Shown here: positions 1 to 52,035 of the stretch, in pieces | Numbering within the stretch: the stretch's first letter is position 1 | How the letters are laid out: each line of letters begins with the position of its first letter | Origin: Chitinophagales bacterium | GTDB taxonomy: Bacteria; Bacteroidota; Bacteroidia; Chitinophagales; UBA2359 | Direction of reading: 5' to 3' | DNA length: 52,035 nucleotides | NCBI GenBank assembly: GCA_049613665.1 | Contig: JBMZCV010000010.1 | Coordinates: 1-52,035, forward strand | Notes under the pieces: generated by a model | What the model was told of the DNA's origin: nothing | Seen by the model: the letters and a program-made list of their open reading frames with translations, nothing else | Databases searched by the model: none | Translations under genes and position numbers: made by a program

Positions 1-47
1 CTTTGGGGCATCATAACATTCAGCTTTTTAACTAACCTGACGGCTAT

Positions 48-102
48 GGTGTTATCACCAACAACTAAAAAAGTTTGCTAAAAAGTTGTTGGTGATAACA
101 CC
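48..102. repeat. Perfect 19-bp inverted repeat (GGTGTTATCACCAACAACT ... AGTTGTTGGTGATAACACC) with a 17-nt spacer.
   Basis: Read directly. The arms lie at 48-66 and 84-102 and are exact reverse complements. The site is downstream of the minus-strand fadN-like gene. Confidence 0.6.
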
Positions 103-318
103 AACAACGGCAAGAGTCTCGTTTTTTTATAATAAATAGTATTTTCTAAATGCTTGACATTATTTTAATATCCAAGCTATTTTCGCATTTTTTTATAAAA
201 TTTATTTCAGAAAAAAGAAAAATAAGTGCTGGTGAAAACACGCAACAATATTAAAAGTATTGAGTTTTATTTTTGTAAAAGCTCAATAGTGGCGTTTTTT
301 ATAAACGCCTTTCTTTTA

Positions 319-2772
319 TTAATTTCTCAATGGTTTTCCTGTTTTCAAAATGCTTTGAATACGCTCTAAAGATTTTCTTTGCGTCAGCAATTCTAAAAAG
401 CCTTTTCTTTCCAAATCTAATAGATATTGTTCAGATACTTTTGCAGGAGCAGAAAGGTCGCTACCGCAAATTACATGAGCTACTTTTTGAGCAATATGTT
501 CGTCATGGTCAGAAATATAACCTGCTACTTTCATTGAAGAAACACCTGTGTAGAATGTACCTAAAGCAGCACGTCCCAATACTAAAATGTCTTTGCGTTC
601 GACAGGTTGCGTGTAGCCAGCCGCTTGCAATTCTAACACTGCTTTTTTCGCTTCTGCCAACACTCTATCGCCATTTATGACAATGCTATCTGTTCCTTTT
701 CTGAAATATCCCATTTCCATCGCTTCGTGTGCCGAAGTCGCTACTTTTGCAGTTGCAATATTCATCAAAGCATCTTGCAAAGCTGGTACTTGCACATCAC
801 CTGTATAATAACCATCAGAAGCACGCAAAGCCAATTCTTTTGTGCCACCACCTGCTGGCAATACACCTGCACCTACTTCTACCAAACCGATATATGTTTC
901 GGCAGCCGCAACTACTTTGTCGGCGTGTAAACAAATTTCGCAGCCTCCACCCAAAGTCAAGCCACGAGGAGCTGCAACAACAGGAATAGAAGAATAACGA
1001 ACTCGCATAGTTGTTTTTTGGAACGCACGAATAGCGAAATCTAATTCGTCGTATTCTTGTTCGATAGCCAACATGAAAATCATCGCTAAGTTTGCACCAG
1101 CCGAGAAATTTGGAGCATCGCTTCCGATAACCAAACCTTTCCAGCCATCACGCTCTGCAATGTCAATTGCTGCATTGATACCTTGCAATACTTCGCTACC
1201 AATAGCATTCATTTTTGTGTGGAACTCTAAGCATAAAACGCCATCGCCAATATCGTGCAAAGTTGTACCGCTATTTTGGTAAACAGGCTTTTGGTCACGA
1301 TAATTGTCTAATTTGATGTAGTCTTCTGTGCCTGCAATATCAGCATATGCTTTTGTAGCAGGGTTGTATGCCTGACGCTTGCCATCTGCTATTTTGTAGA
1401 AAGAATCGCAACCAGCTTCTAGCATATCATATACCCATTGAGCCGCTTTGTTGTCACTTTCTTCCATCGCTTTCACAGTTTTGGCTACGCCCAATGCGTC
1501 CCAATACTCAAACGGGCCAAGTTCCCAACCGAAACCTGCACGCAAAGCATCATCTACTTTATATACTTCGTCAGAAATTTCTGGAATGCGATTGCTCACA
1601 TACTGAAATGTCAAATTGCCTACTCTATTCAAGAAGTTTGCCCCTTTGTCGCCTGCTGAATGCAATGTTTTTAGACGTTTTTGAATATTGTCAATTGGCT
1701 TTGCTGCCGCAATACTCGCCAAACGTGGTTTTGCTTTTGGACGATATTCGAAAGTTTCTAAATCAAGCGTTAAAATTTGGCGTTTGCCTTGTGCATTTTT
1801 CGTTTTTTTGTAGAAACCTTGCTTTGTTTTATCGCCAAACCAACCATTTTCTAGCATTTTATTTACATAATCTGGCAATTTGAAATACTCACGCATTTCA
1901 TCATCTTTGCAATTGTCATAAATGCCTTTTGCTACTTTTACCATCGTATCTAAACCTACGACATCTGTTGTGCGGAAAGTTGCTGATTTTGGACGGCCAG
2001 TAATTGGGCCTGTCAAAGCATCAATTTCTTCAATAGTCATGTTCATTTTTTCCATGATATTGAAAATAGCCATCACTGAAAAAACACCAATTCTATTTGC
2101 GATAAAAGCAGGTGTGTCTTTACACAAAACAGTCGTTTTACCTAAATAAAGGTCGCCATATTTCATGAAAAAATCTACGACTTCTGGAGAAGTAGCAGGC
2201 GAAGGAATTACCTCAAACAACTTTAGATAACGTGGCGGATTGAAAAAGTGCGTACCGCAAAAATGCTGTTTGAAATCTTCGCTACGACCATCAATCAACA
2301 TATGAATCGGAATACCAGAAGTATTCGAAGTGATGAGAGAACCAGCTTTGCGATATTTTTCGACATTGTTGAAAACGATTTTTTTGATGTCGAGACGCTC
2401 AATAACCGCTTCAATAATCCAATCGCAATCTTTCAACAAATCCATGTTGTCGTCGAAATTGCCTGTTGTGATAAGCGATGCAGCACTTTTGCTATACAAA
2501 GGCGATGGCTTCGATTTGACAGCCGTTTTCAAAGCATCATTTACGAGGCGATTTCTTACGGCAGGGTGTTCCAAAGTTAAGCCTTTCGCTTCTTCTTTTG
2601 GAGTAAGGCTTCTAGGCACGATGTCGAGCAAAACGGTTTCGAGACCGATATTTGCAAAGTGACAAGCGATGCGAGACCCCATAACGCCAGAGCCAAGTAC
2701 GGCTACTTTTTTAATTTTTCGTTTAGCCGCTTCTACAACAGTAGAATCAGATTGAGCTATAATAGCTTCCAT
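319..2772 (-). CDS. Bifunctional 3-hydroxyacyl-CoA dehydrogenase / enoyl-CoA hydratase (FadN/FadB-like beta-oxidation enzyme).
   Basis: 817-aa ORF. The N-terminal NAD-binding Rossmann motif VAVLGSGVMGSRIA matches the 3HCDH family. The C-terminal crotonase-fold region (GSDAPNFSAGANL, GGGCEICLHAD) fits enoyl-CoA hydratase. Confidence 0.85.
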   Translation of the reverse strand: MEAIIAQSDSTVVEAAKRKIKKVAVLGSGVMGSRIACHFANIGLETVLLDIVPRSLTPKEEAKGLTLEHPAVRNRLVNDALKTAVKSKPSPLYSKSAASLITTGNFDDNMDLLKDCDWIIEAVIERLDIKKIVFNNVEKYRKAGSLITSNTSGIPIHMLIDGRSEDFKQHFCGTHFFNPPRYLKLFEVIPSPATSPEVVDFFMKYGDLYLGKTTVLCKDTPAFIANRIGVFSVMAIFNIMEKMNMTIEEIDALTGPITGRPKSATFRTTDVVGLDTMVKVAKGIYDNCKDDEMREYFKLPDYVNKMLENGWFGDKTKQGFYKKTKNAQGKRQILTLDLETFEYRPKAKPRLASIAAAKPIDNIQKRLKTLHSAGDKGANFLNRVGNLTFQYVSNRIPEISDEVYKVDDALRAGFGWELGPFEYWDALGVAKTVKAMEESDNKAAQWVYDMLEAGCDSFYKIADGKRQAYNPATKAYADIAGTEDYIKLDNYRDQKPVYQNSGTTLHDIGDGVLCLEFHTKMNAIGSEVLQGINAAIDIAERDGWKGLVIGSDAPNFSAGANLAMIFMLAIEQEYDELDFAIRAFQKTTMRVRYSSIPVVAAPRGLTLGGGCEICLHADKVVAAAETYIGLVEVGAGVLPAGGGTKELALRASDGYYTGDVQVPALQDALMNIATAKVATSAHEAMEMGYFRKGTDSIVINGDRVLAEAKKAVLELQAAGYTQPVERKDILVLGRAALGTFYTGVSSMKVAGYISDHDEHIAQKVAHVICGSDLSAPAKVSEQYLLDLERKGFLELLTQRKSLERIQSILKTGKPLRN

Positions 2773-2891
2773 ACGGTTATATTTATTTTTATTATTATGA
2801 ATTAAATTTTATAATATTATAAATTGTCATCTTTTTGACAAAACTATTTTTTTATAATAAAGTAGTTTTATATAATGTAACGTTTATTTTT

Positions 2892-2907
2892 TACCAAACG
2901 TTTGGTA
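2892..2907. promoter_or_regulatory. Perfect 16-bp palindrome TACCAAACGTTTGGTA. Candidate TetR operator in the fadN-like promoter region.
   Basis: Exact palindrome about 120 bp upstream of the fadN-like start (2772). An identical copy with the same extended context (ttaccaaacgtttggtagataaa) lies at 3626-3641. Confidence 0.6.
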
Positions 2908-3030
2908 GATAAAAATTCTTTTTAGATATGTTATTTTTTGCAACAGCAATATGAAGAAAACATTAATTTTAGAAAAAAGTTTATTCTCTATATTAAAAAC
3001 CTTTACATTTGCCCTTGTTATAAAATGCTG

Positions 3031-3591
3031 TTAATCTAGTAATTGAATGATATTTTGATGGGTTTGTTTTAAAAAGCTAGTGTCATTGAAGAGTCGCATC
3101 ATCATCACAGAGCCTTCAATTTTGGCTACGCAATTTTTGGCTAATGCTTTTGCTTCAGCTATTTCATATTTTTCTTGAAAGATATGTGTCATAGCATCTA
3201 TCCAATCTTGAAAAAATAATTGCACCATTTTTGAAAATTCAGGCATATTTCCAGCCATTTCCAAAGCTAAATTGCCCATTAAGCAGCCGCTATCGGTCGT
3301 AAAAAATTGATTTTCGGCAATATTGGCCAAAAGTTGCAGTTTTTGCTTGCTACCAAGTTGTTTGTCGTAGGCATGAATAAAGATTTCGGTTTTGTAGTAT
3401 TCATGTAGATAATTGATAACTGCTTTTAGTATATCTTTTTTGCCACCTTTGAAGTAATGATATAAACTACCTTTTTTGAGGCCGCAAGCCGTTGCGATAT
3501 CTTCCATAGAAGTATCAGCATAGCCTTTGCTTCGAAATACTTTTAGTGATTGTCGAATTAAGAAATTCTCGCTGACTTTCTGTTTAGGCAT
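3031..3591 (-). CDS. TetR/AcrR-family transcriptional regulator.
   Basis: 186-aa ORF with an N-terminal helix-turn-helix (SMEDIATACGLKKGSLYHYF) typical of the TetR family. It is adjacent to and co-oriented with the beta-oxidation gene. Confidence 0.8.
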   Translation of the reverse strand: MPKQKVSENFLIRQSLKVFRSKGYADTSMEDIATACGLKKGSLYHYFKGGKKDILKAVINYLHEYYKTEIFIHAYDKQLGSKQKLQLLANIAENQFFTTDSGCLMGNLALEMAGNMPEFSKMVQLFFQDWIDAMTHIFQEKYEIAEAKALAKNCVAKIEGSVMMMRLFNDTSFLKQTHQNIIQLLD

Positions 3592-3625
3592 AAAGGTATT
3601 TATTTAATTTAGTGTTTTGCAAATT

Positions 3626-3641
3626 TACCAAACGTTTGGTA
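3626..3641. promoter_or_regulatory. Second copy of the palindrome TACCAAACGTTTGGTA. Candidate autoregulatory operator.
   Basis: Exact copy about 35 bp upstream of the TetR start codon (3591). It also lies in the divergent promoter region shared with the large surface-protein gene. Confidence 0.6.
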
Positions 3642-3822
3642 GATAAACAAATTTATTTTTGTAGTTTTATTTTTTTTCTTAAAAAATCGGTAAGAAAATG
3701 ATTTTAATATATTATTTTTTTTGTTTTTTTGTTTGTATTCAAGCTGTATTAATACTTTTTTTGTATTTTTGTCATAAATTTATTTCATATCAATATCTAT
3801 TTTTAAACTAAATTATAGTAAA

Positions 3823-6800
3823 ATGAAAAAGTTATTACTTTTTACATTATGTTGTTTTTTTGCTCAAGTGAGTTATGGGCAAACTGCAATAATTAACGAA
3901 ATCACGCCAGATCCAGGCCTCAATGATGGTTCTGGTGGCGAATATACAGAGCTGTACTGTCCGCTTGGCGGTGGAGCTTGTGACATTGGTTGTTTCTCAA
4001 TTACAGATGGTACAGACATTGTTACTATTCCTGCTGGTGTCACTATTGCGGAAGGCGAAACTTATTTGATTGCCAATACTACTTTATTTGTAAATGTAGA
4101 TCCTAGCTTATGGACACAATTGGGCAGCAGTCCTGCCAACTATTTAGACTTGGCTACTTGTGGTTGTTCTAATCGAGATGCTACTGTTTGGGACAATGTC
4201 CCTGGAGAGCGTATCGTAATGTTTGATGCAGGTGGTTCAATTGTAGAAGCAATATATTGGGAAGGTGGTACAAATACGGGTACAGCTCCTTTAAATGTCA
4301 ATTCTTCGCCAGATGCTTCTTGTACGGCGGCTAGTTTTGTAGTACCAGAAATTGCTGCTAATCCTGCTATTTGGGAAGACATCAGTAGTTCAAAAGCTAT
4401 TAAAGGTTGTCTGACTGCTTATATGCGTGATACAGATGGTAGCATGACTTGGATTTCGGATGACTGGCCAACACCAGGTCAAGCAAATGAGGCTAATCGA
4501 CCTGGATATATGGTTACTTCTGATGCTACTTCTGTTTGTAGTGGAGATGATGTAACTTTTACGGTAGAAGTATATAATTACAATGCTGTTTATACCAACG
4601 ATGCTGATGATGGTGGTAGTCCAAGAGGTGGCTCTTGGATTTCGGATGATGGCGGTACTACTCGTTTAGACTGGGATACAGACCCAAATGCAACCGTAAA
4701 CTTTAGTGCTGCAACAGGTACTACTACTTTTACTTATACTACACCAGCTTTAACTGCTGATGCTACATACGCTATTATAGTAAAAGAAAATACGCCTGTC
4801 GCTAATGGTAGAGCTATTGAGTGTTACATAAAAGAAATCATTGATATAGAAGTAGTTTCTGATATTACTGCTATTGATTACACTTGTGACAATGGTTTAG
4901 TTACTGTAAATATTACACCTTCTTCTTCTTTTGGCGAAGTGCAATTAGATATTACAAATGGAGCAGATGCTTCTTTGAGCCAAAGTGCAACTACTACAAG
5001 TTCGCCTGTGACGTTTCAACTATCGCAAGGAACAGATTCTGACTTTTCTATTTCAGCTACGCAATTAAGTCCAAATCCTGTTTGTGCTGCTTTGCCAGCT
5101 ATTACAGGTGGCCCACTTTGCGTTTTCGCTCCTAATTGTCCTGATTTTGATGATTGGGGAACTGATGCTACTGCTGATAATAGTGCTTTATGCCCAAGTG
5201 ATGGTATTGAATTGTGTTTAGATGGAACAGACTTACCTTCTGGCGGAAGTATCGAATGGGTAACTTTAGCTGCTGCTGGTGATGATCCTTATACTGCTGC
5301 TGTTGATGTAATTGGTAGTGCTTATATTCCTACTCAAGGCATTAGTATTGGTAGTTCTAATGTGTATGCGGGTGCTGATGGTGCTTTTTTTGCTGCTCAA
5401 GATACTGATGGGGACTCTCCAAATCCAACAACGCAAACATTTACAATTGCTGGTTTGAATATTACAGGACAAACAGGCTTATCTTTTTCTATTGACTTGG
5501 CAGAAGAAGATGGTACAAACCCAAACGATAATAATGAATCTAACTGGGATAATGGAACTGGAAATTTTGATGAATTTATAATAAGTGCCAACATAGATGC
5601 AGCGGGAGCAAGCAATATATTATCTATTCAATCTGATGCTCCAGGAACAACTTCTAATGGAAATCCTTTAGTAGATACAAACGGAGATAGTATTGGTGAT
5701 GGTACTGAAGTAACAGCAACATTTAGCACTTTTACGAGTCCAATTGCAGGAGCAGGTAATAGCCTTGATTTAGTTTTCACAATTACTGTTGAAGATGGAG
5801 GAAGTGATATTGCATTTGACAATATTATTGTTACATCAAATGAAAATCCTTCTGGTTTTTTTGTTATTGATTTTGATACTAACAATGCAGGATATACAAC
5901 AGGTGCTTTTTATTCAGATGGTACTGACGATTATTTTGGAATTGTAAGTGATGGTTCTCCAGCTTGCATTACTTACCCAATTACCCCTGATGAGTGCAAC
6001 ATTGGCCCTATCATCATCGCTCCTCGTATCATGCCAGACCAAACAGGTTGTTCACCAGGTTCGCCAACTCCTACTTTACCTGCTCGTACCTATACTGTTA
6101 CTTGTCCAACAGCAAGCATCGACGATGCAGTAGCTATTTGCGATGGTTCAAGCACTAGCTTTATGGTAGCTTTCGACAACTACGGAGGTGCTTTCCCTGC
6201 TGCTGGCTTTGATGTGACCTATACAGTTGATGGTGCTACACCTACTACTGTTACAGCTACGGCAGACCCTTTCGAAATTACAGGTATTGCAACAGCAGGC
6301 ATTTACGAGTTATCAATTCTTGTTAATAATGATGGTGGCTGTGATGGTTCTGTTTCTGGCGAAGTAATTGTTACGACTTCTACAAACCCTGCTGCACCAA
6401 CTTTTGCAAGTCCTACAATTGATGTATGCGAAGGCTCAAATACTTTCTTAGAAGTAGCCACAGGTGATGCCGAATTGCGTTGGTATGATGCAGACCCAAC
6501 AACAACAGGCGTTTTAATTGGTACAGGTAGTTTATTGAATTATACGCCTACCGCAACAGCAGGTGGCACTGAAACCTTATTTGTCAGAAGTGAAAATGCT
6601 GACAATGGTTGTGTAAGCACTCCTGCTTCTGTTACTTTAAATGTATTGGCTTGTCCATCTGTCGGAAATTTAGTATTCTTCGATGCTGCTGATAATGGTG
6701 CTTTTGATGCAGGCACAGATGTAGGTTTGGCAGGTATTACCGTAACTTTATACAATGCTACAACAAATATGCCAGCAGATGGCTTTATTCCTTTAACAAC

Positions 6801-7392
6801 AGATGCAAATGGAAACTATCTATTTGAAAATGTTCCTCCAGGCGACTACTACGTTTCATTTACAATTCCTGCAGGTTATGTAACAAGTACTGCAACACCA
6901 ACAGGAAATGACCAAAATAATGCTGCTACCACAGGTAACACGGCTGTATTTACAGTCGCAGCAGCTACTGACGACCTCACAATTGATGCAGGTTTGATTG
7001 GAACAGGTTCTATTGGCGACTTTGTGTGGGCTGATACTAATGGCGATGGCATACAAGATGTTGGCGAAGCAGGTATCAATGGTGCAACCGTAGATGTAAT
7101 TTGGTATGGCGATGATGGCGTAGCTGGTGGTGGCGATGATGTCACTTATACAGTTACAACTGCTAATGATGGTACAAATGATGGTGCTTATTTAGTAGAA
7201 AATTTACCTCCAGGTAATTATAGCGTAAGTGTTACAGGTGGTACAACAGGTACAGCTACTTTTGATAGTGATGGCGGTAATGATTCTAGTTCATTGGTTA
7301 CTTTGGGCGATGGCGAAGATAACACAGACCAAGATTTCGGCTTTCAAGAATCTTCTTGCAACGCTGCAGTTGGTGTATTCCCAGGCCAATAA
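3823..7392 (+). CDS. Large secreted surface protein with an N-terminal lamin-tail-like domain, Thr/Gly/Asp-rich repeats and C-terminal SdrD-B/Cna-B-type repeats.
   Basis: 1189-aa ORF with a signal peptide (MKKLLLFTLCCFFAQVSYGQ). An LTD-like segment (INEITPDP...EYTELYCP...GETYLIANT) follows. Two SdrD-B-like repeats are present (DANGNYLFENVPPGDYYVSF; NDGAYLVENLPPGNYSVSV). No T9SS C-terminal domain was recognised. Confidence 0.7.
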   Translation: MKKLLLFTLCCFFAQVSYGQTAIINEITPDPGLNDGSGGEYTELYCPLGGGACDIGCFSITDGTDIVTIPAGVTIAEGETYLIANTTLFVNVDPSLWTQLGSSPANYLDLATCGCSNRDATVWDNVPGERIVMFDAGGSIVEAIYWEGGTNTGTAPLNVNSSPDASCTAASFVVPEIAANPAIWEDISSSKAIKGCLTAYMRDTDGSMTWISDDWPTPGQANEANRPGYMVTSDATSVCSGDDVTFTVEVYNYNAVYTNDADDGGSPRGGSWISDDGGTTRLDWDTDPNATVNFSAATGTTTFTYTTPALTADATYAIIVKENTPVANGRAIECYIKEIIDIEVVSDITAIDYTCDNGLVTVNITPSSSFGEVQLDITNGADASLSQSATTTSSPVTFQLSQGTDSDFSISATQLSPNPVCAALPAITGGPLCVFAPNCPDFDDWGTDATADNSALCPSDGIELCLDGTDLPSGGSIEWVTLAAAGDDPYTAAVDVIGSAYIPTQGISIGSSNVYAGADGAFFAAQDTDGDSPNPTTQTFTIAGLNITGQTGLSFSIDLAEEDGTNPNDNNESNWDNGTGNFDEFIISANIDAAGASNILSIQSDAPGTTSNGNPLVDTNGDSIGDGTEVTATFSTFTSPIAGAGNSLDLVFTITVEDGGSDIAFDNIIVTSNENPSGFFVIDFDTNNAGYTTGAFYSDGTDDYFGIVSDGSPACITYPITPDECNIGPIIIAPRIMPDQTGCSPGSPTPTLPARTYTVTCPTASIDDAVAICDGSSTSFMVAFDNYGGAFPAAGFDVTYTVDGATPTTVTATADPFEITGIATAGIYELSILVNNDGGCDGSVSGEVIVTTSTNPAAPTFASPTIDVCEGSNTFLEVATGDAELRWYDADPTTTGVLIGTGSLLNYTPTATAGGTETLFVRSENADNGCVSTPASVTLNVLACPSVGNLVFFDAADNGAFDAGTDVGLAGITVTLYNATTNMPADGFIPLTTDANGNYLFENVPPGDYYVSFTIPAGYVTSTATPTGNDQNNAATTGNTAVFTVAAATDDLTIDAGLIGTGSIGDFVWADTNGDGIQDVGEAGINGATVDVIWYGDDGVAGGGDDVTYTVTTANDGTNDGAYLVENLPPGNYSVSVTGGTTGTATFDSDGGNDSSSLVTLGDGEDNTDQDFGFQESSCNAAVGVFPGQ

Positions 7393-7449
7393 TTTTAAAC
7401 TAAATAAAAGTTTTCTTTTTTAGCGAAAAGAAAAATATAGAAAACAACA

Positions 7450-7492
7450 AACATTGAGCGAAAAAGTCTATTTCGTTCAATGTTTTTCTTGT
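7450..7492 (+). terminator. Rho-independent terminator of the large surface-protein gene.
   Basis: 14-bp stem AACATTGAGCGAAA/TTTCGTTCAATGTT with one mismatch and a 7-nt loop, followed by TTTCTTGTT. Confidence 0.6.
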
Positions 7493-7551
7493 TATAGCAA
7501 CTTCTTAAATATTTAATCTATATCTTTGCTTTCAAAAAGAAATAGATAAGC

Positions 7552-8031
7552 ATGAATAAACATTTCATTGAACTATTGAAATACGATTTTTGGGCAACCC
7601 AACAACTTTTAAAAACGATTGAAAAATATGAAGTGCAAGATGAAAAAATACTTTTTTGGCTCAATCACACTTACAATGCTCAAATGATATGGCTCAAACG
7701 CATTGTTGGCCAGCAATCTCACCTTACATCAAATACGATGCACGATACTGAACATCTAGCTAGCTTTTTTATGCAAGTCAATTCTTTTTTGTTAGGCTTG
7801 TTATATAATCGAAAAAACGAAAATGTTCCCAATCTGAATACCATTATTGCTTATAAAAATAGCAAAGGAATTTCATTTGAAAATACAATGCAAAGCATTT
7901 TTTCGCACCTTTTGCATCATTCCACACACCATAGAGGGCAAATTTGCTCACAACTGCGAAATTTAGGTATTCAGCCACCGCCAATAGATTATATTTTTTA
8001 TAAAAGAAAACAGCAAAGTGAAAGACATTAG
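7552..8031 (+). CDS. DinB/YfiT-like (DinB_2) metal-dependent hydrolase-superfamily protein.
   Basis: 159-aa ORF carrying the conserved HHSTHHRGQ motif. Confidence 0.6.
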   Translation: MNKHFIELLKYDFWATQQLLKTIEKYEVQDEKILFWLNHTYNAQMIWLKRIVGQQSHLTSNTMHDTEHLASFFMQVNSFLLGLLYNRKNENVPNLNTIIAYKNSKGISFENTMQSIFSHLLHHSTHHRGQICSQLRNLGIQPPPIDYIFYKRKQQSERH

Positions 8032-8410
8032 AAGCAGAAATGATATTGAGTTATTGGTTAATGATTTTTATAAAAAAGCACTAAAAGATGAGAAAATTGG
8101 CTTCATTTTTACTGATATTGTACAGCTAAATTGGAAAACTCACATACCTATTATATGCGATTTTTGGGAGAGTGTTTTGCTCGACAACATCAAATATAAA
8201 GGAAATCCTATCTTGAAACACATTGCATTGAATAAAAAAATAAATCTTAAAAAAGAACATTTTGAACGTTGGCTCATGCTATGGCAAAAAAGCGTTCAAA
8301 GAAATTTTGCTGGAAAAATAGCCGATGAAGCCATCAAAAAAGCTAACATGATGGGAAATTTGATGCGATATAAAATTGAAAAAAGTAATGACGCTGGCTT
8401 TATACAATAA
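8018..8410 (+). CDS. Truncated-haemoglobin-like (globin-family) protein.
   Basis: 130-aa ORF. DFYKKALKDEKIGFIF and EHFERWLMLW resemble trHb signatures. It overlaps the upstream gene by 14 nt. Confidence 0.45.
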   Translation: MKDIRSRNDIELLVNDFYKKALKDEKIGFIFTDIVQLNWKTHIPIICDFWESVLLDNIKYKGNPILKHIALNKKINLKKEHFERWLMLWQKSVQRNFAGKIADEAIKKANMMGNLMRYKIEKSNDAGFIQ

Positions 8411-8436
8411 AATTGGCTCTTTTTCAATCAAAAGAA

Positions 8437-8470
8437 TCGCAATTCGTATGCGAAAACATACAAATTGCGA
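8437..8470. terminator. Hairpin between convergent genes that could act as a bidirectional terminator.
   Basis: 14-bp stem TCGCAATTCGTATG/CATACAAATTGCGA with one mismatch and a 6-nt loop. A T-rich tract follows on the minus strand. Confidence 0.35.
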
Positions 8471-8509
8471 TAATACCTAATCTCTTCCAAATTATAAAAT
8501 ATCGTTTTC

Positions 8510-9685
8510 CTAATATGTAGCTAAACTTTCGTCAATTTCGTTGGCATAAGCCAAAACACCACCTTTCAAATTATACAAATTATCGAAACCAAAAGCCTCC
8601 TCTAGCTTCCGAATAGCATCGGCACTACGCTTGCCACTTCTACAATGAATGACTACCTTTTTGTTTCGAGCAACTTTTTCAAAAGCCTTTTCAATCTGTC
8701 CCAAAGGTATGAGTTCGCCAGCCAAATTCACAATTTCATATTCATAAGGCTCTCGCACATCTATCAATTGAAAATCTAATTTTTCGTCTCCCCAAGTTTT
8801 CAGCGTTTGCACATCTATCTCTTTCACTTCTTTCGGTTTTTCCGTTTCAAAACCCAAATCGACATTGCAAAATTCTTCATAATCAATCAAATTCGTTTGC
8901 GTTGGGTTTTCGCCAGTTAGCGGATTAAATTTGCTTGGTTTCACTTTCAAAGTGCGAGTATGAAAAGTAGCCGCATCAAACAAAAATAAACGCCCAGAAA
9001 GTGGCTCGCCTACGCCAGAAATAATTTTAATCACTTCCAAAGCTTGCAAACTACCAATGATGCCAGGAAGTACGCCAATCACACCACCTTCTGCACAATT
9101 TGGCACTAACTCGGCAGGTGGCGGTTCTGGAAATAAATCACGATAATTTGGCCCTAAATTTCCTGCTGTATCTCGCCAATTGAAAACAGAAACCTGCCCT
9201 TCAAAGCGAAAAATAGATGCATAAACATTTGGCTTCCCTAGCAACACACTCGCATCATTGACCAAATATCGTGTCGCAAAATTGTCTGTGCCATCTGCCA
9301 CTACATCATAATTTTTCAAAATATCAAGAGCATTTTCCGAAGTCAATTTTGTATTATGAACCGTAATTTCGATATAAGGATTCAACGCCAACAATCGTTT
9401 TTTGGCTGTTTCAGCCTTAGATTTGCCCACATCTTCCACCGTAAATAAGACTTGACGCTGCAAATTGCTGTTATCTACCACATCAAAATCTACAATTCCG
9501 ATATGTCCAACGCCTGCCGCAGCCAAATATAACAAGACAGGACTTCCCAAGCCGCCAGAGCCAACAACTAGCACTTTTGCTGCTTTCAGCTTTCGTTGTC
9601 CTTCAATATTAAACTCTGGAATGATGATATGGCGACTATAACGTGCGATTTCTTCGTTTGAAAATTTTATTTTGTTATCTGACAT
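8510..9685 (-). CDS. moeZ: MoeZ/MoeB-like E1 adenylyltransferase with a C-terminal rhodanese domain (sulfur-carrier-protein activating enzyme).
   Basis: The ThiF/MoeB nucleotide-binding motif LVVGSGGLGSPVLLYLAAAGVG and the rhodanese active-site motif HCRSGKRS are both present. The start is called at MSDNKIKF (9685), because the longer ORF runs into a repeat element. Confidence 0.85.
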   Translation of the reverse strand: MSDNKIKFSNEEIARYSRHIIIPEFNIEGQRKLKAAKVLVVGSGGLGSPVLLYLAAAGVGHIGIVDFDVVDNSNLQRQVLFTVEDVGKSKAETAKKRLLALNPYIEITVHNTKLTSENALDILKNYDVVADGTDNFATRYLVNDASVLLGKPNVYASIFRFEGQVSVFNWRDTAGNLGPNYRDLFPEPPPAELVPNCAEGGVIGVLPGIIGSLQALEVIKIISGVGEPLSGRLFLFDAATFHTRTLKVKPSKFNPLTGENPTQTNLIDYEEFCNVDLGFETEKPKEVKEIDVQTLKTWGDEKLDFQLIDVREPYEYEIVNLAGELIPLGQIEKAFEKVARNKKVVIHCRSGKRSADAIRKLEEAFGFDNLYNLKGGVLAYANEIDESLATY

Positions 9686-9705
9686 TTTTTTGTTTTTATA
9701 AATGA

Positions 9706-9885
9706 CAATAGTTCTGACATTTTTTATAACAATTTTCAGTTTCATAAAAAAACTTCTTTTGACAAGTGAAACATACTATTTTCAGTTCAAAAGGCCATTA
9801 AATTTGCAAATATTGGCCACCTTAACCTAAAAAAAATAGTACGTTTAAACTTTTGATAAAAAAATGTATAAATGTCCGAACTGTT
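9706..9885 (-). mobile_element. MITE-like repeat element, copy A, about 180 bp with terminal inverted repeats, inserted between cysO and moeZ.
   Basis: Reverse-complement match to the elements at 12479-12659 and 51959-52035. The termini are CAATAGTTCTGACATTTT at 9706 and AAATGTCCGAACTGTTG at 9869-9885. Confidence 0.75.
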
Positions 9886-9917
9886 GAAATAAGAAGTTAA
9901 AAATTATTTTTTTAATG

Positions 9918-10196
9918 CTAAAAAGAGCCGCCTGCAATAGCTGGCACAATGCTAACAACTGTTTCGTTAGAAATAGCAGTTTCACTACCATCAAGGCTAT
10001 TAATGTCTTCATCGCCAACATAAATGCGGATAAAAGAGCGAATTTGCTGGTTTTTGTCCAAAATATGAGGTGCTAATTTGGGATTTGCTGCTACCAAATC
10101 GGCAATAGCTGTTTGCACATTTTGGCTATCTACATCAAAAGTTGATTGATTGCCTGTAAATTTTCTTAACGGAGTTGGAATGATAATTTTTGCCAT
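9918..10196 (-). CDS. cysO: CysO-like MoaD/ThiS-family sulfur carrier protein with a C-terminal GG-SF extension.
   Basis: 92-aa ORF. IPTPLRKFTGNQ...IRIYVGDEDI...VVSIVPAIAGG resembles CysO/MoaD2. The ORF ends GGSF-stop (stop codon TAG at 9918-9920). Confidence 0.8.
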   Translation of the reverse strand: MAKIIIPTPLRKFTGNQSTFDVDSQNVQTAIADLVAANPKLAPHILDKNQQIRSFIRIYVGDEDINSLDGSETAISNETVVSIVPAIAGGSF

Positions 10197-10247
10197 GATT
10201 TGTATATTTTTTAAGTTAATTTTTAAATGTATTTTTGCTTTTCAAGC

Positions 10248-10664
10248 TTATAAAACGCTTTCTTCATCAAATATTTTCGTTTCTTCATTGAGCCGCCACG
10301 AGCGTAAAATATCGACTTTTCCATTCATAACTGAAATAATGATGTATGAAAAAAACGGCATTGCTTGCTTCAAATCATGCACCGACGGAATGGCGAGATG
10401 ATTTGGATGTGTGTGATAAATGCCCAACAATTCAATTTGATTTGATAATGCGTATTGCTCTGCTTTCATATAGTCGAAAGGCGAAATTTCAAAACGCCTT
10501 CTTTGGTCGCCTTTTTTGCTATTTTTCGCAGGCCGTGCCAACTCGACATATCGTTTTCCGCCTGTTATTTTTCCATACAAAAAACCGCAACATTCGTTCG
10601 GAAAACTCGCTTCGCTTTGCTCAAACATCACTTTCTTTGAATTTTCATTAATGCTTATTTCCAT
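10248..10664 (-). CDS. mec: JAMM/MPN+ metalloprotease (Mec+/QbsD-like) that processes the sulfur carrier protein.
   Basis: 138-aa ORF with the JAMM motif HTHPNHLAIPSVHD (H-x-H-x7-S-x2-D) and an upstream Glu. It lies between cysM and cysO. Confidence 0.85.
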   Translation of the reverse strand: MEISINENSKKVMFEQSEASFPNECCGFLYGKITGGKRYVELARPAKNSKKGDQRRRFEISPFDYMKAEQYALSNQIELLGIYHTHPNHLAIPSVHDLKQAMPFFSYIIISVMNGKVDILRSWRLNEETKIFDEESVL

Positions 10665-10725
10665 TTTAAAATATTTTTTTATCTACAAACGTTTCGCATC
10701 TATGATGCTTTAAAATGTTTCTTTT

Positions 10726-11667
10726 TTACAAAAAAATATGCTTTAATACTTCGCCATATTTCTCTGCATTGTCTGCGAAAATCGTGACAATAGTGCCTTC
10801 TTTTATCTGTTCTGCAACTTGAATCGCACCAACCAAATTTGCGGCTGCCGAAGGACTCAATAAAATACCTTCTGTTTGTGCAACATGTCGAATCATGTCG
10901 TAAGCTTCCATCGTATCGACTTCCAAATTTTGATGTGCAATGCTGCCGTCATAAATTCGAGGCACTTTCGCTGTTTCGAGATGTTTCCAACCTTCCATAC
11001 CGTGCAAAGCCGAATTTGGCTGAAACGAAATCAGTTGAATATTAGGGTTCAACAATTGCAATTTTCGGCTTGTGCCAACAAAAGTTCCTGTTGTGCCGAT
11101 TCCTGTTGCGAAATGCGTAATTTTTTGATTCGTTTGCTCAAAAATTTCTACTGCTGTTGTCTCGAAATGTGCTTTCCAATTGTTTTCGTTAGCATATTGG
11201 TCGGCATAAAAATACTTGTTTGGATAAGCTGCTGCCAACTCTTTAGCTTTTGCTTGCGAGCCATCTGTGCCATCGAAACGAGAAGTATAAATGATTTCTA
11301 CGCCAAGAGCTTTGAGAATTTGCTTGCGTTCTGCCGAAGCATTTTCTGGCAAACACAAACTTACTTTTATGCCCAAAGCCGCTCCGATAGACGCATAAGC
11401 AATGCCTGTATTGCCACTTGTAGCGTCTAAAAGCGTTATGTTTTCATGTATAAATCCTTGATTAACAGCATTTTTTATGATGTTGAAAGCTGGCCGAGCT
11501 TTTACACTTCCACCAAGTTGTTGCCATTCTAGCTTGGCAAAAATTTGTATATTCTTTTTTTGAAAAGCTCTTTTTATTGGAAACAAAGGCGTATTTCCGA
11601 TAAAAGATTGTATGTTTTTGAGTCTTTCAAGAAGTTTTTGGCTGACTTGTCGTTTTACTTGATTCAT
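10726..11667 (-). CDS. cysM: PLP-dependent cysteine synthase of the CysM type (uses a thiocarboxylated carrier and O-phosphoserine/O-acetylserine).
   Basis: 313-aa ORF with the fold-II PLP motifs GGSVKARPAFNII and TSGNTGIAYA. It is the first gene of the cysM-mec-cysO-moeZ block. Confidence 0.85.
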   Translation of the reverse strand: MNQVKRQVSQKLLERLKNIQSFIGNTPLFPIKRAFQKKNIQIFAKLEWQQLGGSVKARPAFNIIKNAVNQGFIHENITLLDATSGNTGIAYASIGAALGIKVSLCLPENASAERKQILKALGVEIIYTSRFDGTDGSQAKAKELAAAYPNKYFYADQYANENNWKAHFETTAVEIFEQTNQKITHFATGIGTTGTFVGTSRKLQLLNPNIQLISFQPNSALHGMEGWKHLETAKVPRIYDGSIAHQNLEVDTMEAYDMIRHVAQTEGILLSPSAAANLVGAIQVAEQIKEGTIVTIFADNAEKYGEVLKHIFL

Positions 11668-11694
11668 TTTATGATAGACGTTTTTTGTATGGCG

Positions 11695-11738
11695 AAAAAA
11701 AAATGCACTTTTTCAACTGAATGAAAAAGTGCATTTTT
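11695..11738 (-). terminator. Attenuator terminator T2, a perfect intrinsic terminator 28 nt upstream of the cysM start codon.
   Basis: On the minus strand the sequence reads AAAAATGCACTTTTTC-attcagtt-GAAAAAGTGCATTTTT followed by nine T. The stem is a perfect 16 bp. Confidence 0.75.
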
Positions 11739-11763
11739 GATAAAAAATATTTTTTACAATAAA

Positions 11764-11847
11764 TTACATAGCTACGCCTTTCCACTTTTGGTGAATGAAA
11801 CAACAACAGCAGCAACAGCAATTGATATGTAAATTTGTAAATAACAT
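11764..11847 (-). CDS. Cysteine leader peptide 1: MLFTNLHINCCCCCCCFIHQKWKGVAM, with seven consecutive Cys codons.
   Basis: Reverse complement of 11764-11847 reads ATG TTA TTT ACA AAT TTA CAT ATC AAT TGC TGT TGC TGC TGT TGT TGT TTC ATT CAC CAA AAG TGG AAA GGC GTA GCT ATG TAA. It lies between terminator T1 and terminator T2. Confidence 0.7.
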   Translation of the reverse strand: MLFTNLHINCCCCCCCFIHQKWKGVAM

Positions 11848-11872
11848 GTTTAGATAATTTTTCAGTAACAAC

Positions 11873-11927
11873 AAAAAATAGAAAAAGCCTTTCTTATGAC
11901 CAAATAGTCTTGTAGAAAGGCTTTTTC
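11873..11927 (-). terminator. Attenuator terminator T1.
   Basis: On the minus strand the sequence reads GAAAAAGCCTTTCT-(20-nt loop)-AGAAAGGCTTTTTC followed by TATTTTTTGT. The stem is a perfect 13 bp. Confidence 0.65.
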
Positions 11928-11968
11928 AAACATTGCAATGTTTATATAATAACACAATCTTTCCACAT

Positions 11969-12022
11969 TTATGGACAATACATAAAACAGCAACAACAAC
12001 AAAATGAATGAATTAATCGCAT
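11969..12022 (-). CDS. Cysteine leader peptide 2: MRLIHSFCCCCCFMYCP, with five consecutive Cys codons plus one more.
   Basis: Reverse complement reads ATG CGA TTA ATT CAT TCA TTT TGT TGT TGT TGC TGT TTT ATG TAT TGT CCA TAA. It lies about 40 nt upstream of terminator T1 on the minus strand. Confidence 0.55.
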   Translation of the reverse strand: MRLIHSFCCCCCFMYCP

Positions 12023-12478
12023 AATGAGAAAGATTGAAATATTCTATATTATTTAATACTAAGCGTTTATTTTTAAACGGACTGCTATAATACGGCGTTT
12101 TTTTTAGAAAAACAAACCTAGAACATCATAAAAGTTACAAAGTGTATCTTTAATCAGTTTTGTGACATAAAATTGACTTTTTGGATTATTTTGCTTTACC
12201 CAAATAAAATAATAGTGTGTTTGTATTTGAATGTTTGCTTTTTATTCGTATTTTGAAAAAAAACAAATATTTTGCTTTTTTACTGAAAATAGTAATAAAA
12301 TAGTGCTTTTTTCCTTTTTATATTTTGACAGTTTTTTCACATTCCTTATTTTACACCATGTTTTCTAAAAAAAGATGTAAATTTATTGTTCAAGACTAAT
12401 TTTTAATTTACGCTGTGTCAAAGGCTATTGAATAATAATGCTATTTGTGCTAACACCTTAAAAAACTTGTTAGTTTAC

Positions 12479-12659
12479 CAATAGTTCGGATATTTATACG
12501 TTTTTTATCAAAGACTTAAACATATTATTTTTTTTAGGCTAAGGTGGCCACTATTTGCAAACTTTATAGCCTTTTGAACTAAAAAATAGTAGGTTTCCCT
12601 TGCCAAAAGGTGTTTTTTTATTCGACTGAAAATTGTTATAAAAAATGTCCGAATCATTG
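12479..12659 (+). mobile_element. MITE-like repeat element, copy B, 181 bp with 17-18-bp terminal inverted repeats.
   Basis: Left terminus CAATAGTTCGGATATTT; right terminus AAAATGTCCGAATCATTG, which is the inverted form. A possible 5-bp target-site duplication, TTTAC, flanks it. An internal GGCTAAGGTGGCCA core is shared with copies A and C. Confidence 0.75.
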
Positions 12660-12748
12660 TTTACATAAACTGTAAAATAAATTTGTCCAAATACTTACTA
12701 AACATAAGTTTATTTTTTAATTTATATTATAAAGTTAAATCTACTTAA

Positions 12749-13429
12749 TTGATGAAATCAAAAATTGTATTAATAACGGTTTTATTTTTCTCGCTATTCA
12801 TGTTTAGCAACTGCTCCAACTCAGCTAGTTGTACTGATGGCATTCAAAACCAAGGCGAAAGAGGGATTGATTGTGGCGACGATGCTGGCTTATGTCCTGC
12901 TTGTTCCGATTGTACCAATGGTATTAAAGATGGTGGAGAAGAAGGCATAGATTGTGGTGGGCCAAATTGCGACCCATGCGAAACAGCAGTAGCGAGCTGC
13001 ACTGATGGCATTCAAAATCAAGGCGAAGAGGGCATAGACTGTGGCGGCCCTTGTACGGCTTGCGACCCTATTATTATAGGTGGCGATGCTGCTATGACAG
13101 CAACCATAGATACGGTAGCATTTGTAGCTACTAGCGTAGTGGCAGTTGTGGTTGAGCCACTTGTGAGCATCACAGGAAATGCTGGCGATATAGGAATTGC
13201 TTTGTCTTATTCTGGCACATTAGAAACAGGTACTTTCGACTTGGCAAGTGCTACGATGACACAAGATGTTATCTCTTGTACATCTACTAGCGGCACGATT
13301 ACATTTTCGAGCGTAGATACCGACAATCAACTTTTATCTGGCTCATTCGAGTTTGATTGCAACGATATTTTGGGTGGTACAGGCGACCATAGCATCACAT
13401 CTGGTACTTTTGAAAATGTAAGTTTCTAA
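12749..13429 (+). CDS. Secreted lipoprotein with three tandem Cys-rich modules (about 25 aa, four Cys each).
   Basis: The signal/lipobox is MFSNC. The repeats are SCTDGIQNQGERGIDCGDDAGLCPAC, SDCTNGIKDGGEEGIDCGGPNCDPC and ASCTDGIQNQGEEGIDCGGPCTAC. A Thr/Ser/Val-rich C-terminal half follows. The modules are also visible as DNA repeats. Confidence 0.65.
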   Translation: MMKSKIVLITVLFFSLFMFSNCSNSASCTDGIQNQGERGIDCGDDAGLCPACSDCTNGIKDGGEEGIDCGGPNCDPCETAVASCTDGIQNQGEEGIDCGGPCTACDPIIIGGDAAMTATIDTVAFVATSVVAVVVEPLVSITGNAGDIGIALSYSGTLETGTFDLASATMTQDVISCTSTSGTITFSSVDTDNQLLSGSFEFDCNDILGGTGDHSITSGTFENVSF

Positions 13430-13447
13430 ATCTTTCTATAAAAAAAC

Positions 13448-13489
13448 AAAATGCGAATAAATCGAGTGATTTATTCGCATTTTTTATTT
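13448..13489 (+). terminator. Rho-independent terminator after the lipoprotein gene.
   Basis: Perfect 16-bp stem AAAATGCGAATAAATC/GATTTATTCGCATTTT with the loop GAGT, followed by TTATTTG. Confidence 0.7.
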
Positions 13490-13544
13490 GTCTTAGGAAT
13501 ATTATAGCGATAAGTGTTACATTTTAAAATGTAATACTTATTTT

Positions 13545-14036
13545 TTAGTGATATTTCTTCAACGCCTTTTCGCCTAATTTCGTCATATCTTGACTCCACA
13601 TCATGCCTTTGTTGCTGACCAGCTTTTTGCCATTAGGTTCAATAATGACTAAGGTAGGCAACGCCTCTACGCCATATTTATCGGCCAAAGCTTTTCCTTC
13701 TCGGCTATCGACATCTATTTTAAGATTGACAAACTCTTTGTTATACATATTAGCAACAGGTCTGCTATTAAAAACTTGCTTGTCCATAATTTTGCATGGC
13801 CCGCACCAAGTTGCATAAAAATCTATAAAAATAGGTTTATCTTCTTTTTTGGCCATCGCAACAGCATCATTGAAAGATACATTTTGGAAGTTTAGCTTAG
13901 TCGAAGTTTTCGATTTTGGGCTAGGTTTTTGGTAAGTCGTATTTTGTGATTGTCGTGGTGTACTACCACAGCTAGATAAAATGACCAATATACTAGCCAT
14001 TACAGCCACTTTTCTCATGTTTTGGAATGTTCTCAT
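13545..14036 (-). CDS. Thioredoxin-family lipoprotein (thiol:disulfide oxidoreductase).
   Basis: 163-aa ORF with the WCGPC active site (FIDFYATWCGPCKIMDK) and a signal peptide containing the lipobox LSSC. Confidence 0.8.
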   Translation of the reverse strand: MRTFQNMRKVAVMASILVILSSCGSTPRQSQNTTYQKPSPKSKTSTKLNFQNVSFNDAVAMAKKEDKPIFIDFYATWCGPCKIMDKQVFNSRPVANMYNKEFVNLKIDVDSREGKALADKYGVEALPTLVIIEPNGKKLVSNKGMMWSQDMTKLGEKALKKYH

Positions 14037-14205
14037 TGAATTGAATTAACTTTATTAAAATATAAAAAATGCAAAAATAGTATTTGCAAATTAAGGTTTG
14101 GAAGTGTTATTAAAACTGTTTTGCAATCACTATTATTTTGTAAAAATAGATATAAATAGAATAAATAAGCGTACATTTTTCATATAATAAAAAAACAATC
14201 CTATT

Positions 14206-14952
14206 CTAACAACTTAAACCGCCACAAACGCTCAAAACTTGCCCAGAAACATAGCTCGACATATCGGAAGCCAAAAAGACAGCTACATCAGCTATTTCTT
14301 TGCCTGTGCCAAAACGTCGTAAAGGTATGGTTTTCAAAAAATCGGCTTTTGTTTCTTCTTTAAGTTCGTCGGTCATATCGGTAGCTACAAAACCAGGGGC
14401 TATCACATTGCAACGTACATTACGAGAACCCAATTCTTGTGCCACAGATTTGCTAAAGCCGATAATTCCAGCTTTTGAAGCCGAATAATTTGCTTGCCCT
14501 GCATTTCCTCGCACGCCAACCACCGAACTTACATTGATAATGCTGCCTGCTTGCTGTTTCATCATGTAGCGAACTGCGTTTTTTGTGAGATTGAAAACTG
14601 ATTTCAAATTGGTGTTCATCACATCATCCCACTGGCTTTCTTTCATTCTTAGCAGCAATCCATCACGAGTGATACCTGCATTATTGACCAAAATATCAAT
14701 GCGACCAAAAGTTTTAATAACACTTTTAATGAGTGTTTGAGCTGCCTTGAAGTCTGACGCATCTGATTGGTAGCCAACTGCTTTTATGCCCAAAGCATGG
14801 AGTTCTTCTGTCAATGTTGTGGCTTTTTCGACAGACGAGCGATAGGTAAAGGCAATGTTTGCCCCTTCTTTTGCCATTTGCAAAGCCATAGCACGGCCAA
14901 TGCCTCGTGTAGCTCCTGTGATAAGGGCTACTTTGTTGGTTAATAAACCCAT
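14206..14952 (-). CDS. fabG: 3-oxoacyl-[ACP] reductase, SDR family.
   Basis: TGATRGIGRA glycine-rich motif and YSASKAGIIGF catalytic motif. The start is taken at MGLLTNKVALITG; the ORF could extend to 14979. Confidence 0.8.
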   Translation of the reverse strand: MGLLTNKVALITGATRGIGRAMALQMAKEGANIAFTYRSSVEKATTLTEELHALGIKAVGYQSDASDFKAAQTLIKSVIKTFGRIDILVNNAGITRDGLLLRMKESQWDDVMNTNLKSVFNLTKNAVRYMMKQQAGSIINVSSVVGVRGNAGQANYSASKAGIIGFSKSVAQELGSRNVRCNVIAPGFVATDMTDELKEETKADFLKTIPLRRFGTGKEIADVAVFLASDMSSYVSGQVLSVCGGLSC

Positions 14953-15072
14953 TTTTTTAGTTTTTAATTTTTTAGTCAAAAAATAAATTTACCTTACTTT
15001 TATTAAAAAAGTATAATTCGTTTGCTTTTACACAGATTTTAATCTACATTTGGATTATAATCTAAAAACAAT

Positions 15073-17073
15073 ATGACAGCTACACAAATATTTTATCAAA
15101 ACATTGCCCAAATTAGAGATTTGTTTCATAAATATGGTCGTTTTGATGATGCTAATGCCAAACTAGACGAATTGTCGAAATACTTATGTATTTATGTTTA
15201 TGAAAAACAAAGTCCAAAGTTAGCAAAATATAATATAGCAAGCTTACTTATTGAGTTTGAAAAAAACAATTCTTTTTCACTTGTTTCAAAAATTCAAGAA
15301 TTGTTTCATCAAGTTATACTTATTGATGAATTAAAAGATGCCAATGGACATTCCATATTTAAAAATTCGGCAAAGCTAAATATTGCAGCCGATGACCATC
15401 AGTTTGCTTATGCTTTATTAAAATTAGTTTGCAATGCTGTTGATGGCATTATTGAAGGCGAAAGAAACTTTGATGTTCTCAATGAATGTTTTGGACACTT
15501 TGTGAGAGCTAATTTTAGAAATCACATTGAAGATGCCCAATATATGACTCCCAATGAAGTAGTCGAATTTATTTGCGATATAGCACTTCACGATATAAAT
15601 GTCACAGATGTAGATTTAAAAGAATTTATAGTTTTAGACCCTTGTTGTGGTGTTGGCTCGTTTATTTCTACATTTTATCAAAAAAACTTAACTTCAAAAA
15701 AGGTTAAAAATCTAACAGTCATTGGCCAAGATAAAGTAGAAAGAATGGCCAGATTATCGAAAATAAACCTTTTTCTTGCCAACAATAAAAAGCATATTAT
15801 TTCAAACAACAATTCACTTTCAGGAAAGTCTGCACTTGATAATTTGCATGGAAAAGTTGATTTAATACTAACCAATCCTCCTTTTGGAGCAAAGTTTACG
15901 AGCGATGAATTAAAAGTTGATGCAAAAAAAAATTATCCTCATTTATTTGATATTATAGTAAGAAAAAACAAAACGTTTAACTCAGAAGTCTTATTCGTTG
16001 ATAAATGCCTTTCTTTGCTAAAACCAAATGGTAAATTGTTGGCAGTAGTGCCAGATAGCGTTATTTCCTCTAAGGGCCTTAATGAAATGTTAAGACGTAG
16101 ATTAGCGTATAAAAATAATATTCACATTAAAGCTATTATAGAATTGCCAAATGTCACTTTCGCACAAGCAGGCACACGCACCAAAACAAGTATTCTTTAT
16201 ATTGAGAAAGGAACAAGCAAAATTTCTAATACTTTTATTGCGAAAAGCGAAAGTATTGGTTTTGAAGTTAGTACCAAAAAAGGTGCAACCATAAAACATG
16301 AGCAAGGCGAAAATGATTTGTTAAGTATTTTTAAAGCTTATGTTTCGCAAATGGATTTTAAGAATGGTTTGGATATTCAAAAAGTCATTCAAAAACAGCC
16401 TTCTTGTGTTGCTATTCCTTCCGAATGGTTAAAAGAACAAACATGGACTCCCAACCATTATAAAGCATCAAAATTTACTTCTTTTGATAATATGAAAATT
16501 CCAGCAAAAGAAGTAAACTTTGTAAAGTTGTCAGATATTGCATTTTTCGATACCAAAAAGAGAAAGAAAGAAATTTTGGCCAATGATGCAAAATGTATTA
16601 GCGTACTTCATATAAACGATGAAAATTTAAACTATGAAGATTTTCTAAATTATGCTCCCAAATATATGGGCATTCCTTGTCAAAATGGCGATTTGCTCTT
16701 TTCAAAAATAAACCCTAGAATTGTTAGAATATTTGTTATACCTAATTTACCTTATGCTTTAAGCTGTTCTTCCGAATTTGAAGTACTCAATTCTTCAACC
16801 GAACTGAGCAATTATGCTCTAAAAATGTTGTTATTGTTGCCTGCTGTTCAAATTCAAATTAAAGCTTCTACTTCTGGCACATCGTCTTCTCACAATAGAA
16901 TAAAAACTAACGAATTATCTAATCTTATTATTCCAATGCCCAAAAAAGGTAGCAACTATTATACATCTTTTATTGAAAAAGCAAAAAAATACGAAGAAGA
17001 CAGTATCGCCTACAACAATTTAATTTTTACTATGTATAAAACTAAAATGGAAGTTTTCGACATGGTTGAATAA
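15073..17073 (+). CDS. Gamma-class N6-adenine DNA methyltransferase with its own target-recognition region (Type II-like restriction-modification methylase).
   Basis: 666-aa ORF. Motif X (AQYMTPNEVVEFI), motif I (VLDPCCGVGSFI) and motif IV (LTNPPFGAKF) are present, with a C-terminal region of about 300 aa. The local sequence is A+T-rich. Confidence 0.8.
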   Translation: MTATQIFYQNIAQIRDLFHKYGRFDDANAKLDELSKYLCIYVYEKQSPKLAKYNIASLLIEFEKNNSFSLVSKIQELFHQVILIDELKDANGHSIFKNSAKLNIAADDHQFAYALLKLVCNAVDGIIEGERNFDVLNECFGHFVRANFRNHIEDAQYMTPNEVVEFICDIALHDINVTDVDLKEFIVLDPCCGVGSFISTFYQKNLTSKKVKNLTVIGQDKVERMARLSKINLFLANNKKHIISNNNSLSGKSALDNLHGKVDLILTNPPFGAKFTSDELKVDAKKNYPHLFDIIVRKNKTFNSEVLFVDKCLSLLKPNGKLLAVVPDSVISSKGLNEMLRRRLAYKNNIHIKAIIELPNVTFAQAGTRTKTSILYIEKGTSKISNTFIAKSESIGFEVSTKKGATIKHEQGENDLLSIFKAYVSQMDFKNGLDIQKVIQKQPSCVAIPSEWLKEQTWTPNHYKASKFTSFDNMKIPAKEVNFVKLSDIAFFDTKKRKKEILANDAKCISVLHINDENLNYEDFLNYAPKYMGIPCQNGDLLFSKINPRIVRIFVIPNLPYALSCSSEFEVLNSSTELSNYALKMLLLLPAVQIQIKASTSGTSSSHNRIKTNELSNLIIPMPKKGSNYYTSFIEKAKKYEEDSIAYNNLIFTMYKTKMEVFDMVE

Positions 17074-17076
17074 AAT

Positions 17077-17718
17077 TTAAACTGCCTCCAAACACATTCC
17101 CCTTGTCAAGACACTTTTTTTGAAATATACAATGTCATACGACAATTTATTGCTATTCCAAATAGCTTCTAAAAAAAGCGGATAGTGCAAGTTTCCACAA
17201 CTATTTCTAAATTCATTAGAGTTTTTACCTCTTGGCGGATGCAACTGAAAGTTATTGCTAGTAATAATGCCTTCATCTCTTTTTTTATACCAAACAGCAC
17301 ACATTTTGCGAAAAAAAGGGTCTTTAGGTGGCCGAACAAGCCAAACTCTGCATCTTTCGCTTTTATGTTTAGGTTCATTATCCCACAAAACAAAAATAAG
17401 TTTTGGCATAGTATCTAAATAAGATAAATTACCAGAATATTCGCTTTTTGTACCTGCTTTAATAACGCCATTAAAGCGTGGTGTATCAATTGCTCCCCAT
17501 GTATTAGCACCTTTTACATCTGAGCCATCAAGTAAATCAGGGCCTTTTTTTCGCCCATATCCTTCTATTCCTGTTAGCAAACTAGCTAATATTTGAGACC
17601 AAGCTCTTGTATCAGTTGGCGTAGGCTGTTTTGTTGCTTTTGCATAAGGTTCGACAGCAAAAAATGATTGATGGTGTAAATTAAGAAATGTAAGCACTTC
17701 CCTCAAATCTGTATTCAT
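17077..17718 (-). CDS. Candidate cognate restriction endonuclease of unknown family.
   Basis: 213-aa ORF convergent with the methylase and separated from it by a 3-nt gap. It has no recognisable family; GPDLLDGSDVKG is a weak PD-(D/E)xK-like pattern. The call rests on position. Confidence 0.4.
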   Translation of the reverse strand: MNTDLREVLTFLNLHHQSFFAVEPYAKATKQPTPTDTRAWSQILASLLTGIEGYGRKKGPDLLDGSDVKGANTWGAIDTPRFNGVIKAGTKSEYSGNLSYLDTMPKLIFVLWDNEPKHKSERCRVWLVRPPKDPFFRKMCAVWYKKRDEGIITSNNFQLHPPRGKNSNEFRNSCGNLHYPLFLEAIWNSNKLSYDIVYFKKSVLTRGMCLEAV

Positions 17719-17865
17719 TGGTTATGTTTTTTGATGGCTAAAATATACTCTTCCTTTCATTTCTCAAAATAAAAAAACGAGCATATCAGCCACTTATTTT
17801 TCGAGAAATAAAAAGCTAATACACTCGCACATTTTAATGCTTTATTTTTTTTGAAGCAAAAAAGC

Positions 17866-18750
17866 TTATCCGATAAACTCGCCTTTCAAAGCTCTAGCCA
17901 TCGTCAAACCAATGATAGCTGGCGACTCTACTACTTGAATGCCACACTGACGCATGATTTCCATTTTGGCAGCAGCCGTATCGTCTTTTCCGCCGATAAT
18001 AGCACCTGCATGTCCCATTCTACGGCCTGGAGGAGCTGTTTGACCAGCAATAAAACCGACAACAGGTTTTGTAGCATTGGCTTTAATCCAATTTGCTGCG
18101 TCAGCTTCCATTTGTCCACCGATTTCGCCAATCATAATGATACCTTCTGTGTCTGGGTCGTTCATCAACAATTCGACAGCATCTTTTGTGGTAGTGCCAA
18201 TAATTGGGTCGCCACCAATGCCGATGCAAGTAGATTGTCCCAAGCCTTCTTTGGTTACTTGATCAACTGCTTCGTAAGTCAAAGTACCAGAACGAGATAC
18301 AATACCGATAGTACCTGGACGATGAATGAAGCCTGGCATAATACCTACTTTCGCTTCGCCTGGTGTCATAATACCTGGGCAGTTAGGGCCTATTAAGCGG
18401 CTTTTTTTACCTGCTAGATAAGACTTTACCTTTACCATATCTTGCACAGGAATACCCTCTGTAATAGCAACAATCACTTCAATGCCAGCGTCGGCAGCTT
18501 CCATAATGGCATCGGCCGCAAAACGTGGAGGCACGAAAATAATGGATACATTTGCTCCCTCATTGCTTACTGCATCAGAAACAGTATTGAAAACAGGACG
18601 TTCTAGGTGTATCAAACCACCTTTTCCTGGTGTTACACCACCTACTACATTTGTGCCGTATTCAATCATTTGACCAGCGTGAAAAGAACCTTCACGGCCA
18701 GTAAAACCTTGAACAATAACTCTTGAATGTTTATTTACTAATACGCTCAT
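17866..18750 (-). CDS. sucD: Succinate--CoA ligase subunit alpha.
   Basis: 294-aa ORF with strong family similarity across [25 protein letters not shown] and the CoA-binding and His-loop regions. Confidence 0.9.
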
Positions 18751-18987
18751 GAAATATGTATTCTATATAAATTTAAAATTTTCTATTTTTGTTTTACAAA
18801 TATCAACTTTTTTCCAGAGTTGGTTTTTGCGATGCGAAATTACAATAATTTAAGGTATTTTTAAAACTTGATAAAAATTTTGTCGTGAAATTGGTAGTTT
18901 TTTTAAATTTGAAAATAGCTACTTTTTATTTTTTCGGCAAAAACTATATAAAAAGCAGCTTGAGATACTTCCCAAACTGCTTTTTTT

Positions 18988-19080
18988 GTTAGCACTATTT
19001 AATAAACGGTCGATTCGTTGCTAACGCATTGATGTTCAGCGTGTTAGCTTCAACGAGATGTATATTTATTTTTGTCTGAC
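18988..19080 (+). repeat. Intergenic repeat family R, copy 1 (core AGCACTATTTAATAAACGGTCGATTCGTTGCTAACGCATTGAT...CTTCAACGAGATGT).
   Basis: About 95% identical to the reverse complement of 51168-51266. Related copies lie at 27495, 29085, 30430, 31874, 33441, 45473 and 48052. Confidence 0.75.
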
Positions 19081-19084
19081 TACT

Positions 19085-20314
19085 CTAATACATTTTTTCT
19101 GAATAAGCAGGTTTCAAAGGCAAGCCAAAGTTTTTTGATTTCGCAAAATTCAGCAAAATTTCAAGTTTTGTTTCCTCAACTTCAGGGCAAAAAAGATTGA
19201 GCTTTTTATACAACGCTTGCAAATTGTCGGTATTAAATTTTATTTTCTCCTGAATAAGATAGGGTGTCAAAAAAACACCAACTACATTATGATAAGTGCT
19301 TTCCAAATTATTTAAGTCTTTTGGCATTTTATCAACAAATGAGTAACCTGTAATGTTTAATACCTTAAAAATTTGCTGAACACACCATTCAGTAGGTGTT
19401 TCTTCTTCATTAACCAAGTGAAAATAATCGCCTTCTAGGTTTTGTATGCAGGTTTGATACAATATTTTGGCGGCAAAATCTACGGGAATAATATTTATGC
19501 CCGAATTTAAATCAGCTAAAACACGAAGTTTTACCTCTAGTTCTTCGTCATAAATCGATTCTGTATTATTTTTACAAACCATCGTTTTCCAATGAAGGAA
19601 AAAAGCAGCCCAGCCATAAAAAACATCAAACTTCGGTATTGCTCCTATTTCGTTTTCCAATAGTCTGCCGCTAATCGTAGTTGGTCTAAATATCCGACAG
19701 CGAAGTCCTGTACGGTCTTGATAGGCTTTTACTAATATTTCGGCTTGCAATTTACTTCTTTCATAAGGATTTCTAAATTTTTGGTCTAAATTTACATAAT
19801 CTGGCTGAATTTCGTTGTAAGTAGCTCCACAAACATAAGCCGTACTGACATAATCAAACTCTTTAACATCTAATTTGGAAACTAAATTTAAAAGATTTTC
19901 TGTACCTTTTACATTGATTTGATGCAGTTTTGCAATATTTTCGGCACTATTTTTAAAATTAGAAAAAGCAGCAAGGTGCATAAAATAATGAATTGTTTTT
20001 CCTTTCAATTTATTCAATTCATCATTACTGATTAATTCGTCATTGGTTAGTTCAATATTGACAAAATGAACTTTTGTATCAAAAAACACCTTTAATTCTG
20101 GTAATTTATCGGAACTCGCTGCCAAATAATCAAGCCCGTCATTAAAAAAGATGTCTTTCATACGCTCAGACAAAGTTTGTTGAGCCGATGAGCGTCCCAA
20201 AATAATTAATTCAATACTATCAAGCTGATGCAAGTTATCTTTAACAATTTCAAAAAATACATTTCTACCAAAAAATCCTGTGACTCCTGTTAATGCAAAT
20301 ACTTTATTCGCCAT
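19085..20314 (-). CDS. SDR-type NAD(P)-binding reductase (NAD_binding_4 / thioester or fatty acyl reductase-like).
   Basis: 409-aa ORF with N-terminal ALTGVTGFFGRNV matching the TGxTGFLG motif. Confidence 0.55.
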   Translation of the reverse strand: MANKVFALTGVTGFFGRNVFFEIVKDNLHQLDSIELIILGRSSAQQTLSERMKDIFFNDGLDYLAASSDKLPELKVFFDTKVHFVNIELTNDELISNDELNKLKGKTIHYFMHLAAFSNFKNSAENIAKLHQINVKGTENLLNLVSKLDVKEFDYVSTAYVCGATYNEIQPDYVNLDQKFRNPYERSKLQAEILVKAYQDRTGLRCRIFRPTTISGRLLENEIGAIPKFDVFYGWAAFFLHWKTMVCKNNTESIYDEELEVKLRVLADLNSGINIIPVDFAAKILYQTCIQNLEGDYFHLVNEEETPTEWCVQQIFKVLNITGYSFVDKMPKDLNNLESTYHNVVGVFLTPYLIQEKIKFNTDNLQALYKKLNLFCPEVEETKLEILLNFAKSKNFGLPLKPAYSEKMY

Positions 20315-20746
20315 TTTTAATTGTTTAATAGCTGTTTACTTGAAAAGCAAGTTTCTACTTATTCAAGCAAACAAGAGTTAGTAATAAAGGTTGTTTTATG
20401 TGTATTTATTGCACATATTTTGAGTAAATTTACATTCATTTTATATGAAATATGCTTTTTTTCTATTAAAAAAAAGAAACTTGATGAGTCATAGGCTAAC
20501 ATTTTAAATACTGCAAAAATATTTTTTTATCTTTTGTTTTCGTTTTAATACAATTCATTATAACATTAAAATAAAACGGAAATTATTAATCCGTAGCAAC
20601 AAAAAAAACATTTTTCCAAAAAAATTAAAACCCTTTTTTTCCCAAAAGTGTAATAAAAGCAATAGATTAGCGACATATTGAGTAGAAAGTATTAATTTTG
20701 TTATTTCTTTTCATTATTTCAAAAAAAGTAAACTAAATATAAACCT

Positions 20747-21928
20747 ATGGATTTCGATAGCTGGCAAAAAAAACAAGGCAATACGAATGTTAAAGCAAAA
20801 GAGCAAAAACCAAAAGCAAAGCAAAAGTCGTGGAAACGAGAGTTGTTAGAGTTGGCTATTATTGCATTTATTATCGTTCCGCTCATCAATATTTTCGTGT
20901 TGCAATCTTATGCTATTCCGACTTCTTCTATGGAAAATGAAATGTTGGTAGGCGACAAACTTTTTGTTAGCAAATTTCATTATGGTGCAAGAGTGCCGAT
21001 GACTCCTATTGCATTTCCGTATGTGCACAATACTTTGTTTGGCTCGCCATCTTATACCGAAGCTGTCAAATTGCCATATAAAAGACTGCCTGGCATTGCT
21101 CCTTTGAAGCGAAACAACATCGTGGTATTCAATTATCCAGGCGATGTGAAATATGATATTCCTGTCGATAAGCGAGAAAATTATGTGAAGCGTTGTGTGG
21201 CAGTAGCTGGCGATGAAATTCAAGTGATTGAAGGCGAAGTTTTTATAAATGGCGAAAAAGGCGAAAAGCTGAGAAATCTACAACATGCCTACCAAGTTAT
21301 GACGACAAATGAACCTTTCAATCCGAAAAAAATAAAAGAATTGGGCGTTTCAGAAGTCTATCGTTTTCCGAAACGTGGCAATGAACCTGCTATTCCAATT
21401 TCAAAACTCGGTGGTGTGAAAGCTTCTGCTTATACTTTTATGCTGACCGAAAAAGCAGCAGCAGCTTTAGAAAAAATGAGCAATGTGCAAGTTGTCAAAA
21501 GAATGATACAGCCTGTCGAAGCAGCAGATGTATATATTTTTCCTCGTGACGAGCGTTTTGCGTGGAATGTCGATAATTTTGGCCCTGTTTATTTGCCAAA
21601 AGCTGGCGAAAGTATCAAATTGGACTCTACCAACTTTGCGATTTACGAATATCATATTCGCAACTACGAAGGCGAAAAAGATATTACTTTCAAAAATAAT
21701 CAAGCTTATCTCAACGGAAAAGCCATTGAAAGTTATACTTTTAAACAAAATTACTACTTTATGATGGGCGACAACCGACACAATTCGGCCGACTCTCGCT
21801 ATTGGGGTTTTGTGCCAGAAGACCATATCGTGGGCAAACCAATTTTCGTGTGGCTTTCTACCGAAAAAGATGCCACAGGTTGGTCTGACTGGGTGCGTTG
21901 GGGAAAAAGTATGAGAACTGTTCAATAG
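20747..21928 (+). CDS. lepB: Signal peptidase I, paralog 1.
   Basis: Catalytic Ser motif SSMENEMLVGDKLFVSK and the Lys box [24 protein letters not shown]. Confidence 0.85.
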   Translation: MDFDSWQKKQGNTNVKAKEQKPKAKQKSWKRELLELAIIAFIIVPLINIFVLQSYAIPTSSMENEMLVGDKLFVSKFHYGARVPMTPIAFPYVHNTLFGSPSYTEAVKLPYKRLPGIAPLKRNNIVVFNYPGDVKYDIPVDKRENYVKRCVAVAGDEIQVIEGEVFINGEKGEKLRNLQHAYQVMTTNEPFNPKKIKELGVSEVYRFPKRGNEPAIPISKLGGVKASAYTFMLTEKAAAALEKMSNVQVVKRMIQPVEAADVYIFPRDERFAWNVDNFGPVYLPKAGESIKLDSTNFAIYEYHIRNYEGEKDITFKNNQAYLNGKAIESYTFKQNYYFMMGDNRHNSADSRYWGFVPEDHIVGKPIFVWLSTEKDATGWSDWVRWGKSMRTVQ

Positions 21929-22406
21929 TTTTTAATTTTTAGTGATGAGTTTTTAGTTCAATGGTTCTGACAATTTTTATGACATCATTTTATATAATTG
22001 TTAATTATAACAAGTGTTTTTTTATCAAAAAAACACCATTTTTCAATAAAACCTGTCAAATGGAGTATCGAATTTAAGCATAACAAGAATATTGTTTTTC
22101 GCTCCAAAAAGTGCCAAATAAACTATAAAACAGGTATGAGTTTTCAACTCGTGCTGGTACACTTTTTTGTTGATTTTTTTTAAATATTAAGACTTATTAT
22201 TTTGTCATTTCTTACAAAAAATAGGGCGAATGTTTATAAAAAAACACCATGAAATTCGACAGCCCACCTGTCAGATTTTCCCAAAAAGGGATAAATATCC
22301 GAACCTTTATTAGTTAAAAAAAGAATTAAAAACATTTTTAAAATAACAAAAAAGCTTATAAATTTAACAGAGTTAATTTATAAGCTTTTCTATATATAAT
22401 AATACA

Positions 22407-23639
22407 ATGACAACTCCTTCTGATTCGAGTGTTGAACCTAACGAAAAACCGATTAAAAAGAAGCCAAAACCGCTTTGGCGTGAATGGTTTGATGCCTTGT
22501 TTTTCGCTATTATTGCGGCCACCATCATCCGCACTTTTTTCATTGAAGCCTACACTATTCCGACTTCTTCGATGGAAAAAACTATGCTTGTAGGCGATTA
22601 TCTTTTTGTTAGCAAGCTAAATTATGGTGCAAGAGTGCCAATGACACCGCTTTCGTTTCCTTTCGCACATCATACGATGCCTTTTACGGGTGGCAAATCA
22701 TATAGCGAAGCTTTGAAATTGCCTTATTGGAGACTGCCTGGTTTTCAAGATATAAAACGCAACGATATTATTGTTTTCAATTATCCGATGGAAAGTATGC
22801 GGCCTGTCGATAAGCGAGAAAACTATATCAAACGTTGTGTTGGGTTGCCAAGTGATACGCTACAAATCGTGAATCGGCAGTTGCTCATCAACAACGATAA
22901 ATCGGAAGATATGGGCAATATGCAGTTTAATTATTTTGTGCGAACAAACGGCAATCACATCAATAAAAACGATTTATTTAAGCTAAATATCACAGAAGGT
23001 GGTTTGAACGAAGCCACCGATAGTTTCAATTTGTATAAATATGCTTTGACGCTCGAAAGTCTGGAAAAGATGTCGAAATTTAAGAATGTCGTCAAAATAG
23101 ATACCGTTATGCGTGACAAAGGTATTTATAGCGAAGAGGTGTTTCCGCTTTATCCAAAATTGATGCAAATGGCTCATGCCGAACATCATAATCAAGATAC
23201 GATAACTAAAGTTTCTAAGCAAATTATGAAAAGTTTTGCGTGGAATATCGACAACTTTGGCCCTTTGGTAGTGCCAGCGAAAGGCGACACGGTAGAACTA
23301 AACTTAGAAAATATTTATTTGTATGAACGCATTATTAGGGTGCATGAACACAATGATTTGCAGTTTAACAATGACCAAATACGCATCAATGGCAAGGTGG
23401 CGACTTCTTATGTTTTCAAGATGAATTATTATTTTATGATGGGCGACAACCGACACAATTCGGCGGACTCTCGCTATTGGGGTTTTGTGCCAGAAGACCA
23501 TATCGTGGGCAAAGGCTGGCTAGTGTGGCTCTCGCTAAAACCGATAAATCTCAATCGCAAGGCTGGCTTTTTTAGCAAATATGTGTTTAAAGGGAAAGAA
23601 GTGCGTTGGGATAGGTTTTTTAAGTGGATACATGAGTAA
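22407..23639 (+). CDS. lepB: Signal peptidase I, paralog 2.
   Basis: [17 protein letters not shown] and [24 protein letters not shown]. The second motif is almost nucleotide-identical to paralog 1 over 79 nt. Confidence 0.85.
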
Positions 23640-23817
23640 AATCACTTAAAAGGCTCAATAGTGGTAGGTTTTATACCTACCAAAACCATATTTTTACAAA
23701 AACAAATAATCAGCGAAAAACATAAGCGGTTTGTTCTAAAAAAAATGGATTAGAAATGTATTTATCAGAATTATATAAAAAACATATTATTATAATAAGA
23801 ACTTTCTCGTGCTAAAA

Positions 23818-24522
23818 CTACATATCTATCCGATAAACCACCCTCGGATAATCCAAAATATTCACCTTCTTTTTCGTCAGTTGTCGGATAGCATCTCGTG
23901 CAATCCACTTTGCGGCCTTGCTATCTAGTTCCAAGATTTCGTGAGCCTGTACCAAAGCCATTTTATGCAAATCAACATTTCGTTTGCCTATATTTCGCAA
24001 AGCCCAATTTACTGCTTTTTTTACATACTGCCGCTCATCTGTCGCCGCTTGCTTTATGAGTGCGAAAAACTGTTCAAAAACTTCATTTTCGGCTTTTTTA
24101 TCAGCCATACAATAAGCCGCCATCGTTGCGAAAGCTGCTCTTTTTTCAAACTCGGCAGGCCGCAAATACCATTCATTTATTTTTGCAACAGCAAATTCAC
24201 TTTTCGCAAACAAACCCATAGAAAACGAGTCGCAAACCTCCCAATTTTCGAAAGTTTGCACCCATTTTTCCATCAATTCTTCCGTTATCTCTTTTGGCGA
24301 AAACAATTTGCTACACAAAATTCTAGCCTCATAAATACCGCTATCAAACAGTTTTATGGCTAATTCGTTGTTTTTGCCTATTGTTTTCGCCAAAATTTTC
24401 AAATCTTTGTGATAAATGCCAAGTGCATTTTTGGAAACTATGCCAAACTTTTTTTCTTTCAAAAGCACTTTTTCGGCATTTCCCAAATGACGCAACTCCG
24501 CTATTATTTCATCAAAAGTCAT
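23818..24522 (-). CDS. DNA alkylation repair enzyme (AlkC/AlkD-like HEAT-repeat glycosylase family).
   Basis: 234-aa all-helical ORF whose length and layout fit the DNA_alkylation family. Confidence 0.55.
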   Translation of the reverse strand: MTFDEIIAELRHLGNAEKVLLKEKKFGIVSKNALGIYHKDLKILAKTIGKNNELAIKLFDSGIYEARILCSKLFSPKEITEELMEKWVQTFENWEVCDSFSMGLFAKSEFAVAKINEWYLRPAEFEKRAAFATMAAYCMADKKAENEVFEQFFALIKQAATDERQYVKKAVNWALRNIGKRNVDLHKMALVQAHEILELDSKAAKWIARDAIRQLTKKKVNILDYPRVVYRIDM

Positions 24523-24539
24523 ACTTATAATCTTGATAT

Positions 24540-26684
24540 TTATCGTATTTTTGCTACTTTAAAAATCGTTTTTTCGCCTGCTACTTCTACTCGTACCAAA
24601 AACACGCCTACTGTAAATTGGTCTTTATCTATCGCAATTCGGCCTCCGCCTTCATAGCTAGATTCATGCACTAATCGGCCTTGCAAATCGAAAATTCTGA
24701 CATTTGAACCTTCTGTTTCTGCTGGCAATTCGAGAATCATATCGCCACGCCCACGCAAAAAGCGGTCGGTATTTATCATGCGAATTTCGCTACCTTCATA
24801 CTCGCCATAACATTCTTCAATACTTTTTACAGTTACTAAAACTTCATCTGTGTATAATACATTTTCTTCATCTATCACATTCAAAGTATAAAGCGTTGTT
24901 TCGTCTGTGGTCGCAAAAGGTCGTACTGCTGTGCTATCGTTCAGGCTAATGCCTGGCGACCAATAAATTTGTGCATTATCAGCAATAGCCATATTTTCGC
25001 TGCCAAGTTGTATAGTGTCGCCCAAGCAAATTTCGGCAGGCAAGCCTGCATCTAACAAGAAATCAACTAAACCACGATTGAGCAAATGTTGATATACAAT
25101 CGTACTATATTCGCCACCATAAAGTTGTTGTTCCGTAACCAACAAAACACTCGCTGCTGTTTTCATATTGATGTTTGCCGAAAAATTGAACATGGCTTCA
25201 ATGACTAATCTATCTGTTATTTCTTGCCCCAAATCCGTCCAAATTTCCATTAAAACAGCCGAAAAAATCTCCGATTGATAATAAATATCATGGATTAAAT
25301 CTTCTGGATAATGCTTATCTGTTGCTACATTTCTGCCTTCCCAAAACTCATTGTGGCCGTCCCAGCTAAACATTTCTTCCCAATTGTAAGGATTAATGCT
25401 TCGAGAGTAAGAAGTCGCAAAATAATCGCCCACAGCCTCGTCAATAGCAGTACGCTCTACACCCGAATTGCAATTTTCGCAAACATCATTCGAAATAGCA
25501 TGACCATATTCATGTATAATTACATCGGCATCTTCTGCATCATCTACATGAAATGTTTCGCCATAATGGCCATCGCCAAAAGTAAGCCGATGATTGCCAT
25601 TTTGGAAGGTATAAAAAGATTGGTCAGCACCATTTTGTGCGTGTGTATCTGCCAAAACCATTTTATTCAATACATTGTCGAAACCTAAACCTTGTATGTG
25701 TTCTTGATAGCTATGCACATGATAAAAAGTATTTATATCTTCAAAACCATCATGCGAGCGAGTCAATTGAAAATCGCCTGTACTACTCGTATAAGGAATT
25801 ACACTTGGCGAACTCCAATTATCAATTTTTATATAAGGGCTCTCCAATTTATACAAACCATTTTCAAACAAAACCTCTATTTCTACACTTTTTAGCTCGG
25901 CTGTCAATTCTGGCGTATCTTCATTTTGAGCATTGCGATACTCACCATTTTCTCCATAAGAAGCTTCAGCAGAGGTAACTGGGTCTGGCAAAAACACATT
26001 GGCCGTTACGGTTTCTGTTGTGGCTGGCTTTGGTTTAAAATAAGTATGTAAATCTTTTTTATAAAGTGTATTTCCTTTATTGTCTATAAAATATACATCA
26101 AAAATATTTTCTTCATGATTAAAACCTTTAATTTGCAACACATAATGAGCTGCATTTTCACTTTCAAACAAAAGCATTAATTCTGTTTTTTCATCTTGTT
26201 TCAAATGCTTTTTACTCAAAAAATCATTTGTCAAAACTGCTTTTTTAGTGGCTAAATTCTCTTTTTCTTCCTTTAAGTTTTTGACAACTTTGCTCATATC
26301 ATACAGATTCTGAATCACAGAAACGATATTGCCATCAACATCTAATTTCACTTTAACATAAGAGTTATAAATAGGAATATCTTTGTAAACTTGCCGAAAA
26401 GTATAATAAACACCTGTCATACTTTCTTTTTCATTCACAAATTTTAGATTGACATCATCATATTTTAGATTTTCTATACTTTGTTTTAAGTAATTTGCTA
26501 CATCATTTTTATCGAAACTACTAAGCGAAACAATATTAAAATCGCTTGTTGCAATGCGGCTTTCAGTATAATGAGTTGCTAAGTTTTCTGTTTGATTTCC
26601 TTGTTTGCTTTGTCCTCGCAACACATTGGAAGAATAAAGAAATAGGCTTATTAAAACAAAAAACAAAAACGATATTTTATTCAT
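24540..26684 (-). CDS. Secreted HExxH zinc metalloprotease with a T9SS C-terminal sorting domain.
   Basis: Signal peptide MNKISFLFFVLISLFLYSS and the motif VIIHEYGHAI. The C-terminal roughly 80 aa (IRMINTDRFLRGRGDMILELPAETEGSNVRIFDLQGRLVHE...FLVRVEVAGEKTIFKVAKIR) is typical of Por_Secre_tail. The longer ORF extending to 26783 is probably a false extension. Confidence 0.7.
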   Translation of the reverse strand: MNKISFLFFVLISLFLYSSNVLRGQSKQGNQTENLATHYTESRIATSDFNIVSLSSFDKNDVANYLKQSIENLKYDDVNLKFVNEKESMTGVYYTFRQVYKDIPIYNSYVKVKLDVDGNIVSVIQNLYDMSKVVKNLKEEKENLATKKAVLTNDFLSKKHLKQDEKTELMLLFESENAAHYVLQIKGFNHEENIFDVYFIDNKGNTLYKKDLHTYFKPKPATTETVTANVFLPDPVTSAEASYGENGEYRNAQNEDTPELTAELKSVEIEVLFENGLYKLESPYIKIDNWSSPSVIPYTSSTGDFQLTRSHDGFEDINTFYHVHSYQEHIQGLGFDNVLNKMVLADTHAQNGADQSFYTFQNGNHRLTFGDGHYGETFHVDDAEDADVIIHEYGHAISNDVCENCNSGVERTAIDEAVGDYFATSYSRSINPYNWEEMFSWDGHNEFWEGRNVATDKHYPEDLIHDIYYQSEIFSAVLMEIWTDLGQEITDRLVIEAMFNFSANINMKTAASVLLVTEQQLYGGEYSTIVYQHLLNRGLVDFLLDAGLPAEICLGDTIQLGSENMAIADNAQIYWSPGISLNDSTAVRPFATTDETTLYTLNVIDEENVLYTDEVLVTVKSIEECYGEYEGSEIRMINTDRFLRGRGDMILELPAETEGSNVRIFDLQGRLVHESSYEGGGRIAIDKDQFTVGVFLVRVEVAGEKTIFKVAKIR

Positions 26685-26865
26685 AATGAAAAAGTTTTTA
26701 TAAGTATAAAAATCAACATTTTTTGGATAGATAACAGCGACTTCTTGAACAAAAAAAGTTAGAAACAAGTTTTTTTCGGACAAAAAAGACGTAATTTAAC
26801 TTTTTTTGTGGCTGACAATAACTAAAAAAGCGTAATTTTGCTTTTTTTAAATTAAAAAATTTATC

Positions 26866-27435
26866 ATGCCAGCATTAGAAACAATTGATATTCCTTTGGG
26901 CTTCGCAGCACCAGATTTTAATTTGTTAGACACTGTTTCGGGTGAAACAAAAAATTTACAAAGCTTAAAAGGCGAAAAAGCAACTGTTGTTATGTTCATT
27001 TGCAATCATTGTCCTTTTGTTATTCATATCGCCGAGCAATTATCTCAACTTGCAAACGATTATACTAACAAAGGTATTGCTTTTATCGCAATTAGTAGCA
27101 ACGATGTCGAAAAATATCCTGCTGATAGTCCTGAAAAAATGACGATTTTTGCCGAACAGTATGACTTTTCATTTCCATACTTATACGACGAAACGCAAGC
27201 AATAGCTAAAGCTTACAAAGCAGTTTGCACGCCAGATTTTAGCATTTTCGATGCAAATTTAAGTTGTGTTTATCGTGGACAATTGGATGATTCACGGCCT
27301 GGAAAGCACACGCCTATTACAGGAAACGATATTCGTCAAGCTTTAGATGCCATTTTAGCCGAAAAAGTTGTCAGCGATATGCAAAAACCTAGCATTGGTT
27401 GCAGCATTAAGTGGAAAGGAACAGCTCCTTATTAA
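26866..27435 (+). CDS. Thioredoxin-fold (redoxin/AhpC-TSA-like) protein with a CxxC motif.
   Basis: 189-aa ORF containing FICNHCPFV. Confidence 0.55.
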   Translation: MPALETIDIPLGFAAPDFNLLDTVSGETKNLQSLKGEKATVVMFICNHCPFVIHIAEQLSQLANDYTNKGIAFIAISSNDVEKYPADSPEKMTIFAEQYDFSFPYLYDETQAIAKAYKAVCTPDFSIFDANLSCVYRGQLDDSRPGKHTPITGNDIRQALDAILAEKVVSDMQKPSIGCSIKWKGTAPY

Positions 27436-27494
27436 AAAAATGGTTTAGATTTTACCACAAAAAAGCAATGACATACCTTAGCGATATGTCATTG

Positions 27495-27565
27495 CTTGAA
27501 AAATATATTTGTGAGGAAACCGATTAAATCGTACCTTGATATTTAAATGATGCTTGGCATTTGGA
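27495..27565 (-). repeat. Diverged copy of intergenic repeat family R.
   Basis: The reverse complement reads CCAAATGCCAAGCATCATTTAAATA...TACGATTTAATCGG. Confidence 0.35.
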
Positions 27566-27567
27566 TA

Positions 27568-28890
27568 TTACTGATTAAAATTGAAGCCTAATTTTACGCC
27601 CCATCTTTTGGTGTCAGTAAAACTTTGTACAAAGTCGAAACGAGCGATTTTAAAAATATTTTCAACACCAATACTATACTCACCATAATACAAATTTTTA
27701 TCGACATAAAATGTGTTGAAGCCAACTACTAATTTCCATTTCAATTCCTTGATAATTGGTACTTTTTGCAAAGCACTTCCTTTGAAATGATGCTCATAAA
27801 AAGTTTTTAGATAGCTTTTATCTGTATAAAACTCATAATATTTAGTAAGCTGATAATGTTGCAAGTATGTGTAAGATGCAAAAGTTTCATTGCCATTGAA
27901 AAAGGTATAATCTGCAATACCTAGTTTTTTGTTATTTATATAACTCCCTGCTGAAATATGGTAGTAACTATCTCCTATATTTCCAATCGCAAACTCATCT
28001 TTAATAGTCATTTCTAGTTTATCAAAATTGACATCGCTGCCCAAAATTTTGGCAATTCCTTTCGTAAAACGGAGGTTTAACTGTGGATAGCGGCTAGAAT
28101 AATTACTTTTTTTGCCATTCACAAATTCATATTTTTGCCCACAATTGACATTGACATCTATTTGAAAAAGCAAAGCTTCATGAGCCGAAAAGTCCAACGG
28201 ACTTGTATTAGGAGCATAAAGGCGTTCCATTTGTTGTCGAATGGTAAAATCGCTATTATTTTTCAAAGGAAAACGTTTGTTGAAACCAATTTTCGCTTTT
28301 GCTTGCACACCAGGAAACAACTCACGAAAGTAGCTGATTTCAGCAAATCGTCTTTCATAAATTTTCATGATATTAAACTTGAGCAGCAAAGTATTCAACA
28401 TATTCTGCGATTCTTGCACCGTATTTGGCTCAAATTGCGATACATCTATACCACCTTTCAAGCTAATGGCTTCTAACTTTCGGGCATTTCCAAAATATTT
28501 TGCAGAAAAAATAGGCTTGAAATGTGTATCTTGAGTAGTAAATCGCCAGGCAGAGCCAACCTGAAACCTTTTATTATTTTTTAAAAAAATCTGATGCTGA
28601 AAGCTTGGTTTGAAAACAAATCCTTCGACAATATTGAAAGACCAACTTTTGAGCAATGCTTTTACAATGAACTCCTCATTTTTATATTTGTAAATGTAGC
28701 CTTTTGTAAATAATTCTAGAACCTTGAGTTTATTGGTATGATTCAGTACCGAATCTGCCTCACTAATGCTATTTTGCAAAAACGTATTTATTGCTCCCTT
28801 TTCTATTAATGTATTTTGTTGTGCCTTGCTTATTTGCGTAAACACACACAAATTCAAAAAAAATGTAAAAAAAAGTAAACCTGTTTTCAT
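27568..28890 (-). CDS. Outer-membrane beta-barrel protein, hypothetical.
   Basis: 440-aa ORF with a signal peptide, alternating amphipathic beta-strand pattern and an aromatic-rich C-terminus (WGVKLGFNFNQ). Confidence 0.5.
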   Translation of the reverse strand: MKTGLLFFTFFLNLCVFTQISKAQQNTLIEKGAINTFLQNSISEADSVLNHTNKLKVLELFTKGYIYKYKNEEFIVKALLKSWSFNIVEGFVFKPSFQHQIFLKNNKRFQVGSAWRFTTQDTHFKPIFSAKYFGNARKLEAISLKGGIDVSQFEPNTVQESQNMLNTLLLKFNIMKIYERRFAEISYFRELFPGVQAKAKIGFNKRFPLKNNSDFTIRQQMERLYAPNTSPLDFSAHEALLFQIDVNVNCGQKYEFVNGKKSNYSSRYPQLNLRFTKGIAKILGSDVNFDKLEMTIKDEFAIGNIGDSYYHISAGSYINNKKLGIADYTFFNGNETFASYTYLQHYQLTKYYEFYTDKSYLKTFYEHHFKGSALQKVPIIKELKWKLVVGFNTFYVDKNLYYGEYSIGVENIFKIARFDFVQSFTDTKRWGVKLGFNFNQ

Positions 28891-29084
28891 TAGTTATCTA
28901 TAAAAAATGGTGATTTGCACAAAATTAAGCTTTTTCAACAATACTTTTGCCGTTTTACTTCTTTTTTGTTTTTATCATCATACGATATGATTATTTTCAG
29001 CTATTTTTTTGACTAAAAATGTACTGTTTTCTAAAACAAAATAAATGTATGTAGCAGTCGGACAGACTTATTCTACAAATTGTG

Positions 29085-29185
29085 AAAGCTAACACATCAA
29101 ATAGATATTATTCACAAAAAAACATAAGCAAAAATATCAGTGCGTTAGTAACCAAACAACCTTTATTAAATAGTGTTGGCATTTA
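29085..29185 (-). repeat. Diverged copy of intergenic repeat family R.
   Basis: The reverse complement reads AAATGCCAACACTATTTAATAAAGGTTGTTTGGTTACTAACGCACTGAT. Confidence 0.5.
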
Positions 29186-30382
29186 TTTTTTCTGATAGAA
29201 AGTTTCTATCATATTGTTTAGTTTAATTAAATCATGTTCGCTAATTGTTAAACTAGCTTTTGCATAGCTGATTCGTTCAAAAAGTTGGCGAATGAAAACG
29301 AGTTCTACTCCTGTTTTTTGGGCAAGTCGTTGATAAAAAACATCGGTAAATTCTATTTTTCTAATAAACAGCTTTGTTCTGATATGTTCAAACAAGTAAT
29401 TTATTTTTTTGTTCGCCAAATCTTTATGGTCAGCATTTTGATAATATAACAAACCTAAAGTTTTCGCAAATTCAAGGCTCGTATTTTTGGGTCGCTCCAC
29501 AATTGGGATAATACGTTGCTTGCGTTTGCTCTCAAATAACATAAACAAAATCATGCCAACAATAGCTAAATACAAAGCCCAACGCAAAGCTGGCATAGCA
29601 ACCACATATCTCAATGGCGACTTTGCTTCCTTGCGGCCAACTTTATAGTATTCGTCCCAAAAAATAGTTTTGTTTTGTGGCAGATGCGAAAATACTTGAG
29701 CAGCATAACTTGTTGATTTTTCGTCTAACAAATGATAATTTGTAAAAAACAAAGGGTTAGCATGAATATAAAAGCCACCTTTTCCAATAGGAAGATAAAT
29801 AAAATTGGCTTCATTTGTTTCGTTTACGCCCAAAATCAAGGTATTTTCATTGCCAAAATTTTGAAAATAGGCATCATAATTTTGTCTTTTGAATAGATAA
29901 GCAGAATCAGCTTTCAAATCTTTATGCACAAAATTGACATTATTTCTGCCAAACATTTCGCCATCTGTACGCTTCCAATTGCTAATATATTTTTTGCGAA
30001 ATTCAAAAGCTAAAGTATCTTTCCAAGCTTTTGGCCAGCTATTGCAAGCCATAAAAATGTGATTTCCGTTGTGGGCAAAATCCAACAATTTTGTAATATC
30101 TAGTTCATCTGCATTAATATTATTATTGATAAAAATATAGTTTGCAGCATCTAAATCCTTATTAATCAATTGATTATATATAGGCTGATAAACAGATTGA
30201 ATGTCGGAGGTTGGAAAAATAGCAGATAGTTCGTTGTGAAGAATAAAAGTTCCATAAGGAATTTTATCGTCTTTTGAGCAGGTAATGTTCCAATCAATAG
30301 GCTTGGGTTGATTGTATTCGACAACAATCAACAGCAAAAAAAGAGCGAGCAGTAAAAATATGGAAAAGTTGCTTTTTTTCAT
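29183..30382 (-). CDS. Membrane-anchored hypothetical protein with an N-terminal transmembrane segment and an internal one.
   Basis: 399-aa ORF with hydrophobic segments at the N-terminus and at LRWALYLAIVGMILFMLF. Confidence 0.5.
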   Translation of the reverse strand: MKKSNFSIFLLLALFLLLIVVEYNQPKPIDWNITCSKDDKIPYGTFILHNELSAIFPTSDIQSVYQPIYNQLINKDLDAANYIFINNNINADELDITKLLDFAHNGNHIFMACNSWPKAWKDTLAFEFRKKYISNWKRTDGEMFGRNNVNFVHKDLKADSAYLFKRQNYDAYFQNFGNENTLILGVNETNEANFIYLPIGKGGFYIHANPLFFTNYHLLDEKSTSYAAQVFSHLPQNKTIFWDEYYKVGRKEAKSPLRYVVAMPALRWALYLAIVGMILFMLFESKRKQRIIPIVERPKNTSLEFAKTLGLLYYQNADHKDLANKKINYLFEHIRTKLFIRKIEFTDVFYQRLAQKTGVELVFIRQLFERISYAKASLTISEHDLIKLNNMIETFYQKK

Positions 30383-30429
30383 GATTTTGGCAGATTAAGT
30401 AGTTGTTCAGAAGCTTTTGGGCATTTCAT

Positions 30430-30612
30430 AACAAGGCAATACCTTGATTTTTCAATGCGTGGGCCACTAAACAAATGCTTTATTAAATAGTACTTAACTT
30501 TGAGTAGCACTAACGAATATAGCTAAAAAATAAGTAAGTGCCAAACACTATTTCATAAAGGTCAGTTGATTGCTAACGCATTGATATTGAGTATCTTAGT
30601 TTTCACAACTTG
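30430..30612 (+). repeat. Composite copy of repeat family R: an R core plus a GCAATACCTTGATTTTTCAATGCG sub-motif.
   Basis: AGTGCCAAACACTATTTCATAAAGGTCAGTTGATTGCTAACGCATTGAT at 30537-30585. The upstream sub-motif is also present in the copy at 31874-31951. Confidence 0.6.
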
Positions 30613-30634
30613 TAGTATAAGTCTATTCTACTGC

Positions 30635-31834
30635 TTATGTTTTCAAAACACTTTCGTACATTTCCAATAAATCTTTTCCTATTTTTTGTTTGCTATATGT
30701 CTGTCTGATATTTTTTGCTAAAGCTACTGCATCATATTTCTTATAGTTTTCTATCATATAACAGATTGCATCTTCTAATTCTTGAGGCTTTTTTGGCGAA
30801 ATAAGCAAGCCATTTTCTTTCGTAATAAAAATTTCTGGGCCACCACAACGAGTCGCAATAACGGGTTTGCCACAAGCTAAGGCTTCTGCCGTTACGACCG
30901 AAAAAGTTTCATAGTTGCTATTGACGATTAGAAAGTTGATGGTAGGTAAAAAAGCAAGCACAAAATCATTGGTTTTTCGACCATGAAAAAAGATAGATTT
31001 ATTTAAAACTCCAAGTTGCTTGGCCAGATATTTTAGGCTTTCTTCGTCTTCTCCTCCACCGATTATATGATATTCGAAAGGCTCGAAACGCTGGCTTACG
31101 GCTATTTTTGCGACTACTCGTATAATATCGCTAATGTTTTTGACTTTATCGAACAAATCGCCTATGCTTAGAAAGCGAATTGTAGCATTTTTTGAAGAAG
31201 CTTTATCGTTTTTTTCTTGAAATTCGACAAACTCTACCACATTGGGAATCAAGTAGTTAGGCCGTTTTAATCCATTTTTTTCGATAGCATTTTGCAAAGC
31301 CACAGATACTGCCGTAAAAGCACTGCTCTGAGCTACAAAAAAACGAGTTAAGGCTTTCATCAAAGCATTTTTTTGAGCATATTTGCCATTGATATAGCCA
31401 GACCAATGTTCTGTTATGCAGTATGAAATATTATATCGTTTTTTGATATAGTAAGCAACTGCGGCAGGCCGATTTAAAACATGAGTATGCACTAAGTCTG
31501 GCTTTTCGTGTTCTTCAAAAATTTGCTGTAAAGCTTGCCTGCTTGTTTTCCAATATCGGTTGATGTTGATGAGCTTTTGCAAAGGAGAAAAAGCTGCTAT
31601 ATGTTGTTTGTAGTAATAAGTGTAAGCTATAAATTTTTCGTTTTTTGTTTTTACTAAAATTGGTGTTTTGGTCGCTAAATTTGGGTCTCCTACCACATAA
31701 AGCACAACAATATCTGCATACAAAGCAGCAGCTTCGGCGTGTTTCTGCACGAAAATTCCAAGTTGTTCGTCAAATTTGTTAGGATACCATTTGCTTAGAA
31801 ATAAAACTTTTATTTTTTTCTTGTTATTCATCAA
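30635..31834 (-). CDS. Family GT4 glycosyltransferase.
   Basis: C-terminal ETFSVVTAEALACGKPVIATRCGGPEIF matches the GT4 E-x7-E region. Confidence 0.8.
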   Translation of the reverse strand: MMNNKKKIKVLFLSKWYPNKFDEQLGIFVQKHAEAAALYADIVVLYVVGDPNLATKTPILVKTKNEKFIAYTYYYKQHIAAFSPLQKLININRYWKTSRQALQQIFEEHEKPDLVHTHVLNRPAAVAYYIKKRYNISYCITEHWSGYINGKYAQKNALMKALTRFFVAQSSAFTAVSVALQNAIEKNGLKRPNYLIPNVVEFVEFQEKNDKASSKNATIRFLSIGDLFDKVKNISDIIRVVAKIAVSQRFEPFEYHIIGGGEDEESLKYLAKQLGVLNKSIFFHGRKTNDFVLAFLPTINFLIVNSNYETFSVVTAEALACGKPVIATRCGGPEIFITKENGLLISPKKPQELEDAICYMIENYKKYDAVALAKNIRQTYSKQKIGKDLLEMYESVLKT

Positions 31835-31873
31835 AAATAGGATTAGTCAAACAAGAGAAATAAATTGCTCATT

Positions 31874-31951
31874 TGTGGAAGCTAATGCCTTGATTTTCCA
31901 ATACGTTAGCAACACATCAAACACGCTATACTAAATTAGTGCTTGGCACTT
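31874..31951 (-). repeat. Copy of repeat family R.
   Basis: The reverse complement reads AGTGCCAAGCACTAATTTAGTATAGC...GTTGCTAACGTATTGGAAAATCAAGGCATTAGC. Confidence 0.6.
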
Positions 31952-33116
31952 AGCTACTGACGACTTCAATATCTGGCATCACTCGCAGGTTGTCTGGAAT
32001 GTCATATTGCCATTTATCCAACGTAAATTTCCATTCTTTTTGAATAGCTTTTATTTCTCGCTCCGAAATATTGTGTTTATTTTTTTTATATTTTCTTTGC
32101 TTGTTAGCATATTTCTTAAAATACTTTTTAGCTCTATCAAAATCGGATAATCCCAATTTAGTATAAATTTTTTCTAATTCTACAAGTGGATCTTGTTCAA
32201 ATTCTTCAAAACGAATTTCGGCCAAATTTCCTTCAGGAATAAGGTGTCTATCTTCATAATATTGAGCAAGAATATTTTGATATGTCCACAAAATTATTTC
32301 TTCTAATTTTCGCTCGCCTACTTGTTCTAATTGCAAGCTAGGCATCATTTCTTTCAAAAATTTCTTATTGGAAAGAAAAACATTGTAAGGATTTCGATAA
32401 ATAAAAACAAATTTTGCTTTTGGAAAAATCTCTAATAGCATTTTTATGCGGCCTGTGTTTGGCGGATTTTTCGATACAAAACGAGAGCCTCCCGTATTGA
32501 GCATGGCAGTTTTAACGATTCGTTCATAGCTTTTTTTGAAATCGCCAATGACTTCATCGCTTACATTTTCAAAGTTTATATATTTTTTATAAAACTCTTT
32601 TGTTTTGCTCGGAAAATACCAAAAGTTATAAAAGCTATAAGAATGCGTGTTGGCTATTGCAAATTCCTCCTCTTGCGGATAATCGGCATTCATTTCTACA
32701 TTGTCGCCTTGCCTTTTGCTAGGGAGAACTACACGCATAAAGTTTTTGAACAATATTTTGCCCATTTTGCCCAACACTACTTCTGGAAAAGTGCCTTGAT
32801 AAGTCGTTACATAAGCTATTGAAGGGTCTTCGCATATCATATTGTGCAAATATGTAGTGCCGCTTCGCCAATGTCCGATGATAAAAACAGGATTTTCGGG
32901 CAATGGCAAGCTATCGAGCATTTTGTTGTAACGAGAGCGTTCATATATACGAAAGGGTTCGCCCAACACGCTTAATAATGTCGCAGCCCATTTTTTGCTT
33001 CTATAATTTTTATCAATATGTCCCAACTTTAAAGTGCGACGCAAAGCAGAAATTGAGCCAGCCGAAATTGCAGGTATTGCAATTTTAGTTTTATAATCTT
33101 TAATTGATTCTAACAT
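31950..33116 (-). CDS. Sulfotransferase-family protein.
   Basis: 388-aa ORF with the 5'-PSB loop IIGHWRSGTTYLHNMI. Confidence 0.7.
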   Translation of the reverse strand: MLESIKDYKTKIAIPAISAGSISALRRTLKLGHIDKNYRSKKWAATLLSVLGEPFRIYERSRYNKMLDSLPLPENPVFIIGHWRSGTTYLHNMICEDPSIAYVTTYQGTFPEVVLGKMGKILFKNFMRVVLPSKRQGDNVEMNADYPQEEEFAIANTHSYSFYNFWYFPSKTKEFYKKYINFENVSDEVIGDFKKSYERIVKTAMLNTGGSRFVSKNPPNTGRIKMLLEIFPKAKFVFIYRNPYNVFLSNKKFLKEMMPSLQLEQVGERKLEEIILWTYQNILAQYYEDRHLIPEGNLAEIRFEEFEQDPLVELEKIYTKLGLSDFDRAKKYFKKYANKQRKYKKNKHNISEREIKAIQKEWKFTLDKWQYDIPDNLRVMPDIEVVSS

Positions 33117-33440
33117 TAGAATAATTTTGAATAAGAATATTTTTTACTAAAGCTAACATTCTTATTTTGTGTAAAATATATATCATTTCAAACTCTCAAA
33201 CACCTTTTTCTATACTAATATGTCTTTCACTTAACAACATTGTAAGCCTTGTCGTTTGATTTCTTTTCACAAAACTAACGAATATTCAGCCAAAGATAAA
33301 CTAGATAGCTTATATTTAACACTATGACGCATAAAATTACCAATCTATTACAAGAATTAGGCATAAACAAAAAGATATTATAGTTTTAAACTATTGTTTT
33401 TTTATTTTTGCTATACAATTTGTATTTTAGCATCTTTTTA

Positions 33441-33535
33441 AGTGCCAAGCACTAATTAATAAATGGCCAATTTGTGCTAACATTTTGATATTTAGCATGT
33501 TATTTTCAGTCATTTGTCGTTTATTGTTGTCTGAA
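33441..33535 (+). repeat. Copy of repeat family R.
   Basis: AGTGCCAAGCACTAATTAATAAATGGCCAATTTGTGCTAACATTTTGAT. Confidence 0.6.
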
Positions 33536-33575
33536 AACTTGTAATTTTTCCCTTATTCCAAAAAAAATAATAGGT

Positions 33576-35702
33576 ATGAATATAGCACATCGGTTACTCA
33601 AAGAATATTTTGGTTATGATAGGTTTCGGCCCATGCAGGAAGAAATCATTAATAATATTTTAGATAAAAAAAACACTTTAGTTTTGATGCCAACAGGCGG
33701 CGGAAAATCTATCTGCTACCAAATTCCAGCTTTAATGATGCAAGGTATTGGAATTGTTATTTCGCCGCTTATTGCTTTGATGAAAGACCAAGTAAGCGGC
33801 TTGCAATTAAATGGTATTCAGGCAGCTTTTATCAATAGCACCCAATCAAGGCATGAACAGCTCGAAATCGAAAAAAATTGTTTGCGTGGTCATATCAAAT
33901 TGCTATATATATCGCCCGAAAAGCTACAAAATGCCTATTTTCAAGATTTTTTGCGTAGCCTCAAAGTTAGCCTTTTTGCTATTGATGAAGCTCATTGCAT
34001 TTCGTTTTGGGGACATGATTTTAGGCCTGAATATGGGCAACTTCGAGTTTTGAAACAACGCTACCCCAATACGCCAATTGTGGCACTAACGGCTACTGCT
34101 GATAAACTGACACGAGAAGATATCGTAAAACAGTTGAATTTGCAAGAACACAAACTTTTTATTAGCTCTTTCGATCGCCCAAATCTTAGCTTGGAAGTAG
34201 AGGAAGGGAGAAATAGAGTCAATAAAATTACTCGTTTTTTGTCGCAACGTCGCCATCAATCGGGTATTATCTATTGTTTGAGCCGTAAAAGTACAGAAAC
34301 ATTAGCACAAAAATTGAGAGATAGAGGTTTCAATGCTGGGCATTATCATGCACGGCTACCTACAAAAGAGCGAAATCAGGTGCAAGATGACTTTTTGAAA
34401 GATAATGTTCAAATTATTTGTGCAACTATTGCCTTTGGAATGGGCATTGACAAGTCGAATGTTAGGTTTGTGATTCATTATAATTTGCCTAAAAATATCG
34501 AAAGCTACTATCAAGAAATTGGTAGAGCTGGCCGTGATGGTGTAGAAAGTCAAACGATTTTATTTTATTCTTTGGCAGATGTAATTATCCATCGCAAAAT
34601 GCTGGAAGATGAGGAGTCGAATATCAAAATGCTCAAACTGTCGAAGCTAGAACGCCTCCAACAGTTTGCGGAAGGGCATATTTGCCGACGTAGAATTTTG
34701 CTCAATTATTTTTCGGAAGAACGCACACATGATTGTGGCAACTGTGATGTATGTCGAAACCCAAGAGAAACTTTTGATGGAACGATAGTAGCTCAAAAAA
34801 TCTTGTCGGCTGTGGCTCGTACCAAACAAAAAACACCTACTCGTTTGATTGTAGATATTTTGCGAGGCATCAACTCGTATAGAGTCGTTTCTAATAACTA
34901 TAACAAAATCAAAACCTTTGGAGCAGGCAGAGATATAAAAGCAGAAAATTGGGTGCAATATATCCAACAAATCATCAATATGGGATTTCTTGATGTGGCT
35001 TACGACAGAAATAGTGCTTTACAACTCAATGAAATGAGCAAAAAGGTGCTGTTTGAAGGCCAGAAAGTGAGTTTGGCTCGTGTTGTGGTAAAAACAGCAG
35101 CCGACAAAAAAGCAGAGCGAGTGAAAAAACGCTCGAAAAAAGAGATTTTTATCGAAGATTTGCTTTACGAATTAAAGATGTTGCGAAAAGAAATTGCGAC
35201 CGAACAAGGTGTGCCGCCTTATGTGGTTTTTAATGATAAAACCTTGCAAGATATGGCAGAAATTTTGCCTTTGTTGCCCAAAGAAATGACCAATATTTCG
35301 GGTGTAGGTTTCAAGAAAATGGCTTTTTATGGCAAGCGTTTTTTAGCTAAAATAACAGAATTTTTGACTACTAAAGGCAAAGACCATAAGGCAGCAACCA
35401 GAAAAGTTAGCTATGCTTTTTATACACAAAAAGCTGATATTCAATATATTGTGGGAGAAAGAGAGCTTACTGCTGGCACTATTGCTTCGCATTTGGCACA
35501 GTTTTATTTAGATGACTATCCGCTAGATATGGATAAATTAGTGCCTCCAGATGAAAGACTTGAAATTGGCAAAGTTGCTAAAAAAATTGGCGTAGAATAT
35601 ATACGAAAAATCAAAGAAGTATTGGGCAATAAGTATGATTATGATAAAATTCGTTTGACCATAGCTTTTTTGGAAAAACAAGAAGAACAAGAAAAACAAT
35701 AA
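33576..35702 (+). CDS. recQ: ATP-dependent DNA helicase RecQ.
   Basis: 708-aa ORF with the DEAH box (FAIDEAHCISFWGHDFRPEY), helicase motifs, a zinc-binding Cys cluster and a C-terminal HRDC domain. Confidence 0.9.
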   Translation: MNIAHRLLKEYFGYDRFRPMQEEIINNILDKKNTLVLMPTGGGKSICYQIPALMMQGIGIVISPLIALMKDQVSGLQLNGIQAAFINSTQSRHEQLEIEKNCLRGHIKLLYISPEKLQNAYFQDFLRSLKVSLFAIDEAHCISFWGHDFRPEYGQLRVLKQRYPNTPIVALTATADKLTREDIVKQLNLQEHKLFISSFDRPNLSLEVEEGRNRVNKITRFLSQRRHQSGIIYCLSRKSTETLAQKLRDRGFNAGHYHARLPTKERNQVQDDFLKDNVQIICATIAFGMGIDKSNVRFVIHYNLPKNIESYYQEIGRAGRDGVESQTILFYSLADVIIHRKMLEDEESNIKMLKLSKLERLQQFAEGHICRRRILLNYFSEERTHDCGNCDVCRNPRETFDGTIVAQKILSAVARTKQKTPTRLIVDILRGINSYRVVSNNYNKIKTFGAGRDIKAENWVQYIQQIINMGFLDVAYDRNSALQLNEMSKKVLFEGQKVSLARVVVKTAADKKAERVKKRSKKEIFIEDLLYELKMLRKEIATEQGVPPYVVFNDKTLQDMAEILPLLPKEMTNISGVGFKKMAFYGKRFLAKITEFLTTKGKDHKAATRKVSYAFYTQKADIQYIVGERELTAGTIASHLAQFYLDDYPLDMDKLVPPDERLEIGKVAKKIGVEYIRKIKEVLGNKYDYDKIRLTIAFLEKQEEQEKQ

Positions 35703-35705
35703 ACC

Positions 35706-36206
35706 ATGAAAGTAATATTTGAAACCGAAAGACTTTGGCTCGCAGAAGCAGCTTTGACGGATAGTGCTTTTTTTTATGAGCTATTGAATACGCCAAAATG
35801 GATAGAATTTATCGGCAATAGACATGTCAACTCTATTGGGCTTGCAGAAAAGTACGTCAAAAACCATATTTTGCCAAGCTACGCCAATCATGGTTTTGGC
35901 TTTTATAAAATGGTTTTGAAAACAACTAATGTAACTATCGGAATATGTGGCTTGGTAAAGCGGCCAAACTTAGAAAATGTAGATATTGGCTTTGCTCTTT
36001 TGCCAAAATATGAGCGGAAAGGCCTGATGTATGAAGCTGCTCAAGCAACGCTAAGTTATGCAAAAACAGAATTGAAATTATCAAAAGTAGTAGCGATAAC
36101 CGTAACTGAAAATCAAGCCTCCAGAAACTTGTTAGTGAAAATTGGTTTACATCAAGCAGGAACGGTTTTATTTGGCAAAGAAACTTTGTTGTTATATTCT
36201 ACTTAG
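35706..36206 (+). CDS. GNAT-family N-acetyltransferase (RimJ/RimL-like).
   Basis: 166-aa ORF with the GNAT fold pattern (IGICGLVKR...GFALLPKYERKGL). It begins 4 nt after the recQ stop. Confidence 0.7.
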   Translation: MKVIFETERLWLAEAALTDSAFFYELLNTPKWIEFIGNRHVNSIGLAEKYVKNHILPSYANHGFGFYKMVLKTTNVTIGICGLVKRPNLENVDIGFALLPKYERKGLMYEAAQATLSYAKTELKLSKVVAITVTENQASRNLLVKIGLHQAGTVLFGKETLLLYST

Positions 36207-36253
36207 TCATGATACAACTCACCATTACATACTTAATATTTTAAATACAAAAA

Positions 36254-36300
36254 AATAAGGTGGTACACATTTTGAAAATGCCTACCACCTTATTTTGCTA
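36254..36300. terminator. Bidirectional terminator hairpin between convergent genes.
   Basis: Perfect 12-bp stem AATAAGGTGGTA/TACCACCTTATT with a 17-nt loop, followed by a T-rich tract. Confidence 0.55.
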
Positions 36301-36331
36301 TTATTGCCTACTCCTTTTTTTTGAATAGAGG

Positions 36332-38446
36332 CTATTTTATATCTTTTTTGAAACGCACAGGAATAATATATTTCACTTTTACTTTTTTGCCGTTGTGTAC
36401 GCCAGCTTTCCATGCTGGCATTTGCCTCACAAGTCTCATAGCTTCTCGCTCACACCCCATGCTGCTATCCTCAAGGCCTTTATCTATCTGCACATTCGAA
36501 ATAACACCATTTTCATTAATCACACATTTTACATATACAGTTCCTTCAACGCCTTTATCATACGCTTCTTTTGGGTATCTCAAATTGCTAGAAATATAAG
36601 CAAATAAGCCTGTTTGCCCTTCAGGATATTGAGGCATTACATCTGTGATAGTATAGATTTCTGGTGCCAAATTTTCATATTCTATTGGAGCTGACAAATC
36701 ACTATCTGCCAATATTTCATCTTTTTTAATGTCGTTTTCAAAATTTGCAACTTCTTTTTTCGTTTCTTGTTTTGCAACCTTGTCGGCTGTTGCACTATTA
36801 CTTGTCAAAGCTTGTGTTGGTCGGCTTTCAGTATTTTTCGGTGGAGCTGATTTTGTCGTTACCACTTTTTTAGCAGTTACACCTCCTGCATTCATAACCA
36901 TACCTGTTTTTTCGGTCTCGTCAATAATTTTTAGCATTTCAATAGCACGTTTATCATTAGGCAACAAAGCCAAACGACGCTGATAGTTTTGCCGTGCCAA
37001 ATCATACTGCCCCAATTTATAATAAGCTTCTCCCAAGCTTTCATACACAATGTCTTCTTGAGGAAAAAGCCTCTGATTGATTTTTGCGATGGCCAAAGCA
37101 CTTTCCCAATTTTTAGCAAAAGTAAAATCACGAGACAAACCATTTAAAATCCAAACTCTATCTATATCATAATTGCCTTCTTTCACGATGTCGTCAAAAT
37201 TTTCGACCACATAATCCAAGTCTTTTTCCTTAATTATTTCATTCAAAACATACGAAAAAGGATGATGTGGCATATAATAATCAGGGTCAAAGAAAATTTC
37301 GTCTAATTTTTCTGACATTTCGAGAGCTACATCTACATCTATATTTCTATTGCATAAAATAATAATAGTATAGCCTTCTTCTTCGTAGTGTCTAACTTGC
37401 GAACTCAAACCAGATATCAAACCACCTTGATACACAATCCGATTGCCATTTTCTAGTTTCACTTTCCAGCCATAACCATAGCCACTTTCACTTTCAAAAG
37501 ATAAATTTTCTTCCAAAGTATAATTTTTTGTCATAATATCTTTACTTTCCTGTGAAAGCAACTTATTTTTGAAAAAAGCATCAGAAAACCCTACCAAATC
37601 CTCTACCGAACAATACATAGCATCTGCTCCAAAAGGAAATGCTCCTTCAAAATTAGCAAATGTAATCACTTCATCTTCTTTTTTGTCATAGCCTACTGCC
37701 TTGTTTCTGATAATTTCGTTCCAATTATACAAACCTGCATCTTTCGATAAATTACATTTACTCAACACATTTTTTTTAAGATATTTTTGATAACTCTCGC
37801 CAGATTGATTTTCGATTATTTTGGCTAAAAAAACATAATTTGAATTCGATTCATGTATTTTTGAATTAGGCTCAAACATTAATTGTTCTTCCAAAATTAT
37901 TTTTATCAAATCGTCTATTTTGCCTATTCTCAAAAATTTATTATAATATGCTTGTATTTCATAATAGTCTGCAATGCCAGAAGTATGCGTCAGAAGTTGA
38001 TGCACCGTAATTTTTTCGCCAATATTCCCTACTGTTTCAGGCAAGTAAGTAGCAATATTAGCCTTCAAATCAACTTTGCCTTGCTCAACAAGCTGCATGA
38101 GAGCAGTAGCCGTAAATGCTTGCGTAATATAAGCAGTATTAAATTGAGTAGATAACGAAGCCTGAACAGTATAATCCAAATTTGCATAACCAGAAGCATA
38201 TTTATATATTGGCTTGCCATCTTTCACAATCATAGCCACACCATCATATATCCCAAGCCAGCGATAAGCCTTCAACAAACGCTGCATTTTTATAAGACGG
38301 TCTCTTTCGGCATCACTTTGCAAGATTTCATCCAAATCAATAACACTTTTTTCTTTCTCTTTAGCAGATGTTTGCGAAAAAAAAACACTGCCTAAAAGCA
38401 ATATTGTTATGTTTAAAATAAAAAATAGCTTTGTAAAGTTTCGCAT
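36332..38446 (-). CDS. Beta-lactamase-family domain (apparently non-catalytic) fused to TPR repeats and a TonB C-terminal domain.
   Basis: 704-aa ORF with a signal peptide. The beta-lactamase-related region (GVAMIVKDGKPIYK...LLTHTSGI) has FNTAYITQAF in place of the usual SxxK motif. TPR-like repeats follow. The C-terminus (ITDVMPQYPEG...GVEGTVYVKCVINENGVISNVQI...IPVRFKK) matches TonB_C. Confidence 0.6.
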   Translation of the reverse strand: MRNFTKLFFILNITILLLGSVFFSQTSAKEKEKSVIDLDEILQSDAERDRLIKMQRLLKAYRWLGIYDGVAMIVKDGKPIYKYASGYANLDYTVQASLSTQFNTAYITQAFTATALMQLVEQGKVDLKANIATYLPETVGNIGEKITVHQLLTHTSGIADYYEIQAYYNKFLRIGKIDDLIKIILEEQLMFEPNSKIHESNSNYVFLAKIIENQSGESYQKYLKKNVLSKCNLSKDAGLYNWNEIIRNKAVGYDKKEDEVITFANFEGAFPFGADAMYCSVEDLVGFSDAFFKNKLLSQESKDIMTKNYTLEENLSFESESGYGYGWKVKLENGNRIVYQGGLISGLSSQVRHYEEEGYTIIILCNRNIDVDVALEMSEKLDEIFFDPDYYMPHHPFSYVLNEIIKEKDLDYVVENFDDIVKEGNYDIDRVWILNGLSRDFTFAKNWESALAIAKINQRLFPQEDIVYESLGEAYYKLGQYDLARQNYQRRLALLPNDKRAIEMLKIIDETEKTGMVMNAGGVTAKKVVTTKSAPPKNTESRPTQALTSNSATADKVAKQETKKEVANFENDIKKDEILADSDLSAPIEYENLAPEIYTITDVMPQYPEGQTGLFAYISSNLRYPKEAYDKGVEGTVYVKCVINENGVISNVQIDKGLEDSSMGCEREAMRLVRQMPAWKAGVHNGKKVKVKYIIPVRFKKDIK

Positions 38447-38923
38447 AATTATTCGTTTTTTTAAATTCTTTGCAAGGGAACATTGCTATTTTTTATTTAA
38501 AAATATTGGTTGATATACTGTTTTATATACATGCAACATTTTATCTAAAAATAACATTATTATGACATTTGCATTTATTTATTTTTTAGTAATTTAAGTC
38601 ATTTTATATGTAAAGATAATTTTTTTTTTACAAAAAGCCTAAAAGCATGAATATGTAAAATGAAAATAACAAAAGTAATTAGTTATTAAAGCAAAAACTA
38701 TCTATATATGAATGGACATAATCCATGTTTAGCTTTTGAAGAGTAGGTATAACCTACCTTTTTTAACTAAAGAAAACAACAATTAAAGTAAAGAAAAACT
38801 ATATTAATATCCAAAAAAAACGAGCTTACTTTGACAATTTTGTGGCGTATTTATTTTTTTGCATCAAAAATTAGCTAAAACAAAATGCACTAAAAAACAT
38901 AATCGCAGAAACAAACCTTTTGG

Positions 38924-39490
38924 TTATTTTTCCTTTAAAAACTCATCAGAATTTACCTTTAAAATGCCCGTGATATTCAGAATGGTATAGCGGCTAAAAT
39001 CCTGTTCGGCTTCAAATCCTGTTCCAAAAATGCTTTCGGTTTCAGTCGTTACCTTCACAAACTTATCAGACCTAATTTTTTTGTTTCGTTCGTCCCAAAT
39101 CAATTCTTCACTTTCTATCCGTTTTTGCTCCGTAGCACTCACCCAAACGACATTTTCTCTCACAATTGTTTGCTGTTTCCTTTCGTGTCGCACACCATAG
39201 TCAGCATTCAAAGAGCCTGTTTCTTGCAGCATTTCATCAAAAAACTGTACGCTTATTCCATCTGGAAATTCGGAATATGGGTCTTTCGTTTTGTGACGCA
39301 ACAAAAGCGGTGCAGTAAGTTTGACTTTCACATTTGCCGACTCGCTATACAAAATCTGCACATCTTTTACTGTTTCGACGGCTTCTTCAAATTGTTGCGT
39401 AACAGCTTGCACATCTTCTAAGCTATTTTCGCAAGCCAAAAAACCAACTAGCATAAATATGAATATATAAAGAAAAGATTTGTTTTGCAT
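38924..39490 (-). CDS. LptC-like periplasmic lipoprotein.
   Basis: 188-aa ORF with the lipobox FLAC. Its size and beta-rich pattern resemble Bacteroidota LptC. Confidence 0.4.
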   Translation of the reverse strand: MQNKSFLYIFIFMLVGFLACENSLEDVQAVTQQFEEAVETVKDVQILYSESANVKVKLTAPLLLRHKTKDPYSEFPDGISVQFFDEMLQETGSLNADYGVRHERKQQTIVRENVVWVSATEQKRIESEELIWDERNKKIRSDKFVKVTTETESIFGTGFEAEQDFSRYTILNITGILKVNSDEFLKEK

Positions 39491-40279
39491 AAAGTGTTTT
39501 TTATATTAAGTAAATACATAGACAAAAATAAGCTACTCAGCAGTTTCTCCTTTGACATTTTGTCAATATATGTGTAAAAAATGTCGGCAGAAAATCGCTT
39601 TTTCTGAGCCAAAAGATAAAACCTAAATAGTCTTTGACAAAAAATAAGCTTTTTAGCCAAACAAAAAAAATAAAATATGCTTTTTCATAAAAGAAAATAG
39701 TTTTTATTTTTTTCTATCACAGTTTTTTAGTATATGCAAGCCTTCAACAACTTTTTTTTATATCTTTGTTTTGTTGGAGAAAGCTTATCGCATTTATGTA
39801 GCCGTTTTAGGTAAGGCATATCTTACTTCTAAAGTTATTAAAAGTAATCTGGAGTTTGTGAGGCAAACAGTAAGAAAGGATAAATAAAAATATGTAACAA
39901 TTGATTGTCATAGATGCAATCTTTTATTTCTTTGTATTTGCGAGCCTGTGAAGCAATCTAATCCCGTGCCGAAACTGACGAAATCTCGTTTAACTTCATG
40001 CCTTCCACTTTTTCACGCTGTTCAAAAGATGTTCGCTATGACGCAAAATCAACAGATTTTATTGTAGCATTTATTAATTTTATGTTAATTATTTGAGCTA
40101 CTCAAGCAACGAAACAAAAACCTTTACACGTCATTTTAGTGCAATTTGATGACTAAAAGACCTTATTTTTAGTTTACTTTTTGTTTCAAATTATTTTTTC
40201 GCATTTTGAAAAAAATAACAATCAATTGTCATTGCAGCGAAAAAGCAAGTCCACATACCATTTATTTTTTTAGCAAAAC

Positions 40280-40759
40280 ATGAAAAAAACAACAATATTA
40301 CATACATTTCTTTCGGTAGGTATTTTCTTTTTTCTTTTCCTACAAACCGCCTGCGACAAAGCTGGCCTTATTCGCATAGATGGCGTAGAACTCTTAGGCT
40401 TAGAAGAATGTTGGCAGTTCGATTTCGAGGAGATATTGATAGACGACAGCCTCACTTATCAAGATTTGTTAGATTATAGAAGTGCCGCCGCCGAGTGCAG
40501 CAATATCGAATTGCCAGCCATAGATTTTGCGAAACGCACCCTTTTTGGCAAAAAAAGCGAAGTGACGAGTTGCGAAGTATTTTATTTCAGAAGTGTGTTT
40601 GCAGACCCAGAAAATAAGGAGTATCTGTACGAAATCGTCGTTTCAAACAGTTCGGCAGCAAGTTGTACACAGCAGACTTTTAGCAGCATGAATTGGCTTT
40701 CTGTGCCGAAAATGCCAGAGAATTATACGCTTAGGTTTGATTTGAAATATGAGGAATAG
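40280..40759 (+). CDS. Hypothetical lipoprotein.
   Basis: 159-aa ORF with a signal peptide and the lipobox LQTAC. Confidence 0.5.
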   Translation: MKKTTILHTFLSVGIFFFLFLQTACDKAGLIRIDGVELLGLEECWQFDFEEILIDDSLTYQDLLDYRSAAAECSNIELPAIDFAKRTLFGKKSEVTSCEVFYFRSVFADPENKEYLYEIVVSNSSAASCTQQTFSSMNWLSVPKMPENYTLRFDLKYEE

Positions 40760-40897
40760 TTTTTAATTATGAGTTTTTAGTTTTTAATTATGAGTTTTTA
40801 GTTTTTAGTTATTACACTGTAATATAAAAAATCAAGGGTTTTAAAGGCATTTTATCCGATAAAACTTAAATTACAGTGTAGTTATTTTTTTTGAAAA

Positions 40898-40978
40898 AGA
40901 AATGACATATTTCTAAAACCACGATAGCACACATTATGTTATATTTGATGCTTTTAGCCAAAAAAATATGTCATTTCT
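40898..40978. repeat. 15-17-bp inverted repeat (AGAAATGACATATTTCT ... AAATATGTCATTTCT) with a spacer of about 50 nt.
   Basis: Read directly. It lies between convergent genes and is preceded by the tandem repeat GTTTTTAATTATGAGTTTTTAG x2 at 40760-40805. Confidence 0.5.
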
Positions 40979-41000
40979 CAAGCTAATTCATAATTACGCA

Positions 41001-42503
41001 TTAATCATAATTCACTTTAAAACCCATAAAAAATCCCCATTCGCCGAGATGATTCACCGAATATTCGAGCGAAATAACATTGTCGTATAACGTCACGATG
41101 TCTAAGCCTACGCCTGTACTTCGCAGCAGTTGATTGTTCAGGGGATTGTTTTCGGCATAATATTTATCTTGCACATAGCCCATTTCACAATATGTTTTGA
41201 GATAAGCCGCAAAAGGAATAGTACGAAATTGACTAAGTTTGACGATAGGATTGATAAATTTTCGGTCAATCAACTGATATTTTAAGGCTGTGCGAGCCAT
41301 CGCATACCTTTGTCCATCAACAATATACAACTCATAGCCTCGAAGATTGCCGCTTCCTCCACTCAAACCACTTTGATTGAAATAAGGTTGAATATCTGGA
41401 AAAGAAGTTTTCGCTTGCACATTTGCTACGGCATAAACTTTTGGGTGCAGCCGCATATATTGCGTATAATTTCCGATAATCCAAAGCATATTCAAGTCGT
41501 CGAAAACACCTATTCCAGCTTTTGCAACTTGCAGCCGAAAATAATTTCCCTTCAAAGGATAGGCTCGTATATCTCTGTTATCGTAATTTAGAACATAGGC
41601 CAGATAAAAATACTGCTGTTTTGTGCGATTATCCAAAAAAAAGTTGCCATTGCTCGCTTCATTTACCGCATCGGCAATGCTATTGTTGAAATAACTGAAA
41701 TTGAAATAATGTTGCCATTTGATATTTGGCCGATGTGTCAGCACCGTTCCGACACGAAAACGTTTTAGAATATAAGTAGAATCGTTGAACACTTTTTGGC
41801 GAGTGAAAGAAGTATCGCTGAAAAATACCTGTTTATTATTTTCAGTTTTATAGCCCAACTGTCGCTGTATGATATACGAAATAAAAGGATTTAAGCCAGT
41901 ATTACGTTTTTTATCAATAAAAGGCAGATGATAACTCAATTCCAACTTTTTGGTATAGCCAAACTGCATATTGAGTTTTAGCATCTCTTTTCGCCCACGA
42001 AAATTGACGTGTGTAAACAGCATACCGTATTCGGTGCGTGACAAATCTCTATTGTGCGTATTCCACCACACATTAAAATCGTCAGTGAGTTCAAAAATAG
42101 GTGCTGGAATCACATACCAACGCTCTTCTACTTCTACGAGTAGTTCGGCTATATTTTCTTTCCAAGATTGAATTTTAATATTTACATCATTGAAAAGGCG
42201 TGTGTTATATATTTGATTTTGATTTTTTTCAAAAATTCCCTCCAACTCTGCTACATCTAAAGTATCGCCAACGACAACATCCATTTCACGCAAAATAACA
42301 TATGCTTTTGTTCGCTTATTGCCTTTCATATTGATGTCTTTTACCACAATATAATCACTCGTAGCAATGGTATCACGGCCATCATTTTTCTTTTTTTCAT
42401 CAAAAGCAAAGACATGACAAGGCGACAACACTAAAAGTATTGCAACATATATTAAAACAAAAGAATAATAAAAAAAATTTGGAAGAGAATGAAAAAAAGC
42501 CAT
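41001..42503 (-). CDS. Omp85/BamA-family outer-membrane protein with a POTRA domain.
   Basis: 500-aa ORF with a signal peptide, a POTRA-like segment (YIVVKDINMKGNKRTKAYVILREMDVVVGDTL) and a C-terminal beta-barrel signature ending VNYD. Confidence 0.6.
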   Translation of the reverse strand: MAFFHSLPNFFYYSFVLIYVAILLVLSPCHVFAFDEKKKNDGRDTIATSDYIVVKDINMKGNKRTKAYVILREMDVVVGDTLDVAELEGIFEKNQNQIYNTRLFNDVNIKIQSWKENIAELLVEVEERWYVIPAPIFELTDDFNVWWNTHNRDLSRTEYGMLFTHVNFRGRKEMLKLNMQFGYTKKLELSYHLPFIDKKRNTGLNPFISYIIQRQLGYKTENNKQVFFSDTSFTRQKVFNDSTYILKRFRVGTVLTHRPNIKWQHYFNFSYFNNSIADAVNEASNGNFFLDNRTKQQYFYLAYVLNYDNRDIRAYPLKGNYFRLQVAKAGIGVFDDLNMLWIIGNYTQYMRLHPKVYAVANVQAKTSFPDIQPYFNQSGLSGGSGNLRGYELYIVDGQRYAMARTALKYQLIDRKFINPIVKLSQFRTIPFAAYLKTYCEMGYVQDKYYAENNPLNNQLLRSTGVGLDIVTLYDNVISLEYSVNHLGEWGFFMGFKVNYD

Positions 42504-42614
42504 AGCAGATATTTTCGGCTTTTGCTTGTTATAAAAATAATATTGCTAAGTGGTTGGTTTAGTTTAGACAGAAAAAAAGCCAAAAGGACACTTCTTTTGG
42601 CTTTTTCGATAAGT

Positions 42615-43277
42615 TTATATATTCATATAATTCATAAAAGAATCATAACGTTCTTGCACATCTGGCATATAACTATCTTCTTGATAAGCAGCTTTTATAG
42701 TATAATTATACCGCTCGAAAGTCGCAATAATTCGCCTCATTTCAGTTTTATTTATCTTAATAGTCACATCTATTTTGGTGCTTAAAGTATTTGTTGTGAC
42801 ATACAAACTCAATATTTTGGCACTATTACTTTCCACAATTTGAGCAATTTCAGATAAAGTATAATCATTCACATTCATTTCCAAAATAATAATACCGCCA
42901 CGCTCTTTCATTGCATTGGCTTCGGCAAAATAATCTAGCAAGTTTTGCAAACTAATCACTCCCAAATATTCATCATCTTCGTCTAATACCGCAATGAGCG
43001 ACAAATGATTGTCATTAATCATTTTTACGACATCATATACATGCGTGTTATAATATACAAAAACTTGTTTTTCAGTCCAATCGTATTCCGCAAAGCTTTT
43101 TTCGGCATAGTTGTTATCCAAAATATCATATTCGGCAATCATACCGATATATTTTTTTCCATTCGTAATTGGCAAGTGTTGCACATGAAAACTACTCATC
43201 CAGTCTAAAGCTTTTTGCCCTGTATCGCTCAGTTTTAAAGGCGGCACCGCCTCGCTTATCAAATTTTGTGCAGTCAT
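42615..43277 (-). CDS. CBS-domain pair protein.
   Basis: 220-aa ORF with two CBS-like segments (LPITNGKKYIGMIAEYDIL; LIAVLDEDDEYLGVISLQNL). Confidence 0.6.
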   Translation of the reverse strand: MTAQNLISEAVPPLKLSDTGQKALDWMSSFHVQHLPITNGKKYIGMIAEYDILDNNYAEKSFAEYDWTEKQVFVYYNTHVYDVVKMINDNHLSLIAVLDEDDEYLGVISLQNLLDYFAEANAMKERGGIIILEMNVNDYTLSEIAQIVESNSAKILSLYVTTNTLSTKIDVTIKINKTEMRRIIATFERYNYTIKAAYQEDSYMPDVQERYDSFMNYMNI

Positions 43278-43803
43278 AATTGTAGATTTTTCAATATATA
43301 GCTCTTGTTTATATTTTTTGCTAAAAAAACAAAAACCTACAACAAGCTTGCACTATACATTATCGTTATATGATATAAAAAACATGGTTCTCTGACAATT
43401 TGGGCGTTCACTTTTATAACAAAAAATAGATAAGGTTTCTTTTTTGTCAGAAAATCAAAAAGATTGGCCTTTTAAAAATTAGTCTTTTGGTGCAAAAAAA
43501 GAAGTTATTTTTTGAACGTTACTTAGCACAGAAACCTGTTTGAGCATTTCGTGAAATTGTCTTTTGTTTTTTAGAAAAAATAATTTAACAAATAAAAACA
43601 TCAATTAACAACAAGTTTAAGCGAGTTTTTTTGTGACAAAAGGCGTTAAGATTTTTAAACAGTCTTGATTTTTTTTAGTTCGTTTTTTTTATCAAATAAA
43701 AAAATGAACAACTAGCCAAAACGGACTACAAGAATGACATAATTTCTTTCTTATGTTATCTAGCTACCGCCCAAAATTGTCAAAGAACCAAAGACATTGT
43801 AAG

Positions 43804-44571
43804 TTAGCTTTCTATTTTCAATTTTGCTAAAAATTCGGACAAAACTTCATTAAAAATTTGTGGTCGTTCCATCATAGGAGCATGACCACACTTTTCGATA
43901 AATTTTAACTCCGAATCTGGCAACAATTTTTGAAACTCATGAGCTACAAAAGGAGGTGTTACTTTATCGTCAGTTCCCCAAATCAAAAAAGAAGGAATAG
44001 TAATATTAGGCAAATCTTCGCTCAAATTGTGTCGGATAGCAGACTTTGCCACCGAAAGTATGCGTAAAGCCTTGCCTCGATTATTCACGATTTCAAATAC
44101 CTCATCAACAAGTTCTTTTGTAGCAGTTTTTGGGTCGTAAAAAGTATATTCCACCTTATCTTTCATATACTCATAGCTCCCTCGCTTCGGAAAAGTTGCT
44201 CCCATAGCATTTTCAAACAATCCAGAGCTTCCTGTTAGTATCATTGCTGCCACTTTTTCAGGATTATTCAGCGTATAAAGCAGCGAAATATGGCCGCCTA
44301 ACGAATTGCCCAATACTATGACTCGCTCATATTGTCGGAAGTTTACAAAGTCTTCGACAAAAATCTGCAAATTTGGCAAGGTTGCTTTTCGCAAAGGCAA
44401 CTCATAAATAGGCAAAAATGGCAATACTACTTTATATTGAGTGCTAAACTGCTCAATTAGTTCCGAAAAGTTGCTCAAAGCCCCAAACAAACCATGCAAA
44501 AGTAACAATACTTCCCCTTCTCCTACTTCTACAAACTTGAATTTGCCTTGCTCTTGAATTTTCATGTTCAT
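43804..44571 (-). CDS. Alpha/beta-fold hydrolase.
   Basis: 255-aa ORF with the nucleophile elbow GNSLGG and LLLHGLFG near the N-terminus. Confidence 0.75.
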   Translation of the reverse strand: MNMKIQEQGKFKFVEVGEGEVLLLLHGLFGALSNFSELIEQFSTQYKVVLPFLPIYELPLRKATLPNLQIFVEDFVNFRQYERVIVLGNSLGGHISLLYTLNNPEKVAAMILTGSSGLFENAMGATFPKRGSYEYMKDKVEYTFYDPKTATKELVDEVFEIVNNRGKALRILSVAKSAIRHNLSEDLPNITIPSFLIWGTDDKVTPPFVAHEFQKLLPDSELKFIEKCGHAPMMERPQIFNEVLSEFLAKLKIES

Positions 44572-44927
44572 AAACCATGTATTTTTTTAATGTAAATATT
44601 CAGCAATAAGCTACTAAACTTTTGAGATACAAAATAAGGCTTTTTAGCCAAAATTGTTAATACTAAACGATTACTTTTTTAATGAAAAAGTAATGAATAA
44701 GTCACTTAATTGCAAAAATACACTTTTTTGTATGGACATAGCCATAAAACAGACTTTAGCTAACTATTAATGTGTAATATATTTTATCATATACATATTT
44801 TAATCTTACAAAATAATTTGTTGTCATGTTTAAATATATACGATTTTAGCTAAAAAATAGTTGTGCAAGAAATGTTTTTTTGTTATTGGAATAGCGTTTT
44901 TTCACAAAAAATGATAAATACGAAAAT

Positions 44928-45206
44928 CTAAGCTGCATTTTTTTCTTCAAAAATATGTAAGAAATGAGCTATTTCATATTCATTTTCTGGTTCTTTTTTT
45001 CCTGTAAAACAAACATAACAACTATTTGCAGAAGCAAAAGCAGAGCCAATAATCCAAATATCACGCCCACAATCACACTTTTTTCCCTTCCAAAAACTAT
45101 CTAAAGCAAGTTCTAATTTTTGTTTTAAAGACTTTGCATCAATATTTTTATTTTTAGCTACTTCTTGTTGAATAAAATTTTCTATTGAAATTGGTATAAA
45201 AGGCAT
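44928..45206 (-). CDS. Small hypothetical Cys-containing protein.
   Basis: 92-aa ORF with KCDCG...CYVCF. Confidence 0.35.
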   Translation of the reverse strand: MPFIPISIENFIQQEVAKNKNIDAKSLKQKLELALDSFWKGKKCDCGRDIWIIGSAFASANSCYVCFTGKKEPENEYEIAHFLHIFEEKNAA

Positions 45207-45472
45207 TTTTTTTGTAATTTTAAAGGTTCAAAAATCTTTTTTGTTTACTATAAAAAAAGTTGAGTCTAAAGTTAATTAGCTTTTTCAACAAAACAAAGTC
45301 ACTTTGGATATTCACGCTAAAAAAATACTATAAAGTAGCAACTATTTTTACACTTTTTTCGGCTATCAAAATAGCGTTTTTCAACATACTTTAGGAACTT
45401 TTCTTTTATTTTAATAGTTGTATAATTTGTAAATAAATGAGCAAAGCATTTTTTATCCAAAAAATATCATTG

Positions 45473-45575
45473 AGTGCCAAACACTATTTAATAAACAGCC
45501 GATTCGTTGCTAACACATTGATAATCAAAGTATTAGCTTCAACAAGCTCTCATGTTATTTTTATTGTAGGTACTT
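45473..45575 (+). repeat. Copy of repeat family R.
   Basis: AGTGCCAAACACTATTTAATAAACAGCCGATTCGTTGCTAACACATTGAT. The ORF 45437-45652 reads across it and is rejected. Confidence 0.65.
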
Positions 45576-45648
45576 ACTTGTTCAAATATTTCTTTTCTTC
45601 TAAAAAAATACGCAACATAGCGTTTACATTCATCAAAACTCCAATCGC

Positions 45649-47958
45649 ATGATAATTTTAAATATTTTAGCTCCTATCTTAGCTGTTTCAGCAGGTTTCA
45701 TCTTGTTGCTTATGGTCGGAAGCGTCATCTTTTACCTTTCTTTTTACAAGAAAGTTCCTCAAGGCCAAGCCTTAGTACGCACAGGGCGAGGTGGTATTCG
45801 GGTGGCTTTCGACGAAGGTATGTTGGTTATTCCTGTTTTGCATCTTGGCGAAGTGATGGATACTTCACTAAAAAAATTGGAAATTGCTCGTATCGGAAAA
45901 GATGGTTTGATTTGTAACGACAATTTGCGAGCCGACATAAAAGTTGTATTTTTTGTGCGAGTAAATCAGAAAGAAGAAGATGTAAGAAGAGTAGCTCAAT
46001 CTATTGGTTGTACGAGAGCTTCGAGCAATGAGACACTTGTAAATCTGTTTGATGCCAAATTTTCGGAGGCTTTAAAAACGGTAGGTAAGCAGTTCAACTT
46101 TGTTGATTTATACAATTCTCGTGAAAAATTTAAGAACGAAATTTTGAATACTATCGGTCGTGACTTAAACGGCTATATTCTTGATGACTGTGCCATTGAC
46201 TATTTGGAGCAAACACCCTTAGAATATTTGAAGCCAGATAATATTTTAGATGCTCAAGGTATCAAAAAAATTACGGAACTGACTGCAAATGAAAAAATCA
46301 AAGCCAACCTTATTAGAAGAGATGAAGAAAAAACCATTAAGAAGCAAAATGTAGAAGCTCAGGAAGCTATTTTGGAATTGGATAGACAATTGGCAGAAAA
46401 ACAAGCGATTCAACATCGTGAAATTGCAACAATAAAAGCTAGAGAAGAAGCTGAAACCGAAAAAATAACACAAGAAGAACGTTTGAAATCTGAACGAGCG
46501 AGAATAACGACAGAAGAAGAAATGCAAATTGCAGAAGAAAATAAGCAACGACAAGTTATTGTGGCTCAAAAAAATAAGGAACGCACCGAAGTCGTAGAAA
46601 CCGAAAGAGTGGAAAAAGACCGTTCTTTGGAGCAAACAGAGCGTGAAAAAGTAGTGGCTTTGGCAAGTATAGAAAAAGAAAAAGCAGTAGAAGAAGAAAA
46701 GCGAAATATTCAGGAAGTGATAAGAGAGCGTGTTGTTGTGGAACGTGGCGTAGTGGAAGAAGAAGAAAAAATAAAAGATACACGAGCAGTTGCAGAAGCT
46801 GACCGTTCAAAAACTGTGGCTTTGACTGTGGCTTCGCAAAAAGCAGAGGAAATCATGGTGAGAACGGTTAAAGCAGCAGAAGCAGAAAAAGAAGCAGCAA
46901 AAATTGCAGCAGAACGCAAAGTGATTGAAGCTCAAGCCAAGAAAGATGCTGCTGGACGTGAGGCAGATGCAAAAATAATTTTGGCAGAAGCAACCGCAGC
47001 AGAAGAGGCAGCTATCGGAAAGGCAGAGGCTCAAGTGATTGAGGCAAAAGCGGAAGCTGCTGAACGTGAAGGTATGGTAGAAGCAACAATTATGGAGAAA
47101 AAAGCAGTTGTCGAAGCTAAAGCAATTGAGTTAAAAGCAGAAGCAGCGAAAAAACAGGGCTTGGCAAAGGCAGAAGTCATCGCAAAACAAGGCTTGGCAG
47201 AGGCTCAGGTAATCGAACAAAAAGCGATTTCGGAAGCAAAAGGTTTGCAAGAAAAAGGCCTGGCAGAAGCACAAGTCATTGAAAAACAAGGCTTGGCAGA
47301 GGCTCAGGTAATCGAACAAAAAGCGATTTCGGAAGCAAAAGGTTTGGAGCAGAAAGGTTTGGCAGAAGCGATTGCTTACGAGAAACAAGCACTTGCCGAA
47401 GCAAAAGGTATGCAAGAAAAAGGTCTGGCAGATGCAAAAAGTATTGAACTGAAAGCAGAAGCCATGAAAAAATTAAATGGTGTAGGCAGAGAACACGAAG
47501 AATTTAAGTTGCGATTGGAGAAAGACAAAGAAATTGCTCTGGCTCAAATCAATATTCAAAAGCACGTTTCGGAAGCACAAGCGAAAGTGATTGCAGAAGC
47601 TTTGAAATCAACGAAAATTGATATTGTTGGTGGTGAAACGATGTTTTATGACAACATCATTAACTCGGTAATGCGTGGAAAATCTATTGATAGAATGGTT
47701 GATAATAGCAATAGCTTGACTGACCTGAAACAAAATTTATTGGGCGGAGATGGAAATGCAATTGGAAAAGTGCGTGAATTTATCGCTCAATTTGGCTTAG
47801 ATACCAACGATGTCAAAAATCTAACGCTATCAAGTGCCTTGCTCAAGTTTAGTCAATTGACACAAGATGCTGGCACAAAAAATACATTGCAGCAAATGCT
47901 AGAGTCAGTTAAAAATACTGATTTGGCAACGAAAACACTTGAAAGTTTGGGCTTGTAA
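45649..47958 (+). CDS. Flotillin-like SPFH/Band-7 protein with a long Glu/Ala/Lys-rich coiled-coil repeat region.
   Basis: 769-aa ORF with an N-terminal transmembrane segment, an SPFH domain and roughly 33-aa repeats of the form KQGLAEAQVIEQKAISEAKGL. Confidence 0.75.
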   Translation: MIILNILAPILAVSAGFILLLMVGSVIFYLSFYKKVPQGQALVRTGRGGIRVAFDEGMLVIPVLHLGEVMDTSLKKLEIARIGKDGLICNDNLRADIKVVFFVRVNQKEEDVRRVAQSIGCTRASSNETLVNLFDAKFSEALKTVGKQFNFVDLYNSREKFKNEILNTIGRDLNGYILDDCAIDYLEQTPLEYLKPDNILDAQGIKKITELTANEKIKANLIRRDEEKTIKKQNVEAQEAILELDRQLAEKQAIQHREIATIKAREEAETEKITQEERLKSERARITTEEEMQIAEENKQRQVIVAQKNKERTEVVETERVEKDRSLEQTEREKVVALASIEKEKAVEEEKRNIQEVIRERVVVERGVVEEEEKIKDTRAVAEADRSKTVALTVASQKAEEIMVRTVKAAEAEKEAAKIAAERKVIEAQAKKDAAGREADAKIILAEATAAEEAAIGKAEAQVIEAKAEAAEREGMVEATIMEKKAVVEAKAIELKAEAAKKQGLAKAEVIAKQGLAEAQVIEQKAISEAKGLQEKGLAEAQVIEKQGLAEAQVIEQKAISEAKGLEQKGLAEAIAYEKQALAEAKGMQEKGLADAKSIELKAEAMKKLNGVGREHEEFKLRLEKDKEIALAQINIQKHVSEAQAKVIAEALKSTKIDIVGGETMFYDNIINSVMRGKSIDRMVDNSNSLTDLKQNLLGGDGNAIGKVREFIAQFGLDTNDVKNLTLSSALLKFSQLTQDAGTKNTLQQMLESVKNTDLATKTLESLGL
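47188..47346 (+). repeat. Tandem 99-nt repeat inside the flotillin gene, with two 60-nt blocks that are 100% identical.
   Basis: CAAGGCTTGGCAGAGGCTCAGGTAATCGAACAAAAAGCGATTTCGGAAGCAAAAGGTTTG occurs at 47188-47247 and again at 47287-47346. Confidence 0.8.
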
Positions 47959-48051
47959 GAAATATAAAATTTGTCTCTTGGCAATTTTCCAAAACTGATT
48001 TATGCACCTTGTCTGCATCTTGTAAAATAGATGTGGCAAGGTGTTTTTTTA

Positions 48052-48140
48052 GTGCCAAGCACTACTTAATAAACGGCTGATTTGCTGCTAACGCATTAAC
48101 ATATTATTGTATTACCTTCAACGAGATGTTATACTTTGTT
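48052..48140 (+). repeat. Copy of repeat family R.
   Basis: AGTGCCAAGCACTACTTAATAAACGGCTGATTTGCTGCTAACGCATTAAC...CTTCAACGAGATGT. Confidence 0.65.
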
Positions 48141-48223
48141 CTTTAATTACTTATTCTTCAAACTTTAATGTATCTTTTTCAGTCTAAAATCTTTATTCTT
48201 TTTCACTTCAAAAAAATAAAATC

Positions 48224-49480
48224 ATGCTAAAATATTTTACAAAAAACACCTTTTTCCTGCTAATAAGTTTGTTCTTCTTAACAAAATGTACGACATCAAA
48301 ACAGCAAAAAAACCTCGCTTACAAATATCAAAAAAACACCAATAGATTTACGTTCAAAAATCTTGTACATCATCAAAGTTCAGATTCTAGTACCATTTAT
48401 GTGCAGATGTCGGCCAAAAATTTGACTTTCGACGAAAACAAGGAAACACAAATTCAAACGCAAATACAAGTCTATGAACATATAAAAGAGGGTGGCTTGC
48501 TAGATACTTTTTTTAGAAATATTACCGTAAAAGAAAATCCCAGCAATACAAATATCGCTTTGTGGAAATATCTTGTGCCTATTAAAACTGAAAAAGATTA
48601 TTTGGTCGTTCTCAATATGATAGAAAAAAGTACAGGACGGCAGTTTGAAAATTCGTTTCGAGTTTGGAAAAAAGCAGAGTTGGCCAACGAAAATGAGCAA
48701 AACTTTTTGTGTATCAATACGACCAATCGGCAATTTTTGTTTGAAAACTATGCGAATGTTTCTAGCGATATTATAATGAGATATAGGCAAGAAATTTCTC
48801 CAACATTACAAGTTTCCTATTTCAAAACATCGCAGCAGTTAGCCTTGCCACCATTCGTTACAGATAGAAAAATAGTTGTGCCTTCCAAAGCCGATAGCAG
48901 TTTTCAGATACAAGGAAATTTGACTTTAGAAAAAGAAGGTATTTATTTTATACAAAAAAACAAAGGCGATAAATATGGCAAAACGATAGTTGCTGTCAGC
49001 AAAGGGTTTCCGAAACTGACTTCTGCCGAAGCTTTGACACAATCGTTGCGATATATCACACGAAACCAAGAGTATCAAATGATTATAAATGCAGAAAATA
49101 CTAAAGTGGCGATAGACAAGTTTTGGATGAAGCGTGCAGGAAGTCCTGAAAGAGGCAAAAAGTTGATTAAAGAATTTTATGGAAGAGTGCAATCTGCCAA
49201 CGAATATTTTACGAATTATATGGAAGGCTGGCAAACAGATGCTGGCTTGATTTATGTGATTTATGGCGAACCAACGGCAGTTTACGATTACTTTGGGGGC
49301 GAAGAATGGGTTTATGAAGCACGAGGAAGCTGGCCACGACAAAGTTTTTATTTCAATAGAGTTTCAACACCTTTTATGCAAGATTTTTTGAGCTTAGAAC
49401 GCAATATCCAATATGAAGAGCGTTGGCATTTGGCGGTTTATGAGTGGCGAAAAGGTATGATACAAAATGTTGGGCGGTAA
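48224..49480 (+). CDS. GWxTD-domain protein.
   Basis: 418-aa ORF with the C-terminal motif MEGWQTDAGLIYVIYGEP and a signal peptide. Confidence 0.65.
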   Translation: MLKYFTKNTFFLLISLFFLTKCTTSKQQKNLAYKYQKNTNRFTFKNLVHHQSSDSSTIYVQMSAKNLTFDENKETQIQTQIQVYEHIKEGGLLDTFFRNITVKENPSNTNIALWKYLVPIKTEKDYLVVLNMIEKSTGRQFENSFRVWKKAELANENEQNFLCINTTNRQFLFENYANVSSDIIMRYRQEISPTLQVSYFKTSQQLALPPFVTDRKIVVPSKADSSFQIQGNLTLEKEGIYFIQKNKGDKYGKTIVAVSKGFPKLTSAEALTQSLRYITRNQEYQMIINAENTKVAIDKFWMKRAGSPERGKKLIKEFYGRVQSANEYFTNYMEGWQTDAGLIYVIYGEPTAVYDYFGGEEWVYEARGSWPRQSFYFNRVSTPFMQDFLSLERNIQYEERWHLAVYEWRKGMIQNVGR

Positions 49481-49669
49481 ACAGCTAAAGTAAAACTAAA
49501 GATGGAAAGCACTTTAAAAGTGCCTTCCATCTCCTAAAGTAAATCAATGCTATTATACTCCTTTTTCTGTGCTTCCTTTTTTCGTTTCAACTCTTGTTCT
49601 ATTTCATTTATCTCAGAAGAGATAATCCATTTTTGTAGTTTTTCTACTATCATTTCCTAGATAAATTTT

Positions 49670-50164
49670 TTATTGTTTAAGTGCAGCTATGACTCTTTCA
49701 AGAAATTGTTTATCAGGACTAATCAGTCTTGCATAATCGGTTGCTCCTACAATTTCTATTTCAAATAAATAATCTAACTTCTCTCGTAATAAATCATATT
49801 TTCCTTTTTCTTTTAACCTTTTCAAATCCATAAAATAAGGTGGCATCATGTTAGTTTGAATTATTTTAACAGTTTGCCTAATATGTGGAAGCAAATTTAA
49901 AAAAGAGGCAGTATCCATTATATATTCCATCTCAATATTTCGAACATATAATGTTTGTGCATCTGCTTTCATATTATACAAAGTATGTTCAAAAGATGAC
50001 CAATTATTAGTATTTTCATGATGTTCTACACACCATACAAACTTGTAATTAGGTTCTATAATATGTTTTAAATCTAAAGCAGTTGGAAAGTCTAAAATGA
50101 CAAGATAATGCCCTTTATATAACTCTATTATCTCATTAGTTTGCATCTCATTGACTTTAAACAC
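49670..50164 (-). CDS. Hypothetical protein.
   Basis: 164-aa ORF with no recognisable motifs. Confidence 0.4.
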   Translation of the reverse strand: MFKVNEMQTNEIIELYKGHYLVILDFPTALDLKHIIEPNYKFVWCVEHHENTNNWSSFEHTLYNMKADAQTLYVRNIEMEYIMDTASFLNLLPHIRQTVKIIQTNMMPPYFMDLKRLKEKGKYDLLREKLDYLFEIEIVGATDYARLISPDKQFLERVIAALKQ

Positions 50165-50180
50165 ATTGAAAAATATTTAT

Positions 50181-51104
50181 TTAGCAAGGCAAAAAAGTCT
50201 TCCCTTCTTCCGCCAAAAAACTATTTTCAAACACACTTTTCGCCTCCTCCAAAAATGGCTGCAAATTGCGATAGCGAGATGAAAAATGGCCTATCAACAA
50301 CATTTTTGCATTCGCTTTTTTGGCTATTGTAGCCGCTTCTGTTGTTGTGGAGTGTCCACGCTCGGCGGCCATGCCTGTCATATCATCCAAATAAGTCGTT
50401 TCGTGATACAACATATCAACATTCATGATTTGCGGCAAAATATTTTCGGTGTAAGCCGTATCAGAGCAATAAGCGTAAGAATAAGTTGTTAAAGGTTCGG
50501 TAGTCAATTCAGCATTTGATATAATTTTACCGTCTGCTGTCGTAAAATCAGTACCTTGTTTGATGGCAGGAATTTTTTGATATGGAATGTCGTATTCTTC
50601 TATCTTATTCTTAATCATTTTTCTAGCACCTACTTTTTGGCGAAAAACAAAACCTGTACACGGCACACGATGTTCAAGCAACAAAGTTTCCACGATTAAA
50701 TTTTTTGTTTCTAGAATGCAAATAGGTATTTCAGCTTGTGTAGCGTGAAAAATCAAAGAAAAAGAACGCTCATAATTGCCGCTAATTTGCTGATGCAATT
50801 CCAACAAACTTTCTAAAGGAGCAGGAGCATAAATATGTAATTCTTTTGTGCGGCCCGAAAGATTGAAGCTATCTAGCAAAGGCAGCAACCCCAAATAATG
50901 GTCGCCATGAAGATGAGAGATAAAAATATGTCCGATTCGGCTCATTCGCAAGCCATATCGTTCCAACTGCATTTGCGTTCCCTCGCCGCAATCTATCAAA
51001 AAATATTCTTGCCTTATTTTCAAAAGTTGTGCAGAAGGATGTCTATTATAAGCTGGTTTTGCAGAGTTTGAACCTAAAATAGTGAGGCAAAAATCGTGAT
51101 TCAT
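50181..51104 (-). CDS. rnz: Ribonuclease Z (tRNA 3'-processing metallo-beta-lactamase).
   Basis: 307-aa ORF with the HxHxDH motif ISHLHGDHYLGL and an N-terminal TILGSNSAKP. Confidence 0.85.
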   Translation of the reverse strand: MNHDFCLTILGSNSAKPAYNRHPSAQLLKIRQEYFLIDCGEGTQMQLERYGLRMSRIGHIFISHLHGDHYLGLLPLLDSFNLSGRTKELHIYAPAPLESLLELHQQISGNYERSFSLIFHATQAEIPICILETKNLIVETLLLEHRVPCTGFVFRQKVGARKMIKNKIEEYDIPYQKIPAIKQGTDFTTADGKIISNAELTTEPLTTYSYAYCSDTAYTENILPQIMNVDMLYHETTYLDDMTGMAAERGHSTTTEAATIAKKANAKMLLIGHFSSRYRNLQPFLEEAKSVFENSFLAEEGKTFLPC

Positions 51105-51167
51105 TGATTTTATTTTTTTGGGAAGTGCAAATCTTTTCGTAAAGCTTATATAAATCCTTATTTAAGT

Positions 51168-51266
51168 AGTCAGACAAAAATAAATATACATCTCGTTGGA
51201 GCTAACACGCTGAACATCAATGTGTTAGCAACGAATCGACCGTTTATTAAATAGTGCTTGGCACTT
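51168..51266 (-). repeat. Copy of repeat family R, nearly identical to the copy at 18988-19080.
   Basis: The reverse complement reads AGTGCCAAGCACTATTTAATAAACGGTCGATTCGTTGCTAACACATTGATGTTCAGCGTGTTAGCTCCAACGAGATGTATATTTATTTTTGTCTGAC. Confidence 0.8.
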
Positions 51267-51295
51267 ATGAAGGATTTATATAAGTTATTTTTATT

Positions 51296-51712
51296 CTAGG
51301 CTTCTTCTTTTGTTTCATTATTCTCTGCTTCTGCTGCACTATTTCCTCCTCGCAATTCTTTCATCAATTCTTCCATTTTGATAAAATCTTTTGCTTCTTG
51401 AATAGTAGGAATAAGCGTCAAAACGCTATCTAGCTGCGAAATTTTAACCAAACGTTTCACATTGTCAGTCACTTCTGTAATCACGAGCAAGCCGCCTACA
51501 TTTTGGCACAAACGATTTGCGACCAAAATAGCACTCAAACCAGATGAATCTACAAAACTAACAGCACCTAAATCGAGTATAATATTTTTGACACCTTCAT
51601 TGTTCAAAATTGCCATTGATGTTTTCAAATCTGGTGCAACTAATGTATTAAGTTTTTGTTCCAACACACTCAATACTGTATATGTTTCTTTTTTATCTAA
51701 TGATATTTTCAT
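51296..51712 (-). CDS. STAS-domain anti-sigma-factor antagonist (SpoIIAA-like).
   Basis: 138-aa ORF. ILDLGAVSFVDSSGLSAILVANR is a typical STAS motif with a phosphorylatable Ser. Confidence 0.7.
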   Translation of the reverse strand: MKISLDKKETYTVLSVLEQKLNTLVAPDLKTSMAILNNEGVKNIILDLGAVSFVDSSGLSAILVANRLCQNVGGLLVITEVTDNVKRLVKISQLDSVLTLIPTIQEAKDFIKMEELMKELRGGNSAAEAENNETKEEA

Positions 51713-51958
51713 TGTCGTATAATCAGCTTTTGATTAATAATTTTTAGGCTGCAAATATAAATAAACATTTAGCTTTACAGCAAATTTTAACATTTTTTGG
51801 CTTATAACAAAATAATTTATTCGTCATATTATTATTTTGTATTTTTTAAGCAAAAATTTAGACAATGTAATCAATAATAATTACTTTTTTAAATTTTTTC
51901 GCAAAAAAATATTTTAAGCTTATTTTCGTCATTTTTTGTATTTTTTATTATATTTTCA

Positions 51959-52035
51959 CAATAGTTCGGACATTTATAGTTTTTTTTATCAAAGGTTTAA
52001 ACATACTATTTTTTTTAGGCTAAGGTGGCCAATAT
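51959..52035 (+). mobile_element. MITE-like repeat element, copy C, truncated by the window edge.
   Basis: CAATAGTTCGGACATTTATAGTTTTTTTTATCAAAGGTTTAAACATACTATTTTTTTTAGGCTAAGGTGGCCAATAT matches copies A and B. Confidence 0.7.

What the first reader, a model, noticed from the sequence alone, without database searches (positions are those of the whole stretch)
2892..3641. Two identical perfect 16-bp palindromes (TACCAAACGTTTGGTA) bracket the TetR gene, suggesting a FadR-type regulon operator.
Exact copies, each with 23 bp of shared context, lie about 120 bp upstream of the fadN-like gene and about 35 bp upstream of the TetR start. The arrangement mirrors TetR-family fatty-acid regulators such as Bacillus FadR/YsiA, which repress beta-oxidation genes and themselves. 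The second copy is also in the divergent promoter of the large adhesin-like gene.
Basis: partly seen in the sequence, partly recalled or inferred. Interest (0 to 1): 0.55.

Follow-up and report, generated by a model that had tools for sequence, protein, structure and literature searches.

The report
TetR operator pair controlling fatty-acid breakdown
The two identical 16-bp palindromes are almost certainly the binding sites of the TetR-family repressor encoded between them, which shuts off its own gene and the neighbouring fatty-acid beta-oxidation gene; this is a well-conserved but ordinary kind of bacterial switch.

Summary
Exact TACCAAACGTTTGGTA lies at 2892-2907 and 3626-3641, within 24 bp of shared sequence. 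About 2e-5 exact copies are expected by chance in this window. The copies bracket a minus-strand TetR gene (3031-3591). One is 34 nt upstream of the TetR start and the other 119 nt upstream of a FadN-type gene (319-2772).

Comparative evidence is strong. Orthologous loci with 46-92% TetR identity keep a site before the TetR gene and another before fadN. This holds when another gene intervenes, and when TetR and fadN sit on different contigs of one MAG. The same 16-mer also precedes fadN-thiolase-acyl-CoA dehydrogenase operons and a lone acyl-CoA dehydrogenase. The sites overlap Bacteroidota-type core promoter elements, as expected for repression.

The regulator is not a Bacillus FadR/YsiA or PsrA homologue. 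Its ligand domain is LmrA/YxaF-like. Its DNA-reading head and its operator match Thermus PfmR (TACCGACCGNTNGGTN), and true PfmR-family proteins in other phyla use the identical 16-mer beside fad genes.

The acyl-CoA effector is inferred, not shown. Control of the divergent adhesin-like gene is not supported by conservation. Verdict: a real new member of a known kind, of modest interest.

The parts
3626..3641 (.). Operator O1 (TetR-proximal): perfect 16-bp palindrome TACCAAACGTTTGGTA, 34 nt upstream of the TetR start codon
   Evidence: Exact match. A site at the equivalent position is present upstream of TetR orthologues in L002, L005, L007, L009, L012, L033, L034, L037, L045, L062, L075, L133, L137 and L139.
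2892..2907 (.). Operator O2 (fadN-proximal): identical palindrome in the 258-nt TetR-fadN gap, 119 nt upstream of the fadN start codon
   Evidence: Exact match. A second site lies between TetR and fadN in L002, L005, L062 and L137. In L012 it lies directly before fadN, after an inserted amidase gene. Sites also precede fadN where no TetR gene is seen next to it in the fetched stretch, in L040, L054, L108, L136, L138 and L140.
3031..3591 (-). TetR-family repressor gene (186 aa). It has a PfmR-like HTH head and an LmrA/YxaF-like (TetR_C_13_2) ligand domain.
   Evidence: Pfam. NCBIfam: no equivalog model passed its cutoff. AlphaFold2 model has pLDDT 91.3 and a TetR fold, with nearest solved structures 3on4, 3bru and 1sgm. 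The head is 46% identical to a PfmR-family protein over residues 11-60 only.
319..2772 (-). FadN-type bifunctional 3-hydroxyacyl-CoA dehydrogenase / enoyl-CoA hydratase gene (817 aa), the inferred regulated target
   Evidence: Pfam 3HCDH_N, 3HCDH and ECH_1. NCBIfam Staph_FadB scores 600 bits, below its 999-bit cutoff. Synteny with TetR is conserved in L002, L037, L045, L062 and L137.
3620..3627 (-). Candidate -7 promoter box TAAATTTG (Bacteroidota TAnnTTTG type) for the TetR gene. Its TA is the last two bases of O1. A TTTG lies 20 nt upstream at 3648-3651.
   Evidence: The same overlap of the operator's terminal TA with a TAnnTTTG box occurs in L005, L007, L009, L062, L075 and L133. The promoter consensus comes from my own knowledge. 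No transcription start site was mapped.
2867..2874 (-). Weak candidate -7 box TATATAAA, 17 nt downstream of O2 in the fadN sense. In this geometry the operator's own TTTG would serve as the -33 element.
   Evidence: A TA-initiated element lies 15-17 nt after the operator at other fadN/ACAD sites: TATTTTTG in L053, TAATTTAG in L054, TACATTAG in L138, TACTTTCG in L012. This is inference only. A better consensus match, TAGTTTTG, lies 45 nt after O2 at about 2839-2846.

Best explanation
The two palindromes are operators for a homodimer of the TetR-family repressor encoded between them. O1 sits inside the core promoter of the TetR gene, so the bound repressor blocks RNA polymerase and the gene is negatively autoregulated. 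O2 sits in front of the FadN-type beta-oxidation gene. Bound repressor there blocks a local promoter whose -33 element is inside the operator, and may also block read-through from the TetR promoter, since no terminator separates the two genes. When a lipid-derived ligand binds the C-terminal domain, the repressor releases DNA and both genes are expressed. That ligand is most plausibly a long- or medium-chain acyl-CoA or a free fatty acid. In related genomes the same operator also controls thiolase and acyl-CoA dehydrogenase genes. What is shown: sequence, conservation, co-localisation with TetR and fad genes, and promoter overlap. What is inferred: physical binding, repression, and the identity of the effector.
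For: The sites exist and are far beyond chance. Phylogenetic footprint: orthologues with 46-92% TetR identity keep a variant of the site upstream of TetR and another upstream of fadN. In L012/L013 the second site stays with fadN although a penicillin-amidase gene sits between TetR and fadN. Evidence for action in trans: in one Chitinophagaceae MAG, TetR (L034) and fadN (L108) lie on different contigs and both carry the exact 16-mer. Regulon evidence: the exact site lies upstream of a fadN-thiolase-ACAD operon (L040) and a 601-aa ACAD (L053). All 8 metagenome hits to the extended 21-mer are upstream of TetR (3), upstream of fadN (4), or in a fragment that resembles the fadN-flanking region of L140 (1). 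By my count, 33 of the genome hits are in non-Bacteroidales Bacteroidota. Of these, 20 lie next to a TetR-family gene of this clade or a beta-oxidation gene, and nearly all of the other 13 fall inside long ORFs. Within each genome the two sites tend to carry the same variant: AAAC in both L002 copies, AACCGACC in both L012 copies, TACC in both window copies. Promoter overlap is seen in two recurrent geometries in Bacteroidota, and in high-GC phyla the site lies immediately after a TTGAC...TACAGT promoter. Precedent: Thermus PfmR is an autoregulated TetR repressor of acyl-CoA-metabolism genes with operator TACCGACCGNTNGGTN and nanomolar binding (PMC7022988). The window site matches 11 of its 13 specified positions. 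PfmR-family proteins (3VPR at E 2e-39) use the identical 16-mer beside fadN/ACAD genes. The DNA-reading head is nearly invariant across all these proteins.
Against: No binding, expression or transcription-start data exist for this protein or any Bacteroidota orthologue. The ligand domain is LmrA/YxaF/AcuR-like and its closest solved relatives have no known ligand, so the acyl-CoA effector rests on gene context only. The fadN-proximal promoter in the window is poorly defined: the -7 candidate at the conserved position is weak, and the better box lies 45 nt downstream of O2, where the operator would not overlap the promoter. Some orthologues are not next to fad genes (L007, L009). L010 has no recognisable site and L007 only a degenerate one, with 5 mismatches. 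Flavobacteriaceae paralogues use the same operator for a different operon, so the operator sequence alone does not specify the pathway. In Prevotellaceae the same 16-mer precedes a cysteine-synthase-like gene with no TetR nearby, so another regulator can use it. The rest of the source genome could not be scanned.
Confidence: 0.85

Rival explanations
1. The palindromes are bound by a different, unlinked transcription factor, for example a LacI/PurR-type or LysR-type protein. PurR boxes share the CAAACGTTTG core. On this reading the adjacency to the TetR gene is incidental.
For: The CAAACGTTTG core appears in the literature mainly for PurR and MalR boxes. In 20 Prevotellaceae genomes the exact 16-mer sits upstream of a cysteine-synthase-like gene with no adjacent TetR, so some other protein probably reads it there.
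Against: The site travels with TetR-family genes that share one conserved DNA-reading head across at least three protein subgroups and several phyla. It usually occurs both before and after the TetR gene. A characterised TetR protein, PfmR, binds essentially this sequence. No LacI or LysR gene is a recurrent neighbour of these loci.
Confidence: 0.05
2. The two copies are a recently duplicated or gene-converted promoter fragment, or a small repeat element, with no operator function. The palindromy would be incidental or would serve as an RNA hairpin or terminator downstream of the TetR gene.
For: Identity extends 8 bp beyond the palindrome, to 24 bp. O2 lies downstream of the TetR stop codon, where a terminator could sit. 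The palindrome can form a 6-8 bp RNA stem.
Against: Flanks beyond the 24 bp are unrelated, and there are no further copies in 52 kb. The hairpin is weak: -5.7 kcal/mol with z -1.3 for O2 in the sense strand, followed by A's rather than U's. The terminator scan finds nothing between the TetR gene and fadN. The core is conserved across phyla at promoter positions, which neither a neutral duplication nor a terminator explains. In the 92%-identical relative the outer bases of the second copy differ while the core is kept, the pattern expected for a protein-binding site.
Confidence: 0.03
3. The TetR protein does bind these operators, but it senses something other than fatty acyl-CoA, for example an electrophile, a flavonoid-like xenobiotic or acryloyl-CoA, as relatives in the LmrA/YxaF, NemR and AcuR group do. 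On this reading fadN is controlled as part of a stress or detoxification response.
For: The C-terminal domain is TetR_C_13_2 (LmrA/YxaF-like). The best NCBIfam hit is AcuR, at 72 bits against a 247-bit cutoff. JGI annotations name homologues 'repressor of nem operon'. The closest structures are 3on4, 3bru and YxaF rather than FadR, FasR or PfmR. Paralogues with the same operator control a DUF1348/hydrolase operon.
Against: Within the clade containing the window protein, the conserved targets are fadN, thiolase and acyl-CoA dehydrogenase. Local repressors of catabolic operons usually sense the pathway substrate or its CoA ester, which is general knowledge about Bacillus FadR, Thermus FadR, PaaR and PsrA. 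All matches to AcuR and NemR fall far below their family cutoffs.
Confidence: 0.2

Closest known systems
PfmR (TTHB023) of Thermus thermophilus HB8: TetR-family autorepressor of phenylacetate / fatty-acid metabolism genes (PDB 3VPR)
   Same: The operators are almost the same. The PfmR consensus is TACCGACCGNTNGGTN (Agari et al. 2012, as quoted in PMC7022988). The window site TACCAAACGTTTGGTA matches 11 of its 13 specified positions, and the L012 orthologue variant AACCGACCGTTTGGTA matches 12 of 13. Both are autoregulated, and both have more than one site at the regulator's own locus. PfmR targets include acyl-CoA dehydrogenases, a thiolase and an acyl-CoA ligase. The DNA-reading heads are similar: 46% identity and 78% positives over residues 11-60 against a PfmR-family protein. 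Full-length PfmR-family proteins in high-GC bacteria and Symbiobacterium carry the identical 16-mer next to fadN/ACAD genes.
   Different: There is no detectable similarity outside the head. The C-terminal domain is TetR_C_13_2 here and TetR_C_24 in the PfmR family. The overall fold match to 3VPR has a TM-score of only about 0.70, against 0.88 for 3on4. The phylum and promoter type also differ: Bacteroidota -33/-7 elements here, sigma-70 -35/-10 elements there.
FadR/YsiA of Bacillus subtilis and FadR of Thermus thermophilus: TetR-family acyl-CoA-responsive repressors of beta-oxidation
   Same: The regulatory logic matches: a TetR-family repressor, autoregulated, with palindromic operators in the promoters of fad genes (including fadN in Bacillus), released by long-chain acyl-CoA. 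The description of FadR is from my own knowledge. PDB entries 3whb and 3whc show Bacillus FadR with stearoyl-CoA.
   Different: It is not an orthologue. It scores 24.4 bits against a 200-bit cutoff on the NCBIfam FadR-Bacillus model. It has no TetR_C_4 (YsiA-like) domain. The TM-score to 3whb is 0.67. The operators differ: Thermus FadR recognises TTRNACYNRGTNYAA, from my own recollection of PMC5597230, which I did not open.
PsrA of Pseudomonas: TetR-family fatty-acid-responsive regulator of fadBA5
   Same: It is a fatty-acid-sensing TetR repressor that autoregulates by occluding its own promoter. Its half-sites are CAAAC/GTTTG, in the operator C/GAAAC-N2-4-GTTTG/C (PMC13104628).
   Different: In PsrA operators the half-sites are separated by 2-4 bp, whereas here they abut. 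The window protein scores 23 bits against a 300-bit cutoff on the PsrA model.
PaaR (TTHA0973) of Thermus thermophilus: TetR-family phenylacetyl-CoA-responsive repressor
   Same: Its preferred site is AACnAACGTTnGTT, which shares the central AACGTT and the 14-bp symmetric layout. Several orthologue sites here begin AAACAAACGTT, which contains one PaaR half-site (AACAAACG). The effector is an acyl-CoA type molecule.
   Different: The outer positions differ: GGT/ACC here against GTT/AAC. The targets are paa genes, not fad genes. Protein similarity was not tested.

Membership tests
TetR family of transcriptional regulators (Pfam PF00440 head plus all-helical ligand domain) | N-terminal TetR_N helix-turn-helix domain above the Pfam gathering score | tested here: met
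   TetR_N scores 52.1 bits against a cutoff of 24.
TetR family of transcriptional regulators (Pfam PF00440 head plus all-helical ligand domain) | All-alpha two-domain fold of about nine helices | tested here: met
   The AlphaFold2 model has pLDDT 91.3 and nine helices. The top 50 Foldseek hits are all TetR-family structures.
TetR family of transcriptional regulators (Pfam PF00440 head plus all-helical ligand domain) | Binds a palindromic operator as a dimer, and is released by a ligand | not testable with these tools
   Only indirect evidence is available: a conserved 14-16 bp palindrome at the promoters of the regulator and its targets.
LmrA/YxaF-like TetR subgroup (Pfam TetR_C_13_2 / TetR_C_13) | C-terminal domain matches PF21993/PF16925 above the gathering score | tested here: met
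   TetR_C_13_2 scores 46 bits and TetR_C_13 scores 32.9 bits, both against a cutoff of 27. The closest structures are 3on4, 3bru, 3dpj and 1sgm (YxaF).
Bacillus-type FadR/YsiA | Passes the NCBIfam equivalog model NF053878 (cutoff 200 bits) | tested here: not met
   24.4 bits, aligned over residues 11-141.
Bacillus-type FadR/YsiA | YsiA-like C-terminal domain (Pfam TetR_C_4) | tested here: not met
   No TetR_C_4 hit at E<=0.001. Foldseek TM-score to 3whb is 0.67, rank 21.
Bacillus-type FadR/YsiA | Released from DNA by long-chain acyl-CoA | not testable with these tools
   Needs EMSA or ITC with purified protein.
PsrA | Passes the NCBIfam equivalog model NF053516 (cutoff 300 bits) | tested here: not met
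   23 bits.
PsrA | Operator C/GAAAC-N2-4-GTTTG/C | tested here: not met
   The half-sites CAAAC and GTTTG are present but abut, with N0 spacing.
PfmR family (Thermus TTHB023, PDB 3VPR) | Operator matching TACCGACCGNTNGGTN | tested here: met
   The window site matches 11 of 13 specified positions. The orthologue variant in L012 matches 12 of 13.
PfmR family (Thermus TTHB023, PDB 3VPR) | Full-length sequence similarity to PfmR, including the TetR_C_24-type ligand domain | tested here: not met
   3VPR matches residues 10-57 only, at E 4.8e-7. BLASTP against the PfmR-family protein L119 aligns residues 11-60 only. No TetR_C_24 hit. By contrast, L119 matches 3VPR over its full length at E 2.2e-39.
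PfmR family (Thermus TTHB023, PDB 3VPR) | Autoregulation and control of acyl-CoA metabolism genes | tested here: inconclusive
   The site positions fit (O1 in the TetR promoter, sites before fadN, thiolase and ACAD genes), but there are no expression data.

The most novel reading that the evidence does not exclude
One DNA-reading head and its 16-bp operator (the PfmR-type box ACCnAmCGTTnGGT) form an ancient, portable module. It has been joined to unrelated ligand-sensing domains in different phyla: TetR_C_24 in the Thermus, Symbiobacterium and high-GC lineages, and LmrA/YxaF-like TetR_C_13_2 in Bacteroidota. Throughout, it has kept both the exact operator sequence and beta-oxidation genes as the target pathway. 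The Bacteroidota fad repressor would then be a domain-swapped descendant that senses lipid status through a different pocket.
Probability: 0.3. Interest if true: 0.45.

Novelty: new member of a known kind. Interest (0 to 1): 0.3.

Why it matters
As far as I could find, no regulator of fatty-acid beta-oxidation has been described in Bacteroidota. No held paper contains the 12-mer core CCAAACGTTTGG, and no relevant paper turned up in searches combining TetR, beta-oxidation or fatty acid degradation, and Bacteroidetes or Flavobacterium. This locus and its relatives give a clean, testable regulator-operator-target triple for Chitinophagales/Saprospiraceae-type bacteria. It has a defined 14-16 bp box that can be used to predict fad regulons in MAGs. 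It also shows how the operator is threaded into the unusual -33/-7 promoters of this phylum. The identical box is read by proteins with unrelated ligand domains in other phyla, which makes it a small but tidy case for studying modular evolution of TetR regulators. None of this overturns current understanding. It extends a well-known regulatory design to a new lineage.

Tried and rejected
(1) I searched the window for further or weaker sites. None were found at <=3 mismatches. The four hits at 4 mismatches include a half-site, AACCAAACGTTTCACA, at 51446, which lies inside an ORF. All were rejected as chance.

(2) I looked for other fad genes in the window that might share the site. Among the 25 long ORFs scanned with Pfam, covering about 300-36200, there are none. 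ORFs beyond about 36 kb were not annotated.

(3) I tried to enumerate the regulon in the source genome. This was not possible. The only other contig carrying this exact TetR protein is a 3.6-kb Logan contig that ends near the window's left edge.

(4) I tried to read the primary PfmR paper (PMC3415517), but it is not held. The consensus was taken from PMC7022988, which quotes it.

(5) An Rfam scan of the whole window gave no RNA family hits.

(6) The terminator/hairpin reading of O2 was rejected.

(7) The repeat/mobile-element reading was rejected: only 24 bp are shared.

(8) The sigma-70 promoter scan is uninformative for this phylum and barely exceeds the shuffled controls, 19 sites against 12.8 +/- 3.5.

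(9) The structure prediction and fold search were meant to identify the effector by homology. The nearest structures are uncharacterised, so no ligand could be inferred.

(10) Control of the adhesin-like gene was tested through neighbour conservation and promoter position. It is not supported, though not excluded.
Full report
OBSERVATION. The sequence TACCAAACGTTTGGTA occurs exactly twice in the 52-kb window, at 2892-2907 and 3626-3641. No other match exists even with three mismatches. From the window's base composition (34.5% G+C), 1.9e-5 exact copies are expected. Identity extends to 24 bp, TTTACCAAACGTTTGGTAGATAAA, at 2890-2913 and 3624-3647. Beyond that the flanks are unrelated.

Both neighbouring genes are on the minus strand. 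One is a 186-aa TetR-family gene (3031-3591; TetR_N plus TetR_C_13_2). The other is an 817-aa gene (319-2772) with the 3-hydroxyacyl-CoA dehydrogenase domains first and an enoyl-CoA hydratase domain second, which is the FadN/Staphylococcus-FadB arrangement. One copy lies 34 nt upstream of the TetR start codon. The other lies in the 258-nt TetR-fadN gap, 119 nt upstream of the fadN start codon.

CONSERVATION. The TetR protein has a well-populated set of relatives in Bacteroidota; the few that carry a source name are labelled Chitinophagales, Saprospiraceae or Sphingobacteriales. I fetched loci encoding relatives at graded identity and scanned them.
- L002-4 (61% identity; TetR, fadN, two small ORFs, thiolase) has AAACAAACGTTTGGTA upstream of TetR and again upstream of fadN.
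- L005 (69%) has AAACAAACGTTTGGTA and AACCAAACGTTTGGTA at the same two places.
- L012/13 (46%) has AACCGACCGTTTGGTA upstream of TetR and again 38 nt upstream of fadN, although a penicillin-amidase gene lies between them. There fadN heads a fadN-thiolase-acyl-CoA dehydrogenase operon.
- L009 has a recognisable site and L007 a more degenerate one before the TetR gene. In both, the TetR is not next to fad genes.
- L010 has no site.

The chance of a match with <=3 mismatches in a 200-bp promoter is about 1e-3 (derived), so this recurrence is not accidental. Within each genome the two copies tend to carry the same variant, as expected when few sites co-evolve with one protein.

REGULON TEST. I scanned one genome per species of GTDB for the exact 16-mer. 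I classified every site by tblastn and by clustering of the flanking ORFs.
- Sixteen sites lie directly upstream of TetR-family genes that cluster with the window protein. L096 shows the same context but was missed by the ORF caller.
- Three sites lie upstream of fadN: L040 (heading a fadN-thiolase-ACAD operon), L054 and L108.
- One site lies upstream of a 601-aa acyl-CoA dehydrogenase (L053).
- L034 and L108 are two contigs of the same Chitinophagaceae MAG. The TetR gene is on one and fadN on the other, and both carry the exact site. This is the arrangement expected of a diffusible regulator.
- By my count, 33 hits are in non-Bacteroidales Bacteroidota. Twenty of these are intergenic and next to a TetR gene of this clade or a beta-oxidation gene. 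Nearly all of the other 13 fall inside long ORFs.

A second scan, of metagenome contigs with the 21-mer that includes the asymmetric flank, gave eight hits. Three are upstream of TetR orthologues with 89-92% identity. Four are upstream of fadN. One is a short fragment that resembles the region flanking fadN in L140.

The "bracketing" layout recurs. L062 is the relative with the most similar fadN (76% identity) among the fetched loci that hold the whole gene. It has GACCAAACGTTTGGTT in its TetR-fadN gap. L137 (92% TetR identity) has AAACAAACGTTTGGTA there. L037 and L045 have a single site and a tight TetR-fadN operon. The perfect identity of the two window copies is therefore lineage-specific, while the core CAAACGTTTGGT is what is conserved.

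PROMOTER GEOMETRY. Read in the TetR sense, O1 is ...AAATTTGTTTATC-TACCAAACGTTTGGTA-AATTTGCA... The last TA of the palindrome begins TAAATTTG, a match to the Bacteroidota -7 consensus TAnnTTTG. A TTTG (the -33 consensus) lies 20 nt upstream. The promoter consensus is from my own knowledge.

The same overlap of the operator's terminal TA with a TAnnTTTG box is seen in L005, L007, L009, L062, L075 and L133. In a second recurrent geometry the operator's own TTTG lies 19-20 nt upstream of a TAnnTTTG box. This occurs at the Flavobacteriaceae TetR genes and in L033/34, L037, L045 and the ACAD gene of L053.

At fadN-proximal sites a TA-initiated element again lies 15-17 nt after the operator: TAATTTAG, TACATTAG, TACTTTCG, and in the window the weak TATATAAA. 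A better box, TAGTTTTG, lies 45 nt after O2. In high-GC bacteria the site follows a TTGAC...TACAGT promoter directly. In every geometry except the last-named fadN candidate, a bound dimer would occlude RNA polymerase.

TAnnTTTG occurs 2.2 times per kb in this AT-rich window. A single occurrence therefore proves little, and the argument rests on conservation of position. No terminator lies between the TetR gene and fadN, so O2 may also act as a roadblock to read-through.

WHAT THE REGULATOR IS AND IS NOT. Against NCBIfam it fails every equivalog model:
- Bacillus FadR: 24 bits against a cutoff of 200.
- PsrA: 23 bits against 300.
- AcuR (the best hit): 72 bits against 247.

Its C-terminal domain is LmrA/YxaF-like. 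A confident AlphaFold2 model (pLDDT 91.3) is closest to uncharacterised TetR structures: 3on4 (TM 0.88), 3bru, 3qbm, 3dpj and YxaF. Bacillus FadR (TM 0.67) and PfmR (TM 0.70) are more distant.

THE OPERATOR IS A PfmR-TYPE BOX. A literature search for the core string led to the Thermus REPSA papers. PaaR prefers AACnAACGTTnGTT (PMC6651687). PfmR (TTHB023) has the consensus TACCGACCGNTNGGTN, binds at nanomolar affinity, has two sites at its own promoter, and controls acyl-CoA dehydrogenase, thiolase and acyl-CoA ligase genes (PMC7022988). The window site matches 11 of the 13 specified PfmR positions, and the L012 variant matches 12.

The high-GC TetR proteins that carry the identical 16-mer beside fadN/ACAD genes (L017 Symbiobacterium, L085, L096, L119) are true PfmR-family proteins. 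L119 matches 3VPR over its full length at E 2e-39, and L119 and L017 both carry a TetR_C_24 domain. The window protein resembles them only in the head: 46% identity and 78% positives over residues 11-60, and nothing beyond.

An alignment of all these proteins shows a nearly invariant recognition region...TSMxDIAxAxGLxKGSLYHYF.... This accounts for the shared operator. Flavobacteriaceae paralogues (27-32% identity over the full length) use the same exact box. They also have a second site just downstream of the TetR gene, but they head a DUF1348/alpha-beta-hydrolase operon. The box therefore identifies the DNA-reading head, and the pathway is set by where the boxes sit.

MECHANISM. The best-supported reading is a classical TetR switch. 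A dimer on O1 represses the regulator's own promoter. A dimer on O2 represses fadN. A lipid-derived ligand releases both. The first two steps are inferred from strong comparative evidence plus the PfmR precedent (confidence about 0.85). The ligand rests on gene context alone, and I give acyl-CoA or fatty acid roughly even odds.

Three rivals were considered. A different unlinked factor is unlikely given the co-travelling TetR gene. A hairpin, terminator or neutral duplication is rejected. A non-lipid effector remains open, given the LmrA/YxaF/AcuR-like ligand domain.

THE ADHESIN-LIKE GENE. O1 lies 181 nt upstream of the divergent 1189-aa gene. That gene's best -7 box (3764-3771, 51 nt from its ATG) is about 120 bp from the operator. 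A second box at 3654-3661 is only 15 nt from the operator's TTTG, which is off the usual spacing. The same neighbour is present in the 89%-identical relative L133. In all other lineages the divergent gene is different: an ABC transporter, an acyltransferase, a radical-SAM gene, and MetK-like and ClpP-like genes. Co-regulation is therefore unsupported, though not excluded.

NOVELTY AND VERDICT. No held paper contains the core CCAAACGTTTGG. None describes a beta-oxidation regulator in Bacteroidota. The design is nonetheless entirely conventional, and its closest relative, PfmR, is characterised. I classify it as a new member of a known kind, of modest interest (0.3). The most novel reading still open is that the head-plus-operator module has been recombined with unrelated ligand domains across phyla while keeping both its box and its target pathway.

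Noticed in passing
L023, L031, L039, L052, L059, L080 and 14 other Prevotellaceae loci (e.g. L023:4718-4733): The exact 16-mer TACCAAACGTTTGGTA lies about 100-140 bp upstream of a conserved 315-aa cysteine-synthase-like (PALP) gene in 20 of the 119 genome hits. It sits about 60 nt upstream of a TAccTTTG -7 box and has no TetR gene nearby. It looks like an activator-position site for an unidentified, unlinked regulator.
   Followed up: partly
window 47-103: A 20-bp perfect inverted repeat (arms 47-66 and 84-103) forms an RNA hairpin of -35.5 kcal/mol (z -8.3). It lies about 215 nt downstream of the fadN stop codon, at the very edge of the window. The only other contig with this TetR gene (L001) also ends near here, so it may be a strong terminator or a repeat that breaks assemblies. 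Unlike relatives, this lineage shows no thiolase gene after fadN within the available sequence.
   Followed up: partly
L024, L025, L081, L109, L111 (e.g. L025:3079-4143): Flavobacteriaceae TetR paralogues (27-32% identity) carry the same exact operator 28 nt upstream of their start codon. L024 and L025 also have a second near-identical site just after the TetR gene. These paralogues head a DUF1348 (SnoaL-like) plus alpha/beta-hydrolase operon rather than fad genes.
   Followed up: partly
L110:4298-5816: In a Saprospiraceae MAG the exact site lies 63 nt upstream of a fatty-acid-hydroxylase-family gene, which is adjacent to a TetR paralogue (34% identity). A degenerate site, TAACGACCGTTTGGTA, lies upstream of that TetR gene.
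   Followed up: partly
window 15073-17718: A convergent pair made of an N6-adenine DNA methyltransferase (666 aa; N6_Mtase/Eco57I) and a MamI-type restriction endonuclease (213 aa). This is a likely type II restriction-modification system.
   Followed up: no
window 8510-11667: A cluster on one strand: a ThiF-rhodanese fusion (411 aa), a small 92-aa ORF, a JAB/Mov34 protease (138 aa) and a PALP enzyme (313 aa). It resembles a sulfur-carrier-protein (CysO/ThiS-type) cysteine biosynthesis module.
   Followed up: no
window 20747-23639: Two tandem paralogous S26 signal-peptidase genes (393 and 410 aa), each with a split Peptidase_S26 match.
   Followed up: no
L044 and L074 (Tenacibaculum sp. MAR_2009_124): The 16-mer occurs twice in this genome, each time inside an ORF of more than 2600 aa. 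L044 and L074 are two stretches about 40 kb apart on one contig. These are coding-sequence occurrences unrelated to regulation, and a reminder that about a third of the exact hits are intragenic chance matches.
   Followed up: no

Follow-up and report, generated by a model that had tools for sequence, protein, structure and literature searches.

Protein-thiocarboxylate-dependent cysteine synthesis is best known from Mycobacterium tuberculosis. According to the summaries of Burns 2005 given in PMC8280819 and PMC3227635, the thiocarboxylate of a carrier protein reacts with a PLP-bound aminoacrylate and a JAMM protease then carries out the release step. In the tuberculosis literature the CysO/CysM route is considered actinomycete-specific (PMC8280819) and a pathogen-specific drug target. 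A neighbourhood with all the required protein types had already been catalogued by Iyer, Burroughs & Aravind 2006 (PMC1779556). Row 4c of their Table 1 combines ThiS/MoaD, JAB, E1-rhodanese and cysteine synthase, with members from Salinibacter ruber (then assigned to Bacteroidetes/Chlorobi), P. aeruginosa, R. palustris, Solibacter, Rubrobacter and Chloroflexus. This class was termed 'uncharacterized', only a general coupling between sulfur transfer and cysteine production was proposed, and Cys leaders, CysO extensions or fusions and the breadth among Bacteroidota were not covered. The Chitinophagales operon described here is identical in composition and is a further member of class 4c.

Carriers that are translated with residues beyond their GG motif occur in other pathways. 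In the HcyS/HcyD/HcyF/MetY methionine pathway of Wolinella succinogenes, the carrier has post-GG residues which are removed by the JAMM protease before adenylation. JAMM enzymes also trim the GG-extended carriers of the QbsE/QbsD and CxnE/CxnF pairs (PMC5925218). The Hcy, Qbs and Cxn systems resemble our operon in that the post-GG residues need JAMM removal before adenylation, but they feed homocysteine or secondary metabolites through other sulfur-accepting enzymes. Our literature search found no paper on the CysO pathway or on a Cys leader in Bacteroidota.

A four-gene operon with conserved gene order

The window analysed here is an entire contig of 52,035 nt, listed at NCBI as 'MAG: Chitinophagales bacterium', and the original attribution to a Bacteroidota genome is thus correct. 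The ORF listing of the window has four co-oriented minus-strand ORFs at 8510-11667, with exactly the bounds originally predicted:

10726-11667, minus strand: cysM-like fold-type II PLP cysteine synthase, 313 aa (Pfam PALP, 2e-64)
10248-10664, minus strand: mec-like JAMM/MPN+ zinc metalloprotease, 138 aa (Pfam Prok-JAB, 1.6e-21)
9918-10196, minus strand: cysO-like ThiS/MoaD sulfur-carrier precursor, 92 aa, tail ...PAIAGG-SF (Pfam ThiS, 4.2e-09)
9705-9898, unstranded: MITE-like repeat between cysO and moeZ, about 195 nt, folds as a long hairpin
8510-9685, minus strand: moeZ-like E1 adenylyltransferase with rhodanese sulfurtransferase, 391 aa from M21 (ThiF, 2e-81; Rhodanese, 6.8e-12)
8436-8471, unstranded: palindromic terminator 3' of moeZ at the operon end (terminator scan: 16-pair stem and T run; inverted repeat I22)

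The genes had been described as tightly spaced. This applies to the cysM-JAMM (61 nt) and JAMM-cysO (51 nt) gaps but not to the cysO-moeZ gap, which carries the MITE-like insert and extends over 172 nt up to the first ATG and 232 nt up to the likely true start of moeZ; in relatives, this gap has a median of 34 nt. In full, the moeZ ORF covers 8510-9745 (411 aa). Its ATG at 9745 is part of the repeat, and the alignment with homologues begins only at residue ~11-28, so that M21 (ATG at 9685) is the likely start.

Of the 73 related Bacteroidota loci that are long enough for the comparison, 72 share the order cysM-JAMM-cysO-moeZ. These loci span Saprospiraceae, Chitinophagaceae, Microscillaceae, Cyclobacteriaceae, Flavobacteriales and Balneolales. 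Because the same genes are found in the same order in nearly all these loci, the arrangement is not due to chance. The M. tuberculosis genes run mec-cysO-cysM inside an 11-gene operon with moeZ elsewhere, whereas here moeZ is within the operon. Clustering of 534 flank ORFs from 80 loci revealed no conserved neighbour beyond the four genes. Neither moaE, moaA, moaC nor other Moco genes occur among the 45 window ORFs scanned or in the conserved flank clusters of the 80 loci, and siderophore-type linkage (AMP-ligase, oxidoreductase, siderophore transport) is likewise absent from the window and from these conserved flanks. Clustering with molybdopterin or siderophore pathways, which had been named as a counter-indication to the original prediction, is thus not seen. 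There is no ThiG or tRNA-thiolase gene near the four genes in the related loci, and neither cysK nor cysE was found on the 52-kb contig. A peroxiredoxin and a YeeE/YedE pair are occasional neighbours in related loci.

The CysM-like PLP enzyme

Pfam and NCBIfam confirm all four of the predicted domain assignments (CysM-type, JAMM/MPN+, CysO-like, E1 plus rhodanese). At the family level, the cysM and MoeZ models match as expected and the carrier is nearest to CysO, but all scores stay below the NCBIfam cut-offs, and the best models for carrier and protease are SAMP1 and desampylase. As none of the window proteins reaches an NCBIfam equivalog cut-off, we treat them as homologous counterparts with orthology unproven.

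For the PLP enzyme, the best NCBIfam model is cysM (TIGR01138, 2.7e-88, 296 bits, equivalog cut-off 394), followed by cysKM and cysK, with threonine synthase and dehydratases far lower; a closer relationship to threonine synthase or another fold-type II enzyme, the second counter-indication, is therefore also absent. Among solved structures, E. coli CysM (2bht, 1.7e-49) is the best match, and M. tuberculosis CysM (3dwg) reaches 4e-41. The alignment contains the PLP lysine (SVKAR), the TSGNTG loop and the short CysM-type loop without the CysK insert. Compared with M. tuberculosis CysM (32.6% identity), the enzyme has KAR for KDR, lacks the long C-terminal tail and has a lysine at the position of Arg220, the residue which confers O-phosphoserine use in M. 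tuberculosis. The lysine is part of a conserved motif, HG.EGWKHLETA, shared by 90% or more of 80 sequences, and the positive charge at this position is thus retained. M. tuberculosis CysM and the two E. coli enzymes CysM and CysK are all equally far from it, at 32-34% identity. We count this, and the Lys in place of Arg220, against a CysO-dependent route. The enzyme represents a clade of its own. At NCBI it is named 'PLP-dependent cysteine synthase family protein'.

Carrier, protease and activating enzyme

The best solved relative of the carrier is M. tuberculosis CysO (3dwg_C, 6e-11), in line with the original match to the CysO pathway of this organism. It is followed by 4n6e_B (3e-09), which we take to be a carrier serving another pathway, and MoaD-type proteins range from 0.01 to 0.5. 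Identity to M. tuberculosis CysO is 36% over 87 aa (E 5e-17). The best NCBIfam model is archaeal SAMP1 (48.9 bits, cut-off 60).

M. tuberculosis CysO ends in GG. As translated, the window carrier has no free C-terminal GG and ends in GG-SF. Its relatives conserve PAIAGG, while the tail beyond GG is variable. From 1 to 12 extra residues follow PAIAGG in about 60 of the 75 CysO homologues, 9 loci have an in-frame CysO-MoeZ fusion, and only 4 homologues end at GG. From these extensions and fusions it follows that cleavage after GG would be obligatory and that the JAMM protease would also have to mature the carrier. Three precursors end in GG-C, GG-CE or GG-CCC, and these ends mimic the CysO-Cys adduct.

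The protease carries the JAMM motif E24...H84-T-H-x7-S-x2-D, which is also present in 75 of 75 relatives. Its best PDB match is 2kcq (1.7e-21), and the best NCBIfam model is archaeal desampylase (51.6 bits, cut-off 130). Identity to a sequence taken as M. tuberculosis Mec is 26% (E 9e-09).

The moeZ product matches the NCBIfam MoeZ model NF005902 over its full length with 474 bits, below the cut-off of 647; the SAMP-activating E1 model gives 288 bits (cut-off 450). All 66 aligned MoeZ relatives retain GSGGLG, C217 within CAEGGV and the rhodanese cysteine C368 within CRSGKRS, and the CxxC zinc motif is found in none of 71.

Cysteine leader peptides and predicted attenuation

Two short ORFs with consecutive Cys codons, each followed by a terminator, precede cysM:

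11969-12022, minus strand: Cys leader ORF 1, MRLIHSFCCCCCFMYCP, 5 consecutive Cys codons (read from the sequence)
11873-11927, minus strand: intrinsic terminator 1, 14-bp perfect stem and U run (inverted repeat I23; fold)
11764-11847, minus strand: Cys leader ORF 2, MLFTNLHINCCCCCCCFIHQKWKGVAM, 7 consecutive Cys codons
11691-11738, minus strand: intrinsic terminator 2, 17-bp perfect stem, 6-nt loop, U9 (inverted repeat I9; fold z = -4.9)

Both terminators fold strongly, and the second one is located ~22 nt upstream of the cysM ATG. The two leaders contain the only runs of at least 5 Cys codons in the window. Poly-Cys leaders are found upstream in 62 of 80 relatives; they have 4-8 consecutive Cys codons, are often paired in tandem and are not conserved outside the Cys run. 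We counted 76 poly-Cys sORFs in the upstream regions (45.6 kb, sense strand) and 21 in 1.65 Mb of other sequence, which is a 130-fold enrichment. A hairpin with U run lies behind 72 of the 76, and complementarity of an antiterminator to the 5' arm of the terminator has a mean z of -2.1 and is negative in 93% of 74 cases. Cys run, terminator, antiterminator pairing and conservation upstream of the operon are thus all found, and the leaders are predicted to be leader-peptide transcription attenuators. The original argument, that an operon behind Cys attenuators probably serves cysteine supply and not cofactor biosynthesis, is strengthened by these counts.

When Cys-tRNA is plentiful, the ribosome would reach the leader stop codon and mask the antiterminator segment, leading to termination. 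When it is scarce, the ribosome would stall in the Cys run, and the antiterminator could pair with the 5' arm of the terminator and permit read-through into cysM. An intrinsic terminator behind the leader is shared with classical trp/his attenuators and with uORFC-8-2 from Rhodobacterales (PMC8632094). The latter has two Cys codons and controls cysS, whereas 4-8 codons would control cysM-mec-cysO-moeZ here. Mycobacterial polycysteine sORFs (bioRxiv 10.1101/834739; PMC1262725) lack terminators and act on translation, in contrast to the transcription attenuation proposed here, and regulation in M. tuberculosis is by AosR/SigH.

Rfam had no match in the whole window at the gathering threshold; in E-value mode, positions 9600-12800 gave only sub-threshold matches at chance level (TD-1 with 31.5 vs 64.5 bits, mir-290, RefA9). 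A sigma-70 promoter scan is uninformative for Bacteroidota. By eye, a candidate Bacteroidota-type promoter motif, TTTG-N17-TAGGTTTG, was spotted at 12141-12113.

Proposed pathway and alternative explanations

We consider it likely that the four genes form a self-contained operon for protein-thiocarboxylate-dependent cysteine synthesis, a Bacteroidota counterpart of M. tuberculosis CysM/CysO/Mec/MoeZ which is induced by low charging of cysteinyl-tRNA. The four protein types, the intact JAMM motif, the full-length E1 plus rhodanese architecture and the reaction logic are alike in the two systems. From homology we infer the following steps. The JAMM protease would cut the GG-SF precursor after GG and expose the C-terminal glycine, which the E1 domain of MoeZ would adenylate; the persulfide on the rhodanese Cys368 would then yield CysO-COSH. 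The PLP enzyme would convert O-phospho- or O-acetyl-serine to aminoacrylate, which CysO-COSH would attack, and an S-to-N acyl shift would give CysO-Gly-Gly-Cys. A second JAMM cut after GG would free cysteine and recycle CysO. If the sulfur source of MoeZ were cysteine, the pathway would be futile, and this counts against our reading.

It is unlikely that the PLP enzyme is an ordinary CysM using sulfide or thiosulfate, with the carrier/JAMM/E1 trio drawing on the adjoining cysteine for another sulfur-transfer job (Moco, a thio-cofactor or tRNA thiolation). E. coli CysM does match the PLP enzyme with a slightly better score than its M. tuberculosis counterpart, mycobacterial MoeZR serves both Moco and CysO (PMC3227635), and Iyer et al. 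went no further than general coupling. However, 72 of 73 loci keep the four genes side by side, genes for MoaE, MoaA, ThiG or a tRNA thiolase do not occur in their vicinity, the carrier is far nearer to CysO than to MoaD-type proteins, JAB proteases are missing from thiamin and Moco operons (PMC1779556), and the entire unit lies behind putative Cys-specific attenuators. A ubiquitin-like conjugation of proteins as with SAMP or TtuB, in which the JAMM protein would be the deconjugase, is suggested by the best NCBIfam models for carrier and protease and by the E1 match. We judge it very improbable: all three scores are below their cut-offs, the rhodanese domain with its conserved catalytic Cys points to sulfur transfer, and conjugation offers no rationale for the linkage to a cysteine synthase or for Cys attenuators.

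That the product is not cysteine but another thio-metabolite (a thioquinolobactin/PDTC-like siderophore, a 2-thiosugar or homocysteine) has an even slighter likelihood. JAMM-trimmed, GG-extended carriers are indeed found in secondary-metabolite clusters (QbsE/QbsD, CxnE/CxnF), and 4n6e_B presumably serves a different pathway, but no further biosynthetic genes are conserved beside the four, the PLP enzyme is a CysK/CysM family member rather than one of the MetY or SbnA type, and the predicted regulation is specifically by Cys codons. We give next to no credence to a CBASS-like anti-phage module (Cap2 E1-E2/Cap3 JAB) or to the poly-Cys peptides being RiPP precursors modified by the downstream enzymes. 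PADLOC detected weak similarity at the level of domains: JAB matches reached at most 36 bits, and E1-E2 matches at most 66 bits and were confined to the E1 core, against 474 bits for the MoeZ model. There is no E2 domain, CD-NTase or effector. RiPP precursors are disfavoured by the lack of conservation outside the Cys run, and the terminators with antiterminator complementarity that nearly always follow, together with frequent tandem duplication, are hallmarks of attenuators.

Occurrence and significance of the proposed CysO route

The complete enzyme set including moeZ is a conserved unit in many Bacteroidota families, in contrast to its description as actinomycete-specific. The chances are about even that much of the Bacteroidota makes cysteine through a pro-CysO that is cut by JAMM from its tail or from MoeZ, under widespread and undescribed tandem poly-Cys attenuators. 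If this is true, the 'actinomycete-specific' CysO route is a major environmental cysteine pathway, and a co-transcribed 1-Cys peroxiredoxin would link it to oxidative stress in some lineages. Public annotation gives only generic names, and the putative Cys-codon attenuators upstream provide a built-in clue to the role of the operon. The natural CysO-MoeZ fusions and GG-X tails are clean substrates for the study of Mec-type JAMM proteases, and the leaders may provide a compact cysteine-responsive transcriptional switch from a phylum with few characterised riboregulators.

An inserted repeat between cysO and moeZ

None of the related loci contains the MITE-like repeat. In the window, a second copy in inverted orientation (12464-12660) shares 84-85% identity with it, and 51959-52035 holds part of a third. 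The repeat could affect co-transcription of cysO and moeZ in this genome. The inverted copies bracket the leaders and cysM-mec-cysO, and an invertible or mobile cassette was considered. This was judged unlikely, as the copies are only ~85% identical, the third one is at the contig end, there is no recombinase nearby, and the relatives lack the repeat. A multi-copy MITE is the simpler reading.

Gene content and family assignment

The original prediction of a complete operon for thiocarboxylate-dependent cysteine synthesis stands at the level of sequence analysis, both as an observation and in its interpretation. The operon is predicted to work like the CysO pathway of Mycobacterium tuberculosis, the chemistry of which is summarized in PMC8280819, and it belongs to the 'uncharacterized operon' class 4c neighbourhood, which includes Salinibacter ruber (Iyer, Burroughs and Aravind 2006, PMC1779556). 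Four co-oriented genes are indeed found, and the host belongs to the Bacteroidota as stated, the NCBI record reading 'MAG: Chitinophagales bacterium'. The window makes up one entire contig (52,035 nt) of this MAG, among whose proteins are MGB1204487.1 and MGB1204493.1.

10726-11667, minus: PLP enzyme (cysM-like), 313 aa, Pfam PALP
10248-10664, minus: JAMM protease (mec-like), 138 aa, Pfam Prok-JAB
9918-10196, minus: carrier (cysO-like), 92 aa, Pfam ThiS
8510-9745, minus: E1 enzyme (moeZ-like), 411 aa, Pfam ThiF and Rhodanese
8436-8471: palindromic terminator at the operon end (terminator scan)

For the PLP enzyme, the top NCBIfam model is cysM (TIGR01138, 2.7e-88), followed by cysKM, cysK, CBS and SbnA, while models for threonine synthase and dehydratase rank far behind. 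This agrees with the proposed CysM-type identity, with a score below the equivalog cut-off. None of the four proteins reaches a curated NCBIfam equivalog cut-off (cysM 296 against 394, MoeZ 474 against 647), and the NCBI annotation of the PLP enzyme is merely 'PLP-dependent cysteine synthase family protein'. The E1 enzyme is matched over its full length by MoeZ NF005902, which ties with the MoeB model PRK07411 (both 473.8 bits). The best NCBIfam models for carrier and protease are archaeal SAMP1 and desampylase, each below its cut-off.

In the alignment, the PLP lysine (SVKAR) and the TSGNTG loop of the PLP enzyme are in place, and its loop is of the short CysM type, with neither CysK insert nor IQGIG segment. 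A lysine occupies the position of M. tuberculosis Arg220, within a clade-specific HG.EGWKHLETA motif. The enzyme is roughly equidistant from M. tuberculosis CysM (32.6% identity, sequence checked against 3dwg_A), E. coli CysM (34.2%, sequence from a structure-database alignment) and E. coli CysK (32.1%, computed with what we take to be its sequence). The top solved relatives of the carrier are M. tuberculosis CysO (3dwg_C, 6e-11) and 4n6e_B (3e-09), as compared to only 0.01-0.5 for MoaD-type structures; pairwise, carrier and M. tuberculosis CysO share 36% identity over 87 residues (E 5e-17).

Conservation of the four-gene module

One genome per species was searched for proteins related to the PLP enzyme; of the 136 relatives found, the 80 best were fetched with their loci (L002-L081). 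Labels among these 80 are Saprospiraceae, Chitinophagaceae, Microscillaceae, Cyclobacteriaceae, Flavobacteriales, Balneolales and others, and there are also two MAGs labelled Comamonadaceae. Among cultured bacteria, Adhaeribacter swui, Paraflavitalea spp., Taishania pollutisoli and Fulvivirgaceae BMA10 are candidate carriers of the operon. Of the 73 loci with sufficient DNA, 72 have the identical order cysM-JAMM-cysO-moeZ. The sole JAMM-less locus, L074, has a 125-nt gap from cysM to a shortened cysO (L074:1442-1567), with a CysO that terminates at GG; the absence may be a genuine loss or an assembly artefact.

Clustering of 534 flanking ORFs from the 80 loci revealed no further conserved neighbours and no Moco or siderophore genes, so that carrier and protease are not grouped with molybdopterin or siderophore pathways. 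The four genes, with their order kept and no other conserved neighbour, therefore behave as a self-contained module. Pfam shows neither another PALP enzyme nor a serine acetyltransferase, a sulfate-assimilation protein or a Moco protein among the products of the other 41 window ORFs.

The JAMM signature (E24 and H84-T-H-x7-S-x2-D) is kept in 75 of 75 relatives. In the MoeZ-like protein, GSGGLG and two cysteines, C217 of the E1 part and C368 of the rhodanese part, are kept in all 66 aligned relatives, and CxxC zinc motifs are absent from all 71 MoeZ-like proteins.

A few loci carry additional genes. A 1-Cys peroxiredoxin is encoded between leader and cysM in L042, L050, L056 and L068, and directly after moeZ in L014, L075 and L079. 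In the former four loci it lies downstream of a Cys leader, which may point to a connection with oxidative stress such as has been reported for the pathway of M. tuberculosis. Upstream of the operon in L052, L069, L073 and L077, and downstream of it in L080, there is a same-strand split gene pair of the YeeE/YedE type ('Sulphur transport', PF04143), a possible link to sulfur uptake.

Carrier precursors and fusions

The CysO of the window ends with PAIAGG-SF. About 60 of 75 related carriers have 1-12 variable residues beyond GG, four terminate at GG, and two are not clear-cut. The remaining nine are fused in frame to MoeZ, with a linker of 4-40 residues after GG.

L014, L042, L043, L057, L060, L063, L066, L075, L079 (related loci), about 7400-8900 in each: CysO-MoeZ fusions

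Cleavage after GG is obligatory because the glycine carboxylate has to be free for adenylation, and the co-conserved JAMM protein would be the obvious enzyme for this cut. Precedents for carrier trimming are QbsE (GG-CF)/QbsD and CxnE/CxnF (PMC5925218). In three carriers the GG is directly followed by cysteine (L024 GG-C, L028 GG-CE, L032 GG-CCC), so these precursors encode the CysO-Cys bond which is hydrolysed by M. tuberculosis Mec. As this bond is contained in the precursor, one GG-specific protease would be able to do both jobs, and we propose that a single enzyme may act in carrier maturation and in product release.

Cysteine leaders and probable attenuation

Two short ORFs with cysteine runs precede cysM.

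12022-11969, minus: Cys leader ORF MRLIHSFCCCCCFMYCP
11847-11764, minus: Cys leader ORF MLFTNLHINCCCCCCCFIHQKWKGVAM

They hold the only runs of at least five Cys codons in the window, and behind each of them lies a perfect hairpin of 14 or 17 bp with a U run. Among the 80 related loci, 62 have poly-Cys sORFs, with two per locus in 14 cases. The 600-nt stretches preceding cysM are enriched 130-fold in such sORFs (76, as opposed to 21 in 1.65 Mb elsewhere), and a hairpin with U run lies downstream of 72 of the 76. Complementarity of the segment lying between Cys run and terminator to the 5' arm of the terminator is above that of shuffled sequences (mean z = -2.1), antiterminator z being negative in 93% of 74 cases.

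The leader region (11691-12022) is built like a classical ribosome-mediated transcription attenuator, predicted to sense Cys-tRNA charging. This layout argues for cysteine, and not a cofactor, as the operon product. The cysteine-supply role that had been suggested for genes behind such leaders is thus backed, as far as sequences can tell, by the predicted tandem attenuators and by their recurrence among the related loci across Bacteroidota.

Cys-run leaders without terminators are known from Actinobacteria (PMC1262725), polycysteine attenuators of M. smegmatis act translationally (bioRxiv 10.1101/834739), and an attenuator with two Cys codons precedes cysS in Rhodobacterales (PMC8632094). A description of a poly-Cys leader element from Bacteroidota was not found in the searchable literature, and no Rfam family matches the element.

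Alternative functions and relation to the CysO pathway

Five other readings were weighed. The carrier-JAMM-E1 trio might serve a separate sulfur-transfer role, the genes might form a Ubl conjugation system or a defence module, the product might be another thio-metabolite, or the poly-Cys peptides might be RiPP precursors. All are disfavoured by the strict linkage of the four genes, the affinity of the carrier to CysO and the Cys-specific regulation. The predicted CysO-type cysteine operon differs from the M. tuberculosis pathway in having moeZ inside the operon, a carrier that requires maturation, a PLP enzyme from a divergent clade and tandem Cys leaders as control. The novelty is modest; its most publishable details are the attenuator and the pro-CysO/fusion pattern.

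A MITE-like repeat within the operon

A MITE-like repeat occurs in at least three copies in the window, and none of the 80 related loci contains it.

9705-9898: MITE-like repeat, about 195 nt, terminal inverted repeats of about 16 nt, between cysO and moeZ
12464-12660: inverted copy, 84-85% identical, upstream of the leaders
51959-52035: partial copy at the contig end

Two inverted copies flank the leaders and cysM-mec-cysO. Insertion of the repeat accounts for the wide spacing of cysO and moeZ and for a spurious moeZ ATG further upstream, at 9745, and also for the public Logan assembly contig L001 breaking precisely at these two copies. The copy at 9705-9898 folds into a long hairpin that is not followed by a U run, so that read-through into moeZ would be plausible.

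Additional observations in the window

The palindromic terminator of the operon is shared with a convergent 130-aa ORF (8018-8410, no Pfam match), which overlaps the end of a DinB-family gene (7552-8031). There is also a restriction-modification pair, in which an Eco57I-type N6 DNA methylase (15073-17073, plus) converges with a MamI-family endonuclease (17077-17718, minus). Two S26 signal-peptidase paralogues that lie side by side in the same orientation (20747-21928 and 22407-23639) are unusually long (393 and 410 aa). A 21-nt tandem repeat (40757-40812, 2.7 copies, 97% match) lies directly past the ORF at 40280-40759. A 769-aa membrane-anchored protein without Pfam match (45649-47958) has a long Glu/Ala/Lys-rich coiled coil with 99-nt (33-aa) tandem repeats at 47158-47439, and this repeat-bearing coiled coil accounts for the pronounced purine skew between 46 and 48 kb.

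What the first reader, a model, noticed from the sequence alone, without database searches (positions are those of the whole stretch)
9918..10196. CysO-like carrier ends in GG-SF, so a C-terminally capped sulfur carrier requires JAMM processing.
The ORF ends ...AIAGGSF-stop, read directly with stop codon TAG. MoaD/ThiS/CysO carriers need a free Gly-Gly terminus for adenylation. A two-residue cap therefore implies removal by the adjacent JAMM protease before activation, as QbsD does for QbsE-CF in thioquinolobactin synthesis. This combines a CysO-type cysteine route with QbsE-type pro-protein maturation.
Basis: partly seen in the sequence, partly recalled or inferred. Interest (0 to 1): 0.6.

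Follow-up and report, generated by a model that had tools for sequence, protein, structure and literature searches.

The report
Capped CysO-type sulfur carrier, JAMM-processed
A small sulfur-carrying protein for cysteine synthesis is made with two extra amino acids that the neighbouring protease almost certainly trims off, but this arrangement is the usual one in related bacteria and is already a recognised principle, so the finding is correct but ordinary.

Summary
A 92-aa ThiS/MoaD-family ORF (9918-10196, minus strand) ends ...PAIAGG-SF-TAG. It lies in a four-gene operon: cysM-like PLP enzyme, Prok-JAB/JAMM protease, carrier, MoeZ (ThiF + rhodanese). Its closest solved relatives by sequence and by predicted fold are CysO of M. 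tuberculosis and A. orientalis, which end exactly at GG. The cap is not a sequencing error: an independent contig carries the identical gene, and a 90%-identical relative has synonymous changes in both Gly codons but the same TCT-TTT-TAG. The cap is not unusual either. 115 of the 120 closest homologs carry 1-7 variable residues after an invariant PAIAGG. Among 80 species-level genomic loci, 57 of 58 carriers with a JAMM nearby are capped or fused in frame to MoeZ, against 7 of 17 without one (Fisher p = 2e-7, confounded with operon type and phylogeny). The JAMM of a CysO pathway must already hydrolyse the Gly-Cys bond of the carrier-cysteine adduct every cycle, so trimming Gly-Ser is the same chemistry. 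It is not a novel combination: the literature calls JAMM processing of capped carriers 'typical', and this operon type was catalogued in 2006. Verdict: new member of a known kind, low interest.

The parts
9918..10196 (-). CysO-like sulfur-carrier pro-protein (92 aa, ThiS/MoaD beta-grasp), ending PAIAGG-SF
   Evidence: ORF and translation. Pfam ThiS E = 4e-9. Best PDB sequence match is M. tuberculosis CysO 3dwg_C, E = 6e-11. AlphaFold2 model has pLDDT 89.8. Best fold matches are CysO 4n6e_B and 3dwg_C, TM 0.85-0.88.
9927..9932 (-). Gly89-Gly90 codons: the future C-terminus that is adenylated and thiocarboxylated
   Evidence: Invariant columns G89 and G90 in a 54-sequence alignment. They align to the terminal GG of CysO.
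9921..9926 (-). Two-residue cap Ser91-Phe92 (TCT TTT), followed by TAG at 9918-9920
   Evidence: Read directly. Identical in L081 and L082. pLDDT < 50 for residues 89-92, so the tail is predicted flexible. Tails are variable in homologs.
10248..10664 (-). JAMM/MPN+ zinc metalloprotease (138 aa), proposed cap remover and cysteine releaser. Catalytic E24 at 10593-10595; H84-T-H86-x7-S94-x2-D97 at 10374-10415.
   Evidence: Pfam Prok-JAB E = 1.6e-21. Motif found. It aligns to HSHPDHPARPSATD of 2kcq_A, E = 1.7e-21, and matches archaeal JAMM1 (5lda_A), E = 1.5e-7.
10726..11667 (-). CysM-like PLP-dependent cysteine synthase (313 aa). PLP lysine K56 in the SVKAR motif at 11500-11502.
   Evidence: Pfam PALP E = 2e-64. 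NCBIfam cysM is the best model at 296 bits, below the equivalog cut-off of 394. PDB: E. coli CysM 2bht 1.7e-49; M. tuberculosis CysM 3dwg_A 4.2e-41.
8510..9685 (-). MoeZ-type E1-like adenylyltransferase/sulfurtransferase (ThiF domain with GSGGLG; rhodanese domain with CRSGKR, Cys at 8642-8644). The mechanical ORF reaches 9745, but the likely start is the Met at 9683-9685.
   Evidence: Pfam ThiF 2e-81 and Rhodanese 7e-12. NCBIfam MoeZ 3.8e-142. Motifs. The start is inferred from the relative L081, whose MoeZ begins MSNNNIEFSNEE....
9705..9906 (.). About 175-200 nt MITE-like dispersed repeat inserted in the carrier-moeZ spacer. Not part of the mechanism; it does not touch the cap or the stop codon.
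   Evidence: Repeat pairs I2-I4. Alignment of three copies. The spacer is about 55 nt in L081 and 232 nt here.
8436..8471 (-). Possible operon terminator just downstream of moeZ: 16-pair hairpin followed by a T-rich tail
   Evidence: Consensus scan only. The number of terminator-like sites in the region is not clearly above shuffles (6 versus 3.3 +/- 2.1).

Best explanation
The gene encodes the pro-form of a CysO-type sulfur-carrier protein in a thiocarboxylate-dependent cysteine synthesis operon (cysM-JAMM-carrier-moeZ) of an uncultured Bacteroidota bacterium. Step 1 (shown by sequence): the carrier is translated with Ser-Phe after Gly90. Step 2 (inferred): the adjacent JAMM zinc protease hydrolyses the Gly90-Ser91 peptide bond and exposes the Gly-Gly carboxylate. 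Step 3 (by homology): the ThiF domain of MoeZ adenylates Gly90, and its rhodanese-domain cysteine persulfide converts it to a thiocarboxylate. Step 4 (by homology with M. tuberculosis): CysM forms an aminoacrylate from O-phosphoserine or O-acetylserine, the carrier thiocarboxylate adds to it, and an S-to-N acyl shift gives carrier-Gly-Gly-Cys. Step 5 (by homology): the same JAMM hydrolyses the Gly90-Cys bond, releasing cysteine and regenerating the carrier. Steps 2 and 5 are the same reaction, removal of whatever follows Gly90. This explains why caps of many lengths and sequences, and even in-frame fusions to MoeZ, are tolerated wherever this protease is part of the operon. The cap is most simply a tolerated pro-peptide that makes the JAMM a maturase as well as a release factor, and need not be a specialised regulatory device.
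For: All four gene families are identified with intact catalytic motifs. The carrier is closest to CysO by sequence and by fold, with the GG aligned to CysO's C-terminus. 45 of 80 species-level loci from Bacteroidota, Acidobacteriota, Chloroflexota, archaea and others have the same order and strand, cysM-JAMM-carrier-moeZ. With a JAMM nearby, carriers are capped or fused in 57 of 58 loci; without one, in 7 of 17 (Fisher p = 2.3e-7). 19 of the 58 loci with a JAMM nearby have a long extension after GG, most of which continue into a MoeZ-like sequence (...RYSRHLI...), so these carriers cannot function without cleavage after GG. PAIAGG is invariant while the tail varies (SF, IA, SK, SI, SY, C, V ...) among homologs of 55-67% identity. 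The residue after GG is S/I/A/V/C in 100 of 115 close homologs, and six tails begin with Cys, the residue that follows GG in the catalytic adduct. Literature: Mec+ hydrolyses the CysO-cysteine adduct (PMC3227635). QbsD exposes GG of QbsE-CF, and a CxnE decapeptide cap with the JAMM CxnF has been proposed (PMC5925218). [quoted passage not shown] An archaeal JAMM1 cleaves regardless of what is attached to the Ubl's C-terminal Gly (PMC8832034).
Against: There is no biochemical test of cleavage, adenylation or cysteine formation for this or any Bacteroidota system. The cap-JAMM association is confounded with operon type and phylogeny: all CysM-linked loci have a JAMM, so there is no within-type contrast, and the loci are not independent. 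M. tuberculosis CysO works with Mec+ without any cap, so a JAMM in such an operon does not by itself imply a maturase role. Seven capped carriers had no JAMM within 2.5 kb. The PLP enzyme scores slightly better against E. coli CysM than against M. tuberculosis CysM and falls below NCBIfam equivalog cut-offs, so its substrate and its use of a protein thiocarboxylate rest on gene context only.
Confidence: 0.8

Rival explanations
1. The cap is removed by some other peptidase, such as a general carboxypeptidase. In this reading the operon's JAMM serves only to release cysteine from the carrier-cysteine adduct, as Mec+ does in M. tuberculosis.
For: M. tuberculosis has the JAMM with an uncapped carrier, so cysteine release alone explains why the JAMM is in the operon. 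Seven capped carriers have no JAMM within 2.5 kb.
Against: Caps and fusions are strongly enriched where a JAMM is adjacent. A carboxypeptidase could not release a carrier fused to a roughly 390-aa MoeZ, and it would need to stop exactly at GG. The JAMM already cuts precisely after GG. JAMM-dependent cap removal is documented in other systems.
Confidence: 0.07
2. The carrier is primarily a ubiquitin-like protein modifier of the SAMP/TtuB type. It would be matured by the JAMM, conjugated to lysines of target proteins through MoeZ, and deconjugated by the same JAMM. The adjacent CysM would be a target or merely a co-regulated gene.
For: The best NCBIfam models are SAMP1 for the carrier (E = 7e-13) and desampylase for the JAMM (E = 9e-14), both below their cut-offs. 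The fold search also finds SAMP1 and Urm1. SAMP and TtuB are known to act both as sulfur carriers and as modifiers (PMC3980101).
Against: The closest relatives by sequence and by fold are CysO proteins. The tight linkage to a cysteine synthase is conserved across phyla, with 45 loci in the same order. No E2-like gene or other conjugation component lies in the operon.
Confidence: 0.07
3. The two extra residues are an artefact: a sequencing or assembly error, or a frameshift in the A5/T5 run at the 3' end. The true protein would then end at GG.
For: A homopolymer run (TTTTT on the coding strand) spans the Phe codon and the first base of the stop codon.
Against: The sequence is identical in an independent assembly (L082). 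The same tail and stop occur in a 90%-identical relative that has synonymous differences nearby. 115 of 120 homologs are capped.
Confidence: 0.01

Closest known systems
CysO / CysM / Mec+ / MoeZ protein-thiocarboxylate cysteine pathway of Mycobacterium tuberculosis (Burns et al. 2005, as summarised in PMC3227635)
   Same: The same four protein families are encoded together. The carrier's best solved relative by sequence (3dwg_C) and by fold is CysO. The JAMM cuts after the carrier's GG to release cysteine. MoeZ has the ThiF plus rhodanese architecture.
   Different: M. tuberculosis CysO ends at a free GG, whereas this one ends GG-SF. The PLP enzyme here is no closer to M. tuberculosis CysM than to E. 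coli CysM, and its substrate (O-phosphoserine or O-acetylserine) is unknown. Iyer et al. list the actinobacterial operon, which also includes ClpS, as a separate subtype (row 4d), and this four-gene type as row 4c.
QbsE / QbsD of Pseudomonas fluorescens thioquinolobactin synthesis
   Same: A MoaD/ThiS-type carrier with a two-residue cap after GG (CF: a small residue followed by Phe, like SF here), removed by a cluster-encoded JAMM to expose GG before adenylation (PMC5925218; PMC6006322).
   Different: It belongs to a siderophore pathway with no cysteine synthase. No Qbs-type genes are present in the window.
HcyS-Ala / HcyD / HcyF / MetY methionine pathway of Wolinella succinogenes (Krishnamoorthy & Begley, JACS 2011; recalled from memory because the paper is not held in the library)
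   Same: As I recall it, one JAMM-type metalloprotease first removes a C-terminal cap (Ala) from the carrier. Later it hydrolyses the carrier-amino-acid adduct made by a PLP sulfhydrylase. This is the same two-role logic proposed here.
   Different: It makes homocysteine through MetY, not cysteine through CysM. The cap is one residue. Sulfide is supplied by a sulfite reductase, not by a rhodanese-fused MoeZ.
PtmS2 / PtmS1 of Streptomyces platensis, and CxnE / CxnF of Actinoplanes
   Same: Capped carriers (MV; C; a decapeptide) are clustered with a JAMM. Deleting the JAMM abolishes carrier-dependent sulfur incorporation (PMC6006322). A JAMM is proposed to remove the CxnE cap (PMC5925218).
   Different: The carriers feed natural-product pathways, and these are Actinobacteria.
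Archaeal SAMPs with HvJAMM1 / PfJAMM1, and Deinococcus DRJAMM cleaving a MoaD-MoaE fusion
   Same: A JAMM recognises a beta-grasp protein and cuts after its C-terminal Gly regardless of what follows (PMC8832034). The window's JAMM matches PfJAMM1 (5lda_A) at E = 1.5e-7. The cleavage of natural fusions parallels the carrier-MoeZ fusions seen in related loci.
   Different: Those systems serve protein conjugation or molybdopterin synthesis, not cysteine synthesis.

Membership tests
CysO-type protein-thiocarboxylate cysteine synthesis operon (Iyer et al. 2006, type 4c) | Small ThiS/MoaD-family beta-grasp carrier with a conserved Gly-Gly at or near the C-terminus | tested here: met
   Pfam ThiS. 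CysO is the best PDB sequence hit. The predicted beta-grasp fold matches CysO at TM 0.85-0.88. G89 and G90 are invariant.
CysO-type protein-thiocarboxylate cysteine synthesis operon (Iyer et al. 2006, type 4c) | Adjacent cysteine-synthase-family PLP enzyme with the catalytic lysine | tested here: met
   PALP E = 2e-64, and cysM is the best NCBIfam model. K56 lies in the SVKAR motif. The linkage is conserved in 47 of 80 loci.
CysO-type protein-thiocarboxylate cysteine synthesis operon (Iyer et al. 2006, type 4c) | Adjacent JAB/JAMM peptidase with an intact metal site | tested here: met
   Prok-JAB E = 1.6e-21. E24 and H84-x-H86-x7-S94-xx-D97 are present.
CysO-type protein-thiocarboxylate cysteine synthesis operon (Iyer et al. 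2006, type 4c) | E1-like adenylyltransferase fused to a rhodanese domain with an active-site cysteine | tested here: met
   ThiF and Rhodanese domains. NCBIfam MoeZ E = 3.8e-142, 474 bits, below the equivalog cut-off of 647. GSGGLG and CRSGKR motifs.
CysO-type protein-thiocarboxylate cysteine synthesis operon (Iyer et al. 2006, type 4c) | CysM uses the carrier thiocarboxylate (with O-phosphoserine in M. tuberculosis) and the JAMM releases cysteine | not testable with these tools
   This is a biochemical property. Only gene context supports it. The enzyme is not closer to M. tuberculosis CysM than to E. coli CysM.
Capped (pro-protein) sulfur carriers matured by a JAMM (QbsE/QbsD type) | One or more encoded residues after the Gly-Gly motif | tested here: met
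   GG-SF-TAG, confirmed in independent contigs.
Capped (pro-protein) sulfur carriers matured by a JAMM (QbsE/QbsD type) | A JAMM protease encoded next to the capped carrier | tested here: met
   The JAMM stop codon (10248) lies 51 nt upstream of the carrier's start (10196), on the same strand. Caps and JAMM presence are associated across loci.
Capped (pro-protein) sulfur carriers matured by a JAMM (QbsE/QbsD type) | Demonstrated hydrolysis of the cap by the JAMM, exposing GG | not testable with these tools
   Requires mass spectrometry of the carrier with and without the JAMM. The expected loss is 234.25 Da.
Thioquinolobactin (Qbs) siderophore cluster | Qbs-type siderophore biosynthesis genes around the carrier | tested here: not met
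   The neighbours are CysM, MoeZ, a DinB-family protein, a thioredoxin-like protein, FabG-like SDR and R-M genes. No siderophore genes were found. The locus works like QbsE/QbsD at the maturation step but is not a member of that pathway.
SAMP / desampylase ubiquitin-like conjugation system | Scores above the curated cut-offs of the SAMP1 and desampylase equivalog models | tested here: not met
   SAMP1 48.9 bits against a cut-off of 60; desampylase 51.6 bits against a cut-off of 130.

The most novel reading that the evidence does not exclude
Outside the M. tuberculosis-type lineage, CysO-type carriers may be obligate pro-proteins, carrying a short cap or a full in-frame fusion to MoeZ. Capping would then be selected and not merely tolerated. 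It could insulate the carrier from the cell's other E1-like enzymes (MoeB, ThiF), or it could tie carrier activation to the zinc or redox state of the JAMM, making the protease a control point of thiocarboxylate-dependent cysteine synthesis. The evidence does not exclude this. Caps are near-universal (115/120; 57/58), their length is concentrated at two residues in this clade, and the first cap residue is biased to S/I/A/V/C. All of this is equally compatible with neutral tolerance plus phylogenetic inertia.
Probability: 0.2. Interest if true: 0.4.

Novelty: new member of a known kind. Interest (0 to 1): 0.15.

Why it matters
For this window it matters little. It refines the annotation: the 'MoaD/ThiS family protein' is a CysO-type carrier pro-protein, and the neighbouring JAMM is both its maturase and its cysteine-release enzyme. 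More generally, the comparative tables show that the textbook M. tuberculosis CysO, with its free GG, is the minority state among relatives of this carrier. Capped carriers and carriers fused to MoeZ dominate in Bacteroidota, Acidobacteriota, Chloroflexota and some archaea. Anyone expressing these carriers recombinantly must remove the cap or co-express the JAMM to get an active protein. Pathway-prediction tools should not reject such carriers because they do not end in GG.

Tried and rejected
1. Rfam scan of the whole window at gathering thresholds found no riboswitch or other RNA family near the operon.
2. The promoter and terminator consensus scan of 8300-12800 found counts not clearly above shuffles (21 versus 16.7 +/- 4.3; 6 versus 3.3 +/- 2.1). 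Only the hairpin after moeZ is worth noting.
3. The 50%-identity representative library gave many very long 'tails'. Part of this is real (MoeZ fusions), but that library seems enriched for long or mis-called sequences, so I did not use its proportions. I relied instead on the 90%-identity homolog list and on stop-to-stop ORFs in genomic loci.
4. I tried to read Burns et al. 2005 (PMC2536522), Tran et al. 2011 (PMC3176619) and Krishnamoorthy & Begley 2011 (PMC3089676). None is held, so the HcyS-Ala/HcyD precedent rests on my memory. No paper in the library contains 'HcyD'.
5. I considered whether the MITE-like insertion next to the carrier created the cap. It did not: the element starts about 12 nt (repeat coordinates) to about 30 nt (terminal inverted repeat) downstream of the stop codon, and L081, which lacks the element, has the same GGSF-TAG.
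6. I considered a SAMP-like conjugation system. Both equivalog models score below their cut-offs, and CysO is the nearer relative.
7. I did not determine O-phosphoserine versus O-acetylserine specificity of the CysM. No M. tuberculosis CysM alignment was shown, and I did not want to rely on residue numbers recalled from memory.
8. No paper found in the held library explicitly reports capped carriers in CysM-linked operons of Bacteroidota.

Full report
**Observation.** The ORF at 9918-10196 lies on the minus strand and encodes 92 residues ending ...VSIVPAIAGGSF, followed by TAG. Read directly from the sequence: GGC GGC TCT TTT TAG occupies 9932 down to 9918. The ORF is a genuine gene. It matches Pfam ThiS (E = 4e-9, above the curated cut-off) and has thousands of homologs, the best at E = 1e-46. 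A T5 run on the coding strand spans the Phe codon and the stop, so I tested the sequencing-error possibility. An independently assembled Logan contig (L082) encodes the identical protein. An ENA metagenome contig (L081, 90% protein identity) has both glycine codons changed synonymously (GGC to GGT) and further silent differences, yet keeps TCT TTT TAG at the same position. The cap is real.

**Anatomy of the locus.** Four genes lie head to tail on the minus strand.
- A CysM-like PLP enzyme at 10726-11667 (PALP 2e-64; cysM is the best NCBIfam model; catalytic Lys56 in the SVKAR motif).
- A 138-aa Prok-JAB/JAMM protease at 10248-10664 (E = 1.6e-21) with Glu24 and His84-x-His86-x7-Ser94-x2-Asp97.
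- The carrier at 9918-10196.
- A MoeZ-type enzyme at 8510-9685, with a ThiF domain (GSGGLG) and a rhodanese domain whose active-site loop is CRSGKR.

The JAMM aligns along its length with the solved but uncharacterised MPN protein 2kcq_A (E = 1.7e-21), and more weakly with archaeal JAMM1 (5lda_A/5ld9_A). The rest of the window is ordinary Bacteroidota-type chromosome. It holds a FadB-like enzyme, succinyl-CoA ligase, RecQ, two signal peptidases, an Omp85 protein and a restriction-modification pair. No further cysteine or sulfate-assimilation genes are present. Names attached to close homologs point to Saprospiraceae, Chitinophagales and Flavobacteriales.

**What the carrier is.** Its best match among all solved structures is M. 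tuberculosis CysO (3dwg_C, E = 6e-11), followed by the A. orientalis CysO (4n6e_B). In both alignments the query's Gly89-Gly90 align with the last two residues of the solved protein. An AlphaFold2 model built on 54 homologs is confident (mean pLDDT 89.8) and is a beta-grasp. Only residues 89-92 (GGSF) fall below pLDDT 50, as expected for a flexible tail. Foldseek against the PDB again ranks the two CysO proteins first (TM 0.85-0.88), ahead of SAMP1, Urm1 and MoaD.

**Is the cap special?** It is not.
- Of the 120 closest homologs (55-91% identity), 115 have residues after the last GG. Ninety have exactly two, 15 have one, and the others have 3-7.
- PAIAGG is invariant, but the tail is not: SF (14), IA (7), SK, SI, SY, C, V, AF and more.
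- The first tail residue is S, I, A, V or C in 100 of 115. The second is more varied, with F the most frequent.

I then fetched 80 species-level genomic loci that encode relatives. For each I read the carrier ORF through to its stop and searched the flanks with the window's JAMM, CysM and MoeZ.
- Forty-seven loci hold all four genes, and 45 of them have the window's order and strand. They come from Bacteroidota, Acidobacteriota, Chloroflexota, Poribacteria and even Thermoplasmata and Nitrososphaerales.
- Among loci with a JAMM within 2.5 kb, 38 carriers have short caps (1-29 residues). Nineteen have a long extension after GG, and most of these continue in frame into a MoeZ-like sequence (GG-linker-...RYSRHLI...). 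One has a free GG.
- Among loci with enough flank but no JAMM, 10 have a free GG and 7 are capped or extended (Fisher p = 2.3e-7).

The p-value should not be over-read. The loci are phylogenetically related, and the JAMM-negative loci are mostly a different operon type.

**Mechanism.** In the M. tuberculosis pathway, MoeZ forms the CysO thiocarboxylate. CysM adds it to the aminoacrylate derived from O-phosphoserine, giving a CysO-cysteine adduct. [quoted passage not shown] The JAMM of such an operon is therefore already an enzyme that removes a residue attached to the carrier's terminal Gly, once per turnover. Removing Ser-Phe from Gly90 is the same reaction on a slightly different leaving group.

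This accounts for three things the data show. Caps occur where the JAMM is present. Their sequence and length drift freely. Even read-through into the downstream moeZ gene is viable. It also fits the observation that an archaeal JAMM1 cleaves irrespective of what is attached to the Ubl's C-terminal Gly (quoted in PMC8832034). Some encoded caps are a single Cys or begin with Cys, the residue that follows GG in the catalytic adduct.

I put the probability that the adjacent JAMM trims the cap to activate a CysO-type carrier at about 0.8. Translation of the capped form is shown by sequence. Cleavage, adenylation, thiocarboxylation, CysM coupling and cysteine release are all inferred from homology, conserved context and precedent.

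**Rivals.**
- Another peptidase could remove the cap, leaving the JAMM to release cysteine only. This is hard to square with the MoeZ fusions and with the need to stop exactly at GG (about 0.07).
- The system could be SAMP-like protein conjugation. That is suggested only by sub-threshold NCBIfam hits and is outweighed by the CysO similarity and the CysM linkage conserved across phyla (about 0.07).
- An artefact is excluded.

[quoted passage not shown] They proposed that JAB domains process Ub-like proteins and cleave fusions after the terminal glycine (PMC1779556). JAMM-dependent removal of a cap is described for QbsE-CF/QbsD and proposed for the decapeptide cap of CxnE (PMC5925218). Dong et al. 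[quoted passage not shown] They also show that deleting the JAMM gene next to a capped carrier (PtmS2, cap MV) abolishes sulfur incorporation (PMC6006322).

From memory, since the paper is not held: the Wolinella succinogenes HcyS-Ala/HcyD/MetY pathway shows the same two-role JAMM experimentally for homocysteine. The locus here passes every testable membership criterion for the CysO-type operon and for the class of capped carriers matured by a JAMM. It is not part of a Qbs siderophore cluster. I found no paper in the held library that specifically reports capping of CysM-linked carriers in Bacteroidota, but this is an unreported instance of a stated rule and not a new rule.

**Verdict.** The novelty claim ('combines' two systems) is not supported, because this combination is the common state. 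Classification: new member of a known kind. Interest: 0.15. The most novel reading still open is that capping is selected as an insulation or control device. I give it a probability of 0.2 and an interest of 0.4 if true.

**Side observations.** A MITE-like repeat of about 175-200 nt has imperfect terminal inverted repeats (GTTCGGACATTT...AAATGTCCGAAC). One copy sits in the carrier-moeZ spacer (9705-9906). An inverted copy lies upstream of cysM (12501-12660), and a third is cut by the window's end (51939-52035). The 90%-identical relative L081 lacks the spacer copy: its spacer is about 55 nt against 232 nt here. The short contig L082 breaks inside the repeat at the carrier end and apparently also at its upstream end. 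The insertion does not touch the cap. It may affect coupling of moeZ expression to the upstream genes.

Noticed in passing
window 9705-9906 (+), 12501-12660 (inverted), 51939-52035 (inverted, cut by the window end): A MITE-like dispersed repeat of about 175-200 nt, 78-87% identical between copies, with imperfect terminal inverted repeats (GTTC[T/G]GACATTT ... AAATGTCCGAAC). One copy is inserted in the carrier-moeZ spacer. The 90%-identical relative L081 lacks it (spacer about 55 nt versus 232 nt). Contig L082 ends inside the repeat at its carrier end and, by my coordinate estimate, at its upstream end too. There is no Rfam match.
   Followed up: partly
L009 3989-5470; also L010, L011, L026, L030, L032, L046, L047, L049, L058, L060, L069, L071, L077 and others: In 19 of 80 related genomic loci the carrier ORF carries a long extension after GG. 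In most of these it continues in frame into a full MoeZ (GG-linker-...RYSRHLI..., about 390 further residues). All 19 have a JAMM gene nearby. These natural fusions cannot work without cleavage after GG. They occur in Chitinophagaceae, Acidobacteriota, Thermoplasmata and Nitrososphaerales.
   Followed up: partly
L064 3008-3532 and L076 2099-2623: Two carriers have an extension of about 80 residues after GG that is similar between the two loci (VSIKKKVYLTYPQSLIKEPLIY... and AALIKKRVTLVFPQDQIKEPAVF...). It is not MoeZ, and I did not identify the domain.
   Followed up: no
homologs P0001-P0120: The first residue after GG is strongly biased to S, I, A, V or C (100 of 115). D, E, P, G, F, Y, W, H, R and Q are absent at this position among the close homologs. 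Five tails are a single Cys and one more begins with Cys, the residue that follows GG in the catalytic carrier-cysteine adduct. The commonest two-residue tails (SF, SY, AF, CY) resemble QbsE's CF.
   Followed up: partly
window 9683-9745: The mechanical MoeZ ORF starts at 9745, inside the repeat element. Comparison with L081 (MSNNNIEFSNEE...) indicates the real start is the Met at 9683-9685, giving 391 aa and not 411 aa.
   Followed up: yes
window 18991-19090, 45473-45562, 51159-51265: A second dispersed repeat family of about 90-100 nt, 81-96% identical, in direct and inverted orientations.
   Followed up: no
window 47061-47448, within ORF 45649-47958 (+): A coding tandem repeat with a 33-nt (11-residue) period, several copies, rich in Lys/Glu/Ala codons. 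The protein was not identified.
   Followed up: no
window 20747-21928 and 22407-23639 (+): Two adjacent paralogous signal peptidase I (Peptidase_S26) genes of about 400 aa. They account for direct repeats D3 and D4 (73-91% identity over 106-151 nt).
   Followed up: no
window 15073-17073 (+) and 17077-17718 (-): A restriction-modification pair: an N6 DNA methylase (N6_Mtase/Eco57I domains) convergent with a MamI-family restriction endonuclease, about 5 kb from the operon.
   Followed up: no
window 8018-8410 (+): A 130-aa ORF between the DinB-family gene and moeZ has no Pfam match. The same DinB gene and a 130-aa gene follow moeZ in the relative L081, so this neighbourhood is conserved at short evolutionary range.
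   Followed up: no

Follow-up and report, generated by a model that had tools for sequence, protein, structure and literature searches.

What purpose might be served by a run of seven consecutive cysteine codons in a short open reading frame (ORF) immediately upstream of a cysM-like gene? The question is raised by a 52,035-nucleotide stretch of a Chitinophagales genome (hereafter the window), in which the initial annotation had recognized, at positions 11695-11847, a cysteine-keyed leader-peptide transcription attenuator in front of a CysO-type operon. That assignment is supported by comparative evidence and by folds in which a ribosome footprint is masked, but the single attenuator it described is only part of the arrangement, because a second Cys-codon leader with its own terminator lies at 12022-11871, outside the annotated segment. 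The leader is two attenuators in series. We consider it very probable that both are ribosome-mediated transcription attenuators, each sensing charged tRNA-Cys, ahead of cysM-mec-cysO-moeZ.

The operon downstream of the leader is on the minus strand, as are all features described below. Its first gene (11667-10726) encodes a cysM-like PLP-dependent cysteine synthase of 313 aa (Pfam PALP, E = 2e-64), for which cysM is the best NCBIfam match, at a score below the equivalog cut-off. There follow a mec-like JAB/MPN metalloprotease of 138 aa (10664-10248; Pfam Prok-JAB, E = 1.6e-21), a cysO-like sulfur carrier of 92 aa with a ThiS/MoaD fold (10196-9918; Pfam ThiS) and, as the last gene, a moeZ-like adenylyltransferase/sulfurtransferase of 411 aa with domain matches to ThiF and rhodanese (9745-8510). 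In translation, the carrier ends in ...AGGSF, two residues beyond Gly-Gly, so that trimming after Gly-Gly would be needed. The domains of all four members of the Mycobacterium tuberculosis-type CysO/CysM/Mec/MoeZ pathway are encoded together here (Pfam/NCBIfam); the NCBIfam scores of the operon proteins fall below equivalog cut-offs, and the pathway is assigned from domains and gene order. This order, cysM-mec-cysO-moeZ, recurs in 68 of 80 related loci. A 16-bp terminator-like hairpin found by a terminator scan 3' of moeZ (8471-8436) is the probable end of the operon.

The promoter scan used a sigma-70 consensus, which does not apply to Bacteroidota; the promoter consensus of Bacteroides and Flavobacterium is TAnnTTTG. 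A pattern search identified a candidate Bacteroidota-type promoter at 12141-12113, consisting of TTTG (12141-12138), a 17-nt spacer and TAGGTTTG (12120-12113); the first leader ATG follows about 91 nt further downstream. No other minus-strand TAnnTTTG was found by this search between 12112 and the cysM start. This single promoter-like motif suggests a transcript with a 5' leader rather than a leaderless one.

The leader unit nearest cysM contains the ORF MLFTNLHINCCCCCCCFIHQKWKGVAM (11847-11764, including its stop codon), whose translation agrees with the minus-strand ORF and seven consecutive Cys codons originally reported. The run occupies codons 10-16 (TGC TGT TGC TGC TGT TGT TGT, 11820-11800). 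Terminator 2 (11738-11695) begins 25 nt past the stop codon and ends in a run of nine U, both as initially annotated. The hairpin had been described as a perfect, GC-containing stem of 16 bp; it is indeed perfect, but it comprises 17 bp and is A/U-rich, with four G-C pairs and a folding energy of -20.0 kcal/mol. Its 5' arm is AAAAAUGCACUUUUUCA (11738-11722), followed by the loop (11721-11716) and the 3' arm (11715-11699). The nine-T run spans 11703-11695, with its first five Ts inside the stem, and its last T is 27 nt from the cysM-like ATG. A simple sigma-70 promoter/terminator scan did not list terminator 2, because the maximal stem absorbs five of the nine Ts; weakness of the hairpin is not the reason. 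Folding of the 203-nt leader is better than that of each of 200 shuffled sequences (z = -3.3).

A duplex search together with masked folds located the 5' strand of the proximal antiterminator, AGUGGAAAGGCGUA (11786-11773), within the leader ORF at codons K-W-K-G-V, 14 nt past the last Cys codon and 7 nt ahead of the stop. Its best partner is UGCACUUUUUCAUU (11733-11720), with which it forms a duplex of -11.7 kcal/mol that includes three G-U pairs and is marginal against shuffled sequences (z = -1.6, p = 0.055). The initial annotation had paired the same two segments, as AAAAGUG:CACUUUU. The segments were rightly chosen, but the best register is a different one: the proposed register is absent from the suboptimal duplexes within 4 kcal/mol and was put by hand estimate at about -5 kcal/mol.

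The distal unit begins with the ORF MRLIHSFCCCCCFMYCP (12022-11969, including its stop codon), taken from the window's ORF list and translation, in which codons 7-11 are five consecutive Cys codons (12001-11987). A sixth Cys codon (11977-11975) lies near the stop, where a stalled ribosome would cover the distal antiterminator strand. That strand, UGUGGAAAG (11967-11959), begins 2 nt past the stop codon and pairs with CUUUCUACA (11919-11911), in and just beyond the 5' arm of terminator 1; the duplex has an energy of -11.4 kcal/mol (z = -2.7, p = 0.025 against shuffles). Terminator 1 (11927-11871) folds at -21.2 kcal/mol and carries a U-run: its 5' arm, GAAAAAGCCUUUCU (11927-11914), and 3' arm, AGAAAGGCUUUUUC (11894-11881), enclose a 19-nt loop with a small inner stem and are followed by UAUUUUUUGU. 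In Saprospiraceae- and Cytophagales-type loci, the family consensus for the arms is the motif AAAGCCUUUC/GAAAGGCUUU. The ATG of the proximal ORF lies 23 nt past the U-run of terminator 1.

Each unit therefore consists of a Cys-run ORF (with five and seven codons, respectively), a terminator about 25-45 nt past the stop codon and, situated at the 3' end of the ORF or shortly beyond it, an antiterminator strand that is a partial copy of the terminator 3' arm and can pair with the 5' arm. Folding for mutually exclusive structures, as had been suggested, gave either terminator or antiterminator depending on footprint position. When the masked footprint lies over the Cys run, the antiterminator of either unit forms while the terminator 3' arm has yet to be made; when it lies over the stop codon, the terminator alone forms in both. 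In folds without a ribosome, the Cys codons of the proximal unit are predicted to pair with its antiterminator strand, like the 1:2 helix of classical attenuators, whereas the distal unit has no clear protector helix of this kind and only a small UCCA/UGGA hairpin. At equilibrium the terminators are favoured by about 9-10 kcal/mol, so the switch would rely on kinetics, as in trp.

The spacing fits a model in which the antiterminator strand is hidden beneath a ribosome that has reached the stop codon and exposed when one stalls at the Cys codons. When Cys-tRNA is plentiful, a ribosome reaching the stop would cover this strand, the terminator would form and transcription would stop. When Cys-tRNA is scarce, the ribosome would stall among the Cys codons, about 14 nt short of the antiterminator strand, and the freed strand would pair with the nascent 5' arm of the terminator, so that no terminator forms and RNA polymerase reads on. 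Polymerase that had passed unit 1 would meet the same test again at unit 2 before reaching cysM, and two units in series would be expected to give low leakage and a steep response. The ORFs, terminators, complementarity, spacing, conservation and covariation are computed features of this DNA and its relatives; from them we infer translation of the ORFs, ribosome stalling, coupling of transcription to translation, promoter use and a response to cysteine.

From base composition, about 7e-7 runs of seven or more TGY codons would be expected per window strand. Runs of at least four TGY codons occur only twice in the 52 kb, both strands considered, and these two lie 180 nt apart on the same strand. 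We compared 80 cysM loci from several orders across Bacteroidota and Balneolales, following the suggestion that orthologs be searched for similar leaders. A short ORF with three or more Cys codons in a row was found just upstream of cysM in 68 of the 80, nearly all with a terminator hairpin, and several further loci have interrupted Cys clusters or a leader before the gene preceding cysM. Runs of four or more TGY codons numbered 68 in 38.6 kb of upstream sense strand versus 7 in 1,075 kb elsewhere, an enrichment of about 270-fold upstream of cysM. In the relatives every run shares its frame with a start and a stop codon. Run lengths range from 2 to 8 codons, and single as well as tandem units occur. 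The Cys run within an ORF is the only element invariant across all clades, with TGT and TGC alternating freely; outside it, neither the length nor the sequence of the leader peptides is conserved.

At least 13 related loci carry two Cys-run leader ORFs, and their distal leaders share a short-tail type with the distal ORF of the window. The closest relative (locus L082) retains both units. Its distal ORF is identical to that of the window, its proximal ORF has five Cys codons rather than seven, and its terminator 2 differs by a compensatory U-A to A-U change. The same leader design also precedes peroxiredoxin-cysM, a Cys/Met PLP enzyme and a double rhodanese in relatives, where several operons per genome carry Cys leaders. 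Cultured strains with the cysM leader include Reichenbachiella agariperforans DSM 26134, Pseudoflavitalea rhizosphaerae KACC 18655, Flavitalea sp. BT771 and Paraflavitalea sp. CAU 1676; Fodinibius roseus DSM 21986 has the rhodanese leader.

The terminators are conserved as structures. A hairpin with a U-run was found for 75 leader ORFs (median -16 kcal/mol), starting at a median of 28 nt past the stop codon. In an alignment of 45 terminators, 93.9% of cells were paired and 10 of 11 pairs had changes on both sides, a level of covariation reached by none of 500 shuffles. Across the family, the 3' end of the leader ORF is a partial copy of the terminator 3' arm and can pair with the 5' arm, and the tail copy and the terminator change together between clades (GGAAAGG/CCUUUCC, GGUGGAG/CUCCACC, GGUGAGG/CCUCACC). 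Against dinucleotide shuffles, pairing of the tail with its own terminator 5' arm had a mean z of -2.1, with p <= 0.05 in 39 of 75 cases. Tails paired better with their own arms (-10.7 kcal/mol) than with those of other loci (-8.0 kcal/mol; cross-locus permutation p < 1e-4), and tail classes match the classes of their own arms. The antiterminator strand starts at a median of 14 nt past the Cys run and, in 52 of 52 cases, no more than 13 nt past the stop codon.

A MAFFT alignment of all classes offset the two main tail classes by one column relative to their structure, so antiterminator pairs are not countable on it as one structure; they were counted instead within one class and on covariance-model alignments, together with the alignment-free energy tests given above. 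Within one clade or class the covariation of the antiterminator is weak. On the covariance-model alignment, 89% of cells were paired and 5 of 7 pairs had compensatory changes, and the covariation score exceeded those of 500 of 500 shuffles and of every slid control. RNAalifold gave no consensus antiterminator on a truncated alignment of Chitinophagaceae-type leaders, because a long-range helix of 7 bp that encloses some 55 nt of A/U-rich spacer falls short of what this program rewards.

Two covariance models built from relatives (R1 and R2) picked up some minus-strand false positives and did not match the window's own leaders, so that the window is placed in the family by its architecture and by its near relative L082 rather than by a profile score. 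Searching the window leader (with permissive settings) and 16 related loci against Rfam 15 returned no family at its gathering score. The best leader match was Phe_leader (RF01859), at 19 bits against a gathering score of 55, and TD-1 scored 31.5 against 64.5; these sub-threshold matches, along with assorted hairpin families, were set aside as resemblance to generic hairpins.

Other explanations for this arrangement differ in what they make of the hairpins and of the codons. The poly-Cys ORF could gate the cysM start through an RNA duplex, with hairpins that are not regulated terminators, as in the translational attenuation carried out by poly-Cys short ORFs in Mycobacterium smegmatis (bioRxiv 10.1101/834739). 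Here, however, both hairpins have U-runs and leave the cysM start uncovered, terminator 2 lying 27 nt and terminator 1 about 200 nt ahead of the ATG, the hairpin-plus-U-run design is kept in 75 leaders, and the alternative pairing is aimed at the terminator arm, not at the region of the cysM start, all of which makes translational control of this type very unlikely. The control might instead lie with something other than a ribosome, such as a cysteine-responsive RNA-binding protein, a small-molecule-binding RNA or Rho, leaving the Cys codons secondary. Balneolales cysM leaders, which have the Cys run and no obvious U-tract terminator, indicate that the output module can differ, and one locus (L014) retains tail, antiterminator and terminator with a single Cys codon. 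Against these cases stand the Rfam search, with no riboswitch or protein-binding leader among its matches, the Cys-codon run in an ORF as the sole all-clade invariant, and the footprint-sized distances of the antiterminator strand from both Cys run and stop codon, which point to a ribosome, as nothing else would impose them. We regard control of this sort as very improbable.

That the ORFs are conserved as ORFs, with the Cys run always kept, would also be expected if they encoded small functional Cys-rich peptides, metal- or redox-active or peptide precursors, whose genes have their own terminators and merely adjoin cysM. Yet beyond the Cys run the peptides keep neither length nor sequence; their conserved tails (WKG, VIWVED) are explained as RNA-level copies of the local terminator arm and change with it, and the Cys count drifts between five and seven in relatives 93% identical. 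The 27 nt between the last terminator and cysM leave that gene no room for a promoter of its own, and the ORFs accompany cysteine and sulfur genes specifically. The peptide explanation is accordingly a highly improbable one. As for a chance ORF on a slippage-prone TGY repeat beside an ordinary terminator, trinucleotide repeats can expand by slippage and run length does vary between close relatives, but the expectation of about 7e-7 runs, the occurrence of two tandem runs on one strand, the roughly 270-fold enrichment upstream of cysM among 80 loci of several orders and the invariable in-frame placement already refute it, and the chance that it is correct is negligible.

Two ribosome-mediated attenuators in series, our preferred reading, share much with the classical attenuators of Proteobacteria (trp, his, leu, thr, pheA and ilv): a run of end-product codons in a leader ORF, an intrinsic terminator preceding the first structural gene, an antiterminator that has one strand in common with the terminator, a strand that a ribosome at the stop would mask, and, in the folds of the proximal unit, a predicted 1:2-like helix. 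They differ in being keyed to cysteine, in occurring in Bacteroidota and in joining two units for the same signal, and they have no sequence or profile similarity to the Rfam families of the classical leaders. Within the phylum, the Bacteroid-trp motif is a known leader-peptide attenuation motif. The accessible part of a Flavobacterium psychrophilum transcriptomics study (PMC9723704) notes leader-peptide attenuation, with structured 5' regions, at amino-acid biosynthesis operons and describes no cysteine-specific element there.

The initial annotation had called Cys-codon leaders rarely described; they are rare, but earlier cases are on record in Actinobacteria, Mycobacterium smegmatis and Rhodobacterales. 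Cys leaders were predicted in Actinobacteria in 2005 (Seliverstov et al., PMC1262725), and Canestrari et al. 2020 (bioRxiv 10.1101/834739) showed experimentally that poly-Cys short ORFs of M. smegmatis are translational attenuators; to those authors' knowledge, no leader-peptide attenuator for cysteine had been described earlier. The mycobacterial elements likewise place consecutive Cys codons upstream of cysteine-related operons, sense Cys-tRNA by stalling, as proposed here, and form a 'ribulon' of several operons per genome, as is also seen in relatives of the window. They are leaderless, the case studied acts on translation by releasing a ribosome-binding site from sequestration, and terminators were not found there; the present leaders, in contrast, have a conserved hairpin and U-run after each ORF and an alternative helix that competes with the terminator. 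The uORFC-8-2 motif, which precedes cysS in Rhodobacterales (PMC8632094), has been predicted to be a ribosome-mediated attenuator; it combines tandem Cys codons with a terminator stem and U-run. It is a single alphaproteobacterial unit with two Cys codons (near positions 14-15 of the uORF) and regulates cysteinyl-tRNA synthetase instead of cysteine synthesis, whereas the window has runs of five and seven, followed by a gene for a PALP cysteine synthase and not by cysS. Two units answering the same signal in one leader are found in tandem glycine riboswitches and tandem T-boxes, a pairing that would be achieved here through ribosome stalling. The Salmonella mgtCBR leader (PMC3641672) also has two attenuation units in series, but its short ORFs answer different signals, while both units of the window would read the same one.

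We found no literature on a cysteine leader in Bacteroidota, in a search that covered subscription journals thinly, so that this absence is not proof. Most likely the mechanism itself is the textbook one, and the combination of cysteine, this phylum and two units in series is what we did not find described; no new principle is revealed. We lean slightly toward the broader view that these leaders form a family of Cys-tRNA-sensing attenuators in Bacteroidota and Balneolales that we did not find described, a 'Cys ribulon' that evolved independently of the mycobacterial one, in which one lineage has fixed two same-signal units in tandem that would act as an ultrasensitive switch. Its regulon may comprise cysM-mec-cysO-moeZ together with the peroxiredoxin, Cys/Met PLP enzyme and double rhodanese genes. 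Shine-Dalgarno use is weak in Bacteroidota, and we know of no demonstration of close transcription-translation coupling in this phylum. If the broader view is correct, the prevalence of the family would imply that such coupling is tight there.

Cysteine has long been without a textbook leader-peptide attenuator, the mycobacterial case studied being one that acts on translation. This locus and about 70 relatives offer a clean version with terminator and antiterminator, in many natural variants that include several compensatory classes of arm and tail and are suited to asking how run length and serial arrangement set sensitivity. The leaders are a candidate entry for RNA family databases and would benefit the annotation of short ORFs. 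They also bear on how Bacteroidota coordinate cysteine and sulfur genes without a known dedicated regulator, and on whether members of this phylum couple transcription and translation.

Translation confirms the ORF with seven consecutive cysteine codons that the initial annotation described in front of cysM, and both its coordinates and its description are correct. The proximal leader ORF (11847-11764, minus strand) encodes MLFTNLHINCCCCCCCFIHQKWKGVAM followed by a stop codon, and its cysteine run, TGC TGT TGC TGC TGT TGT TGT (11820-11800), mixes both synonymous codons. The perfect hairpin with a run of nine T residues was likewise found, although its stem measures 17 bp and not the 16 bp first reported. 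This hairpin, terminator 2, begins 25 nt past the stop codon on the minus strand (5' arm 11738-11722, loop 11721-11716, 3' arm 11715-11699; -20.0 kcal/mol), and the first five residues of its T-run (11703-11695) form the last five pairs of the stem. A gap of 27 nt separates the T-run from the start of a 313-aa PALP-domain ORF (11667-10726, minus; Pfam E = 2e-64), whose best NCBIfam match is cysM.

Three more genes follow downstream on the same strand and are identified by their domains: 10664-10248 encodes a Prok-JAB protease, 10196-9918 a ThiS-fold protein whose translation ends in GGSF, and 9745-8510 a ThiF-rhodanese protein. A terminator scan places a terminator-like hairpin (8471-8436, minus) at the end of the gene set. 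Together with the PALP gene, they make up the domain complement of the CysO (sulfur-carrier) route to cysteine. Two residues would presumably have to be removed from the GGSF end of the CysO-like carrier to expose Gly-Gly, which fits the neighbouring JAB protease, as for JAMM-processed carriers. The cysO-moeZ interval of the window (9746-9917) is only a 172-nt gap, whereas in the closest relatives it holds two Sulf_transp (YeeE/YedE-like) genes (L081:2520-3501 and L082:2284-3265, two of the fetched loci).

Upstream, beyond the region that the initial annotation covered, this design is repeated in a second unit. The distal leader ORF (12022-11969, minus), MRLIHSFCCCCCFMYCP followed by a stop codon, contains five consecutive cysteine codons and a sixth. 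Terminator 1, the hairpin GAAAAAGCCUUUCU...AGAAAGGCUUUUUC (11927-11881, minus; -21.2 kcal/mol), is followed by the tail UAUUUUUUGU, and the proximal leader ATG comes only 23 nt after this U-run. A pattern search of the minus strand from 12112 to cysM found no Bacteroidota-type -7 box (TAnnTTTG); the nearest motif match is a candidate promoter, TTTG-N17-TAGGTTTG (12141-12113, minus), and transcription would start near 12106. The simplest reading is one transcript that passes two attenuators in turn, and the two units might multiply each other's effect. Between the first leader and a divergent DUF6252 gene (12749-13429, plus) lies a 725-nt A/T-rich stretch (12023-12748) with no ORF longer than 50 aa. 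No Rfam family reached its gathering score in the window leader or in 16 related loci. The distal leader with terminator 1 (11878-11991, minus) reached 31.5 bits against TD-1, a Treponema denticola motif with a gathering score of 64.5; we judged this sub-threshold match, with three hairpins in like order, to be a generic resemblance.

Folds were predicted with a ribosome footprint masked to 13 nt past a cysteine codon and with the RNA ended before the terminator 3' arm. Under these conditions the proximal unit pairs AGUGGAAAGG with CUUUUUCAUU and GUA with UGC (11786-11773 with 11733-11720; -11.7 kcal/mol when scored as a duplex), and the distal unit pairs UGUGGAAAG with CUUUCUACA (11967-11959 with 11919-11911). 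When the footprint is placed at the stop codon, the antiterminator strands are covered and the terminators alone form. The mutual exclusion of terminator and antiterminator, which the initial annotation had proposed to examine by folding, is thus predicted for both units, with the footprint position deciding which structure forms. Without a ribosome, the proximal cysteine run is predicted to pair with the antiterminator strand, giving the classical 1:2 helix, and the distal unit to form only a small UCCA/UGGA hairpin. The terminators win at equilibrium, as in trp, and the switch would therefore be kinetic. The window attenuators would work like those of trp, his, leu and thr: the leader ORFs would be translated, ribosomes would stall at the cysteine run when Cys-tRNA is scarce, and the ribosome would trail the polymerase closely enough.

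A chance ORF over a run of TGY codons is excluded. From base composition, approximately 7e-7 runs of at least seven and 9e-4 runs of at least five TGY codons are expected per window strand, and apart from the two in the leaders, neither strand of the 52 kb has a run of four or more. The window CysM has one relative at 93% identity and then many at 60-72%, the latter from Saprospiraceae, Chitinophagaceae, Cytophagales, Flavobacteriales, Sphingobacteriales and Balneolales. We fetched 80 loci around such genes and searched up to 700 nt upstream, on the sense strand, for short ORFs with at least three consecutive cysteine codons. Such ORFs, which the initial annotation had proposed to look for in related Bacteroidota, are present in 68 of the 80 loci, mostly followed by a terminator hairpin, and 12 of these 68 carry two in tandem; the cysM-mec-cysO-moeZ order is also kept in 68/80. 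The 12 loci lacking such an ORF include two with less than 100 nt of upstream sequence, four (L020, L039, L044 and L063) with Cys-rich short ORFs whose cysteine codons are at most paired, two of these ORFs standing in tandem in L039, and two (L029 and L030) in which a six-Cys leader with its terminator stands before a peroxiredoxin gene ahead of cysM. The upstream sense strands, 38.6 kb in all, contain 68 runs of at least four TGY codons versus 7 in 1,075 kb elsewhere, an enrichment of approximately 270-fold; of the latter seven, four also belong to leaders. In the 93% relative (L082), both units are kept; the distal ORF is identical, the proximal ORF has five cysteine codons versus seven in the window, and terminator 2 shows a compensatory U-A to A-U exchange.

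A hairpin with a U-run was detected past 75 leader ORFs, starting a median of 28 nt after the stop codon (median free energy -16 kcal/mol). When 45 proximal leaders were aligned with MAFFT, 93.9% of terminator helix cells proved to be paired, and both sides had changed in 10 of 11 pairs; the covariation score of 0.548 compares with 0.284 in shuffles (0/500 reach 0.548) and at most 0.29 with slid partners. The terminator is thus a conserved, covarying helix. The 3' tail of the leader ORF repeats the terminator 3' arm and can hence form a helix with the 5' arm; distal leaders of the short type carry the repeat in the first bases past the stop codon. This repeat varies together with the terminator: tails GGAAAGG (peptide WKG/RKG), GGUGGAG (peptide VIWVED), GGUGAGG, GGAAUGG and CGCAAAG accompany 5' arms CCUUUCC, CUCCACC, CCUCACC, CCAUUCC and CUUUGCG, respectively, and the best partner of each tail class is its own arm class. 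Against 200 dinucleotide shuffles, tails pair with their own arms at a mean z of -2.1 (p <=0.05 in 39/75), and the mean duplex energy is -10.7 kcal/mol with the own arm versus -8.0 with arms of other loci (permutation p < 1e-4). When only the Chitinophagaceae-type class is considered, the antiterminator helix is 90% paired versus 39-64% when slid, with little covariation. In an iterated covariance-model alignment of 59 rows, which includes some false positives and is biased to the structure by construction, the helix is 89% paired, 5 of 7 pairs show compensatory changes, and the covariation score of 0.187 is higher than that of any of the 500 shuffles (mean 0.126) or of any slid version. The antiterminator strand starts a median of 14 nt past the cysteine run (10th-90th percentile 9-20) and at most 13 nt after the stop codon in 52/52 cases; both distances match a ribosome footprint.

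These features bear on other explanations. Translational attenuation of the mycobacterial type is unlikely, as the hairpins bear U-runs and stay clear of the region where cysM starts. That the ORFs encode a functional Cys-rich peptide is also unlikely: the cysteine run alone is conserved, the conserved tails follow the RNA, and cysM has no space for a promoter of its own. Termination control by a sensor other than the ribosome would leave the footprint-like spacing and the free TGT/TGC alternation unexplained. Two variants, however, depart from the common design. Balneolales cysM leaders (L050, L060, L066, L072, L073, L074 and L077), 100-200 nt upstream of cysM, have 6-8 cysteine codons directly before the stop codon and then a conserved UUACCGG...CCGGUAA hairpin whose loop is long and C/U-rich; no U-tract follows it in these seven loci, except perhaps in L066, and their read-out may be different, for example Rho-dependent. 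Leader tail, antiterminator strand (UGUGGAGG) and terminator are all retained in a Ferruginibacter MAG (L014:3345-3450), but its leader ORF, MTNRLLYLKHSKVICGG, has a single cysteine codon and no run; this attenuator may have decayed or taken on another role, or the locus, which comes from a nanopore-based MAG, may have been misassembled. Together, these variants suggest that the output or the input module is changeable. In a metagenome contig whose CysM is identical to that of the 93% relative (L081:1-745), the leaders are absent by comparison with L082 and with window 11660-12130. Everything upstream of the terminator 2 U-tract has given way to unrelated sequence, which bears an opposite-strand 133-aa ORF with zero matches in a Pfam search; this could be a natural attenuator-free variant or the product of an insertion, a rearrangement or a chimeric assembly.

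Cysteine leaders have been predicted in Actinobacteria, without terminators (PMC1262725), and those of M. smegmatis were shown experimentally to be leaderless and to attenuate translation, in a study whose authors were aware of no previous uORF attenuator for cysteine (10.1101/834739). A leader with two cysteine codons and a terminator is predicted upstream of Rhodobacterales cysS (PMC8632094), tandem attenuators in Salmonella mgtCBR respond to two different signals (PMC3641672), and a passage on Flavobacterium mentions leader-peptide attenuation in general terms (PMC9723704). In the literature searched, whose coverage is incomplete, we found no Bacteroidota attenuator described for cysteine.

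Similar leaders precede other genes. In a Sphingobacteriales MAG (L029:2377-2560; also L030:about 2300-2500), a six-Cys leader and terminator stand before a 1-Cys peroxiredoxin gene that is followed by cysM-mec-cysO-moeZ, and a five-Cys leader and terminator 3' of moeZ (L029:6762-6900) precede a Cys/Met-metabolism PLP enzyme; several operons therefore appear to be under one type of control. In Fodinibius roseus DSM 21986 (L077:2665-2783, minus), the covariance model retrieved a leader ORF, MNNETQNHNFSAISTAMRMDMCMCCCMNPLKGSGADMSK, upstream of a divergent 280-aa double-rhodanese gene; an antiterminator strand accompanies it, as does a strong terminator (GCCCACUACC...GGUAGUGGGC, then a U-run), and its counterparts are L074:2852-2931 and L072:2469-2548 (both minus). 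With the ORFs, terminators, competing helices, spacing, cross-order conservation and covariation computed, we consider it very probable that this is a transcription attenuator sensing Cys-tRNA. The initial reading as a cysteine-specific leader-peptide attenuator was essentially right, and the tandem unit, the phylum-wide spread, the covariation and the additional regulated genes now strengthen the case. As a mechanism it is textbook, and would please specialists more than astonish them.

Follow-up and report, generated by a model that had tools for sequence, protein, structure and literature searches.

The question raised by this locus is whether transcription of a cysteine synthesis operon can be controlled by two leader-peptide attenuators that respond to the same amino acid and stand one behind the other. 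The window, i.e. the whole stretch of 52,035 nucleotides that was analysed, contains on its minus strand the operon cysM, JAMM/mec, cysO and moeZ (11667..8510), which follows unit 1 in the same orientation. The intergenic region upstream of the operon comprises 1081 nt, and the neighbouring gene on its far side (12749..13429) is divergent from the operon. The gene set cysM-mec-cysO-moeZ, which we take to be the CysO/CysM/Mec/MoeZ set of Mycobacterium tuberculosis, presumably directs protein-thiocarboxylate-dependent cysteine synthesis; its gene order is kept in 72 of 80 related loci. An earlier note on this DNA had proposed that a second leader ORF with a run of cysteine codons and a second terminator lie upstream of a first such unit and that both together form a double attenuator. 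The present analysis supports this proposal with respect to the parts of the unit, its presence in 18 tandem relatives, its match to a covariance model termed R1 and the distribution of promoter boxes. Judged from the sequence, unit 2 (12036..11873, minus strand) is probably a Cys-tRNA-sensing transcription attenuator that acts in series with unit 1 upstream of cysM-mec-cysO-moeZ. The coordinates of all features are compiled in Table 1.

Table 1. Features of the two putative attenuator units and the downstream operon (positions refer to the window)
Feature	Position	Strand	Basis or remark
Candidate promoter: TTTG 12141..12138, 17-nt spacer, -7 box TAGGTTTG 12120..12113	12113..12141	-	motif only
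Region 1 CAAUCUUUCUCAUU, immediately before the leader-2 AUG (possible anti-antiterminator)	12023..12036	-	minimum-free-energy fold of untranslated leader
Leader ORF 2	11969..12022	-	sequence reading, one possible start
Sensor, five consecutive Cys codons	11987..12001	-	one of two runs of at least five Cys codons in the window
Region 2, putative antiterminator 5' strand UGUGGAAAG	11959..11967	-	starts 2 nt after leader-2 stop
Small predicted hairpin AAACAUUGCAAUGUUU between region 2 and T2	11928..11943	-	folding
Predicted intrinsic terminator T2, regions 3 and 4 (arms 11926..11914 and 11894..11882), then U-tract UUUUUCUAUUUUUU	11873..11927	-	folding
One-mismatch -7-like box TATTTTTT in T2 U-tract (possible internal promoter)	11873..11880	-	motif
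Leader ORF 1, MLFTNLHINCCCCCCCFIHQKWKGVAM	11764..11847	-	sequence reading
Predicted intrinsic terminator T1 with U-tract	11692..11736	-	-18.2 kcal/mol; compensatory change in relative L082
cysM-like PLP enzyme	11667..10726	-	
JAMM/Mec-like metalloprotease	10664..10248	-	
ThiS/MoaD-fold sulfur carrier, CysO-like, 92 aa, GG-like C-terminal residues	10196..9918	-	
MoeZ-like adenylyltransferase with rhodanese domain	9745..8510	-	

Direct reading of leader ORF 2 yielded 17 codons and a stop (ATG CGA TTA ATT CAT TCA TTT TGT TGT TGT TGC TGT TTT ATG TAT TGT CCA TAA), specifying the peptide MRLIHSFCCCCCFMYCP, and agreed with the ORF, the five consecutive cysteine codons and the sixth one described beforehand. 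The run reads UGU UGU UGU UGC UGU, the sixth cysteine codon is located at 11977..11975, an in-frame stop codon lies eight codons upstream and only one start codon is possible. Leader ORF 2 is thus a short leader ORF in which codons for the amino acid made by the downstream operon are clustered. The distance between its stop codon and the ATG of leader 1, which had been estimated at about 120 nt, was measured as 121 nt.

Between leader ORF 2 and the regulated genes lies a predicted intrinsic terminator, T2, whose 5' arm is G-AAAAAGCCTTTCT (also given as G-AAAAAGCCUUUCU) and whose 3' arm is AGAAAGGCTTTTT-C (also given as AGAAAGGCUUUUU-C). The stem consists of 13 perfect pairs, to which the closing G-C adds a fourteenth, has a calculated stability of -21.2 kcal/mol, encloses an unusually long loop of 19 nt and is followed by the tail UAUUUUUUG down to position 11873. 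Since the stem begins 41-42 nt after the stop codon of leader 2, the 13-bp perfect stem and U-tract about 40 nt downstream of the ORF were found as previously described. A generic promoter and terminator scan called neither this hairpin nor that of T1, because their loops or stems exceed the limits of the scan. As a different assignment, T2 was considered as the terminator of the upstream gene, which was ruled out because that gene is divergent.

The neighbouring unit 1 was likewise present as a unit with a cysteine-codon run, with its coordinates corrected with respect to the earlier note: the ORF extends from 11847 to 11764 and its run of seven cysteine codons from 11820 to 11800. Leader 1 follows T2 at a distance of 33 nt, and the ORF is followed by the T1 hairpin (11736..11701), which reaches 11692 when the U-tract is included. 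A compensatory change in the T1 stem occurs in the relative L082, a metagenome contig of 91% identity, of which the 93 nt available upstream cover T1 and end before unit 2. The two units differ in peptide, terminator sequence and loop size, and have the motif GUGGAAAG and the overall layout in common. A search of all six reading frames detected runs of at least five cysteine codons in the 52-kb window only at these two places, and neither a third unit nor further copies were found in the window. The view that two such runs are improbable by chance was borne out by 300 first-order Markov simulations, which gave a mean of 0.007 runs of at least five cysteine codons per window, and by an expectation of about 1e-5 calculated from the intergenic composition (25% G+C).

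The switching capacity of unit 2 was analysed by RNA folding. Region 2, UGUGGAAAG, can pair with CUUUCUACA (11919..11911), which comprises part of the T2 5' arm and loop, in a duplex of nine pairs with -11.4 kcal/mol. The duplex of the window itself is marginal in comparison with shuffled sequences (z = -1.6, p = 0.07); it sits at the position that is characteristic of the family, as a GGAAAGG-like strand occupies the same place in the upstream units of the relatives. When the cysteine run was masked and the T2 3' arm was absent, the antiterminator appeared as the outer helix in the fold of minimum free energy, and when the footprint of a ribosome at the stop codon was masked, region 2 was covered and only the terminator T2 formed. 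The predicted antiterminator therefore excludes the terminator in a manner that depends on the position of the ribosome, as the masked folds switch in the direction required for attenuation.

In the mechanism that we propose, for which we infer the translation of leader ORF 2, the position of the promoter and the stalling of the ribosome, RNA polymerase would initiate at a site upstream of leader 2, and the 17-codon ORF would be read by a ribosome. If Cys-tRNA is plentiful, this ribosome would reach the UAA codon and cover region 2, T2 would fold and transcription would end at the U-tract. If Cys-tRNA is scarce, the ribosome would stall within the run of five cysteine codons, at least 20 nt upstream of region 2, leaving this region free to pair with the T2 5' arm and loop, so that T2 would not form and the polymerase would read on. 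The same decision would be repeated at leader 1 with its seven cysteine codons and at T1. Transcription of the operon would then be proportional to the product of two read-through probabilities, from which we infer a multiplicative output with a lower basal leak and a steeper response to cysteine.

The distribution of the units was deduced from searches with CysM, which provided 80 loci from genomes and 80 from metagenomes, essentially all of them belonging to Bacteroidota. A script was applied to the 700-1000 nt upstream of cysM that recorded mini-ORFs with at least three consecutive cysteine codons, terminators consisting of a hairpin and a T-tract, and -7 boxes. Most of about 140 related loci of Bacteroidota contain a mini-ORF with a cysteine run and a terminator upstream of cysM. 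When the window is considered together with the 76 genome loci whose upstream DNA was long enough, one cysteine leader with a terminator is found in 48 loci and two complete units in 14, one of which is the window; of the 11 loci scored as containing none, some are artefacts of the filter, as cysteine runs are otherwise visible in them. Four more tandem loci were detected among the metagenome loci (L085, L086, L090 and L099). As a negative control, none of 15 homologues of CysM/CysK with at most 42% identity has cysteine-run ORFs upstream.

According to the earlier note, the second unit would have to be given up if it were not conserved. This objection fails, since 18 loci besides the window have a pair of complete units ahead of the same four-gene operon, with order and orientation unchanged. 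The comparison of unit 2 covers relatives with upstream DNA that are all at most 70% identical; the exact-protein look-up yielded only an identical 2.7-kb contig (L081, SRR27204699). In a neighbour-joining tree of CysM, the tandem state of the 19 loci is clustered. A first clade includes the window, its sister L001, the groups L008/L085/L086 and L012/L090/L018/L027 as well as L010, L047, L071 and L033, with single-unit lineages nested inside; a second clade is composed of L070, L099, L058 and L069, and the loci L045 and L042 are isolated. The nearest relative of the window, L001, shows 67% CysM identity and is likewise a tandem locus. Read most simply, this pattern points to an old tandem state in the clade of the window, with occasional losses.

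Promoters of Bacteroidota contain the -7 box TAnnTTTG that was defined in promoter studies of Bacteroides and Flavobacterium. The promoter model of the generic scan is unsuited to this phylum, and the TAnnTTTG box was used instead. The candidate promoter with the box TAGGTTTG has a predicted start near position 12108, and this box is the only exact TAnnTTTG on the minus strand of the 1081-nt intergenic region, in which about one is expected by chance. It is located 98 nt from the ATG of leader 2, compared with 12-42 nt before the first leader ATG in the relatives, where the position of the box often implies a very short or absent 5' UTR. No good -7 box was found within 50 nt upstream of the leader-2 ATG. 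This lack, together with the one-mismatch box TATTTTTT, which has a TTTG 20 nt upstream and lies at the typical distance of 33 nt before the leader-1 ATG, would fit two independently transcribed units: a promoter within or just after T2 would drive leader 1 and the operon, and unit 2 would insulate or gate transcription from upstream, with no multiplicative control of most transcripts. We nevertheless regard this arrangement as unlikely in view of the related loci. An exact -7 box precedes the leader ATG by 10-48 nt in 37 single units out of 86 and in 5 upstream units out of 19, but in none of the downstream units of the 19 tandem loci, the background at random upstream positions being 1.8%, and the one-mismatch boxes before the other downstream leaders are mostly plain T-tracts of terminators without the TA. 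Moreover, an idle unit would hardly keep its ORF, antiterminator and terminator intact across lineages with CysM proteins that are only about 55-67% identical to that of the window, as the units do. Several further upstream leaders are preceded at 16-18 nt by the near-consensus sequence TAnnATTG. Since exact boxes precede upstream leaders and never downstream ones, a single promoter before the upstream leader that drives both units is favoured.

The RNA structures of the relatives provided additional information on the feature that is maintained. The terminator stem is nearly constant across the loci (AAAGCCUUUCC ... GGAAAGGCUUU), with the family consensus GCCUUUC(C/U)/GGAAAGGC, which is common to T2. 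When 17 upstream units of the other loci are aligned, 91% of the cells of the terminator helix are paired and 9 of 12 pairs are changed on both sides; the helix was ahead of all 500 column shuffles on four of five measures, the fifth, that of further pair types, being matched by 19 of the 500 shuffles, and it scored above every slid control. Additionally, the segment 10-30 nt after the cysteine run is complementary to the terminator 5' arm, a pairing that was better than in shuffled sequences at p<=0.05 for 13 of the 15 upstream units, 9 of the 14 downstream units and 69% of the 48 single units. Region 2 also tracks changes at the loop end of the stem, as in GUGG/CCAC (L047), AUGG/CCAU (L033), GGGAGG/CCUCCC (L071), CAGUAGG/CCUGCUG (L069) and UGUGGA/UCUACA in the window.

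The covariance model R1 was built exclusively from the 17 upstream units of other loci, with the terminator as the structure, and comprises the cysteine-codon run, the GGAAAGG-like strand, the GCCUUUCC/GGAAAGGC terminator and the U-tract. Its best match in the window is unit 2 (42.5 bits, E of about 1.7e-7), which stands upstream of cysM-mec-cysO-moeZ and can be counted as a member of the R1 family. Unit 1 ranks second with 40.4 bits, and this model of the upstream type thus scores both units almost equally. A third match on the plus strand (31555..31651, 24.7 bits) was discarded as spurious, as it is antisense inside an ORF of 399 aa. Neither the window region, scanned at E<=10, nor nine tandem loci gave a gathering-level match to Rfam 15; the candidates TD-1 (RF03155; 31.5 bits with 64.5 required) and Phe_leader (RF01859; 19 bits with 55 required) were rejected.

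That the mini-ORF or the terminated RNA acts in trans, as a cysteine-rich peptide or a small RNA, instead of or besides control in cis, is in our view very improbable. A precedent is given by rnTrpL/peTrpL of Sinorhizobium, as described in two papers (PMC7298713, PMC7968998), and a terminated RNA of about 150-235 nt would be constitutive under repressing conditions. The peptides, however, are not conserved outside the cysteine run, so that a conserved small protein was ruled out, and it is codon identity and RNA pairing that are conserved instead. The unit is, moreover, always found immediately upstream of the cysM operon and on the same strand.

Upstream and downstream units of the tandem loci represent two types. 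In 17 of the 19 tandem loci, the number of cysteine codons is lower in the upstream than in the downstream unit (five and seven in the window). With its end 12-27 nt beyond the cysteine run in 14 of 15 loci (54 nt in L042, the exception), the stop codon of the upstream ORF falls at or just before the GGAAAGG-like strand, while the downstream ORF continues through this strand up to a stop codon 30-54 nt beyond the run. The window fits this pattern of an early upstream stop and a late downstream stop exactly. Because the upstream and downstream types consistently differ, unit 2 does not look like a copy of unit 1 that arose recently or is decaying. The assumption that it is a functionless remnant of a recent tandem duplication, to which the common GUGGAAAG motif and layout and the loss of units indicated by nested single-unit lineages might lend some weight, is the least probable of all, given that the peptides, terminators and loop sizes of the two units differ, that unit 2 resembles the upstream type of other loci in its fewer cysteine codons and its stop at region 2, that its ORF, start, stop, antiterminator and terminator of -21 kcal/mol are all intact, and that the two-unit layout recurs in L001, the CysM of which is 67% identical.

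Serial attenuation by two units is thus the reading that we retain, and its components can be compared with known regulatory systems. The classical leader-peptide attenuators of Proteobacteria (trpL, hisL, pheL, leuL, thrL, ilvL) have the same short ORF with codons for the end product, the same terminator before the structural genes and the same mutually exclusive terminator and antiterminator set by the position of the ribosome. Unlike these, the locus described here uses cysteine as the regulatory amino acid and contains two complete units in series. Attenuators of amino acid operons have been predicted in Flavobacterium psychrophilum (PMC9723704). No terminator-based cysteine leader-peptide attenuator was found in Rfam 15 or in the literature searched, and this literature, to the coverage of which Lopatovskaya et al. 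(2010, Mol Biol 44:128) does not belong, yielded no report of cysteine leader attenuators in Bacteroidota or of tandem leader-peptide attenuators for the same signal.

Cysteine-codon uORFs are known solely from Actinobacteria, in which they were predicted without terminators (Seliverstov et al. 2005, PMC1262725); those of Mycobacterium smegmatis were shown to influence translation through the exposure of a masked Shine-Dalgarno site (bioRxiv 10.1101/834739); according to Canestrari et al. (2020), uORF-mediated cysteine attenuation was to their knowledge undescribed (bioRxiv 10.1101/834739). The polycysteine leaderless sORFs of mycobacteria resemble the present units in the run of cysteine codons within a tiny uORF, in the sensing of Cys-tRNA, which is putative for the present units, and in their association with cysteine metabolism operons, and the position of the -7 box in many relatives implies leader ORFs that are similarly leaderless or nearly so. 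In the mycobacterial elements, however, base pairing occurs between the cysteine tract and the Shine-Dalgarno region of the following gene, and terminators are lacking, whereas the units described here end in strong intrinsic terminators. The two groups show no sequence relationship and belong to different phyla, and the mycobacterial elements are single in contrast to the tandem arrangement found here. The features of a translational attenuator of the mycobacterial type were not found in unit 2, the next start codon, that of leader 1, being 121 nt away and beyond T2.

With respect to the tandem arrangement, the mgtCBR operon of Salmonella (mgtM, mgtP) also has two short ORFs that control elongation into the operon, but these respond to two signals, ATP and proline, in an additive manner and without intrinsic terminators, whereas one amino acid and one terminator per unit are found here (Lee and Groisman 2012, PMC3641672). 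It is the one described case of a tandem two-ORF attenuator and has been called a singular example (PMC3641672). The tandem 'pseudo-cooperative' riboswitches (PMC9481103) share the principle of two sensor-terminator modules for one signal arranged serially before one operon; their sensor is a ligand-binding aptamer, whereas the sensor proposed here is a ribosome translating regulatory codons. Tandem riboswitches that share one ligand are expected to give a steeper, more 'digital' response with lower leak (Sherlock and Breaker, PMC9481103). It is by analogy with them that a reduced leak and a sharper response would be anticipated for units 1 and 2.

On balance, we lean towards a wider reading of these data, in which Bacteroidota possess an undescribed terminator attenuator based on cysteine codons and a large clade keeps two differentiated serial copies of it by selection, with an ultrasensitive and low-leak response. 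The pair would then be the counterpart, built on ribosomes, of the tandem pseudo-cooperative riboswitches. As part of this reading, the two copies would represent a 'gate' with 3-5 cysteine codons followed by a 'sensor' with 3-8, usually 6-7, cysteine codons.

The known systems with cysteine-codon uORFs are exclusively mycobacterial, translational and devoid of terminators, and cysteine represents a gap in leader-peptide attenuation. The locus and its approximately 100 relatives would include cysteine among the signals of the classical mechanism based on terminators. They would also extend it to the phylum Bacteroidota, whose translation initiation is unusual in that it is not led by Shine-Dalgarno sequences, and would provide a rare natural case of two ribosome-dependent attenuators for the same signal in series. 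Whether serial attenuation sharpens the dose-response, as proposed for tandem riboswitches, thereby becomes a directly testable question. The element would moreover mark cysM-mec-cysO-moeZ as cysteine-regulated in these bacteria, supporting the assignment of the operon to cysteine synthesis, and R1 offers a simple annotation signature for what appears to be a widespread unannotated regulatory element.

A minor observation concerns region 1 of unit 2. When the leader was folded as if untranslated, region 2 was engaged by CAAUCUUUCUCAUU, which directly precedes the AUG (-13.8 kcal/mol), and T2 was formed; region 1 is able to pair with the GGAAAGAUUG strand, and the minimum-free-energy fold places it opposite 11968..11955. 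A putative anti-antiterminator role of region 1 is suggested by this model. The segment 5' of the AUG is the strongest competitor for region 2, and a ribosome stalled in the cysteine run would not obviously cover it. In upstream units of the Saprospiraceae type, the cysteine codons themselves are within the helix formed by regions 1 and 2, from which the window differs; here, the role of region 1 may be played by the 5' segment or by a small UCCAU/GUGGA hairpin instead.

Leader 1, the leader ORF of the downstream unit, contains the antiterminator strand GGAAAGGC that is found family-wide, and this strand is complementary to the 5' arm (GCCUUUCU) of T2, the terminator of the upstream unit in the window. 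The stem of T1, the terminator following leader 1, was changed to GCACUUUUUC/GAAAAAGUGC although leader 1 keeps GGAAAGGC, and the adjacent AAAAGUG of leader 1 fits this diverged stem. GGAAAGGC in leader 1 might be either a remnant of an ancestral T1 of the GCCUUUCC type or a possible element of cross-talk between the two units. T1 is retained in the metagenomic locus L082, whose CysM protein is 91% identical (L082:1-93 versus window positions 11668..11760; the contig stops short of the upstream unit and the comparison thus covers the T1 side only), with the compensatory change of UGCAC...GUGCA to AGCAC...GUGCU.

Features of the control region and of the genes beyond it
Feature	Position	Strand	Remark
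Leader 1	11764..11847	-	holds GGAAAGGC
T1 with U-tract	11692..11736	-	stem GCACUUUUUC/GAAAAAGUGC
Lipoprotein-like protein	12749..13429	+	divergent neighbour; three Cys-rich repeats (CTDGIQNQGExGIDCGG)
Thioredoxin-like lipoprotein gene	13545..14036	-	beyond divergent neighbour

The upstream units of five related loci (L010, L012, L018, L027 and L047) share a conserved ACAACAAATTATAA(T/C) element with a ATTATAAT part that is located 20-40 nt 5' of the terminator and after the antiterminator strand. In these units, the Cys codons pair with a GGCAACAA-like sequence directly 3' of the GGAAAGG strand, and this pairing represents a predicted classical 1:2 helix.

Among the 86 single-unit loci (for instance L009, L036, L044 and L064), 37 contain an exact TAnnTTTG box, the -7 promoter box of Bacteroidota. 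The box starts 12-35 nt 5' of the leader ATG in 36 of them and 42 nt 5' of it in the remaining one. This proximity implies that the Cys leader ORFs of single-unit loci are probably located on leaderless or very short-leader mRNAs, in which they would resemble the leaderless polycysteine sORFs of mycobacteria.

The third-best match of the Cys-leader covariance model in the window (31555..31651, plus strand; 24.7 bits) was judged to be spurious, since it lacks a Cys run and is antisense within a 399-aa ORF (30635..31834, minus strand). In two Flavobacteriales-like loci (L049 and L067), mini-ORFs with runs of 5-6 Cys were detected about 830 nt upstream of cysM; this distance is far greater than usual and therefore suggests the insertion of an additional gene between attenuator and cysM. 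In the window, the intergenic control region at the cysteine operon is long and A+T-rich, and both lipoprotein-type genes listed in the table adjoin this operon.
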